From Macrostomum lignano (Eukaryota): a stretch of 64,000 nt of DNA. Where the stretch lies: assembly GCA_002269645.1 (NCBI GenBank), contig NIVC01001395.1, positions 233,505-297,504 on the forward strand. Reading direction: 5' to 3'. Position numbers and translations under genes: made by a program. Positions 1-64,000 of the stretch are shown here, one piece after another. Positions within the stretch are counted from its first letter, which is position 1. Every line of letters starts with the position of its first letter. Under the pieces are notes generated by a model. That model did no database searches and had not been told where the DNA came from. It saw nothing but the letters and a program-made list of their open reading frames with translations.

Positions 1-168
1 TCCGATGAACAATTCGTCGAAGTCGTCAGTCAGCCTCCACCGCAGCCTGCAACAACAGCTGCTGCTGTTACTGTTACCACCGCAACATCTGCCGCTCCAA
101 CGAAAGTGCTCAGCGATTTGGAATTGTTGCAGAATGATCTACAGCTTAGCGATAGCGATAGCGATTGA
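1..168 (+). CDS. 3' end of probable ELL-associated factor (EAF1/2-like) gene
   Basis: Frame 1 is open from base 1 to TGA at 166-168 and ends ...LELLQNDLQLSDSDSD*, resembling the NDLQLS(E/D)S..SD C-terminus of EAF proteins. Only the tail is visible. Confidence 0.5.
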   Translation, partial: SDEQFVEVVSQPPPQPATTAAAVTVTTATSAAPTKVLSDLELLQNDLQLSDSDSD

Positions 169-384
169 TGATGAAGTGAACACATTCGATTTGATCGTGC
201 TCGGGCTAGAATATGTACTATAAAAAATTTGATTTAAATCGTCAGTCTAACCACATCAGTAATAACATAACTACGCCTTGTATACACTGTGATTTGCTAT
301 AAAATGAGGCTAATGTTTATTGAAAAGTATCGATACACGATCGTACAAAAACGTCTGAATCTATCTTAAAAAATTCGACTAAAC

Positions 385-624
385 CAGGGGTCGGCACCCT
401 TTTTACCTCAAGATAAAAAACCCAGCGCATGACTGCCGGACAGAAGAGGGGGGGAGAGCAGAGGGAATAGGGAAAAGAGATGGGATAAAGGAGAGGCGAG
501 GAAATAACAGAAGAGAGAAGAGAGATCAGAGAACCCTTGGGCCGGTCGGTTTGCTATTGTGAGGTTTAATAGGACCCGAGGGCCGAATAGAGAGGCTTTG
601 TGGGCCGAAGTTTTCCGCCTCCTG
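385..624. mobile_element. non-autonomous hAT-like MITE with purine-rich interior
   Basis: Starts CAGGGGTCGGCA and ends TTTTCCGCCTCCTG (imperfect TIRs). Its last ~100 bp (ttgctattgtg..acccgagggcc.aatag..aggcttt..gggcc) match 54020-54121. Flanks gactaaac/aggtaaac are a degenerate 8-bp TSD at best. Confidence 0.5.
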
Positions 625-1417
625 AGGTAAACATTCTCTTCAAGACCTCACTCTGACTTGCGTAGTACGCCTTGGAGTGGAGTGGTACTCCTTGAACAAG
701 ATTGGTGGTTATTGTTCTAGAGTGACGCTCCTTGTGTCCAGAGTGGCATGTTGTAGGATGATGAAAAAGATGAAGAGAAGCCCGTTGCATTTAATTTAAA
801 ACAGAACAGACAAATAAAAATTTAATTTAATTTTCAATCGAAATTTTGGGGTTCAAAGAAAAGCAAATTAAGAAAGAGCCTGTCAACTTAAGCTCATGAA
901 GTGGAGCCCAAGTAACCTATTTGCACGAATGATACGTCATTCTGCTCACAGTGACACTTGGAAGCTAAGTTTGGTAAAAAAGCAACAAAATAGGACTTCG
1001 GATACAGAACAAGCAAGGGGATGATAAGAGACACCACTTTATGAACTTAAGTTGACAGGCCCTTTAAATTTTCTTATGATTTATAATGCCTTGAACTCCG
1101 TTAGCCTGCAGAAGAACGTGAGAGGGGATTACACTTTTCATAATTATTGACCCCTTGTCTGAATTTGTTTTAATAAAATCTAACATAAGTTTTTGTCTGC
1201 TTTCCTAGTTAAATGTGACATGTTCCATTGCATACTCTAAAATTGATTGCATTCAATAAATTATATAATCACGGTGATTGTTATCATTTTAATGTGCAGT
1301 TCGGCCTTTCATAATTGTTAACATATGTTAAAATTGTTAAAAAAAATAAAAAAAGTATTTATTTAAATTTAGATATTATCTTAGCAAGTGACATAACAAG
1401 TTAAGCAGTCCCAGGTC

Positions 1418-2515
1418 TCAGGAAGTAGGCATGGGAGTACAGGAAGTAGACACGGGAGTACAGGAAGTGGACATGGGAGTACAGGAAGTAGACATGGGGG
1501 CACAGGAAGTAGACAAGGGACCACAGGAAGTAGACATGGGGGCACAGGAAGTAGACATGGGAGTAAAGGAAGTAGACATGAGAGTACAGGAAGTAGACAT
1601 GGGAGTACAGGAAGTAGACATGAGAGTACAGGAAGTAGACATGGGAGTACAGGAAGTAGACATGGGAGTACAGGAAGTAGACATGAGAGTACAGGAAGTA
1701 GACATGGGAGTACAGGAAGTAGACATGGGAGTACAGGAAGTAGACATGGGAGTACAGGAAGTAGACATGGGAGTACAGGAAGTAGACATGAGAGTACAGG
1801 AAGTAGACATGGGAGTACAGGAAGTAGACATGGGAGTACAGGAAGTAGACATGGGAGTACAGGAAGTTGACATGGGAGTACAGGAAGTAGACATAGGGGT
1901 ACAGGAAGTAGACATAGGAGTACAGGAAGTAGACATGGGAGTACAGGAAGTAGACATGGGAGTACAGGAAGTAGACATGGGAGTACAGGAAGTAGACATG
2001 GGGGTACAGGGAGTAGACATGGGGGTACAGGAAGTAGACATAGGGGTACAGGAAGTAGACATAGGAGTACAGGAAGTAGACATGGGAGTACAGGAAGTAG
2101 ACATGGGAGTACAGGAAGTAGACATGGGAGTACAGGAAGTAGACATGGGAGTACAGGAAGTAGACATGGGAGTACAGGAAGTAGACATGGGGGTACAGGG
2201 AGTAGACATGGGGGTACAGGAAGTAGACATGGGGGTACAGGAAGTAGACATGGGGGTACAGGAAGTAGACATGGGAGTACAGAAAGTAGACATGGGGGTA
2301 CAGGAAGTAGACATGGGGTACAGGAAGTAGACATGGGGGTACAGGAAGTAGGCATGGGGTACAGGAAGTAGACATGGGGGTACAGGAAGTAGACATGGGG
2401 GTACAGGAAGTAGACATGGGGCTACAGGAAGTAGACACAGGAGTACAGGAAGCAGACATAGGAGTACAGGAAGCAGACATAGGAGTACAGGAAGCAGACA
2501 TAGGGGTACAGGAAA
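1418..2515. repeat. 21-bp minisatellite (GTACAGGAAGTAGACATGGGA)n
   Basis: About 50 tandem units read directly; explains the 7-aa periodic ORFs on both strands. Confidence 0.97.
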
Positions 2516-2655
2516 GTACAAGTTTGCGCGCTCGCAACTGTTAAATTTCTTCTTCTAGCAGTCCAGCTTTCATTGTCAACGAGCGGTGCTGCTCCTACAG
2601 CCACTTCGCTGCTTGAGAAATCCGCATTACCCTTTGCTAGAAGCAGCAAGCCAAC

Positions 2656-5386
2656 ATGCTTTCAAATACACGACAGTGCAACGCGGCTACTCCAACTCTT
2701 ACAAAGGTCGCGATAGCGACGCTCCTCGTAACAAATGGTTTCTAGCATTTCCAGCAATCTGCTTCTGTTTAGGCACCTGGCAGGTTTATCGACGGCAATG
2801 GAAATTGGATTTGATTGAATCGTTGAATAGGAGAACTACTCAACCGCCTCTGATTGTTGATGGCGGCTCGGTGAGGGAGCTGATGGCTAAGTCTTTAGAC
2901 GACATGGAGTTCAGACCTGTTAGAATTATAGGCGAATTCGATCACAATGGCGAGGTTCTGATTGGACCGCGGCATCTTATCGATCCGAAATCAAGTGCTG
3001 GTGCTGACGGTCAGTTTTGATAATAATATATTTCATACTAATTAGTAGCTAGTGAGAGATATAAAGCCAGTATTTTATAGAGTTCTAATTGATTTTTAAA
3101 AAGTTGTACTGTTTTAGCTAATAGATAAAACGCTTATGGGTAAGATAAAACACTAATAAGGACAAGATTGGTGGTTATTGTTCTAGAGTGACGCTCCTTG
3201 TGTCCAGAGTTTTAACAAAGTAGGTAAGACACTATCTGATACGGTAAAAAGGTAATATACTAACTAGGATAATTGGTAATACGCTAATTAGAGAATTATG
3301 TGCAATGTACTAATAAGGGTAATAGGTATAATGCACTAATAAGGGTAATAGGTATAATGCACTAATAAGGGTAATAGGTAATACACTAATTAGGGTAATA
3401 GATAATTAGGGTAATTAGATAATTAAATAATTAGGTAATTAGGGTGATAGTTAATACACTAATTAGGGTAGTAGGTAATACACTAATTAGGGTAATAGGT
3501 AATACACTAATTAGGATAATTAGTAATACACTAATTAGGGTAATAGGTAATACAACTAATTAGGGTAATAGGAAATATACTATCTGATACGGTAATAGGT
3601 AATACACTAATTAGGATAGTTAGTAATACACTAATTAGGGTAATAGGTAATGCACTAATTAGGATAATTAGTAATACACTAATTAGGGTAATAGGTAATA
3701 CAACTAATTAGGGTAATAGGAAATATACTATCTGATACGGTAATACGAGCTAGGTAATACACTATCTGATACGGTAATAGGTAATACACTAATTAGGGTA
3801 ATAGATAATACACTAATTAGGGCCATAGGTAATACACTAATACGGTAATAGATATTTAAAAACACTAATAAAACTCTATCATAACACAAACACCTGTGCA
3901 GGCGGCAACAGTCTATTCTCTAGCGGAGCCGGGGTTGGCTATCACGTGATCACTCCGTTCCGATTGGCTGATAGCGGCGAGCGTGTCCTGGTGAATCGCG
4001 GCTGGGTACCGGCTAAGCTGGCCGATCCAGCTACCAGGCCGCAATGGCAGCAGAGAGGCCGAGTGGAATTGATCGGTTTGGTGAGGCTGACTGAACCGGC
4101 TGGATTGGTTGGAGGCTATCTTGTCGGTGAGGAGCTGTTGATGCTGCTGGTCCATGCTTGAATAAATTTAAGATACATGTTGGGTGAGGAAGGTGAAGGG
4201 AGCATGGAGACAAGGGTCAGAGATGAAGGCAGCATGCTGGGAAGGGTCAGAGATGAAGGCAGCATGTTGGGAAGGGTCAGAGATGAAGGCAGCATGTTGG
4301 GAAGGGTCAGAGATGAAGGCAGCATGTTGGGAAGGGTCAGAGATGAAGGCAGCATGTTGGGAAGGGTCAGCGATGAAGGCAGCATGTTGGTAAGGGCTAG
4401 AGATGAAGGCAGCATGCTGGGAAGGGTCAGAGATGAAGGCAGCATGTTGGGAAGGGTCAGAGATGAAGGCAGCATGCTGGGAAGGGTCAGAGATGAAGGC
4501 AGCATGTTGGGAAGGGTCAGAGATGAAGGCAGCATGTTGGGAAGGGTCAGCGATGAAGGCAGCATGTTGGGAAGGGTCAGCGATGAAGGCAGCATGTTGG
4601 GAAGGGTCAGCGATGAAGGCAGCATGTTGGGAAGGGTCAGAGATGAAGGCAGCATGCTGGGAAGGGTCAGCGATGAAGGCAGCATGTTGGGAAGGGTCAG
4701 CGATGAAGGCAGCATGTTGGGAAGGGTCAGCGATGAAGGCAGCATGTTGGGAAGGGTCAGAGATGAAGGCAGCATGTTGGGAAGGGTCAGCGATGAAGGC
4801 AGCATGTTGGTAAGGGCTAGAGATGAAGGCAGCATGCTGGGAAGGGTCAGAGATGAAGGCAGCATGTTGGGAAGGGTCAGAGATGAAGGCAGCATGCTGG
4901 GAAGGGTCAGAGATGAAGGCAGCATGTTGGGAAGGGTCAGAGATGAAGGCAGCATGCTGGGAAGGGTCAGAGATGAAGGCAGCATGTTGGGAAGGGTCAG
5001 AGATGAAGGCAGCATGCTTGGAAGGGTCAGAGATGAAGGCAGCATGTTGGGAAGGGTCAGAGATGAAGCCAGCATGCCTTGAATCGCCCGCAGACGCCCG
5101 CAGCCCGGCCAACAGCGGCGCTGTCGGGCCTCAGTCTCGGAGTGCTCGCCGCGGCGTCACCTGCCGCATACGCCGCGATGTCGAGGCTCTGAGCGGCGAG
5201 CTCAACACCCTGCCATTCTTTGTTGACGCATGCGCTTCTGGCGTGGATTCTAGCGAATCAGCTGGCACTTTTCCTATTGGCGGGCAGACCAGACTGAGCT
5301 TGCGTAACGAGCACCTGTCCTATATTGTTACCTGGTATTCTCTGGGCGCGCTGCTGCTGGTGTTCTGGGCTATGCGAATTCGATGA
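2656..5386 (+). CDS. SURF1: SURF1 cytochrome c oxidase assembly factor; exons ~2656-3009, 3902-~4126, ~5094-5386
   Basis: Motifs LGTWQVYRRQWK, EFRPV..GEFDH..EVLIGPR, GYHVITPF..VLVNRGWVP, PIGGQT..LRNEHLSYIVTWYSL. GT-AG junctions at 3010/3901. The likely ATG (gccaacATG, 2656) needs one extra T at ~2661 to be in frame. The exon 2/3 boundary is tentative. Confidence 0.93.
3240..3845. repeat. degenerate ~22-24-bp AT-rich minisatellite (AATACACTAATTAGGGTAATAGGT) in SURF1 intron 1
   Basis: Repeated units read directly. Confidence 0.85.
4200..5077. repeat. 30-bp minisatellite (AGCATGTTGGGAAGGGTCAGAGATGAAGGC)n in SURF1 intron 2
   Basis: About 29 units; 10-aa periodic ORFs. Confidence 0.97.
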
Positions 5387-5538
5387 TGGAAGATACATCA
5401 TAATCTGTGTACTATACATATGCTCTCAGAATTATTTTAGTACTTTATTGGCCTATTAAATTATTGTGCTTTTTTAAATAGGCTTCTTACCTGGTTTTTC
5501 GTTCTTGACTATTTATTTTTCTTTGTTTTAGACATCAT

Positions 5539-5824
5539 TGAGTTGCTGGGCCAGCCTCCCAGATCCCCAGTTGCTGAGCCAGCAGCTTCCCATAGTGTCA
5601 TTAGCTGGGCCAGCCTCCCAGATCCCCAGTTGCTGGGCCAGCCTCCCAGATCCCCAGTTGCTGGGCCAGCCTCCCAGATCCTCAGTTGCTGGGCCAGCCT
5701 CCCAGATCCCCAGTTGCTGAGCCAGCCTCCCAGATCCCCAGTTTCTGGGCCAGCCTCCCAGATCCCCAGTTGCTGGGCCAGCCTCCCAGATCCTCAGTTG
5801 CTGGGCCAGCCTCCCAGATCCCCA
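5539..5824. repeat. 28-bp minisatellite (AGTTGCTGGGCCAGCCTCCCAGATCCCC)n
   Basis: About 10 units between SURF1 and GTF2H2. Confidence 0.9.
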
Positions 5825-5901
5825 GTGAATCATATTGCCAGTCAGTCAAGCAGGCACAGCCCCCATGCTTATTCCAGCCAAGAGTTTGAACAGCAAACAG
5901 C

Positions 5902-7929
5902 ATGGCAAACTACGGATTCGCAAAGCCGTCTGCGCGACCCACAGCGGGCACCAGCGGCTACCGGCTTCAGGACGAGGATGCGGCCGCGCTCTCTGGCGGC
6001 GGCTTTCGCTGGGAGTCGCAGTTCGAGCGCTCCTGGGAGGCCCTGGCTGAGGATGAGGAGGGTCGCCTGGCTGGGGCTGTTGGGCGTCTGGAGCAGGTGG
6101 GTGAATTGTTATTGGGCTCATTGGACTTATTTAGTTAGCTAGTCAGTCAGTCAGTCAGCCAGCCAGCCAGTCAGTCAGTCAGTCAGTCAGTCAGTCAGTC
6201 AGTCAGTCAGTCAGCCAGTCAGTCAGTCAGCATCAAACCCCAAACGCCGCAGGCCCGCAAGCGCCGGCACCGTCTCGCAGCGGCAGCCCTGCTACCCGGC
6301 GGCGGTGGCCGGGCCAGCAAGCTGGGCATGATGCGGCATCTGCTGCTGTGCCTGGACTGCTCAGAGACCATGGGCTTGGCCGATCTCAAACCCTGCCGTT
6401 TAGCCGCCTGCCTATCCGCAATGCGCAACTTCGTGTCCGGATTCTTCGATCAGAATCCCATCGGACAGCTGGGCGTGCTGCTGACCAGACGGAAGCTGGC
6501 GGAGAGAGTGACCGAGCTCACTGGCAATCCCAGGCGACATTTGGACGCGCTAAAAGATTTGGCTCAAGCCGGCTCGGGCAAAACCGCCCGTCCCGAAGGG
6601 GAGGCGTCATTTCAGAATCTGCTGGAGATGGCCTACGACACGCTGGGCCCCCTGCCAGGCCACGCCTGCAAAGAGGTGCTCGTGCTGGTGTCAGCCTTGA
6701 GCACCTGCGATCCGGGAGATATCGGTGCGACCATTAGCAAACTGGCCAAGGCTAGGATCAGGTGTTCGGTGAGTGAATCATTTCTGTCTGCCTTTTTTTC
6801 TTTTATTGTTACTGTTTTTCAAGTCCTCTAGATCTGTACCCTTCCTACCCTCCTTTCCCTCTACCCGCTTTCCTCTAATTACCCTCCTTCCCCTCTACCC
6901 GCTTTCCCCTCTATACCCTCTTTCCCCTCTCTATCCGCTTTCCCCTCTCTACCCACCTTCCCCTCTGCCCGCTTTCCCCTGTCTACCCACCTTCCCCTCT
7001 CTACCCGCCTTCCCCTGTCTACCCACCTTCCCCTCTCTACCCGCTTTCCGCTCTACCTGATTTCCGCTCTCTCTCGCGTCCCCGCTTCCCTTTCTCTCAT
7101 TTTACCCTCTCCCCCTTAGATCTCTCCCCTCTATCCTCACTCTCGTCTATCCTTTCTCTACCCTCTTTACCCTCTTTCTACTTTCTCCCAACGCTTTCCT
7201 TCCTAGCCTCTCTCCATCTCTCTGTCTCTTTTCCGCCATGATGCGTCAAGGGCAAAGTACAAGCTCTAGGGAGTGGTTTTACCTTCTAAACCCTGCCAAT
7301 TGGCGTCCCTTTCCCATAAATTGCCCAATTAACAGGTAATATCTCTGTCAGCGGATATTCGCGTATTGCGCAAACTCGCCCAGGCCACTGGCGGCACCTA
7401 CTCTGTGCCGCTAGACGCTGTCCATCTGTCCGACATCATGTCCAGCTTCCTGCCGCCACCGGCCAGCGCTCCCGATCCCGCTCTGATCAAAATGGGCTTC
7501 CCTTACTCGGCTGGGCAGGATGGCCAGGAGCAGCCGGGATCCCAGCAGGATGTCATCCGCATTTGCGCCTGTCACGGCACCGTACTATCCGCCGGGGCCA
7601 CCGCTCACGCCTGCCCCCAGTGCGCCTGTCTTTACTGCGAGCTGCCGGTTGATTGTCGGATTTGCGGATTAAGCTTGGCCAGCGCCGCTCACCTGGCCAG
7701 ATCCTATCAGCACCTGTTCCCGTTGAAGGCATTCGCCGAGGTCACCTTGGCGGCCAGTACGGGCTGTTGCGGATGTGGCGACAGACTAGGCGCTAGCACG
7801 GAAGCCTACCAGTGCAGCGACTGTCGGTCTCATTATTGTATCGATTGCGATCGGCTGTTGCACGACTCTTTGCACTCTTGCCCAGTTTGTTTGCAGACTT
7901 TGTCGGTTAAAACTACTATCGCTACTTAG
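5902..7929 (+). CDS. GTF2H2: TFIIH subunit p44/Ssl1; exons 5902-6096, 6253-6768, 7336-7929
   Basis: N-terminal RWESQFERSWEALAEDEEG; vWA region GMMRHLLLCLDCS..DLKPCR, FFDQNPIGQLG, STCDPGDI; C4 finger CPQC..CELP..C.ICGL and C-terminal C1-like finger. All junctions are GT-AG and in frame. Confidence 0.95.
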
Positions 7930-8470
7930 TAGTATATAAAAGAATAATATTTGTGCGCTAACAAAACTTTTGTACCTGAGCCAGTAAGTAACTTGCTTGA
8001 TAAAGATTCAGAACACCGGGAGTAAAGTAGATAAGTAGTCTTTATCTTTATTCAACACATTGGTTCACAGTGAGAGGTCCAGTGGTACATGCATAAGTCA
8101 TACGTCAAGCATTTAAAACTATGTTTGCTCTAATAATACACAATACAATAACTGCCTAATCGATGCAAAAGTATTTCATACGTTGTGACAGGTGTTTTTT
8201 TACTTTATTAACTCTCTTCTGTGCCTTACATTTGTTTATTTTCATAAGTAGCATTCATAGGAATACTTTAGTTAAACTAATTTAGGCTTTCTATATTGTC
8301 TAATACAATTAGGTCTACCGCTGTAGTCTCAGTTATTCTGTTAAAACGCTTAATATTTAGTATATAGGACTAGCAGCTTAGCCCCCATCGGGGGTAACTT
8401 ACGCTGACAACATTAGAACTGAAATTTGTCATTTTTGTCATCTAAAATCATTAAGATCAACCGCTACGGC

Positions 8471-8700
8471 GGTTGCAGCCTAGTGGTTATTAGAGCGTCG
8501 GATTCACGACTAAAAGGTCCCGGGGTTCGATTCTCGACCCACTCACAACAATTTGTGTCCTTGTGCAAGACACATTAACTCTGCATTGCTGCAGTTCACC
8601 CAGCTGTAGAATGGGTGCCCCCCAGTCCTTGGAGTGGAGCAATAACTACGGCTGAGCTGTCGGTTGTACATCTGGCTATTGGGTCAGGTGTAATTAATTA
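8471..8700 (+). mobile_element. tRNA-derived SINE with CORE-like central domain
   Basis: A box TAGTGGTTA, B box GGTTCGATTC, then TGTGTCCTTGTGCAAGACACATTAAC..CAGTTCACCCAGCTGTAGAATGGG, resembling the MIR/CORE consensus. Two more copies lie at 26418-26698 and 27021-27145. Confidence 0.75.
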
Positions 8701-8760
8701 TCATGTGTTTCTAATATATTTTAACTCCATCTATTTGCATGTGTCAACTCTACAACCGCA

Positions 8761-9660
8761 ATGGCAGCCACTTTAGACATTCGTTTGAAGCGTATTAACA
8801 AAACGTACACCGATGGTGACACAATCTCCGGCTATGCCGTGATTCGATGCAAACAAGACTGCGGTCACAATGGTCTCACATTGAATCTGACTGGCACAGT
8901 TAGCATGCAGCTTAGCTCAAAAAATGTCGGAGTATTCGAAGCATTCTATAACAGTATCAAGCCGATTCAATTGACCGGAGCCACACTAGAACTAGCTAAG
9001 CCCGGCAAATTCACCACCGGATTAACAGAAATCCCATTTGAAATACCGTTCAAATCCAAGGGTAACAAAACACTGTATGAGACATACCACGGAGTGTTCA
9101 TTAACATTCAGTACGTGCTTCAGTTGGACTTGAAACGCTCTCTATTGAACAAAGATCTCAGCAAAACTTGCGAGTTCTTAGTCGAATACAATCCAAAGAA
9201 TGCTGGCCAACCGAGCTCGCAGACGCCAATAACTTTCGCTATCAGCCCGGACAGTGTAGTCAATGTTCAGAACAAGGCCAGTCTACCGAAGTTTCGCGTC
9301 ACCGGCCAACTCACATCGAGTCACATTAGTATTTCTGAGCCACTGAGTGGCGAGCTAGTCATTGAGCAGTGCGCTACTCGGATTAAAAGTGTAGAACTGC
9401 AGCTGGTACGCGTAGAGACCTGCGGCTGTCTGGAAGGCTACGCTAAAGAGACTACTGAGATACAGAATATCCAAGTGGCTGATGGAGACGCTCCCAGAGG
9501 GATTAAAATCCCTCTGCACATGGTGCTGCCGCGTCTGTTCACCTGTCCGAGCGTTTCGGCTACCAATTTCCGAATCGAATTCGAAGTCAACATTGTTGTT
9601 GTGTTTCAAGACGACTATCTGGTGTCTGAAAATATCCCTATTCGCGTTAGCAGATTCTGA
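8761..9660 (+). CDS. VPS26C: VPS26C (DSCR3), retriever complex subunit, intronless
   Basis: MAATLDIRLKR..KTY, MQLSSKNVGVFEAFYNSIKPIQ, LYETYHGVFINIQY, IKSVELQLVRVETCGC.EGYAKE.TEIQNIQ, PRLFTCP match the family throughout. Confidence 0.96.
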   Translation: MAATLDIRLKRINKTYTDGDTISGYAVIRCKQDCGHNGLTLNLTGTVSMQLSSKNVGVFEAFYNSIKPIQLTGATLELAKPGKFTTGLTEIPFEIPFKSKGNKTLYETYHGVFINIQYVLQLDLKRSLLNKDLSKTCEFLVEYNPKNAGQPSSQTPITFAISPDSVVNVQNKASLPKFRVTGQLTSSHISISEPLSGELVIEQCATRIKSVELQLVRVETCGCLEGYAKETTEIQNIQVADGDAPRGIKIPLHMVLPRLFTCPSVSATNFRIEFEVNIVVVFQDDYLVSENIPIRVSRF

Positions 9661-9794
9661 TCTATTGAAGTTGATTTAAAACAATTCCTAATTTAGAAGC
9701 GATGGTTCTGTAAACGTCTATGTAAAAAGGCTGGCTATTGAATCAGATAACCAAGTAGACAGTGTCGGTTGAATGCCATTTTTGTCTAATTAAC

Positions 9795-11246
9795 AAACAG
9801 ACACTTAGACAGGCAGACAGAAAGGCGGACAGACAGACAGTTAGACAGACAAACATTCTGACAGACAGGCAGGCAGGAAGACAGACAGACAGGCAGACTG
9901 AAAGGCGGGCAGACAGACTATCAGACTGACAAACATACTGACAGGCAGATAGACAGACAGGCAGACAGGCAGCCGGCAGACAGAAAGGCGGGCAGACAGA
10001 CAGAAAGGCAGACAGAAAGGCAGACAGACAGACAGGCAGACAGACAGGCAGGCAGGCAGACAGGCAGACAGACAGGCAGGCGGACAGATAGGCAGGCAGA
10101 CAGATAGGCAGGCAGACAGACAGGCAGGCAGACAGACAGGCAGACAGACACAGACAGGCTGACAGAAAGGCAGGTAGACAGGCAGACAGACCGACAGATA
10201 GACGGACTGACTGACTGACTGACACTCAGATAGACGGATACACAGACAGACAGACAGACTGCCTCTACCATTCAACATTCACAGGACAATTTCCTTCGTG
10301 TTAACTACAATCAAAGCACCTTCCTAAAATGCTTCCTAATTATCATAGAACTTGGAAACAAAAACACATAGAAAACGTTATTTTGCCATTAGCCGTTATT
10401 TTGCGACAACACGTTAAGATTTGTTGGTTTCTGCCATAGATAGTAGCGCTCAACAAAACAAATGTGATTAAAGTATATATGCTAATTTATAGGAAAGCTC
10501 GTTAAGTCCTATCTTAAGCAAATTTAATCCTGATTAATTCAATCATACTACTGTGAGAAAAAACTATCAAGTTTGGTTGTTTAATAGCACCCGGGTATTA
10601 AAAATTGCTTAGCTGTTGTCACACATATCTACAGATTGAGGGACACTAAAAAATTGCAAATAGCAAATTGCTGCTTCATTTTGTTCAGTTCGCATCATCC
10701 TGTATACTTATAGTAGTCAGGCTCTAATTTGCATAATTTTACAGTCTACAGGCTGTGCTAGGAATACTCGTAATCCTGAGTTCTGATTCAATAAATCATT
10801 ATGCAATAGTGCTCATCGTCTGTAGCAGTACATGTATCTCTGATTATTGATTTTTTACATTTATACACTCGTAAATGTTGGATTTTTTATTTTTACATTT
10901 ACTTTTGTGCTAGGATTTAGATTGATTGTCATCAAGTGATATAATATATTAGAGATGTTGTTAAGTTCATGTATTTGCAACTGTTTTATGGCAGACAGAC
11001 AGGCTGACAGACAGACAGACAGACAGACATACACTAGGACAGGCAGACAGACAGACAGACAGACCGACATACACTAGGACAGGCAGACAGACAGAGACTA
11101 AGACAGACAGGCACTAAGACAGACAGGCAGACAGACAGGCACTAAGACAGACAGACAGACAGACAGGCACTAAGACTGACAGACAGACAGACAGGCACTA
11201 AGACTGACAGACAGACAGACAGGCACTAAGACTGACAGACAGTCAG
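9795..11246. repeat. two (GACA/GGCA)n microsatellite blocks, 9795-10260 and 10990-11246
   Basis: Read directly. Confidence 0.95.
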
Positions 11247-11299
11247 AAAGCGTGAACAATTAAATCACATACTACTAATATACATCCATAATTCCTCCC

Positions 11300-11580
11300 A
11301 TGCCGTCAGCAGAGATGAATCGCCAGTAGCCCCAGCTACACCGCTGCGCCCCGTAAGGCCAGACAGTCAAGAAACGCAACGAAAACCCAACACAGACGCC
11401 AACATGGCTACCTTTACCTGCCAGTCAACTCAGTGCTCAAAGTACAATAAGACTACTGCTACTAATACTACTACTACTACCAAGCATAATCACTTCTGCA
11501 AGCATGACTGCCAACATGACTTCAATGGTGACTCCGCCAATGGCGGATGCCAGTGGTGGAGATTTCTCTTCATATCTTAG
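11300..11580 (+). promoter_or_regulatory. ATF4-type uORF pair: uORF1 11300-11329 (MPSAEMNRQ*, inner ATG 11315) and uORF2 11404-11580 (58 aa) overlapping the main ATG out of frame
   Basis: Translated by hand. uORF2 has a strong gccaacATGG context and stops 77 nt into the main ORF. Confidence 0.75.
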
Positions 11581-12671
11581 TCTCTGTCAGGATGCTCGTC
11601 ACGCTGAGCAAGACGTTGAGCTGCTCCTGTCATCCGCATCAGTTTGGCTAACTGATTCGCTGTTGCCAAAGTCCGGCCCAGCCTCCCATCGTACGGACGA
11701 TGATGATGATGAAGTGTCATCGGTGCTGCTTGACGGCTTCCCTAGCAACAGTGCCGTTGCTAATGACGCTGAGATGGATAGTATTTTCCCATTTCACGAC
11801 TGTCTTCTCGACTTGGACGGTGTCGACTTTGATGTCGATGAGTTGATGCCGCCGGATCGACCGGTTTTCGACGATGGTGATGATGACGACGCAGATGAAG
11901 ATTCGGTGATGTCATCGTCATTGACGTCGTCTGTCGATGAGACGCCACCGCCTCGGATGCTGCCTCGCAGAGGCAGAGGCAGAGGCGGCGGTGTCGGCAG
12001 GAAGTCGAAATCTTCTAATATGAGGACTAAAGGCGAGGCTAATCGAGAGGCTGCCTATCGGTTAGTTGCTAACTGATGCCCACTCTGTGTATTGCTGACT
12101 CCCCCTCTCGGACCCCCTCTCTGACCTCTCGGGCCTCCCCCTCCCTGATCGCTCCCTCCCGGACCTCCCCCTCTCTGACGCCCCCCTCTCTCTAATCGGC
12201 TCTCTGACCTCCCCCTCTGACCTCCCCATCTCTGATCACCCCTTCTCCGACCTCCCCCTCACTGACGTTCCCCTCTCTGACTCCCCCTCTTTAGCCTCCC
12301 CCTGATCTCTTCCTCTGTGAACTCCCCTCTCTGTTCTATTCTTTCTCAAATCCACATGCCCTAACGGTCGCACACACAACGCCAAGCCTCGCCCCCCCCC
12401 CGCCCTCAGATACAGAGCAAAGCAGCGCCAATCCAACTCGCTGGCCAAGTCCCAACACTCGCAACTGGTTGCCGACAATCAACGTCTGGAAGCTGAAGTG
12501 GCATCGGCCGAGAGCCAGCTGCAGTTCCTGCTCCACTTGTGCCGCAGGAGGCCAGCGCCATCTAAGAGGCGACTGCAGCTAAGAGTTTTAGAGGCCGATG
12601 AAGACTGCGATCCACCGCAGCTGGGTTCGAAACCCAAAGTTATCACCATGGTTTTTAAACACCGGGCTTGA
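11504..12671 (+). CDS. ATF4/ATF5-like bZIP transcription factor; exons 11504-12060, 12410-12671
   Basis: Splicing GTTAGT(12061)..CAG(12409) joins KGEANREAAYR to YRAKQRQ..LVADNQRLEAEVASAESQLQFLLHL, an ATF4-type basic region and zipper. The N-terminal part is acidic, and the leader has ATF4-like uORFs. Confidence 0.8.
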
Positions 12672-12984
12672 ACTGGTGCAAAATCGGTGGTCTAATTTTT
12701 GTGCTTCTGTTCGTCCTTTAATGTTCCCTCGCCGACAAACATTGATCAAGAGATTCTGTTTCTTTTTTTAAATGATAAACTAACCTATCATTGTAGTTTT
12801 ATTAATTTCCTGTCTGATAACTTTTGTCGATCTATTCGTATATATGCTTCTAAATCTTTGTTGTGTAAGCTATTAATAGAATAGTGTACTTTCCTTTCTA
12901 TCCACTTTATTTAATCGTTTTTTAATAGTTCTTAGAATCGCCCCTAAATCAATCCTGAGAAAGCAATTAAATCGTTATGAGAAT

Positions 12985-13410
12985 CGCACAAATCTACATG
13001 AGAACCGCTCATTTGTCTACCCTGAGAATCGCCCCAATCTACCCTGAGAATTGCCCCAATCTACCCTGAGAAACGCCCCAATCTACCCTGAGAATTGCCC
13101 CAATCTACCCTGAGAATCGCCCCAATCTACCATGAGAATCGCCCCAATCTACCCTGAGAAACGCCCCAATCTACCATGAGAATCGCCCCAATCTACCCTG
13201 AGAATCATTCCAATCTACCCAGAGAATCGCTCATTTGTCTACCTGAGAATCGCCCCTAATCTACCCTGAGAATCGCCCCAATCTACCCTGAGAAACGCCC
13301 CAATCTACCCTGAGAATCGCCCCAATCTACCCTGAGAATCGCCCCAATCTACCCTGAGAAACGCCCCAATCTACCATGAGAATCGCCCCAATCTACCCTG
13401 AGAAACGCCC
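12985..13410. repeat. 22-bp minisatellite (CTACCCTGAGAATCGCCCCAAT)n
   Basis: About 19 units read directly. Confidence 0.93.
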
Positions 13411-13754
13411 CATTTGTCAGGTTAGATTAGATATTTTGTTATAACTGCATCTGATGTACGTCACGGTCTATTTGCACATTTTTCTTTGCAACGTATGCTT
13501 TTTTATTTGATTAAAAAGGTTTTTAAGGTAATACGCACATTTCGGTTATTATCAACATCTACTTGATTAGACAATATAATATATATATATATTTCCCTCT
13601 TCACACAAAATCGGTAACGAGTATTGTTTATAAGTGTTGCAATTGATTTACCAATAGCTCTGGGCTCCACCTGACCCGGACTAAATGTATATGACATGTT
13701 GGTTATCCACTGGTAGTGCTGCTTTTTCAGTTACTATTCATTGTGACCGTGTCA

Positions 13755-14078
13755 GTCGGGGTGTCAAATGAGGTGTCAAACGGGTGCCAAATGGGGTGTC
13801 AACCGGGTGTCAAACGGGGTGCCAAATGGAGTGCCAAATGAAGTGTCAAATGGAGTGCCAAATGGAGTGCCAAATGGAGTGCCAAATGAAGTGTCAAATG
13901 GAGTGTCAAACGGAGTGTCAAATGAAGTGTCAAATGGAGTGTCAAATGGAGTGCCAAATGGAGTGCCAAATGGGGTGCCAAATGGAGTGCCAAATGAAGT
14001 GCCAAATGGAGTGTCAAATGGAGTGCCAAATGGAGTGCAAAATGGAGTGCCAAATGGGGTGTTAAATGGAGTGTCAAA
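13755..14078. repeat. 12-bp minisatellite (AATGGAGTGCCA)n
   Basis: Read directly; 4-aa periodic ORFs. Confidence 0.93.
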
Positions 14079-14670
14079 CAGTATGCGCGCTGCTGTCATT
14101 TGATGCCAATTGACACCATGCATATCAAGGTGGGCATGTAGGCTGTACCTGAGAAGCTAAAAGCATACTTCTGCCAACTCTATCAATTCCCACCTATGCT
14201 TCTAGGCACATTCTCAAGACAAAGATTGTCAGTCAGCAGCCGAATCGTGTTCTTAAAAAAGTCGTCAGTTTGTCAGAAAATGAATCGCTTCTAAAGCGAA
14301 ATAATCAATATTTATGATCTGAGTTGCTTTAGAAATGCTTAAGCCAGTCTGTCAAAGCCACCTGCAAGTTTTCCTAGCAGACTTCAAGGCGCTGTCAACT
14401 GCATCATGGACATTCCCAGCATCCTTGGAACGGGGAATTTAAGCATAGAGCCATGCCAGTCAAACATTCTGAAAACCTTTTTGCAGACGGGGTAAGGCCT
14501 GAAGCGTAAAGCCTCTCAGTCCTTCTTGCTGTATTTTAACCAATCGGAGGTAAGACGCAACTGTAAACCTTTATAATGTATAAAATGGATTGCTGTGGTC
14601 TCAAACTTGCTAACTTCAATCCTTGACCTGCAACACCTATAGAAAGCTGAAGAAAGTTTGTCAATATATC

Positions 14671-15468
14671 ATGTCGACATTTAAACTGATGTTGCTTCTT
14701 CAAAGCGTTATTAACTGCCTGTTGCTGCCAGCCCTGGCCCAGCTGTGTCCCTCGCCGTTCAGTCTTGAGGCCGGAAAGTGCATCTTCGTGAACAAGGTGA
14801 GGAGCTTCAGCTGGTGCGAGGCCAACCGGCAGTGCGCCATGATCGGAGGCGAGCTGCTCAACTCGTACAGCTCTCTGCAGCCGCTCAGCAACATGCCGAG
14901 TTTCGCCTGCAGTTCCTGTTTCGTTTGGCTCGGAGTGACCGACTTGGCTGACGAGAGATTCTCCAGCAGATCGGGATTGCAGTTGGTCAATGGTAACGGC
15001 ATCTTGCCGCTGAATGACTCGCTGTGGCATTTTTCAACTGAGCCAAACAGGAACGTGTTTGAGAACTGCATCTTCCATGCATCCCATGGCAAAATCCACA
15101 ACAATCCATGCGCAGCTGAGCGCGGGTTCGCTTGCGAGTGGGCTCCGAGTGCCGCTCAGCCGCTGCCAACTGCTGCCTCGTGGAAGCTGACTCCGTTCAA
15201 GCGGACCAGCTACCATGCCAGCACTGAGTACTGCTACTCTGACCTGACCAATGTTCACTCCGAGCTGGCTTGTGTCATGTCAGCTTTCAGCTCTGGCAAC
15301 TGCAGACACGTGCTGTACAACAGCAAGCTGAGAGCCTGCCGCCTGCTGCTGTTCACCGACGCTCAGCTAGGTGGAGGCCGAGATCGAGACGAGCGCCGAC
15401 TGGGTCAAGTTCAGCGTGTACTGAGCAATATTGTTTGCATTGTTTGTAGTAATGATTGTTCTGCATAA
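14671..15468 (+). CDS. secreted C-type lectin + PAN/apple-like domain protein, intronless; C-terminus frameshifted by a 4-bp insertion
   Basis: Signal peptide, CPSPF..AGKC, WCEA..QC..IGGEL, WLGV.D, W..EPN..ENC, C..ERGFACE, then C...C..V.YNSKLRACRL. Paralogous to 57125-57892. Confidence 0.8.
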   Translation: MSTFKLMLLLQSVINCLLLPALAQLCPSPFSLEAGKCIFVNKVRSFSWCEANRQCAMIGGELLNSYSSLQPLSNMPSFACSSCFVWLGVTDLADERFSSRSGLQLVNGNGILPLNDSLWHFSTEPNRNVFENCIFHASHGKIHNNPCAAERGFACEWAPSAAQPLPTAASWKLTPFKRTSYHASTEYCYSDLTNVHSELACVMSAFSSGNCRHVLYNSKLRACRLLLFTDAQLGGGRDRDERRLGQVQRVLSNIVCIVCSNDCSA

Positions 15469-15892
15469 AATATGCGAATAATGATCGTCAAATTGCTAAA
15501 CAATGATTTTTATCCAGAGGCGTCGCCACCGGGGGGCAAGGGGGGACATGTGACCCTCTTCAATAGAGTGCCTGCGGCGCCAAGATGAGTGCTTGCGGAG
15601 CCAAAATGATTCCAAAAATAATATGGGAACTTTTTCTTTACTATTCCTGGTTTTGTTCCCACACAATAAGAACCATATCATGGCGGCACTTCATGTTTTT
15701 GCAAGACGATTTTTTCTCTTAAAGTCAGTTTCCTGTCCAATCATCCTGTCTGACTTTATGTCGCAAAGTCGCAAAGAATTTTAACGGAAAATTCAGCAAT
15801 TTCTAACCATCTTTATATTAAAAGAACCTTTTGTTATGATTATTTTTTAGTTTGAAATCTATTGTCTAAGCTGTCTGCACAAGGCCTTTGAA

Positions 15893-15972
15893 ATCTCGGC
15901 TTGGCTCTGCTCGTGCAATTAGCGCCTAGGTTGAAGGCCAAACCCCAGGGGACAAGGAAGTGTACATGCTAG
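15893..15972 (-). repeat. fragment of an unclassified dispersed repeat (other copies 28175-28435 and 56013-56245)
   Basis: Reverse complement of GCATGTACACTTC..GGTTTGGCC.TCAA.CTAGGCG.TAATTGCACGAGCAGAGCCAAGCCGAGATT at 28352-28431. Confidence 0.8.
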
Positions 15973-16149
15973 AAAAATAAAATTGATGGAATGGGTGGTT
16001 TTTCAAGCATAAAAGTTAAATGGGATTACCTAATTATGCGATATTGAATTTACTAGAAAGAAGAAACCTGCCGCCTTAAATTGACCCAAAAGTTGCGCGT
16101 CCGTTTTCGCTCTGGGATTGAAAGTGTCTGAACTTCCCGGACACATGAA

Positions 16150-16722
16150 ACTACGTATCGTGCAGAAACTGCTGGGTTTTGGAGGTGAGGTGGGTGTCAG
16201 AGCCAATGCAAATTCAACGCCTATCTAAATACATTAGACCTCTTCTAATTGGTCCAGACCCTGTAAGTCATTATGTGAGACATTTATGCATGTAACTCTC
16301 ATGTAAATCTAATTATACATGTAATCACTGTATCGTGCAGAAGCGACGAGTACAATATAGTACGCATAATTAGCGCTTCACCGTAGCAGTTGTTGTACGT
16401 AGAAATGCGCGCGCCCAGCCCCACACAATGCAGCATTGGTGTACGCAGAATTAACTGTACATATTAACTGTCCATATACCAAAATTGGCAGAATTAACGC
16501 GCGCCGACCCACCCCATAACTGTCCATATTATTACTTCTCCATATTTACTGTCCATCCCAAAATTGGTGTACGCGCAGAATTGTAGCGTCCGCCCACCCC
16601 ATAGCTGTTCGATCATACCCAAACTTCGTGTACGCGCAGAATTAGCGCCCACCCATCCAAGAAAATATTCTGTCGCCCCTCACAATTAATTGGCGGCCCC
16701 ACGCGGAGGCATGATGAGTCAG
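16150..16722 (+). repeat. left terminal inverted repeat
   Basis: Compared base by base with the reverse complement of 25706-26278: 2 mismatches (16575, 16701). An imperfect extension runs to ~16746. Confidence 0.97.
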
Positions 16723-16906
16723 CCGCTGTAAATCGCTGCTGTCCACACTGTTATATCCACTCCTTCCATACTTCACTCTCTAGAATTCAGCCCTCGTCGA
16801 CACTCCGAGACAATTACGTCACCCCCCAACCCCTCTCCCAAATAAGTTTTCAAAAGGCGTATATATATTTACACAAAAAGCCGGCCGAGCTTTGATACGT
16901 ATATAT

Positions 16907-17557
16907 TTATTTAGCATACACAATTGGGTGACGACCCAAAACGTTTGAATAATAGCGAGCAGGAGCATTTTGCAAACAGTTTACAATCAAGTATGAGTAG
17001 GGGTCGCGAGTAGCATCCTCATACGTTTTGACAAAACTTTTTGGATTAGTGGGGACCAGCTGCCTTGCAATATGAGACACTGTGCTGGCATCCCGTACAT
17101 TGCGGAATAAAACAAGGTAGTTCGAATTGAGCGACTGAGTTCGGTGCTCCTTACCCTTTGCAAAAAGGTTTTGCACAAGATACCAAAGTCGGAACCCCAC
17201 GTGGGAGACTTTGCGCGTGAAAAAAGTTGTAAAAGCGCCACTCTTTTCCATGGCATGCATTTGGTCGTCGACGACAAGCAGAATATTTGGTTCAGGGACA
17301 TATTGTTCAGGATCAAATGTACACGAACGAAAATTTACAGGGTACGGCAATTCAAACAGTTCAGGATCTGGATAGTGGCCAAACCAGTCTACGCGAATCG
17401 GCTTCGGATCTTGAAAAAATTCTTGTCTCAATAGGTTTTTCACAAGTGTGGTCTTGCCGCTTTGAGCCACCCCAGCAAAAATTGCAGACGTTTTGGGGGC
17501 AAATTTTAAAGAGTCGGGGTCTATTGTTTGATACATTTTGATAGGCCGCCCAATCAT
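16907..17557 (-). CDS. A32/FtsK-like genome packaging ATPase
   Basis: Walker A GVAQSGKT, Walker B LLVVDD, plus FTRKVSH..LVQNLF..RTQSLNSNYLVLFRN.RD typical of Polinton ATPases. AATAAA overlaps the stop. Confidence 0.93.
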   Translation of the reverse strand: MIGRPIKMYQTIDPDSLKFAPKTSAIFAGVAQSGKTTLVKNLLRQEFFQDPKPIRVDWFGHYPDPELFELPYPVNFRSCTFDPEQYVPEPNILLVVDDQMHAMEKSGAFTTFFTRKVSHVGFRLWYLVQNLFAKGKEHRTQSLNSNYLVLFRNVRDASTVSHIARQLVPTNPKSFVKTYEDATRDPYSYLIVNCLQNAPARYYSNVLGRHPIVYAK

Positions 17558-17559
17558 AT

Positions 17560-18009
17560 TTATGGATGATGCTGCTTTATTTGTAGACAGTGATTCTGCA
17601 CCATCAAGTCGTTCTCGTAAAGATTTGTGCTATAACAGTCGCGCAATATTTTTTCAATTGACAGACCCTCCAAAAAGTGTTTTTCAGCCACAAATATTAC
17701 ATGAGCCCCGCAGGTCACACTCAGCGGATGCTGTACAGGATGCCGATTCATGGCCACCTCCACAGGGACATACTTTGCGATCCACAACTTTAATAAATCT
17801 GGCACAGGATCGATACACAAGGGGTCAAAAAATGTCACGCTCTCATCGGCATGAAGACAAATTAAAGCCCAGTGAGTGCCTGGTAGATTGCCAGTGTCAA
17901 AGTTAATCACGTATGCAGCAGGATAAGCAGGCTGCGGAATCCTGTCAACTGGTGTTACTCGAACAGGGGCAGGTAGTATTAGACGTTCTAATATATCTAG
18001 ACTATTCAT
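17560..18009 (-). CDS. adenain-like cysteine maturation protease
   Basis: YVINFD..PGTHW, FFDP, PVQ..SVTCG: the H-D-Q-C catalytic set is intact. Confidence 0.92.
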   Translation of the reverse strand: MNSLDILERLILPAPVRVTPVDRIPQPAYPAAYVINFDTGNLPGTHWALICLHADESVTFFDPLCIDPVPDLLKLWIAKYVPVEVAMNRHPVQHPLSVTCGAHVIFVAEKHFLEGLSIEKILRDCYSTNLYENDLMVQNHCLQIKQHHP

Positions 18010-18056
18010 ATTGGCATGAATGTGGCCGTTATTCGGGAATAAAAAAATGTTTGTTT

Positions 18057-19340
18057 CTACACGTAGTCTAGAATAACCTGACGACCGCGAGTGATTTGCA
18101 CAGTATTGTCAAAGTAGCCAAACACCAACACGTTGATTTCTGCGGCCAAGGCAGCAGAAAACTTTATTTGTAGCGTCAGATTCCCTCGCTCGCGAGGCAT
18201 GCTATGCCCGCCCAGCTCCATGTCGGGCATGAGATTCCAGGCGAAGAAGCAGTAGCCAGCTCCATAGTCGGAATATGATACGTCAATATCCAGGTCCCGA
18301 TTCATCTTTCCGAGGCTTTTTAGTAGCATGGCATACTCGCGAGCATAGTTATGAACACCGAATCGAGGAGTAAACGGTTGTCCACACAGACTGACTCCGT
18401 CCTTATACAGAGCGACACTGTCGGCACCAAATGGCTCAAAATTAAACGGGTTATGTGTAGCCACACCGTTGTACGCGCCGCTGTTTACCATGCCAACAAC
18501 CATTAGTTTAGGCTTTTGTTCAGGAAATATATTATTGATTGACATGTCCCGAACACCGCCAGCCACTGAAGTATTGTGCACAACAAGTCGCTCAATCGGA
18601 TAGATTGCATTCTGTTTGCCTAGTTGTTCTTCAATCTCCAATGCCAATTGGGGGTTTGCCTTGACGCGGCGCACATGTAGTTTGGCACTCTCGAGTACTA
18701 GCCGCGCATCAACCCCGTCCGCGTGGTTTTCCAGAACGAAGCCGGAATTGTGCATGGTCAGCGTAATTACCATATCAGTGTATGGCAGTAGCATTCGGTC
18801 GTTGGTAACAAAAAAGTCTAAACTAAGAGGTCCATAAAGGTGAAAGGTGCGTGAGTTTGCTGCCATCGCCTTGCGGGCTACAAAGCCAGGATTTCCAACC
18901 ACAGCCATTTGACCTCCAGCGTCCTTTGCGTAGCCCATCATTCTCAGTTGGTTGGTTTTTGAATCGTGTCCGTAATTCAAACACGTGCGAATGTAGGCTT
19001 TGTAAGCGTGGTTGTTATTGCTCGACTCTACGTGTGTCCCGTTGATTGTCAACGTGACGTTTTTAAACATGCTTTCAAGGACGTAATTGACCGGCGCAAC
19101 ATTCGAATCAGCAGCAAGATTTGTGCCATTAGATTGCCTAACGCGGGCCTTAATCTCGAGGTCAATGTCGTTAAGATCGATAAACGTCTCACCACCAACA
19201 ATCCTAAATTCGACCACGCTGGCATTTTCAACACTGGCAACAGGGTGAACTTCTTCAGTGGTGGCGCTAATTGCAGCAATTTGGTGTGCACGAGGAGCAA
19301 ATAGCTCGAATTCCGACTTTGTACACAGGCACTCAGTCAT
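18057..19340 (-). CDS. double jelly-roll major capsid protein
   Basis: 427 aa with KSEFELF, VEFRI..FIDL, PVNY.LESMF, YKAYI..LNYG, KP..VVGMV..AYNG..NPFNF, DY..GY.FFAWNL.PD and L.L.IKFS.AL, matching the Polinton/adintovirus hexon pattern. Confidence 0.93.
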   Translation of the reverse strand: MTECLCTKSEFELFAPRAHQIAAISATTEEVHPVASVENASVVEFRIVGGETFIDLNDIDLEIKARVRQSNGTNLAADSNVAPVNYVLESMFKNVTLTINGTHVESSNNNHAYKAYIRTCLNYGHDSKTNQLRMMGYAKDAGGQMAVVGNPGFVARKAMAANSRTFHLYGPLSLDFFVTNDRMLLPYTDMVITLTMHNSGFVLENHADGVDARLVLESAKLHVRRVKANPQLALEIEEQLGKQNAIYPIERLVVHNTSVAGGVRDMSINNIFPEQKPKLMVVGMVNSGAYNGVATHNPFNFEPFGADSVALYKDGVSLCGQPFTPRFGVHNYAREYAMLLKSLGKMNRDLDIDVSYSDYGAGYCFFAWNLMPDMELGGHSMPRERGNLTLQIKFSAALAAEINVLVFGYFDNTVQITRGRQVILDYV

Positions 19341-19358
19341 TTTTCTTTCAACAGCGGC

Positions 19359-19751
19359 TTAGTGTGGTGCTCTAATAGACAGATCAGTTATTGGCACGGG
19401 TTTTTTATTTATAGAGTCGAAAATATCAGAATGCTGCAGTCTTTTTCTCGTTTTTTTGTTAGTCATCTTTCTTCGTCTTTGTCTGCCGCTACCTCGTTGT
19501 GCGACTGTGTCCTTGAAAGCATCTTTAGCTGCCTGGACAGAGTTACGCAATGCTTCTTCTTTCAAGTTCCCGCCTTGATCGAGTGTGTCGTTAACTGTTG
19601 TAGCTAGGGCTCGTGTTCCGTGGCGAAGAATATTTTTGCCAAAACTCTTTAAAATTGGCAGGGCAAATCGGGCAATGCTGCCAAACAGGCCGTTGCCGCG
19701 CTGTGCACCGGAAAATACCGGTAAAGCTCCTCCGATCAAGATTGAAGGCAT
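19359..19751 (-). CDS. basic core/membrane-lytic-like protein with amphipathic helix (cupiennin-like class of adintoviruses)
   Basis: QRGNGLFGSIARFALPILKSFGKNIL amphipathic segment, QRGSG followed by an Arg/Lys tract, and position next to the capsid genes. Confidence 0.7.
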   Translation of the reverse strand: MPSILIGGALPVFSGAQRGNGLFGSIARFALPILKSFGKNILRHGTRALATTVNDTLDQGGNLKEEALRNSVQAAKDAFKDTVAQRGSGRQRRRKMTNKKTRKRLQHSDIFDSINKKPVPITDLSIRAPH

Positions 19752-19795
19752 ATTGTCGATCAGTTGCTACCTTTTATTCGTGAAAACTTCTTTAT

Positions 19796-20948
19796 TTATA
19801 GCTTAATTTCACGAATGTTGATCGATAAAACAGTTTTACCTCGAAGAATCCGATCCATTAACTTGCCCATATCGTCACAGATTTGCACCTCAATGGTTTT
19901 GAATGGGTGTTTCACCAACGGTAAGTAGGATGGATTGACAAACTCGTAGTACTCTCGTTCGCCGTATACCTTTTCATTCAAAGGAATTGCCCCAAGCAGG
20001 GGGACTTTGACGTCTCCAACAATGGCAGAGTCGACAATATTTGAATAGATGTACATAGTTTGTACACCATTTGTTAAATCGATTGGTCGTTTAGCGGTCT
20101 TTGGAGTTTCATTGAAAACATCTTCGCGAAAGCCGAGAATGGCAGCAAGCTCTCCAATGTCGAATAAAATGTTTTCAATGGGTTTGTACTCACACCGGTT
20201 CAGAAAAGGGTTGTAGCGGAATGCATCCACTCTCGTCGCTGGACTTATTGGGAGCTTTGAAACGACGCTCCAAAGCGCTCCATTAACATAATTTAAGAGC
20301 TCGTCAGGCGTGCGGTAGAACCCTTTAGCAATCCGCAGTGACGTTCTAGAAGGCCAGATACTCTTTTCAAACGTTAGAGTCATGGGACTCTATATGGAGG
20401 AGGAGGTCTCCAATTCTATAGCGAATACTAAAGAATTTCTTGGGTTTAATAAAAAAGTCGTTACTTCGATATTTGATTTATTTCCAGCGTCGTCAACCTT
20501 TTTAAACATGCTACACACATTACTGGACAGCCTAATGTTCGCACCATACCATGATTTGTTCACAATTGAAATTTGGCCTTCCTGTGAACGCTCAATGCAA
20601 ATCATCGCATTATCGTCTTGCTCATATTTTAGAGCGGCGATGATTGCATCAACCACTTCGTTGGCTGTTGATAGCCCCGCGGGAGAGAAACCGACGCAAA
20701 CTGTTTATACGTGGAGGCGGGTTTTTCTCTACCTCAATGTCAATCACTTCATCCTCGGGAGCGTTGGTCAGGACATCAACCATTCGATTATCGGGGACGG
20801 TTTTGAATTCTTTACAAAAGTAGATCCGTTCGATGCAGACTTCATGATTCGGAAAGTGGAGGGTGTCGGGCAAATTAATGCTATAATGTGCCGAATTATT
20901 CTCAGGATAGTGCTCAACGCACGCATTGCTAGGTAGGAATAGATGCAT
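19796..20948 (-). CDS. minor capsid protein (penton), split over three ORFs by apparent 1-bp lesions
   Basis: N-terminus MHLFLPSNA..YPENNSAHYSINLP..EVCIERI and C-terminus MYIYSNIVD..VGDVKVPLL..NPSYLPL..IEVQICDD.G are penton hallmarks. Frame changes at ~20724 and ~20671, plus a TAG at 20390-20392 or compensating shifts. Confidence 0.82.
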
Positions 20949-20982
20949 TGTAATATACCACACGTTTCGAGTGTATGTGTGT

Positions 20983-21975
20983 TCATCCTTGTCTTATATT
21001 TATAACTTCCTCAACTGGTACAAATGCATTGAACGACTCGGGATAGCCGCGCCAACTAACGAAATGATGAGCAACACCATTGATGACGACATTGCGACGC
21101 AGAATTTTGTCTATAACAAAGCGGTCCGGTCGAACCGTCTTTGAAAGTTCATTATAGTAGAATCGACCCTCGATTTGTTCTCCAGATAGGTCGGAAATGC
21201 GATAAAAATGAGGCGGTCCCGGGCATACTTGAGACACAACGTAAACTTCTTCGCTGTACATATCGTATGCTTCCTTGTCAAAGGCTCGACGAGATTTTGA
21301 AATTCTGACAAAGTCCCCTTTTTGGTAAACTGGTTCATCATATTCAGGATCCTTGTAGAGCTTTTCCCACAATTCTTTTTGGTTGTGCAGACCGACACTC
21401 GAAGGTTTCATATCAATAGTAGAGTGTACTGTGTTGTTGTAACTTTTAACCAATATTGGCAAATAGTCGATCCAACGCCACGTGTTTTTATGCTCAAAGT
21501 AGCGAGCTAAACGTTTTCGGAGAGTCCTAATCAGCCTTTCAGCCATATTTGCCTTGTATACAGAGTTTGTACTGTACATTTTGATATTATTGGCTTTCAG
21601 TAAGTTCTGCATGCGATTGTTATAAAACTCGGTACCTCGATCAACGTGTAGATATAAAGGCTTAATGGGGAAGTCTTTAATCATGCTTTCAAAAGCCTTT
21701 GGAGTGTCGCTTTTCAATTTTATTGCCTGGCACTACTTTACATGACATTACTTTTCCGGTTTGGAATTTTCTTTTAACCCTCTTGTGCCGGGTGTAGCTC
21801 GATTGGGTCTTCAGCCATTCGTCTGTTTGGCGTCTCGTCAGGGAGGGGACCAGCCGTTTGGCCTCCTGATATACACGGGCAGCATTTGTAAAAGCGGCGT
21901 CCCCCTGTTCGTACACTCTCCGAAGAGCGGTTTTCACCCAGCGGTTTTCACCCAACTAGATTCGATGCACAGCAT
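20983..21975 (-). pseudogene. retroviral-like (rve) integrase with C-terminal chromodomain, inactivated
   Basis: WL..Q.SYTRHKRVKRKF, VDRGTEF (2nd D), AERLIRTL (E), WIDYLP.LV.SYN...HSTI, chromodomain IDKIL..FVSWRGYP. A 14-bp tandem duplication (21926-21953) frameshifts the N-terminus, and the segment carrying the first catalytic Asp is missing near 21730. Confidence 0.88.
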
Positions 21976-22046
21976 GAGTAATTACACTTGAACTCCACAG
22001 ACGGTTTGTCTGAGCAAAGCTTTGAAGTTACAGCTGCGGCACCCAT
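21948..22046 (-). CDS. putative 32-aa Cys-rich MG-start microprotein
   Basis: MGAAAVTSKLCSDKPSVEFKCNYSCCASNLVG*, 37 nt downstream of a CTATAAATA box. Below the ORF track cut-off. Confidence 0.4.
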   Translation of the reverse strand: MGAAAVTSKLCSDKPSVEFKCNYSCCASNLVG

Positions 22047-22086
22047 GATCCAAAAACAGATTATATATCATGAAAATGATTTCTAT

Positions 22087-22737
22087 TTATAGTTTTTTTA
22101 ACGTCTCGTATTTTACTGCTGGTTTCTGCCGCCTCTTTGGTTCGCGAAGTTGGTATGAAGCATGCCTGTAGGCATCGCTGCCACGATCTTCATATTTTTT
22201 AATTTCATTCTGGCCACTGGCTTGGTCTTTGTGGAAGTCGTTGTAGAAATCATTAGTTCCAATTGCTTGCTCGACTAAAAAATCGTCTCGATCCGGATCC
22301 GTGCCGACTTCTTTTTTCACACTGACTTCTTCTTGTTGGTGTCGTCCTAGTAGAGCTTTTGCAATATCTGCCTCTTCGGCCAGGGCCCAAAAAGCGGTAC
22401 TATATTTTGGGCTTGGGCGGTCGCGCCTTTCATTCGATGTAATCTCCTTCAATAGATCGAAAATATTGCTTCCTGGCCAGGTTTTTCCATCAAATACAAT
22501 TTCCCACGACTTGTTGTACTCCAAATTTGGGTATCTTTCTGTCAGCATGTCCCAAACAAGTTGTTGTCGTTCAGGAAAACGATTACTCTTCTTTTGCTTG
22601 ATCTGACTTAGTTTATTTTGGAGTTGAGTGTTGTATTCAATGAGTTTTTCATATTCTGTTTTGGATGCAATTTCTCGGGGTGCGCCTTGACTTAGTCTAT
22701 TAAATTCTTCTTCTGGTACAACAACGTATTTATTCAT
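22087..22737 (-). CDS. conserved Polinton hypothetical protein (GSNI.DL motif family)
   Basis: MNKYVVVPEEEFNRL start directly after the upstream stop, and WEIVFDGKTWPGSNIFDLL resembles a recurrent Polinton unknown protein. Confidence 0.65.
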   Translation of the reverse strand: MNKYVVVPEEEFNRLSQGAPREIASKTEYEKLIEYNTQLQNKLSQIKQKKSNRFPERQQLVWDMLTERYPNLEYNKSWEIVFDGKTWPGSNIFDLLKEITSNERRDRPSPKYSTAFWALAEEADIAKALLGRHQQEEVSVKKEVGTDPDRDDFLVEQAIGTNDFYNDFHKDQASGQNEIKKYEDRGSDAYRHASYQLREPKRRQKPAVKYETLKKL

Positions 22738-22738
22738 T

Positions 22739-23095
22739 TTAGCGACCGAGTAGTCCGCCAAACAGGCTTGATATTAGCGGTGCAGCAACGGATGCAAGGA
22801 TGGGTAGAAAGCCACCGACTTGAGGATTCGAGAGAAGCATATTCTTCTTCCTATTTATAGACAATTTTGTGTCTGCCAATTCACGCAACGATCTTCTGTA
22901 TCGCTTTAATCGCAGATACTGTTTCGGAGAAAGATCGATATTTCCCCGGAGCACGTTGTGACTCAATTCACAGAGACAATGAATCAGTTCCTTGCCTGCA
23001 CCTCGAATAATTGCCCGCCGAAGAGCGGGTCGGGCTTTGGCGAGCTCTGCGAGCTCGCCGCGACAAGAACATAGTCTGGAGATTCCGTTTGTCAT
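22739..23095 (-). CDS. adenovirus pX-like core protein (conserved in adintoviruses)
   Basis: LIHCLCELSHNVLRGNIDLS..LKRYRRSLRELA..KK.ML..QVGGFLPILASVAAPLISSL. The GGFLP.L tail resembles adenovirus pX. Real ATG at 23095. Confidence 0.75.
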   Translation of the reverse strand: MTNGISRLCSCRGELAELAKARPALRRAIIRGAGKELIHCLCELSHNVLRGNIDLSPKQYLRLKRYRRSLRELADTKLSINRKKNMLLSNPQVGGFLPILASVAAPLISSLFGGLLGR

Positions 23096-23341
23096 TTTGT
23101 TTAGCAAAAAGATGTTGGTTGCAGTGCACTGCAATTTATGCACAATATATTTATAGACAATTTCATAGCAGCTTGTACGTACATACAAATTCGGTACAGT
23201 GGTAAAACAGTAAAGTTACGCAACAGCTACATGGATTAGACATGCAAAACGCTAGTCACATGATCGTACATTTGACAGAGCTCTTTAAAGCTTCGTATTC
23301 CAAGAAAAACAAGGTGGCCATTCTTTCCGCATAATAAACAT

Positions 23342-23716
23342 TTAGCCTTGCGAAATGGAGACTTTATTACTATTCCATTGAAAACTTCGCACTCCCACTT
23401 CACCCAGTGGGACCCGTAGTATGCAATTTGGAAAAAAAATTGGCAATCTGTCTACTTCAGCGCGGTAAGTACTAGTGGTAACAACAACAGAAATTGGTTT
23501 ACATTGAGGAAAAAGACGCAAAACTTGGTTGACTGAGCGACAACCGAATACAATTGCAGACAAAGAACGCTGAAAAAAGTTGATTGTACATTTTCCTATT
23601 CGCAAATTGATAAGAGCTCTTGGTCTGCGAAATGTCCGTGCGCTCGCCCAGTCCAAGTCAGGCATGCGGCTCCATTTCGCGCAAAACACTCGTTTCACAC
23701 ACTCGACGTTCTGCAA
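23342..23716 (-). CDS. TBP (TATA-binding protein)-like domain, no in-frame ATG
   Basis: Hand alignment to the TBP core: LQNVECVKRVFC ~ LQNIVSTVNLGC; ALINLRI ~ AAVIMRI at identical spacing; IVFGCRSVNQ ~ VCTGAKSEEQ; second repeat FPNCILRV..SNKVSI ~ FPGLIYRM..SGKVVL. The track start is TTG. Confidence 0.55.
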   Translation of the reverse strand: MQNVECVKRVFCAKWSRMPDLDWASARTFRRPRALINLRIGKCTINFFQRSLSAIVFGCRSVNQVLRLFPQCKPISVVVTTSTYRAEVDRLPIFFPNCILRVPLGEVGVRSFQWNSNKVSISQG

Positions 23717-24447
23717 GTAGATTTTTCGGCAGTTTTTACTTTCGTATCCTTCTTGGGGGCTTTCGACCGCTTCTTTGATTCGTTGGCTGCTACTAGTTTC
23801 GATTGATGCTGTCGCTTTCTGGCCTGATTTTTAGGCACCTTTGGCTGCTTCTCCTTGACAAGCTTTGGTGGTTTCTTTGCTTTCTTGCTTACTTTCTTGG
23901 TGCCTACCTTGATTTTTGGAGGTGGCATCCAATAGCAACGGTCGAATGCCTGTTTGGCTTCTTCGACAAACTGTAGCTGTTGAATTTTTGGCATTGCGGT
24001 CAAAACAGCGTCTCGAATCACGGCCGTGTCGAGAGTAAACAGAATCCTGTAGTAGCCGCTCTTGTTTTTGTAATCCTTTACAGGCAGTCCGTTCTGGTCG
24101 TACATTTTAAAGTCGTGAGCCAGCCCAAACGCTGCACTGTCACCTCCAAACGCTGGGTTGTAGCCCAGCAGAGCTAGACTTTCGCTGGAAAGGTGCTCCG
24201 CCACAGTGTTGAAAGTGTAGGGTATGCAGCTTTCAATGTGTTTTTGTGCAATGATGATGAATTCGCGACCTTCGTTGTCAGTACGCACACCTTTGACAAT
24301 CAAAACAGGGACCGCATTGGCCAAGTAGAGAGGTCCCTGTTCGTCATATTCAATGTCAAACGTTTCAACCCCGTTGAAGCTCGGACCTCGCGGTTTGAGT
24401 GCCAGCAGCTCTCGCTTGACGCAGTTGAAGTCTTGCACTGTCTCCAT
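23695..24447 (-). CDS. hypothetical protein: possible OB-fold ssDNA-binding domain plus Lys-rich tail
   Basis: 250-aa ORF with ATG and an upstream TATGTAAG. MYDQNG..KSGYYRILFTL..KIQQLQFVE loosely resembles gp2.5/DUF2815-type SSBs; the last ~70 aa are very Lys-rich. Confidence 0.6.
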   Translation of the reverse strand: METVQDFNCVKRELLALKPRGPSFNGVETFDIEYDEQGPLYLANAVPVLIVKGVRTDNEGREFIIIAQKHIESCIPYTFNTVAEHLSSESLALLGYNPAFGGDSAAFGLAHDFKMYDQNGLPVKDYKNKSGYYRILFTLDTAVIRDAVLTAMPKIQQLQFVEEAKQAFDRCYWMPPPKIKVGTKKVSKKAKKPPKLVKEKQPKVPKNQARKRQHQSKLVAANESKKRSKAPKKDTKVKTAEKSTCRTSSV

Positions 24448-24565
24448 GTCTCTTGTCTGTTTAGAAAAATTTGCAGGTACGGGCGCTTGCAGATGCTTCG
24501 GGCTGGTGCTTACATACCCGAGAGTCTCAATAAGTTTTTGTTTTAATTACACGATAACGAGCTTT

Positions 24566-25078
24566 TTACAGAGTTGTCGTTATCGAGGATTCCGGAAAAA
24601 TGAACCTTTTGTTTCTATTTTCGGGTGCTGGCGTTGGAGGCGTGCTGAAATCCTTGCTCCAAGTTGCGGGTAGTTCAAGCTTTGGCGGCCTGTTCCTCTT
24701 GTGCTTTGGCAGCCAAAAATTCCAAATCTTTTGTTGCTCCTCCCACGACGGATTATACAGATCTTGATGGTTCCGAAAACGTATTTTTTGGCGATGCTCT
24801 TCACTTAGTATCGGAGCCAGTAATCTCTCCATTCGTGCTAAATCAGCTTTGAATCTCATTTTGTCCCGTAGTTGCTCATTTATCCTGGCTGCTGCGTAGT
24901 CTTGGCTGTCGTAGGGGCCTTGATCAATTTCCTCGACCTTGGCATTGAAGGTGACTAATCGCTCGGAAATCGGTTTGCTGTGGCAAATGCACAACCAGTC
25001 AGCAGATTTTTTCAAGGCCTCATATTCGTCTTTTTCCTCGTTCGATAATAGGGGGTAGTCTCTGGAAATCCAGCTCAT
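24566..25078 (-). CDS. hypothetical protein (170 aa), no recognised family
   Basis: ATG-started ORF with TATATAAG at 25200-25207; its C-terminal part is duplicated at 25157-25406. Confidence 0.6.
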   Translation of the reverse strand: MSWISRDYPLLSNEEKDEYEALKKSADWLCICHSKPISERLVTFNAKVEEIDQGPYDSQDYAAARINEQLRDKMRFKADLARMERLLAPILSEEHRQKIRFRNHQDLYNPSWEEQQKIWNFWLPKHKRNRPPKLELPATWSKDFSTPPTPAPENRNKRFIFPESSITTTL

Positions 25079-25156
25079 TTCTTGTCAAGCACTTGCTGCG
25101 TTGTTCGCACTAGTGGTGGGAATGTTATTTGAGCTTAGAAAACTGCCGAGAATCCG

Positions 25157-25501
25157 AGAAAAATTTGCAGGTACGGGTGCTTGGTGCTCCAGGTTGGTGC
25201 TTATATACCCGAGAGTCTCAATAAGTTTTTTTTAATTACATGTTAACGAGCTTTTTACGGTGTTGTCGTTATCGAGGATTCCAGAAAAAATGAGCCTTTT
25301 GTACCTATTTTCGGTGCTGGCGTTGGAGGCCTTGCTCCTTGCTCCAAGTTGTTGGCAATTCATGCTTTGGCGGTCTGATCCTCTTGTGCTTTGGCAACCA
25401 AAAATTGCTTGTCAAACACTGCGTTTTCCACACGATTGGGTTGTTAATTGAACTTGGTGAATTTAGATAAACGGCCGAGAATCCAAATTTTCTTATTTAT
25501 A
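25157..25501 (-). pseudogene. internally deleted, degenerate upstream copy of the 170-aa gene with its own TATA box
   Basis: 25157-25406 aligns to 24463-24721 (NFWLPKHKR.RPPK.ELP.TWSK). 25407-25420 matches 25081-25093, GCCGAGAATCC occurs at both 25474 and 25145, and there is no ATG. Confidence 0.75.
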
Positions 25502-25705
25502 GTTTGCTGTCTGAACAAAATTGGTTTGGCATCTTGTTAAACGAGAATATTTCATGCATAGAAGTTTGTGTTTTCAGACCTTGATGACGTGTCTGGCTAT
25601 AAAGTTAGCATTGTGGCTCGACCGGGTTGTTGCGTAACACTGCTGCAGGTAGCTATATCGGCCAGCGCAGGGCAGAGGGGTGGACAGCGGCGATTTACTG
25701 GCTGA

Positions 25706-26278
25706 CTGACTCATCATGCCTCCGCGCGGGGCCGCCAATTAATTGTGAGGGGCGACAGAATATTTTCTTGGATGGGTGGGCGCTAATTCTGCGCGTACAC
25801 GAAGTTTGGGTATGATCGAACAGCTATGGGGTGGGCGGACGCTACAATTCTGTGCGTACACCAATTTTGGGATGGACAGTAAATATGGAGAAGTAATAAT
25901 ATGGACAGTTATGGGGTGGGTCGGCGCGCGTTAATTCTGCCAATTTTGGTATATGGACAGTTAATATGTACAGTTAATTCTGCGTACACCAATGCTGCAT
26001 TGTGTGGGGCTGGGCGCGCGCATTTCTACGTACAACAACTGCTACGGTGAAGCGCTAATTATGCGTACTATATTGTACTCGTCGCTTCTGCACGATACAG
26101 TGATTACATGTATAATTAGATTTACATGAGAGTTACATGCATAAATGTCTCACATAATGACTTACAGGGTCTGGACCAATTAGAAGAGGTCTAATGTATT
26201 TAGATAGGCGTTGAATTTGCATTGGCTCTGACACCCACCTCACCTCCAAAACCCAGCAGTTTCTGCACGATACGTAGT
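25706..26278 (-). repeat. right terminal inverted repeat
   Basis: Reverse complement of 16150-16722, followed by TSD CATGAA. Confidence 0.97.
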
Positions 26279-26417
26279 CATGAAAGACACCTGGACGTCC
26301 TACTCGAAGCGTGTCCAATGCAAGACTCTCCATCAAATCTGATTATGACTTATGGGGAAATTGCTGAAATTCTGTGACTTACGAATTAGAACTCTGTTTC
26401 TTAATAATAATTGATTA

Positions 26418-26698
26418 CACCTGCCCTAATGGGTCAGATGTGCAACCGACAGCTCAGCCGCAGCTATTGCGCGGCGCATCTGAAGGCTGCGTACGGCTGT
26501 TCAGTCCAATGACTGGGGGTCGCCACACACCCCCAATTACCCCAGCTAATGCTGGCATTCATTTTACAGCTGGGTGAACTGAAGCAATGCAGAGTTAAGT
26601 GTCTTTCTCAAGGACACAAATTGTTCTGAGTGGGTCGAGAATCGAACCCGCGACCTTCAAGTCGTGAGTCCGACGCTCTGACCACTAGGCTAGAACCC
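26418..26698 (-). mobile_element. tRNA/CORE-like SINE, near full-length copy
   Basis: Reverse complement matches 8471-8700 (B box, CORE-like domain, CAACCGACAGCTCAGCCG tail). Confidence 0.78.
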
Positions 26699-27020
26699 CT
26701 TAGTCTTTCTCCTACTATTTCTTAAGATATGAAAACTAAAAGTTGTGACAGTACAAAGTCGAAATCTACAAGTAGTTGTTACATCTGATTTTTCCCGACA
26801 ATGTGATCTGCTTGAGCACGTTAGTAAAATCCTGTTTTACTCTGCTTTCCGTGATTAAGTATATTTGAAAACTTATTTTTTATTCAAATTGAATTGATTT
26901 ATCGCAGGTGTGGTAATTTTAATAAAGTTTTGTTAGCTAAGAGAAACAATCAGGGTTTAAAAATTAGCGAAAAAATTTGAGGTAAATCATGTTGCGCAAA
27001 GATAAGGTTAAAAATTAAAA

Positions 27021-27145
27021 CCCCAGCTAATGCTGGCACCCATTTTACAGCTAGGTGAGCTGAAACAATGCAGAGTTGAGTGTGTCTTGCTCAAAGAGTG
27101 AGTCGAGAATCGAACCCGCGACCTTTCAATCGTGAGTTTCGATGA
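27021..27145 (-). mobile_element. truncated copy of the same SINE
   Basis: CCCCAGCTAATGCTGGCA..TTTTACAGCT.GGTGA.CTGAA.CAATGCAGAGTT..GTCGAGAATCGAACCCGCGACCTT shared with 26540-26660. Confidence 0.72.
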
Positions 27146-27286
27146 CCCAATAAAAGCACTTGATATCTTAGTTATTCTGTTGGTCCACCATTAAATCCAG
27201 CGAAAGAACCTGCATGTAACTTTTCCGGTGTTAAAAATATTCACAACTAATTCACTGACACCCTTCTGAAACGAAAGTTCCAGAAA

Positions 27287-46798
<19,512 letters not shown>

Positions 46799-47544
46799 GA
46801 TCAGCTCGATCTTCTACGGAGACAGCCGGAGAGTGTCAGTCTGCCTGTGCACTGTGGGTGCTCTCCGGTTCTTTGAGTGAGGGAACTTAAAATTGCAGGG
46901 AGAAATTTTGTGGCCACAGCCGCTGCTGCTGTCGCCCTACTTGAGACAGAGAGCTTGGGAGCAAACTGGGGAGAGAGGAAGAGAGTGGAAGAGAACGTGA
47001 AGGGAAGGGAGAGGGTTGCAGCGTACAGTCTGACCAAGCCTTGTCCCTATCCGTCACCTTCACCCCCAGCAAAGCTCATTGAGCTGCTCCCCCCGAGTGA
47101 AGGAGGGAGACGGGGAGCTCAGCTTTCCTGTGTCCCCCCCCCTGATCTGCATGTGAGCTCAGGAACGTTCCTCAAATCCTTGCGCCCATCAGCAGTTCAA
47201 ATTTTATTCTTTGGTCGCGTACGGTAGAGCGAGTAAAGTCTGTTTAGCGGACCTCTTTTCCCTCCCTGCGCTTCACTTCTGTCTTCTTTATAATTATCTC
47301 TCAATCTCTCTGACCAGTTCGGATGGGAATGGGAAATAAGTGTACATGCGCGCACTGGAGCATATCTGCTTAGACGACCCCTTAGGTATTTATGGTATTG
47401 CCTAGACTACTACTACAGAGACCATTTTTAGGTAGAAAACTATTGGGGGTTGGGAAATTGGCAAAAAGAGATTGTCCATTTAATCATATCCCACTCTTCC
47501 CTTTGCAGACAGATCCTGTGTTTTAATAGCAGAATAGAAAGAAA

Positions 47545-48340
47545 AGAGGAGAGGAGGAGAGAGGAGAGGAGAGGATAGCAGGAGAGGAGAGGAGAGAGGA
47601 GACGAGAGGAGAGAGGAAAGAGGAGAGAGGAGAGAGGAGAGAGGAGAGAGGAAAGAGGAGAGAGGAGAGGGGAGAGAGGAGAGAGGAAAGAGGAAAGAGG
47701 AGAGAGGAGAGAGGAGAGAGGAGAGAGGAGAGGGGAGAGAGCAGAAAGGAGAAAGAAGAAAGGAGAGAGGAGAGAGGAGAGAGCAGAAAGGAGAAAGGAG
47801 AAAGGAGAGGAGAGAGGAGAGTTGAGAGTGGAGAGAGGAGAGAGGAGAGAGGAAAGAGGAGAGAGGAGAGAGGAGAGAGGAGAGAGGAGAAAGGAGAGGA
47901 GAGGAGAGAGGAGAGAGGAGAGAGGAGAGAGGAGAGAGGAGAAATGAGAGAGGAGAGAGGAGAGAGGAGAGAGGAGAGAGGACAGAGCAGAGAGCAGAGA
48001 GGAGAAAGGAGAGGAGAGAGCAGAGAGGAGAAAGGAGAGAGGAGAGGAGAGAGCAGAGAGGAGAAAGGAGAAAGGAGAGGAGAGAGGAGAGAGGAGAGAG
48101 GAGAGAGGAGAGAGGAGAGAGGAGAGAGGAGAGAGGAGAGAGGAGAGGAGAGAGCAGAGAGGAGAAAGGAGAAAGGAGAGGAGAGAGGAGAGAGGAGAGA
48201 GGAGAGAGGAGAGAGGAGAGAGGAGAGAGGAGAGAGGAGAGAGGAGAGAGGAGAGAGGAGAGAGGAGAAAGGAGAGAGGAGAGAGGAGAGAGGAAAGAGG
48301 AGAGAGGAGAGAGGAGAAAGGAGAGAGGAGAGAGGAGAGA
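47545..48340. repeat. (GAGAGGA)n purine satellite
   Basis: Read directly; shares a GAGGATAGCAGGAGAGG variant with 52675-54010. Confidence 0.93.
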
Positions 48341-49018
48341 TAGTAGAATGATAAATAAGCCGAAGGCAATACCGCAGACACTTTGCCAAACAAAAATCCC
48401 AAAGACCGACCCACCTGGCTTAAAAGCCTCTCGTGCACTCCCAAAGCTGCCCGCCAACCAAGCAAGGCAGGATCCGGGCCTTCCAGTGCAAGATGAAATG
48501 CGAACGCCCCGGATCTTAGTAGCTAAAATGAATTTTTCTATGAGGGCTGGTCGCATAAAAGTAAAATATCAACCCCGTAGGCTTTACAGAAAGCTCTTGC
48601 GCCCAATAGAATCCTCGTCCCCAATTCTGCAATAAATAGTTCGCCAAAATACCCTAGGCACCACCTTACGGCCCATCATCTGGCAGCCAAACATGGCCTC
48701 TCCAAGTTTCTAGGGAATAGCCAGACCATCCCTTCGGATCGTTAGGCGTAAATAGCGTTTAAAACGGTGTTTTTTTCCCTCCTGCCCTGTCTACCAAAGA
48801 CTCCCCGCTGCTAACTGGCGGCTGGCCAGTAGAAGGTAAGAAATGGTCCAAGCTAGCTGCTTTAAACAGAATTTGATTGGCCGACAAGTACACGGTCGAA
48901 TGTGTTTCACCTCACCTAACCACCTAATCCATTTATGACTGCCAGGGTATCTGCAAGGCCAGCCTAACTAGGAGCTTTCCTTCTTCGAGTTTGTCTTTTT
49001 GGAGAATAAGCCGAAGCA

Positions 49019-52000
49019 ATGATGCGGAAGCAATCTCCGCAATTTCTGTTCCTACTGCAGTTGCTGCTGCCCATATCTGCTTCCGGGTGGAGCAGCTCGT
49101 CTGGAGCCAGCCTAGCCATTGTATTTGACACCACAGGTTCCATGAAAGACGATCTTGTTGGAGTGAAACGCGGTGTGACCAGGATTTTGCAGGAGCCGGA
49201 CTCGAGAAGAGGAACTGCGGTTTCTAATTACATCTTGGTACGGGTCAATGAGCCAGGTAAGGAGTCTACTCACTGTAAATCACTGTAGCTCACTGTAAAT
49301 CACTGTAGCTCACTGTAACTCACTGTAACTCACTGTAACTCACTGTAACTCACTGTAACTCACTGTAACTCACTGTAACTCACTGTAACTCATCATTGTA
49401 ACTCACTGTAACTCACTGTAGCTCACTGTAACTCATCATTGTAACTCACTGTAACTCACTGTAGCTCACTGTAACTCACTGTAACTCACTGTAGCTCACT
49501 GTAACTCACTGTAACTCACTGTAACTCACTGTAACTCATCATTGTAACTCACTGTAGCTCACTGTAACTCACTGTAACTCACTGTAACTCACTGTAACTC
49601 ATCATTGTAACTCACTGTAACTCACTGTAGCTCACTGTAACTCATCATTGTAACTCACTGTAACTCACTGTAGCTCACTGTAGCTCACTGTAACTCACTG
49701 TAACTCACTGTAACTCACTGTAACTCACTGTAACTCATCATTGTAACTCACTGTAGCTCACTGTAACTCACTGTAACTCACTGTAACTCACTGTAACTCA
49801 TCATTGTAACTCACTGTAACTCACTGTAGCTCACTGTAACTCATCATTGTAACTCACTGTAACTCACTGTAGCTCACTGTAGCTCACTGTAACTCACTGT
49901 AACTCACTGTAACTCATCATTGTAACTCACTGTAACTCACTGTAGCTCACTGTAACTCATCATTGTAACTCACTGTAACTCACTGTAGCTCACTGTAACT
50001 CACTGTAACTCACTGTAGCTCACTGTAACTCACTGTAACTCACTGTAACTCATCATTGTAACTCACTGTAACTCACTGTAGCTCACTGTAACTCATCATT
50101 GTAACTCACTGTAAATCACTGTAACTCACTGTAACTCACTGTAGCTCACTGTAACTCATCATTGTAACTCACTGTAACTCACTGTAACTCACTGTAACTC
50201 ACTGTAACTCACTGTAACTCACTGTAACTCACTGTAACTCACTGTAGCTCACTGTAACTCACTGTAACTCACTGTAGCTCACTGTAACTCATCATTGTAA
50301 CTCACTGTAGCTCACTGTAACTCACTGTAACTCACTGTAGCTCACTGTAACTCATCATTGTAACTCACTGTAACTCACTGTAACTCACTGTAGCTCACTG
50401 TAACTCATCATTGTAACTCACTGTAACTCACTGTAGCTCACTGTAACTCATCATTGTAACTCACTGTAACTCACTGTAGCTCACTGTAACTCACTGTAAC
50501 TCACTGTAGCTCACTGTAACTCACTGTAACTCACTGTAGCTCACTGTAACTCGCTGTAACTCACTGTAACTCACTGTAACTCACTGTAACTCACTGTAAC
50601 TCACTGTAACTCATCATTGTAACTCACTGTAACTCACTGTAACTCACTGTAGCTCACTGTAACTCACTGTAGCTCACTGTAACTCATCATTGTAACTCAC
50701 TGTAAATCACTGTAACTCACTGTAACTCACTGTAGCTCACTGTAACTCATCATTGTAACTCACTGTAACTCACTGTAACTCACTGTAACTCACTGTAACT
50801 CACTGTAACTCACTGTAACTCACTGTAGCTCACTGTAACTCACTGTAACTCACTGTAACTCATCATTGTAACTCACTGTAAATCACTGTAACTCACTGTA
50901 ACTCACTGTAGCTCACTGTAACTCATCATTGTAACTCACTGTAACTCACTGTAACTCACTGTAACTCACTGTAACTCACTGTAACTCACTGTAACTCACT
51001 GTAACTCACTGTAGCTCACTGTAACTCACTGTAACTCACTGTAGCTCACTGTAACTCATCATTGTAACTCACTGTAGCTCACTGTAACTCACTGTAACTC
51101 ACTGTAGCTCACTGTAGCTCACTGTAACTCACTGTAACTCACTGTAGCTCACTGTAACTCATCATTGTAACTCACTGTAACTCACTGTAGCTCACTGTAA
51201 CTCATCATTGTAACTCACTGTAACTCACTGTAACTCACTGTAGCTCACTGTAGCTCACTGTAACTCACTGTAACTCACTGTAGCTCACTGTAACTCACTG
51301 TAACTCACTGTAGCTCACTGTAACTCATCATTGTAACTCACTGTAGCTCACTGTAACTCACTGTAACTCACTGTAACTCACTGTAGCTCACTGTAACTCA
51401 CTGTAACTCACTGTAGCTCACTGTAACTCATCATTGTAACTCACTGTAGCTCACTGTAACTCACTGTAGCTCACTGTAGCTCACTGTAACTCACTGTAAC
51501 TCACTGTAACTCACTGTAACTCACTGTAACTCATTGTAGCTCACTGTAGCTCACTGTAACTCACTGTAACTCACTGTAACTCACTGTAACTCACTGTAAC
51601 TCACTGTAACTCATTGTAGCTCACTGTAGCTCACTGTAGCTCACTGTAACTCACTGTAACTCACTGTAGCTCACTGTAACTCACTGTAACTCACTGTAGC
51701 TCACTGTAACTCATCATTGTAACTCACTGTAGCTCACTGTAACTCACTGTAGCTCACTGTAGCTCACTGTAACTCACTGTAACTCACTGTAACTCACTGT
51801 AACTCACTGTAACTCATTGTAACTCACTGTAGCTCACTGTAACTCACTGTAGCTCACTGTAGCTCACTGTAACTCACTGTAACTCACTGTAACTCACTGT
51901 AACTCACTGTAACTCACTGTAGCTCACTGTAGCTCACTGTAACTCACTGTAACTCACTGTAACTCACTGTAACTCACTGTAACTCATTGTAGCTCACTGT

Positions 52001-55000
52001 AACATTAGCTATCACTTAACTATCTCTGTATCAATCTCATTCTCGCAGTGGTCAGCCAGCCGCAGGTCACCAACGACCCGGAGGAATTCCAAGAAATGAT
52101 CGAGGACATATTCGTGCAAGGAGGCGGCGACTGCCCCGAAGCGACACTGCAGGGCATCAAGCTGGCACTGGAGGCTGCACAGCCGCGCTCCTTCATCTAC
52201 GTGTTCACCGACGCCAGCGCGAAAGATCCGGAACTGCTTGACTCAGTTCTTGAACTCATTCAACGGAAAGAGAGTCAGGTATGTGATGACTAAAATATAA
52301 TTGAGCAATAGAATTCGTCAGCTAATTAATTAATGCACACACGGGATAGGTGGTTTTTGTTCTCACTGGAGATTGCGGAGACGAGAACAGCGCAGCGTTC
52401 CAGTGCTACCAGCGCATCAGCCAGGCCAGCTCCGGGATCCTGATTCGAATTATGAAAAATCGTGTATTAGACGTGAGTGAATCATTATTGTTTCTTCTGG
52501 TATACGAATCCGGAACATTGATTTATTATACACTGTAACGCTTTTCAAAACACTTCTGTTTCGATGGAACTAGTTTAAACATAAAATCTAATTTTGACAT
52601 TTTAAAAGCAAGTTGTTAAAACTTGAGTAGAAAATGACGTAAAAGCTGTGCATTTATTATGATAGAAACTATAGAACAGAGAAGAGGAGAGAGGAGAGGA
52701 GAGGATAGGAGGAGAGAGGAGACGAGAGAGGAGACGAGAGGGGAGAGGAGACGAGAGAAGAGGAGGAGAGAGGAGAGGAGATAGGAGAGGAGAGGAGAGG
52801 AGAGGAGAGAGGAGACGAGAGGAGAGGAGGAGAGAGGAGAGGAGAGGATAGCAGGAGAGGAGAGGAGAGAGGAGACGAGAGGAGAGAGGAGAGGAGAGGA
52901 GAGAGGAGACGAGAGGAGAGAGGAGAGGAGAGGAGAGAGGAGACGAGAGGAGAGAGGAGACGAGAGGAGAGGAGAGGAGAGGAGAGGAGAGGAGAGGAGA
53001 GAGGAGACGAGAGGAGAGGAGAGGAGAGGAGAGGAGAGGAGGAGAGAGGAGAGGAGAGAGGAGACGAGAGGAGAGGAGGAGAGAGGAGAGGAGAGGAGAG
53101 GAGAGAAGAGGAGAGGAGAGGAGAGGAGAGGAGAGGAGAGGAGAGAAGAGGAGAGGAGAGGAGAGGAGAGGAGAGGATAGGAGAGGAGAGGAGAGGAGAG
53201 GAGAGGAGAGGAGAGGAGAGGAGAGGAGAGGAGAGGAGAGGAGAGGAGAGGAGAGGAGAGGAGAGGAGAGGAGAGGAGAGGAGAGGAAAAGGAGGAGAGA
53301 GGAGAGAGGAGAGGAGAGGAGAGAGGAGAGGAAAAGCAGGAGAGAGGAGAGAGGAGAGGAGAGGAGAGAGGAGACGAGAGGAGAGGAGGAGAGAGGAGAG
53401 GAGAGGATAGCAGGAGAGGAGAGGAGAGAGGAGACGAGAGGAGAGAGGAGAGGAGAGGAGAGAGGAGACGAGAGGAGAGAGGAGACGAGAGGAGAGAGGA
53501 GACGAGAGGAGAGGAGAGGAGAGGAGAGGAGAGGAGAGGAGAGAGGAGACGAGAGGAGAGGAGAGGAGAGGAGAGGAGAGGAAAGGAGAGGAGGAGAGAG
53601 GAGAGAGGAGAGGAGAGGAGAGAGGAGACGAGAGGAGAGAGGAGACGAGAGGAGAGAGGAGACGAGAGGAGAGGAGAGGAGAGGAGAGGAGAGGAGAGGA
53701 GAGAGGAGACGAGAGGAGAGGAGAGGAGAGGAAAGGAGAGGAGGAGAGAGGAGAGGAGAGGATAGCAGGAGAGGAGAGGAGAGAGGAGACGAGAGGAGAG
53801 AGGAGAGGAGAGGAGAGAGGAGACGAGAGGAGAGAGGAGACGAGAGGAGAGGAGAGGAGAGGAGAGGAGAGGAGAGGAGAGGAGAGGAGAGGAGAGAGGA
53901 GACGAGAGGAGAGGAGAGGAGAGGAGAGGAGAGGAGAGGAAAGGAGAGGAGGAGAGAGGGGAGGAGAGGAGAAGAGAGAAAAGAGACGAGAGAGGAGATT
54001 AGAGAGAAGGGAGCCTTGAGCGGGCCGGATTGCTATTGTGAAGTTTCGAAGTACCCGAGGGCCAAATAGATAGGCTTTCCGGGCCACATGTGGCTCACGG
54101 GCCGGAGGTTGCCAGTCCCTGCTCTAGAGAATGCATAGCGCTGAACAGACTTTTGCCATAGACAGATTCAATCGAGAAAAAATCTTATTTTTCCAGTGCC
54201 TTCAGCTCTTTTCTAAGAAACTATAATGAAATTAAACTGTCCATGTACTTTTAAAACTACCAAAAAATACGAAAGTATATATATTTACTTTTGAACTGCT
54301 AGCTAGTACGAGGACTGGTCAATGTTGATTCTGATTGCGCTCTGCCGCAATAGAAGTCGTCAATGTTTGCTGATATAAATATCAGCGACGCCAGTTAGGT
54401 AGGTTCATTGGCTCCCTGCAGGTCAGCTGTTGGTATCCATATCGCGGGCGAAAGACCCCTGGTCTTCCGAAAGAAACAATCCTTGTGATTAACGAGTACC
54501 TGATCTTGGCCAAGAGGCACTTACTGGCTTAAGGAAAATACTGGCTGAACCGCAGGAACAAATTTAGGGTCACTGAGGATAACAGGCTCTCTTTGCGGCT
54601 GCAAATATCTGGTCAAAAATTAACTACCTTTAGCATCTTTTGCACTCGGCAATTTTGTGTAGCTTCTGGTTTACTGGAGACATTGTTTTGCAAAAGGTAG
54701 AAGCCAAGGTTAAGGTCAAACTGAAGAGACTGTCACTTGATAACATCAGCGGATGGGTCACGCGCTGAAATCGACCAGATTAAAATATTGCATAATCAAA
54801 ATTTACTACCTAAAGTTAAAACTTTACAACGCCTGCCACAAAATCTTTGCGTTAATTTTATTCAACTTATTTAACAACGATAAATCGCCGGTACGAAATG
54901 GCATAACGTCAAAACAGGGTTTTACCACACACCATCCTAGTGTCTGTACTAGTGTCTGTCCAAGTGTCTGTCCTAGTGTCTGTCCTAGTGTCTGTCCTAG

Positions 55001-58000
55001 TGTCTGTCCTGGTGTCTGTCCTAGTGTCTGTCCTAGTGTCTGTCCTAGTGTCTGTCCTGGTGCCTGTCCTAGTGTCTGTCCTAGTGTCTGTCCTAGTGTC
55101 TATCCCGGTGTCTGTCCTAGTGTCTGTGCTAGTGTCTGTCCTTGTGTCTGTCCCAGTATCTTTCCTAGTGTCTGTGCTAGTGTCTGTCCTTGTGTCTGTC
55201 CCAGTGTCTGTCCCGGTGTCTGTCCTAGTGTCTGTGCTAGTGTCTGTCCTTGTGTCTGTCCCAGTGTCTGTCCCGGTGTCTGTCCTAGTGTCTGTCCTAG
55301 TGTCTGTCCTAGTGTCTATGCTAGTGTCTGTCCTTGTGTCTGTCCCATTGTCTGTCCTAAACACCATGGGCAGCTGAAGTAGTAGGTATTTAATGTAAAT
55401 GTATGCCAACTACATCTAGAAAATATCATTTTCTAGAATAGACACATAAAAATCGACTCCATTGACTCTACTCTAGACTCTACTAGCCTAGATTATCCTA
55501 ATTTTAATCTGGCTCGCAGATTATAATGTCATCCGATTCCGCAGATCATGAACCTTGTTAAAGTGGCCCTCACTCCCGAGCGAGTGCACATACTGAGCGT
55601 TGACAAGGAGATACCAGACGAGAACAACATTTACGACATACCAATCGACAGTTCAGTCAAGTACTTCACTGTGTCGGTCTCTGGTCGAGGCGTCAGAATC
55701 GAATCATTGCAAGACCCGTTTGGTAAGAAACAACTGATTGACCCTGACAAGATGAACAAAGTAATTGTTGAAAAGTTACCATCTCTTGTTTGCGCTGTTA
55801 CAGGTCGCCAAGTCAATTCCGCCTACAACGCAAGCCTACCAAATCTGGAAGTGAAAAGTGTCAGCAACCCGATTCTGGGGCATTGGACTCTGAGAGTTAC
55901 TCCGCCGAAAAGTAAGGAAAATGTAAAATTATGGAGTTAAATTTGTAGCATTAGGAAGGGTGCAGCCAGTGAGGAGAAAAGCAGTCACTTTGTTCTTTTA
56001 GAGGCAGGGAAACTGTGTGCACCCTGGCGCACTTTAAGCGACATTGTCACACAACCGGCGAGAGGCATTGCTGCCCCCATTCCGCCAACTCCCCTGAGCA
56101 GGCACACAAGCGCGCGGATACGTACGCAGTCACACGCACAGGCACACACTCACACAGGAGTGTACAGCGACCCTAACTGTATTTATCGTTAGGCATGTAC
56201 ACTTCACTGCGCCTTGTGGATTGCACGAGCAGAGCCAAGCGAGCCTGGCACAAAGACCATACACCGCCTGTTCCGTTGAAACTTGAGCACGCTCGATGGC
56301 ACGAAACGCCTTCTAGGCCAATTCCCGTGCAGATCAGGGTGATTTATAAATTCCGTCTAGTCAGAGACAAAGGTAGAACTGTTCCAATAAGTAGTCTTAT
56401 CAACTCCGCGCATCTCCGATCCCGTGGTTGCCACTTCAGCGGACAGCAATGGCAAAGCGAAGCACTCGATTCGAGTGACCGGCCGAAGCAAGCTGGACTT
56501 CAGTCACGCTTTTTCTACGAGTCTGGGCAACGCGTACCCGGTGGAGATCGCGTCCAACTCCACTCGACCGTACTTAGGTGAGAGAGAATGAATGAAGACC
56601 GACAAATTCAGAATACCGTTGCTTTCTCTAAACCAGGGGTCCTCAAACTCCGGCTCGAGGGCCACAGCTTTCTTCTCTCATCTCTCCTCTCTTCTATTCT
56701 CTCATCTCTCCTCGCTACTAAAATGATATTTTGAAACTCAGAAAAGCATTAATTACAGTAGCTAAAAGTTCAAACAATAGCACAAATTCAAAATCGTCTT
56801 ATCGATACCAGACACTGTGCAGCCAGAAAAAGATTTGTGATCATTAGATACACACGAATTAGGGAAACCACTGTATATCAAACAACGAAATTTATTAATT
56901 ACAATTTTGAAACAATCCGTTAAAGAATCTTGTATTTCAATAGGTCGTCATTCGATAGTCAATAAGACACACTATATGACAGTTAGTAGGGATGAAAATA
57001 TATTGTAAGATTTTGACGCTTTTCCTAAAATAAATAGAGTAAGAAACACGACGAAAATGGTCACGTGGTACTGTTGTTCAAAGTTACAAACTGCAGAAAC
57101 ATTTTCTAAACTTTGTCGGGTTTATTACGAGTAATTGCGCTCCAGGCGGAACTTGACCCAGTCGGCGCTCGTCTCGATCTCCTCCTCCACCTGAGCGTCG
57201 GTGAACAGCAGCAGGCGGCAGGCTCTCAGCTTGCTGTTGTACAGCACGTGTCTGCTCGTAGCCAATTTCATCGCCTCGAAAAAGCACTGAATCACGCTGT
57301 CAATTTCCGTCAGATCAGTGCAGCAGTACTCCGTACTCGGATTGTAGCTGGTGCGCTTGAACGGAGTTCGCTTCCAGACTGAGGAGGTGTTAGGATTAGA
57401 AAAAGGCGAAGTCGTCCCAACGTACTCGCACACGAACCCGCGCAGATCGGAGCACTGATAGTCGTGAAAGAGGTTTGCAAGAGATTTCGTCAAGCAGTCT
57501 TGATTGCCATTGTTATTGGGCATTCCCAAATGCCACAGAAGGTCGTTGAGAGGCAGCACTCCGTTGTCGTTAACCAGCGGCCAGCCGGACCTCAGTGCGC
57601 CTCTCTCGTCAGCCAGATCGGAGACTCCTAACCACAGCTTGCAGCTGCACATCTGGACGCTCAACATGGTGGGCAGCAGCTGCAACGAGTCGTGCAAGTT
57701 GATGAGCTCGCCTCCGATCGATGCGCACTGCCGATTGGCCTCGCACCAGGTGAAGCTCTGGGCTGCATTCACGAACACGCACTTGCCAGCCTCGAGGTTG
57801 AACGGGTTCGGGCAATCAGGGAGCACTGGTTCCAGTCTACAACAAAGGAAGAGAGCCAGAAGTCCGATTTTGAGCAACTGGTTGAGGTACATGTCAAGTC
57901 AAGCTGCAATGAACCGTAATAAACTCCTCAAATTTGTTCCGCATCGGCCCAGTAACTTCTTTTATAGAAGCCGAGCCGTTGTTTAAAAAACTGGTGCAAC

Positions 58001-61000
58001 CGAGAACGGATTGAAAAATGAAATTTTGTGGCTTTGAAATCTGTGGCTTTCCGGCTTCCTGCTTAAACGTCGTTGAAGCAAAAAGTGTCGTAGGCGTAGC
58101 AACTGAGAGTAAAATCGAAACCATAACGAGGGAAAGACAAAAAACTGCACTGTTTTGTTCTTCTATAGAAAATGATTCCTGAAAAATTGAATGCAAGTCA
58201 TTTTTCATTTTTTATGAGCTTGTTTTTTTGTTCCGGAAAAGCATCATCTACAGGAAAGCATCGAATTGTGAAACCTACTTCCGAAGTTTGCTATTCTATT
58301 AACTTCCTTGATGTATTCGTAAACACTTACGTTTCACGCATGGATTGCTTAAAACTATTGAAACGGAGTTTGATTTTTATAGAGGCCGGCAAGAAGTTTG
58401 TTTCAAATATGACACTTTTCGCTAGCAATTAGTACGGAGCATGCTTTTGGATTGCTTTTCTTCGAAGGAATTGCTTTCCTCTGTCCAAAAATTAGTCTAC
58501 AAATTTGTCTTAAAGGGTAACTCTTGCAAATCAACAGGAATGAAAAAGTGAACGATTTATCTTTTTAATTTAAAAGATAGGCCTGCCAAACTCTCCACCC
58601 ACCACCACCACCAATTCCTAGGAATCCCATCGCACCTGTACATCAATCAGACTCGATCGCTGGGCACGGTGCACTACGCTGCATTGACCACATTTGAAAA
58701 GTACAGCTTGATCACCGCTCGAGCCAGACAGCTCTCTGAAAGCGTTTTCGTTACTGACCGTTTGGAACCGCCTTCCGGCTTCTTCTATGTTGTTGTAAGT
58801 GCTCAAGGGGGTACGGATTAATGTTAATTTTGAAAGATTCTAGCCAAGCCCCTCGATGTCACGACGAGTGATGGCACTTTGCGTGCTCCTGGCTCTTTCA
58901 CAAGTTATTGAATCACCAAAGATACGAACCCGCTGCCCAATTGCTGTGTCAAGTGAAGAGGTTTGACAGAGACGAAAAAGAGACGGCCATTAATTTCTGT
59001 TTCAATTAAGTGGAGTCTATTCTTTAACAGAGATATGCAGTATAAAGTCTTGACTTCTTCTCGACTTACTTTCAAGTTCCTTAGTTACAGAATTAAATGA
59101 GACATTTAAGTCGACACAATCGAAGAATATCGAGACAGTCAATGATGTTATCTAAGGGAAGATAAAGTTGAAGCTGCAAAACCGACGGAAATATGACGAC
59201 GAGCCTTTAACTTGTAGCGCTGGTGAAAAAGAGGATGTGAACTAAAGATTCAAAATGGACCCCGAAATATTCGGTACCGACTTTTGTACACCCATCTCTT
59301 CATTTGGAGCCAAATAGCTCCCATTATGCCTAAAACCGACCACTTTAGAATTTGGGGATCTCTATGGGGAGAAATGGGATAAATGGCGATTTCATGTGAT
59401 CCGAAACCTTCCTGTGCTATTTGAGTTTAATATAATTTCATTGTGTGTTTTTTCAGAACCCTCTACTATACAGCCATTTATGAAACATAATACTAAAGTA
59501 CTAAAGCTTGACGTTATTTACATGAGAATGATTCAGGACATGCACTTTTAGGATAGCATAAACATTATTAAGAAATAACATAATGGGGGTCACAACATAA
59601 CATTACTATCGCTCCTATTCTTCATACAAACATATAAAAAGAGCGTTTATCGTGGTCATCACGTCAGTTAAACATCTGAAGCTCCAAGTGAAGGGATTGG
59701 CGTAGAGAGATCGGGACCTGCAATGCTTCAGGCTCCATTTTGACTCTTTAGTTCACATCCTCTTTAATAGCCGCGGTTTACTAGTTTTCAGCTGCAGTAG
59801 AAATAGAGATGCGACGCCCCACAGTGCCAAGCACAGTCCTCGGTTGTCCTGCACAAATTCAAATGGACACCTGGCCGCCTAAATTATCTTTTTCTCACAC
59901 ACACCTTGCCACTAACTAACAACACCAGGTGACCGGCAAGGATCTCGAAGGCAGGGACTATCAGCGCTACTCGCCCACAGCTGTGAAAGCTCTGGTCGCG
60001 CCGGCTCCTCGCGTCGAATGTCGCAGCTTGGACGTCCGGGTTCGTCGAGGCGACTGGACCAGCCTGCGCTGCGAGGTGTTCAGCACCAAGGACTACCTGA
60101 CTACCTGGTATAAAGTGCTGGGCGAGAATCGAAAACAGGTGCTACAATCGATCAGTAGTCCAGCTGGGCAAAGACTCCAAACTCTGACTTTGAAAGAGGC
60201 CGACGCCACAGTGGCTGGAGTTTACGAGCTGATGGCAACCACTGTCGACGGCCAGATGCATTCAGACCGCGTTCAGGTCACTGTGCTGCGTGAGTTACAT
60301 TTTGTGTTAATTAACTATAGTGAAATTCGCCGGTACCCAATGTTTGAGCACTAACACGCGCATATCTATAAGTACTTATAAGCTTTTAGCCAACGGACCA
60401 CTGGCAAGTGACCCCATTCCAGCTGATCGCCGACCGTTCTGGTTGCACCGAACAATGTCAGCGTGGCAGCAAATACTGTAGCAAAGTTGCGGTGTCTAGT
60501 GGTTGCAGAGGTCTCAGCTATGACGTCATTGGTTGTCGATTGGTCTCGGGGCGGCTCGAGATTCGATGTGGCTCGTCCGCTGGTGAACTCTAGCCGGATC
60601 GCGGTGATTGAGTCTAGACAAGTCAGCGCTGTTGATAAAACTTTGATAATAAGGTAAGTATGAATGGGATAGCTTAAAAATTTTAACGCCCCAGCTCACA
60701 CTGTCTTACGGCACCGATAGAACATGTAATTACCTTTTGGTGATTCAGCTCTCCTAAGAGTTCAAATCACTTCTTAAAGCTCGAAAATTCAAATCGTCGA
60801 ATTCAGTGAAGTATCGAGGTTGGGTAACGCCCTTAAGAGTTCTTCAAACAGTTAACAGTTAGTTATCAAGTTGCCGTGCAGGAACGTAGCCAGGGGCTGA
60901 GGATACGTCCTGAGGCTTTTACTAAAATAAAAATTTTGTATGCTTGTGGCGCCTTCACACGTTAAGGAATCACCAATGACGCATTATGCCAGTGGAGTGG

Positions 61001-63779
61001 AGTGGAGAAAGCGAAAACTTTCTATTTCGCCAAGTTATTTTGGAGGTAGCGTCTTTCCACTTGTTTCGTTTATGACGGTAATGTGCTTCGAACACGTTAT
61101 TATTGATAGATACGCCACTGAATCGGACTCGGGCGAGTACGTATGCCGAGCAGCTTACACTACTAGCGGATCGAGCTCAGGAATATCCGGCTCAAAGTCA
61201 ACTTGGCTCATTGTCAGCAATATGCCGATCGTGTTGCGACTGTTGCCGGATGTTCGACGATTAAATTATCGACGAAACGACACTATCAGCATTGAATGCC
61301 AGGTGGAATCGGGACAGAGAGGTCTGCAGCTCAACTGGTGGCGCATGAGCACAGGCCAGCTGGTGTCCACCACTGGGATACTTCAAATTGCACGCGCCGA
61401 GCCTCAACACGCCGGAGTTTTCCAGTGCCGACCAGAGACGGCGTCAAGAAACGCGTCGTTTAAATCGGTCGAGCTGGTCTACGGTGAGCCACCGGCTGTG
61501 CAAGCTGTGCCAGCCAATCTGATGGCTTACTACGGCACGAATGCTTCGCTGTACTGCGCGATAACTGCCGGAGTGCCGAAACCTCGGCTCGTCTGGCAGC
61601 GACTATTGACTCCGACAACTGCTAGTAATGTCACAGTTGTCGAGAGCGGCGGTTTGAGAATTCATTTCTTAGCTACGGAAACTACCGTTGGAGAGTGGGT
61701 CTGCTTGGCAAAAAATGAGGCCGGGACGGCGGAGGCAAAAGTGCAAGTCTCGATTGTTCGTAAGTTGACTGCTGTTTTATTTACCTTTTTATTTAACAGT
61801 ACCAGAACTTGCAAGTTAAGCGGAGTGGTGGCGGTTAGTATGTCAAGCCTTCAGAGCTGAAAACTTGGGACTGTACGGTAAAAGCTGCACTGAACCTTCA
61901 AATGCACCACGCATAATTTTACTAAAAATCCGTTCGCTTTCGACACTTTTAGCGTTCATCAAAATTGATGCGACTCCATCGCCAGTGCTGGTTAAACTGA
62001 GCAGGCCCGTAGAGATCGAGTGCCGAATTCGAGGTCAACTGCGACCCACAATCGTTTGGGCAAAGGATGGAGAGGCATTTATTGCTGATGCATCTATCGA
62101 TCAAGATGGACAGAGATTAAGAATTTCAAGAGCCCAGGTGCGCCATTCTGGCAGTTACCGATGCACAGCCGAAAACTCTTTAGGCAGCATGTCTAAAGTC
62201 ATTAATCTAGTAGTCGGTCAGGCGCCTAAGCCCGTTAAACCTCTTGTTGGTCCAAACAATTTGGTTCTATACGAAGGAGAAGCGCGCGAGCTGCATTGCA
62301 ATGCCACCGGCATTCCTAACCCGATCATTCAGTGGCGCCACAACGGCAGTGTCCGGTCCAGCAGTGGATCCGTGCTGAACATCCGTACAGTGACAGTTTC
62401 GTCAGCTGGACGGTACAACTGCTCCGCTAGCAACCAGTTTGGAACGACTACGATTCTCTTTGACGTTAGCGTCGTCTCCAAACCTGTTATCGTTCCTCCA
62501 ACCGGACTTGTGAATTCAAAAAAGCTTGTGAAACTCAATGACAGCTTGCTGTTGGAGTGCCGTCTCTTTGACTCTGTCAGGTCCGATCTGGACGCCTCGC
62601 TGGAGGTGATTTGGCTTAAGGACGGCGATCCGATTGATGGTCGTGTTATGGACGTTGTCCAGAACTCCGATGGGGTGAGTTTAGATCGTGAAAATGTACA
62701 TTCTTATCACTGCATACGATCTAAAATGTGACACTGGTGCATCGTTAGCGCATGCGACCATGGAGCCATGTAGGCCTGGGGCTTGTGTGGTTGTTGATCT
62801 CGAGGCATAATAATTCGCGCCTGAGTACATATTCATATGTGTGTGTGTGTGTGCGTGCTCAGGGGTCAGAGTAGCCTATTCTGTATATATTATTAAATAA
62901 CAATTAAACCACTGCATCTACTCAATCCTAGACAAAATCACTTCTGATTCGTCGAGCCAGCCTAGCCGACTCCGGAAAGTACATGTGCATCGCTAGCAAC
63001 AAGGCAGGCTCCGACAGTATACTAATTGATGTGTCCGTCATTTATTCGCCTCACGCCACCAGTTCGCAAGTTCAAGTTCTCCGTCGAAGTGCCGGACAGG
63101 ATGTCAGCATTAGCTGCAACGTGACCGATGGAGTTCCTCCTGCCGTGTTCACTTGGCGAATGAACCCTGCGATGTCATCAGCTCGCAGCTCCTCGATTGG
63201 CTCGCCTGACAGCAGCAGTCGAATCAAGCTGTCTACCGATCGAAAAGTGCTCACAATCAAGCGCTTAGTTGCCAGCGACTCGGGTAATTACGATTGCACA
63301 GCAACCAATCGAGTCGGCTCGGCAACTAGTCGAACTCGCCTAATCGTCAGCGACCCACCGGTGATCGATCGGAGCAAACTCGGTCCCGTTGAACGGTGGG
63401 TTCTGCGCAATCAAGGAGCCAGTTTAACTTGTCCAATCGGATCGGGCAGCCCGCGTCCATCGCTGAGCCTGGTTTCTGAACGGCAGACGCCTGGACACTG
63501 CAGATTCTTCTAACGGTTTTATACTTCGACGCAACGGTGAGGAGCTGGAGATTCTAAGCGCCCAACCCGAGCACCAAGGCCGTTATCGATGCGAGGCAGC
63601 CAATCCATCTGGCATAGACGCCATCGAGCTCGTTCTGTCCGTTGTTGAAGCTCCAATTCTTCGCCAGTCGCCAGACGAAATCCGTGCGAAGTCTGGCGAT
63701 CCAGTCAGCATTTGGTGTCGCGTGCTCAACGGCACAAGGCCGATTGACCTGAGCTGGACTCGGGTGACAGTCCAATCGT
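49019..63779 (+). CDS. HMCN1: hemicentin-like protein, 5' part; exons 49019-49256, 52049-52278, 52350-52472, 55545-55911, 56440-56577, 58622-58794, 59929-60289, ~60423-60653, 61110-61759, 61953-62674, 62932-~63779; continues past the window
   Basis: Signal peptide, vWA SLAIVFDTTGSM.DDL..V, GGGDCPE..L.GI.LALE..P.SFIYVFTDASAKD, SQVVFVLTGDCGD, then tandem I-set Ig domains (DSG.Y.C.A.N). Two apparent 1-bp frameshifts (~60423, ~63469). The symbol denotes the family, not proven orthology. Confidence 0.88.
49270..52002. repeat. 10-bp satellite (TCACTGTA[A/G]C)n with 13-bp variant TCATCATTGTAAC
   Basis: Fills hemicentin intron 1. Confidence 0.97.
52675..54121. mobile_element. GGAGA satellite ending in a hAT-like MITE right end (…GGGCCGGAGGTTGCCAGTCCCTG)
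   Basis: 54010-54121 is homologous to 520-624 and is followed by CTCTAGAG, a hAT-like target. No left TIR was found. Confidence 0.6.
54942..55358. repeat. 12-bp minisatellite (CTAGTGTCTGTC)n
   Basis: Read directly. Confidence 0.93.
56013..56245 (+). repeat. copy of the unclassified dispersed repeat
   Basis: Matches 28175-28425. Confidence 0.85.
56634..56712. mobile_element. truncated hAT-like MITE end
   Basis: CTCTAAAC|CAGGGGTCCTCAAACTCCGGCTCGAGGGCCACA followed by CT-rich sequence. Confidence 0.5.
57125..57892 (-). CDS. secreted C-type lectin + PAN-like protein, intronless, nested antisense in a hemicentin intron
   Basis: Signal peptide, CPNPFNLEAGKC, WCEANRQC..IGGEL, WLGVSD, PNN..QDC, C..LRGFVCE, HVLYNSKLRACRL; lies inside intron 56578-58621. 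Confidence 0.85.
   Translation of the reverse strand: MYLNQLLKIGLLALFLCCRLEPVLPDCPNPFNLEAGKCVFVNAAQSFTWCEANRQCASIGGELINLHDSLQLLPTMLSVQMCSCKLWLGVSDLADERGALRSGWPLVNDNGVLPLNDLLWHLGMPNNNGNQDCLTKSLANLFHDYQCSDLRGFVCEYVGTTSPFSNPNTSSVWKRTPFKRTSYNPSTEYCCTDLTEIDSVIQCFFEAMKLATSRHVLYNSKLRACRLLLFTDAQVEEEIETSADWVKFRLERNYS
59228..59765. mobile_element. possible MITE bounded by 32-bp inverted repeats
   Basis: AAAGAGGATGTGAACTAAAGATTCAAAATGGA (59228-59259) matches the reverse complement of 59734-59765 at 31/32. TTAA is present on the right only. Confidence 0.4.
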
Positions 63780-64000
63780 AAGTTACTTGCTGCTTCGATA
63801 ATGTAGTCAAAACTATCGTACCATAGGGATGATAAGTTGTAGAGTTTCTGTGATGACGTACAGTGTAGTTGTGTTGTGTGAGAGGGGTTGAGGGGAAGTG
63901 GGGTAGGAATGTTCTTTGTCTCAAGCGTTACCCTGTGCTTGCTTGTTCGTTCCTTCCTTTTCCTTTTGCCCCTTTTTCTTTGCGTACATGTATGAGACGC

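What the first reader, a model, noticed from the sequence alone, without database searches (positions are those of the whole stretch)
16150..26278. End-intact endogenous Polinton-like virus with a virion module but no DNA polymerase
Seen: near-identical 573-bp TIRs, a perfect 6-bp TSD, and ATPase, protease, major capsid, penton, core proteins and integrase all on one strand. No ORF or relic with pPolB motifs is visible anywhere in 10.1 kb. Established: Polintons/adintoviruses are defined by pPolB plus integrase and are usually larger. Inference: this is either a deletion derivative or a polymerase-less, helper-dependent lineage that carries TBP-like and SSB-like genes at that end.
Basis: partly seen in the sequence, partly recalled or inferred. 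Interest (0 to 1): 0.82.

Follow-up and report, generated by a model that had tools for sequence, protein, structure and literature searches.

The report
Flatworm Polinton copy lacking its polymerase
A virus-like jumping element sits in what is probably a flatworm genome with perfect ends and capsid genes but no DNA-copying enzyme; it is most likely a damaged, helper-dependent copy of a known kind of element, and its most unusual part is a probable spliced gene joining a DNA-binding protein to a TATA-box-binding-like protein.

Summary
In detail: a 10,129-bp element with 573-bp TIRs (2 mismatches), a perfect CATGAA target duplication, all genes on one strand, and no pPolB, helicase or primase; the largest unassigned gap is 273 bp. 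But only the ends are intact. The integrase has lost the stretch bearing its first catalytic aspartate, the penton is in three pieces, the TBP-like gene is frameshifted, and there is a duplication/deletion scar at the right end. The SSB-like gene is supported by fold (ASFV CP312R Z 11.8, T7 gp2.5 Z 9.5). Its nearest named relative is from Macrostomum lignano. New here: SSB and TBP-like frames look like two exons of one gene, conserved in 5 of 5 relatives tested; a GADD34/DP71L-like ORF; seven TATAAATA boxes on the gene strand. Whether the 10-kb form recurs, or relatives carry pPolB, could not be tested: no eukaryotic genome context was available. PolB-less polintons that stayed mobile are already reported in butterflies. 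Best reading: non-autonomous deletion derivative of a Polinton/adintovirus family (0.65); a stable replicase-free lineage remains possible (0.25).

The parts
16144..16149 (.). Left target-site duplication CATGAA
16150..16722 (.). Left TIR, 573 bp (to about 16,746 with small gaps); terminus ACTACG; short internal sub-repeats
16907..17557 (-). Packaging ATPase (A32/FtsK-like), 216 aa, open
   Evidence: Walker A match, weak P-loop Pfam hits E 0.016-0.17, no meaningful PDB hit; family label from gene context and recall
17560..18009 (-). Adenain-like cysteine protease, 149 aa, open
   Evidence: His/Asp/Gln/Cys pattern seen (pattern recalled); no Pfam or PDB hit
18057..19340 (-). Major capsid protein, 427 aa, open
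   Evidence: 16 relatives among 8000 scored; three at 78-80%, animal 'F54H12.2-like' proteins at 29-33%, one fused in a gene model to an rve integrase; fold not tested, no PDB profile hit
19359..19751 (-). Basic core protein, 130 aa (PW/cupiennin-class by position between penton and MCP)
   Evidence: gene order in PMC8097293 section 7; label inferred
19796..20948 (-). Minor capsid (penton) in three pieces: 20,649-20,948, 20,390-20,704, 19,796-20,389 (one frameshift, one in-frame stop)
   Evidence: identity from position and recalled motifs, no Pfam hit
20983..21955 (-). rve integrase with C-terminal chromodomain, broken: about 100 nt missing across the first catalytic aspartate with a change of frame near 21,720-21,760, and a further break at the 5' end
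   Evidence: tblastn of P0015: residues 31-73 and 122-247 match only 43 nt apart; Pfam rve E 1.5e-4, Chromo E 0.0067
22087..22737 (-). 216-aa ORF, unassigned (PZ-like by position only)
   Evidence: no family hit
22739..23095 (-). 118-aa ORF with a pX-like amphipathic C-terminus (GasderminX/PM-class, inferred)
   Evidence: description in PMC8502044 section 3.2; motif recalled
23236..23710 (-). TBP-like exon (two-repeat pattern), frameshifted in a homopolymer run in this copy
   Evidence: weak PDB hits to microsporidian TBP; frame conserved in 5 of 5 relatives tested
23711..23907 (-). Putative 197-nt GT-AG intron between SSB and TBP-like exons
   Evidence: only donor-like match in 2.5 kb falls where homology ends; acceptor-like site at the TBP-frame start; boundary residues kept and spacer 19-60 codons long in relatives; inferred, no RNA evidence
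23908..24447 (-). T7 gp2.5/NCLDV-type OB-fold single-stranded DNA-binding domain, 180 aa, open
   Evidence: model pLDDT 72.9; CP312R Z 11.8 rmsd 3.9 over 157, gp2.5 Z 9.5 rmsd 3.3 over 125; 115 BFVD hits at E<=0.001
24463..24721 (.). Internal direct repeat copy 2 (3' end of ORF170 plus promoter of the SSB gene)
   Evidence: 86.5% over 260 bp to 25,157-25,406
24566..25078 (-). 170-aa ORF, GADD34/ICP34.5/DP71L-like PP1-recruiting protein (lead)
   Evidence: Atlas first hit PF10488 cluster, score 0.93, 183 shared features; VxF at 42-44, D-x-x-RF and LxxxL at 87-91, but lacks the Trp of the motif in PMC5346070; no Pfam/PDB hit; 0 of 25 candidates homologous
25157..25501 (-). Scar: a TATAAATA box and leader joined directly to the 3' end of an ORF170 paralog (repeat copy 1, 25,157-25,406), with no gene body
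19406..25501 (-). Seven TATAAATA boxes (19,413; 19,800; 21,004; 22,091; 22,859; 23,155; 25,501), six of them 45-122 nt upstream of a gene start
   Evidence: 7 observed on the gene strand, 0 on the other; mean 0.14, max 2 in 300 Markov simulations; 2 in the other 54 kb
25706..26278 (.). Right TIR (from about 25,680 with small gaps)
26279..26284 (.). Right target-site duplication CATGAA

Best explanation
This is a recently inserted, non-autonomous copy of a Polinton (Maverick/adintovirus) family of Macrostomum-like flatworms, derived from a longer parent by loss of the pPolB gene. In the parent, a pPolB with its fused terminal protein would prime at the TIR ends and copy the linear genome by strand displacement, helped by the OB-fold SSB; the virion module packages it and the rve integrase inserts it with a 6-bp duplication (established Polinton model; pPolB-terminal protein fusion in PMC11161782). 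This copy keeps the cis signals (TIRs) and most virion genes but has no replicase and a dead integrase, so it cannot copy or insert itself now. It either was copied and inserted with proteins from an intact relative in the same cell, or lost the genes after insertion. Shown: ends, TSD, gene content, lesions, SSB fold, a family of relatives. Inferred: that the parent has pPolB, where the deletion lies (candidate: the scar at 25,407-25,500, or the short spacers at 16,747-16,906 and 23,096-23,235), and helper use.
For: Integrase lacks about 48 codons of the reference including the first catalytic Asp; penton in three pieces; TBP-like exon frameshifted; promoter-to-3'-end scar and 260-bp duplication at the right end, so deletions do occur in this copy. 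SSB retained with no helicase, primase or polymerase, unlike Tlr1/PLVs, which swap in another replicase. Length is 2.6 kb below the smallest of the intact vertebrate Mavericks (12,723 bp) and 96% of vertebrate loci are degraded. Group 1 Maverick-Polintons mostly carry protease, pPolB and rve; a 'great majority' of >10-kb adenain contigs carry PolB. Direct precedent: polB-lacking polintons with TIRs that amplified in Pieris mannii beside near-identical polB-bearing copies (10.1101/2025.02.07.637071).
Against: No pPolB relic at all; a random deletion usually leaves a stump (inference). The scar is fully explained by an ORF170 paralog losing its body and does not point to pPolB. Gene order (ATPase last, all one strand) and termini (ACTACG) differ from the vertebrate pattern, so the family may differ in other ways too. 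TIR divergence predicts 2-56 interior substitutions and cannot date the lesions relative to insertion.
Confidence: 0.65

Rival explanations
1. A stable replicase-free lineage: the whole clade (window MCP plus P0001-P0003) never carries pPolB and lives as a satellite. It borrows pPolB/terminal protein from another Polinton or DNA virus, supplies its own SSB, capsid and integrase, and uses an SSB-TBP fusion and a GADD34-like protein to favour its own late gene expression.
For: Clean absence of relic and tight packing (943 bp unassigned). The MCP forms a distinct supported clade (99/99 for four rows, 100/99 with P0004) far from named animal Polintons (29-33%). SSB-intron-TBP arrangement conserved in 5 of 5 relatives tested and visible in a sixth distant one. 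Precedent for mobility without polB.
Against: Only one locus seen, and it is damaged. Conservation of SSB/TBP says nothing on pPolB absence; an SSDBP label also occurs among PolB-bearing adintovirus maps (Fig. S2 text, placement read from page layout). Known polymerase-less relatives carry a substitute helicase or primase.
Confidence: 0.25
2. The parent used a different replicase (AEP/S3H or S1H fusion, as in group 2 Maverick-Polintons, Tlr1 and some MELD viruses), and that gene was deleted here.
For: Replicase swaps are common in this virus group; the SSB is most like NCLDV SSBs.
Against: Only one Walker A in the element, in the ATPase; long TIRs with a short terminal repeat fit protein priming (inference); swaps are described mainly for group 2, while this element has the cupiennin/gasderminX-type module (inferred labels).
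Confidence: 0.05
3. The missing polymerase and some lesions are assembly errors (collapsed or mis-joined repeat copies, homopolymer slips).
For: One frameshift lies in an 8-base homopolymer; the window is rich in simple repeats.
Against: Matching TSD on both sides, near-identical TIRs, no Ns, and long error-free ORFs; the integrase deletion is not a homopolymer event.
Confidence: 0.05

Closest known systems
Polintons/Mavericks/adintoviruses (Polintoviricetes), Beta-type virion module (PMC8502044; PMC8097293)
   Same: Long TIRs, 6-bp TSD, rve integrase with chromodomain, block order integrase-penton-PW-MCP-protease, packaging ATPase, pX-like accessory ORF
   Different: No pPolB; 10.1 kb against 12.7-24.6 kb for intact vertebrate copies; ATPase placed after the protease; termini ACTACG//CGTAGT rather than (AGT)2, (AG)3 or (AC)3A; SSB-TBP-like and GADD34-like accessory genes
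polB-lacking polintons of Pieris mannii and a second insect group (Pannagram preprint 10.1101/2025.02.07.637071)
   Same: TIR-flanked polintons with virion genes and no polB; mode of mobilisation open
   Different: Those carry LINE or LTR cargo, are shown to recur and have polB-bearing siblings; here there is no cargo, one locus, siblings unknown
Tlr1 of Tetrahymena and Polinton-like viruses (PMC5499653, PMC4028283)
   Same: Capsid genes, ATPase and (Tlr1) rve integrase without an active pPolB
   Different: They carry an SF1/SF3 helicase or primase-polymerase instead, and Tlr1 lacks the protease; this element has a protease and no replicase of any kind
T7 gp2.5 / Enc34 / ASFV CP312R / NCLDV SSB fold
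   Same: Predicted OB fold of 23,908-24,447
   Different: 5-17% identity; here probably spliced to a TBP-like domain
Herpesvirus vTBP (KSHV ORF24 class; search listing only) and the TBP label in MELD-virus maps (PMC8502044 figure legend)
   Same: A virus-encoded TBP-like domain beside repeated TATA-type boxes before late genes
   Different: No homology tested; TATAAATA is a canonical box that host TBP could bind; no SSB-TBP fusion found in searches
GADD34 / ICP34.5 / DP71L PP1 regulators (PMC5346070)
   Same: VxF motif, D-x-x-RF and LxxxL at similar spacing in ORF170; Atlas 0.93
   Different: Conserved Trp missing; no Pfam or PDB hit; no sequence relatives found

Membership tests
Polinton/Maverick/adintovirus | Long TIRs and 5-8 bp (usually 6 bp) TSD | tested here: met
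   ranges
Polinton/Maverick/adintovirus | rve integrase (adintovirus: with C-terminal chromodomain) | tested here: met
   Pfam rve and Chromo, tblastn; gene is broken in this copy
Polinton/Maverick/adintovirus | Protein-primed family B polymerase (with TP and vOTU domains) | tested here: not met
   so this copy is not an autonomous Polinton, though it is built like one
Polinton/Maverick/adintovirus | MCP recognisable by sequence as Polinton-type | tested here: met
   E 1e-55 to 1e-70 to named animal proteins, one fused to rve in a gene model; that F54H12.2-like proteins are Polinton capsids is recalled
Polinton/Maverick/adintovirus | Double jelly-roll fold of MCP, single jelly-roll penton | tested here: inconclusive
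   no PDB profile hit, no Pfam hit; not folded
Polinton/Maverick/adintovirus | Packaging ATPase and adenain protease | tested here: inconclusive
   Walker A and catalytic-type residues seen; no significant library hit
Tlr1 / helicase-type PLV | SF1 or SF3 helicase or primase-polymerase in place of pPolB | tested here: not met
   no such Pfam hit, single Walker A, no room
Mobile non-autonomous (helper-dependent) Polinton | Same deleted form at independent loci with different TSDs; polB-bearing siblings | not testable with these tools
   single copy in the 64-kb window; no eukaryotic genome collection open
T7 gp2.5/NCLDV-type SSB | OB fold with capping helix | tested here: met
   Z 11.8, rmsd 3.9, 157 aligned (CP312R); Z 9.5, rmsd 3.3, 125 aligned (gp2.5); top two Foldseek PDB hits CP312R
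TBP superfamily | Two-repeat saddle fold | tested here: inconclusive
   E 0.31-1.3 to microsporidian TBP for the second repeat, nothing for the first, no Pfam TBP; not folded
GADD34/ICP34.5/DP71L | RVxF motif plus eIF2alpha-binding motif | tested here: inconclusive
   Atlas 0.93; motif partly met; Pfam and PDB blank

The most novel reading that the evidence does not exclude
A flatworm clade of capsid- and integrase-encoding Polintons that has no replicase at all and persists as a satellite of other DNA viruses or Polintons, running its late genes from TATAAATA boxes with a spliced SSB-TBP fusion that could couple displaced single-stranded genomes to transcription, and blocking translation shut-off with a GADD34 mimic.
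Probability: 0.2. Interest if true: 0.72.

Novelty: new variant of a known kind. Interest (0 to 1): 0.4.

Why it matters
As a one-off deletion it is ordinary: degraded Polintons are the rule and polB-less mobile copies are reported. It matters more for the family it reveals. I found no description of Macrostomum Polintons (no listed paper combined the terms in searches; supplement search 66 blank but the file was cut). Macrostomum is a tractable laboratory animal, and this family has recent insertions, several capsid subfamilies and genes typical of an active virus (SSB, TBP-like factor, probable eIF2alpha phosphatase recruiter). That makes two open questions testable: whether animal Polintons form virions and how polB-less copies are mobilised. 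A spliced SSB-TBP fusion, if RNA confirms it, would be a new domain pairing.

Tried and rejected
Relatives with context: prokaryotic genome scan, 0 relatives among 36 pattern matches (the alignment query was unusable); phage tblastn with the SSB ORF, no match; cluster look-up unavailable; viral and metagenome contig collections closed, so recurrence and sibling gene content stayed unchecked. ORF170 relatives: 0 of 25 candidates, near lengths only, so a fused longer form was not searched. First SSB model (7 rows) failed, pLDDT 35.5; adding one distant relative gave 72.9 in the best of five models, the others 37-52. Atlas gave no usable hit for SSB; PDB profile search none. Profile search hits P0025-P0027 (3 of 7) were dropped as repeat artefacts; P0023 is a truncated relative. 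P0017 was left out of the frame test because it is a gene model with an internal duplication; P0024 came later and was only inspected by eye. The TBP-like domain was not folded, so its fold is open. PHROGs gave only transposase hits for the integrase and one unnamed weak hit. Considered and rejected: SSB, ORF170 or the TBP-like frame as pPolB N-terminal relics (SSB fold differs; profile search over all lengths found no long polymerase-size true relative); SSB as a substitute replicase; lesion excess as proof of pre-insertion damage (P of 0 TIR indels 0.46-0.60). Papers with no useful passage: PMC11131425, 10.64898/2026.10.13.758929, PMC11414722. Starrett Table S1 and files S2-S5 were not visible and may list flatworm elements; preprint supplements were closed.
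Full report
Observation. The element spans 16,150-26,278 (10,129 bp). Its ends are complementary at 571 of 573 positions, the match runs on with two small gaps to about 597 bp, CATGAA flanks both ends, and the flanks do not pair further out. The termini read ACTACG and CGTAGT, which is none of the three end motifs listed for vertebrate Mavericks (PMC8097293 section 7). There is no second copy in the 64-kb window. The surrounding DNA is eukaryotic, with SURF1, Ssl1/p44, Vps26, C-type lectin, LRR and Ig-domain exons among long simple repeats. The nearest named relative of an element protein is a Macrostomum lignano UniRef entry (P0017; 72% over the N-terminal domain), so the host is probably a Macrostomum flatworm; this is inference.

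Gene content. On the minus strand, from right to left: ORF170, SSB, TBP-like, ORF118, ORF216, integrase, penton, core protein, MCP, protease, ATPase. The MCP has 16 relatives among 8000 candidates scored: three at 78-80%, one at 45%, the rest at 29-35%, including animal 'F54H12.2-like' proteins and an Ephemera gene model fused to an rve integrase. In a 16-row tree the window MCP groups with P0001-P0003 (99/99) and then P0004 (100/99); the tree has no named reference or outgroup. The integrase hits Pfam rve (E 1.5e-4) and Chromo (E 0.0067). The ATPase, protease, penton and small core ORFs have no significant Pfam or PDB hit; their labels rest on motifs I recall and on the block order integrase-penton-PW-MCP-protease described for Mavericks.

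No polymerase. Six frames read through stops gave only rve. Eighteen frames over the three unassigned regions gave no polymerase family. Strict pPolB motif patterns had no match in the element; the only Walker A is the ATPase's; unassigned gaps total 943 bp and the largest is 273 bp. A whole replicase is therefore excluded. A very short relic of a Beta-class PolB is not, since that class is under 30% identical to PF03175 and I had no positive control.

The interior is damaged, which the finding does not say. Residues 31-73 and 122-247 of the Ephemera integrase match two different frames only 43 nt apart, so about 100 nt are missing, including the first catalytic aspartate; the 5' end has a further break. 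The penton is in three pieces. The TBP-like frame is broken at an 8-base homopolymer, which could be a sequencing slip. At the right end a 260-bp segment is duplicated at 86.5%, and a TATAAATA box at 25,501 with its leader runs straight into the 3' end of an ORF170 paralog with no gene body. MCP, protease, ATPase, core, ORF118, ORF216 and the SSB exon are open. TIR divergence predicts about 16 (2-56) interior substitutions, and the interior indels are not in significant excess over the TIRs (P 0.46-0.60), so the lesions cannot be placed before or after insertion.

Accessory genes. The 250-aa ORF has 6 relatives among 675 candidates at 54-61%; a profile search of 1.84 billion proteins returned 7 hits, of which 4 are real relatives and 3 repeat artefacts that I dropped. 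With 8 rows the first 176 residues folded at pLDDT 72.9 in the best of five models. The best matches among 48,161 chains are ASFV CP312R (Z 11.8, rmsd 3.9, 157 aligned), T7 gp2.5 (Z 9.5), Enc34 SSB (7.8) and DUF2815 (7.4); Foldseek agrees and finds 115 viral models at E<=0.001, the top 50 nearly all from large DNA viruses. The SSB call is thus supported.

Homology to relatives stops at codon 180-181, exactly at the only donor-like site my pattern found in 2.5 kb; an acceptor-like site (one of 3 matches) lies 197 nt on, at the start of the TBP-like frame. All five contig-derived relatives keep residues compatible with both sites, separated by 19-60 codons. In their 30-residue tails 67 of 97 differences from the window are explained by first-position changes only, against 122 of 354 in the SSB domain (Fisher P 1.5e-9, inflated because the relatives are not independent), and 20-24 of 29 positions are compatible with the window's TBP-like frame against 5-6 in shuffles. 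The distant P0024 shows similar boundary residues. I infer a two-exon SSB-TBP-like gene conserved across the family. Against this: there is no RNA evidence; all five relatives also keep the unspliced frame open, so an unspliced product or a frameshift may be used; and the TBP identity is weak (E 0.31-1.3 for the second repeat; nothing for the first; no Pfam TBP).

TATAAATA occurs 7 times on the gene strand and never on the other (simulated mean 0.14, maximum 2 of 300; 2 in the other 54 kb), six times 45-122 nt before a gene start. It could be the target of the TBP-like factor, but it is also a canonical TATA box for host TBP. ORF170's first Atlas hit is a PF10488 cluster (0.93, 183 shared features; family on 41% of members). 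It has VxF at 42-44, D-x-x-RF and LxxxL at 87-91, close to DP71L spacing, but lacks the tryptophan of the published motif, and Pfam, PDB and the protein search were blank. It is a lead for a GADD34/ICP34.5/DP71L-like protein.

How it works. In Polintons the terminal protein is part of pPolB (PMC11161782), so an element without it can neither prime nor elongate. SSB cannot replace it. Tlr1, PLVs and group 2 Maverick-Polintons that lack pPolB carry a helicase or primase-polymerase instead; this element has none. With a dead integrase as well, this copy is inert or depends on a helper. The simplest history is deletion from a pPolB-bearing parent (0.65). It is 2.6 kb shorter than the smallest intact vertebrate Maverick, and 96% of vertebrate loci are degraded. 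The Pannagram preprint reports polB-lacking, TIR-flanked polintons that amplified in Pieris mannii alongside polB-bearing near-identical copies, and a second such group; it was the only paper returned by a search for such phrases, and a search for 'non-autonomous polinton' phrases returned only the Tlr1 paper. The case for a stable replicase-free lineage (0.25) is the clean absence of any relic and the distinct clade. The test that separates them, copy number and sibling gene content, could not be run: no eukaryotic genome collection was open, and the prokaryotic scan found nothing.

Papers seen. PMC8502044: passages, sections 3.1 and 3.2, supplement part 1 and a supplement search. PMC8097293: passages and section 7. 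Passages only: PMC10748475, 10.1101/2025.02.07.637071 (35), PMC11131425, 10.1101/2024.03.25.586562 (38), 10.64898/2026.10.13.758929 (56), 10.64898/2026.06.19.733378 (57), PMC5499653, PMC4028283, PMC11161782, PMC11414722, PMC5346070. Herpesvirus vTBP papers: search listing only. Searches listed no paper on an SSB-TBP fusion or a GADD34-like gene in Polintons; a TBP label does occur in a figure legend on MELD viruses of non-animal eukaryotes.

Verdict. Real feature, built like a Polinton, not an autonomous member because pPolB is absent. The flatworm family and its accessory genes are the part worth following. New variant of a known kind; interest 0.4.

Noticed in passing
window 14,614-15,468 (+) and 57,125-57,898 (-): Two related intronless C-type lectin-like ORFs 42 kb apart; the second hits Lectin_C (E 3.9e-5), the first has no Pfam hit at 0.001.
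   Followed up: partly
window 26,404-26,700, 8,471-8,704 and 27,020-27,137: A dispersed host repeat (78-87% identity among copies) right of the element, with a tRNA-like segment near 26,630-26,690 that ARAGORN does not call; possibly a SINE.
   Followed up: partly
window 15,888-15,984 and 28,335-28,435: A 100-bp host repeat in inverted orientation on either side of the element, 87% identical.
   Followed up: no
window 2,559-9,660: Compact cluster of SURF1, TFIIH p44 (Ssl1) and Vps26-family genes whose introns are filled with long tandem repeats.
   Followed up: no
window 40,800-45,800: About 4 kb of (CTGT/CTGC)n microsatellite followed by a 0.7-kb block of the same repeat in inverted orientation.
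   Followed up: no
window 16,860-16,867: A TATATATA box just inside the left TIR with no ORF behind it on the plus strand; a candidate orphan promoter and possible deletion site.
   Followed up: no
window 20,390-20,704 (-): The middle penton piece resembles part of the third piece, like the nested loop inserts described for adintovirus pentons (passage); judged by eye only.
   Followed up: no
P0017 (UniRef A0A1I8G3E6): A Macrostomum lignano gene model named 'PGA_cap domain-containing' actually contains the SSB domain of this element family with an internal duplication.
   Followed up: partly

What the first reader, a model, noticed from the sequence alone, without database searches (positions are those of the whole stretch)
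23342..23716. TBP-like protein encoded by the viral element
By eye both TBP repeats align: LQNVECVKRVFC-x21-ALINLRI has the same spacing as LQNIVSTVNLGC-x21-AAVIMRI, followed by G-x-[RK]-S-x-x-Q and a second FP..I.R...S.KV.I repeat. One added T near 23352 would extend it with a plausible final helix (FARLNVYYAERMATLFF...). A basal transcription factor is not part of the standard Polinton gene set as I know it; literature novelty must be checked. Identity is low, so this remains a hand-made hypothesis.
Basis: inference. Interest (0 to 1): 0.78.

Follow-up and report, generated by a model that had tools for sequence, protein, structure and literature searches.

The report
Polinton TBP likely spliced to SSB
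A virus-like transposon in a flatworm genome carries a conserved, very divergent copy of the TATA-binding protein that has no start codon of its own, so it is likely made by splicing (possibly onto a predicted single-stranded-DNA-binding protein) and likely helps switch on the element's capsid genes.

Summary
The TBP call is right, but the alignment behind it is half wrong. The window copy sits in a complete 10.1-kb Polinton-like element and is frame-broken near 23,432-23,439. In 18 of 31 sibling copies one frame runs through both TBP-like halves. Relatives hit Pfam TBP (best E 2e-5, above cut-off), fold searches rank TBP first (weakly), and dN/dS is 0.07. The acidic TFIIB-contact stirrup is invariant; two of four DNA-intercalating phenylalanines appear lost. 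The frame has no usable ATG. It follows a predicted T7-gp2.5/ASFV-CP312R-type SSB gene across a length-variable spacer with conserved donor- and acceptor-like ends, so splicing is likely: cis (SSB-TBP fusion) or via the host's AUG-ending spliced leader. No spliced read was seen (contigs only). TATAAATA occurs 7 times on the coding strand and never on the other. Other Polintons in this genome carry clearer TBPs with a different motif (CTTAAGA). In print I found TBP in such elements only in figure legends of Starrett 2021; this scan already noted Polinton TBPs in other genomes. New here: the start-less, SSB-linked form.

The parts
16150..26278 (.). Complete Polinton-like element (10,129 bp), no pPolB gene
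   Evidence: 573-nt 100% inverted repeats; 6-bp target duplication at 16,144-16,149 and 26,279-26,284; ORF list
16150..16722 (.). Left terminal inverted repeat
25706..26278 (.). Right terminal inverted repeat
23236..23710 (-). TBP-like coding region (157 codons in intact siblings; predicted exon 2); frame-broken in this copy
23432..23439 (-). Homopolymer run where the frame of this copy breaks (assembly error or private mutation)
23380..23397 (-). Acidic stirrup of the second repeat (W-E-x-E-V-F), the TFIIB-contact loop of cellular TBP (role recalled)
   Evidence: both glutamates invariant in 11 of 11 rows including host TBP
23711..23907 (-). Lys-rich-coding spacer, predicted phase-0 intron (GT...CAG), 197 nt here, 67 nt in subfamily B
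   Evidence: splicing itself not observed
23908..24447 (-). Upstream ORF, predicted OB-fold ssDNA-binding protein of the T7 gp2.5 / ASFV CP312R type (predicted exon 1); unspliced it ends in a Lys-rich tail at 23,695
   Evidence: AlphaFold pLDDT 56; VIA top four hits are CP312R Z 6.6, gp2.5 Z 4.5, Enc34 SSB, DUF2815; BFVD giant-virus hits E 6e-4; dN/dS 0.04
24509..24516 (-). TATA-type box ahead of the SSB/TBP unit (TATATAAG in subfamily B and in run contigs; one base different in this copy); promoter function inferred
23148..23155 (-). TATAAATA motif just downstream of the TBP-like gene, ahead of the next ORF (one of 7; the others begin at 25,501, 22,859, 22,091, 21,004, 19,800, 19,413)
20983..21955 (-). 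rve integrase with chromodomain (split in this copy)
   Evidence: subfamily B orthologue rve E 8.6e-10
18057..19358 (-). Probable major capsid protein
   Evidence: inferred from size, position and recalled Polinton gene set; no Pfam hit; 26-33% identical to the ORF in pPolB-bearing group C
17560..18108 (-). Probable adenain-like protease
   Evidence: subfamily B orthologue weak Peptidase_C48 (E 0.06); inference
16907..17629 (-). Probable packaging ATPase (P-loop)
   Evidence: weak P-loop family hits; inference from context

Best explanation
The region is a conserved, highly diverged TBP-fold gene of a young Polinton-like element, frame-broken in this copy and lacking its own start codon, that is likely expressed by splicing from the upstream transcript of a predicted ssDNA-binding protein and likely acts as a viral initiation factor for the element's TATAAATA-led capsid, integrase and packaging genes. 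Shown: the intact frame in siblings, purifying selection, TBP similarity, no ATG, conserved donor- and acceptor-like ends, the strand-specific motif. Inferred: an early TATATAAG promoter read by host factors drives the SSB transcript; unspliced it gives SSB with a basic tail; removal of the phase-0 spacer gives an SSB-TBP protein (the same acceptor could also take the host spliced leader); the TBP domain would bind or stabilise the TATAAATA sites and recruit host TFIIB and Pol II through its kept acidic stirrup, giving a late-gene switch like herpesvirus vTBP.
For: Frame open in 18 of 31 subfamily-A loci and in 21 full-length subfamily-B loci. Pfam TBP: P0005 E 2.3e-5, 24.6 bits over the 22.9 cut-off; subfamily B E 9.5e-5, 22.6 bits; P0003 0.0024; P0004 0.044. 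Foldseek's top 20 are all TBP chains, best E 2e-3; VIA top hit yeast TBP, Z 5.5, rmsd 2.8, 74 aligned. dN/dS 0.071 overall and 0.068 in the first 15 codons, upstream of any ATG. Subfamily B has no Met until the last helix. A-versus-B identity drops right after the donor-like site. In all 8 upstream-ORF rows except the frameshifted P0011, conservation ends at I-K|V followed by G, R or C, each of which puts G at intron position +5 (such residues are 10% of the spacer), and in B and the five relatives resumes at [IL][AS]E, which fits ..TNCAG. P0008 has I-S-E, which excludes a TTG start there. Spacer length is 2 mod 3 in most A copies and 1 mod 3 in B, so no single frameshift fits. TATAAATA 7 coding / 0 opposite in the window and in two B loci, shuffled mean under 0.4. 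Group C Polintons carry a clear TBP (E 1e-22 to 9e-25) and a different motif, CTTAAGA (37 coding / 0 opposite in 10 loci).
Against: No spliced joint in 8 layings of 7 public runs; all contigs crossing the spacer are unspliced (contigs only, RNA status guessed, rare forms dropped). The acceptor has an A-rich upstream tract, unlike 3 host acceptors viewed. B and all five relatives keep the spacer in one frame, so the unspliced tail is itself constrained. Relatives, but not A or B, have an ATG inside the first strand. All fold and profile scores for this lineage are weak (pLDDT 59; VIA Z 5.5 is tied with unrelated folds), and the first repeat never scores in Pfam. TATAAATA is a canonical TATA box (recalled) that host TBP could read unaided. 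Two of four intercalating Phe and the second Asn appear lost. CTTAAGA was chosen after the fact from 8 of the same loci.
Confidence: 0.5

Rival explanations
1. Same gene and role, but made as a stand-alone protein: the host spliced leader is trans-spliced onto the acceptor at 23,711 and its terminal AUG supplies the missing start codon in frame.
For: The host has 33 copies of a leader ending ATG|GT (control 0). Flatworm leaders end in ATG, can supply a start, use UUNYAG acceptors and share them with cis-splicing (PMC12582326 passages). The acceptor fits that motif and is phase 0.
Against: Does not explain the conserved donor-like site. No leader-bearing loose end at that place in 8 layings. 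Hosts of the relatives are unknown. Not exclusive of cis-splicing.
Confidence: 0.2
2. The frame is translated from a non-AUG start (TTG at 23,716) by re-initiation or from an unseen internal transcript, or by a ribosomal frameshift; no splicing.
For: TTG-CAG is kept in A, B and as the called start of P0003. All run contigs are unspliced.
Against: P0008's overlap excludes TTG. The frame offset differs between A and B. No TATA-type motif lies between the upstream ATG and the TBP frame. No conserved slippery site in relatives.
Confidence: 0.15
3. The TBP-fold domain no longer reads promoters; it acts as a decoy for host TFIIB or other TBP partners, or as a DNA-binding replication or packaging accessory of the SSB, while host TBP reads TATAAATA.
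For: Loss of two intercalating Phe and one Asn; a very long branch, about 5 changes per site; canonical TATA motif; linkage to an SSB-like gene in A, B and apparently three outside contigs (matching contig lengths).
Against: Group C pairs a related TBP with a non-TATA motif that also precedes the TBP gene itself, which fits promoter reading. Stirrup glutamates are invariant, though a decoy would keep them too.
Confidence: 0.12
4. Chance resemblance: the ORF is a viral protein of another fold.
For: No hit for the window or a single sibling; low model confidence.
Against: Four methods converge on TBP; HHalign 85%, E 6e-6 to the unambiguous group C/D TBPs.
Confidence: 0.03

Closest known systems
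Cellular TBP and TRF2/TBPL1 (Pfam PF00352)
   Same: Two-repeat layout, acidic stirrup E-x-E-x-F, one Phe kept in each repeat, first Asn likely kept.
   Different: 16-21% identity to host TBP; about 157 aa with a shortened first stirrup and second helix; two Phe and the second Asn apparently lost; no start codon; linked to an SSB-like ORF.
Beta/gamma-herpesvirus vTBP (KSHV ORF24, EBV BcRF1, HCMV UL87)
   Same: Works like it in the proposed model: a virus without its own RNA polymerase carries a TBP mimic and a shared late-promoter motif (PMC12529657 abstract; listing).
   Different: ORF24 is a large protein in a six-factor complex, reads TATT, binds Pol II directly and is modelled as incompatible with TFIIB (section heading); this protein is minimal and keeps the TFIIB stirrup. 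No homology test beyond the shared fold.
TBP genes in MELD viruses / adintovirus-like elements (Starrett et al. 2021, PMC8502044)
   Same: A gene 'similar to TATA binding proteins' is labelled in figure legends on elements with adintovirus-like genes.
   Different: Only an abbreviation in legends; the figure is not held, so the carrier is unknown to me; no analysis of residues, promoters or expression in the passages read.
TBP-like genes of group C and D Polintons in this same genome
   Same: Polinton-borne, overlap the tail of an upstream ORF, share Asn-to-Thr in repeat 2; HHalign E 6e-6; weak common clade 67/76.
   Different: Own ATG, both repeats score in Pfam, a different upstream ORF, pPolB adjacent in several copies, CTTAAGA rather than TATAAATA.
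Adenovirus L4-22K/33K (recalled, not tested)
   Same: One N-terminal exon giving two proteins by alternative splicing that control late genes.
   Different: No sequence or fold relation tested; here exon 1 is SSB-like and exon 2 TBP-like.

Membership tests
TBP family (PF00352) | Profile match above the curated cut-off | tested here: inconclusive
   Met by relative P0005 (24.6 vs 22.9 bits), just missed by subfamily B (22.6), no hit for the window or sibling L004
TBP family (PF00352) | Two-repeat saddle fold | tested here: inconclusive
   Secondary structure has two strand-strand-strand-helix halves; Foldseek and VIA rank TBP first but align well only one half at a time; Pfam scores repeat 2 only
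TBP family (PF00352) | Four intercalating Phe and two Asn on the DNA face (positions recalled) | tested here: not met
   Against host TBP two Phe are kept and two absent; second Asn is Thr (alignment uncertain in repeat 1)
TBP family (PF00352) | Acidic TFIIB-binding stirrup in repeat 2 (role recalled) | tested here: met
   Both glutamates invariant in 11 of 11 rows; sequence only
TBP family (PF00352) | Sequence-specific TATA binding and TFIIB binding | not testable with these tools
   needs bench assay
Polinton/Maverick | Long terminal inverted repeats and 6-bp target duplication | tested here: met
Polinton/Maverick | rve integrase | tested here: met
   E 1.5e-4 in the split window copy; E 8.6e-10, over cut-off, in subfamily B
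Polinton/Maverick | Protein-primed DNA polymerase B | tested here: not met
   No room or ORF for it between the repeats of the window element, nor in A copies on C1070 and C296 or B copies on C1329 and C110; other copies not examined. Present in group C
Polinton/Maverick | Capsid proteins, protease, packaging ATPase | tested here: inconclusive
   ORFs of fitting size and order, 26-37% identical to MCP and ATPase candidates of pPolB-bearing group C; Pfam support weak or absent; not folded
T7 gp2.5 / giant-virus OB-fold SSB (upstream ORF) | gp2.5-type OB fold | tested here: inconclusive
   VIA Z 6.6, rmsd 4.8, 136 aligned to CP312R; Z 4.5 to gp2.5; top four rows are of this type and stand above the rest, but Z is under 8 and pLDDT is 56
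Herpesvirus vTBP | Pol II-binding domain, partner vPIC proteins, TATT promoter | tested here: not met
   157-aa domain, TATAAATA motif; analogy only

The most novel reading that the evidence does not exclude
Probability: 0.28. Interest if true: 0.86.

Novelty: new variant of a known kind. Interest (0 to 1): 0.64.

Why it matters
How Polintons time and switch on their virion genes without an RNA polymerase is not worked out. A self-encoded TBP with a lineage-specific promoter word is a concrete, testable answer, here in an animal with many young copies. If the SSB-TBP splice is real it is a compact way to couple replication to late transcription. If the leader supplies the AUG, it is a mobile element that depends on host trans-splicing for a start codon. 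It also shows that such genes are missed by ordinary gene calling and Pfam.

Tried and rejected
Pfam and PDB searches with the window ORF or one sibling: nothing. Search for longer, fused relatives: none among 7,999 scored candidates, weak evidence since gene callers do not splice. Related loci for the TBP-like, SSB-like and group C/D alignments in viral and metagenome contigs: none, so no DNA of outside relatives was seen and their splice signals are inferred from overlapping protein frames. No run is on record as RNA ('no RNA holder listed'); layings gave uniform unspliced contigs and cannot show expression. Complex prediction with a host TFIIB exon: no answer, score 0.00, partner fold uncertain; neither for nor against. 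The protein atlas and the representative-library search gave no result. Upstream ORF: no Pfam or PDB sequence hit. Tree of 31 TBPs: Polinton rows group at only 67/76 with long branches, the AU test did not run, origin unresolved.

Full report
What is at the locus. The finding lies inside a complete element at 16,150-26,278 with 573-nt terminal inverted repeats that are 100% complementary and a 6-bp target duplication, so the insertion is recent. All genes are on the minus strand: an rve integrase with chromodomain and ORFs that by size, order and weak hits are probably minor and major capsid proteins, a protease and a packaging ATPase (inference). There is no protein-primed polymerase here or in four other copies examined. 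It works like a Polinton but fails that one defining test. The host is a flatworm by its spliced leader: 33 exact matches to part of the published Macrostomum leader, control 0.

Checking the observation. The genome holds 31 loci at 94% or more identity (subfamily A; 40 of 69 candidates scored). By the protein search, 18 of these 31 have one open frame through the whole domain, 2 have an in-frame stop and 11, including the window, are split. A second subfamily (B, 78% amino-acid identity) has 21 full-length or near full-length open loci. The window copy breaks in a homopolymer run at about 23,432-23,439, and contigs from 4 of 4 public runs differ from it there, so it is an assembly error or a private mutation. 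It also has Lys at the otherwise kept Asn. Between A and B the true frame has dN/dS 0.071 (157 codons; synonymous sites near saturation, pS 0.70).

What the protein is. Three outside relatives at 64-67% identity were found. Pfam TBP hits 4 of 4 sequences scanned, always in the second half: P0005 E 2.3e-5 (above cut-off), subfamily B 9.5e-5 (just below), P0003 0.0024, P0004 0.044. A five-row profile against the PDB returns 21 weak hits, 20 of them TBP; the top row is an unrelated chain. The AlphaFold model is poor (pLDDT 59). Foldseek's first 20 rows are all TBP, best E 2e-3. VIA's top row is yeast TBP at Z 5.5, tied with unrelated folds, aligning model 12-86 to chain 69-160. Each line is weak alone; together, and with HHalign 85% to unambiguous Polinton TBPs, they make the fold about 90-95% likely. 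Against host TBP (functional positions recalled), both stirrup glutamates that contact TFIIB are invariant, one intercalating Phe per repeat is kept and one lost, and the second Asn is Thr. It is TBP-like, not a canonical TBP.

The missing start. Subfamily B has no Met until the last helix, and A only one unconserved Met, yet the first 15 codons are as constrained as the rest. No TATA-type motif lies between the upstream ATG at 24,447 and the TBP frame. The upstream ORF folds, with low confidence, like an OB-fold ssDNA-binding protein: ASFV CP312R Z 6.6, T7 gp2.5 Z 4.5, then Enc34 SSB and DUF2815, plus many giant-virus proteins. CP312R is listed as ssDNA-binding in PMC12172490 (passage). Its conservation ends at I-K|V in A, B and five relatives. 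A Lys-rich spacer of 22-63 residues follows, and conservation resumes at [IL][AS]E in B and the relatives. In A and B the DNA reads AAG|GTAGG at one end and TTGCAG| at the other, both at codon boundaries, 196-206 and 67 nt apart in nearly all loci. The residue after Val is G, R or C, which always puts G at intron position +5; such residues make up 10% of the spacers (lineages are related, so this is not a formal test). P0008's I-S-E excludes a TTG start, and the A/B frame offsets exclude one fixed frameshift. The pairing of the two genes in outside relatives rests on matching contig lengths and on their overlapping frames. I therefore favour cis-splicing to an SSB-TBP protein, with unspliced SSB as the other product. 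The same acceptor could take the host leader, whose terminal AUG would be in frame; PMC12582326 (passages) reports terminal ATG, UUNYAG acceptors and cis/trans sharing in flatworms. Against: no joint or leader end in 8 layings of 7 runs (contigs only, RNA status guessed), an A-rich tract before the acceptor unlike 3 host examples, and an internal ATG in the outside relatives.

Promoters. TATAAATA occurs 7 times on the coding strand and never on the other, in the window element and in two B loci, at matching places ahead of successive genes (shuffled mean 0.13-0.39; 2 in the 54 kb of host sequence). The SSB/TBP unit has TATATAAG instead. A family search shows many more Polinton TBPs in this genome (capped at 150 of 330). 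Groups C and D have their own ATG and score E 1e-19 to 9e-25, and group C lies beside pPolB in several copies. Ten group C loci have 0-1 TATAAATA but 2-6 CTTAAGA each on the coding strand, none opposite (motif chosen after the fact; loci are related). Different TBP variants thus go with different words, which fits promoter reading by the viral factor. TATAAATA itself could be read by host TBP. No Polinton TFIIB showed up: the 15 PF00382 matches fall on seven contigs, and the two I opened are intron-bearing host genes. The tree does not resolve the origin (67/76, long branches).

What is known. [quoted passage not shown] 2021 (PMC8502044, passages and section 3.4; preprint passages; one supplement searched without hits; figures not held). 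Term searches of PMC11161782, two 2026 preprints and a nematode Polinton preprint found no TBP or TATA. Preprint supplements and most subscription journals could not be seen and may hold more. The functional model is herpesvirus vTBP (PMC12529657, abstract and headings; listing). This scan has 16 earlier notes on Polinton TBP in at least 3 other genomes, none similar in sequence to this protein, none in this genome and none matching an SSB-fusion query; I reused their reading of a self-supplied promoter factor.

Verdict. A real, selected, very divergent TBP-fold gene (about 0.93); a role in transcribing the element's own genes (about 0.65); expression by splicing of either kind (about 0.7). 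New variant of a known kind; interest 0.64. The SSB-TBP chimera is the part worth testing first, because RNA reads alone can settle it.

Noticed in passing
G000, e.g. L086-L100, L103-L105 (group C) and L101 (group D): Apart from host TBP and a TRF2-like gene (3 loci each), most of the 150 scored PF00352 matches (330 candidates) are multi-copy TBP-like ORFs; of 20 stretches fetched, 17 show capsid- or ATPase-like neighbours. Each overlaps the tail of an upstream ORF.
   Followed up: partly
group C loci, e.g. L096 and L089: CTTAAGA(A) lies about 40-110 nt before several start codons, including that of the TBP gene, only on the coding strand; absent from subfamilies A and B.
   Followed up: partly
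window 16,150-26,278; L107-L111; L055, L106, L113, L114: Young, repeat-bounded elements with integrase, probable virion module and SSB-like gene but no pPolB in the 5 copies examined; they must borrow a polymerase (inference).
   Followed up: partly
L119:1788-2552 (-): A group C element carries a PC4/Sub1-like ORF (PF02229, E 3.6e-6), an ssDNA-binding coactivator family: a possible parallel to the SSB link.
   Followed up: no
L114:6082-6885 (-): Subfamily B carries a Fic-domain gene (PF02661, E 7e-14) that the window element lacks.
   Followed up: no
window 24,494-24,721 and 25,185-25,406: An internal duplication of about 690 nt with 82-90% identity, including the promoter-like box ahead of the SSB-like gene.
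   Followed up: no
L055:3453-4591, L058:6730-7868: In two subfamily B copies the integrase core and its chromodomain part lie in different frames at the same place: shared error, shared mutation or programmed frameshift.
   Followed up: no
L058:4480-5607 (+): One natural B copy reads straight through SSB-like ORF, spacer and TBP-like domain as a 375-aa frame; probably an assembly slip.
   Followed up: partly
window 14,614-15,468 (+): Host-side ORF with a weak C-type lectin match (E 0.024) just outside the left repeat.
   Followed up: no
window 6,139-7,929 and 8,725-9,660 (+): Host ORFs that look like TFIIH p44 and a VPS26C/DSCR3-type gene (recalled, not searched).
   Followed up: no
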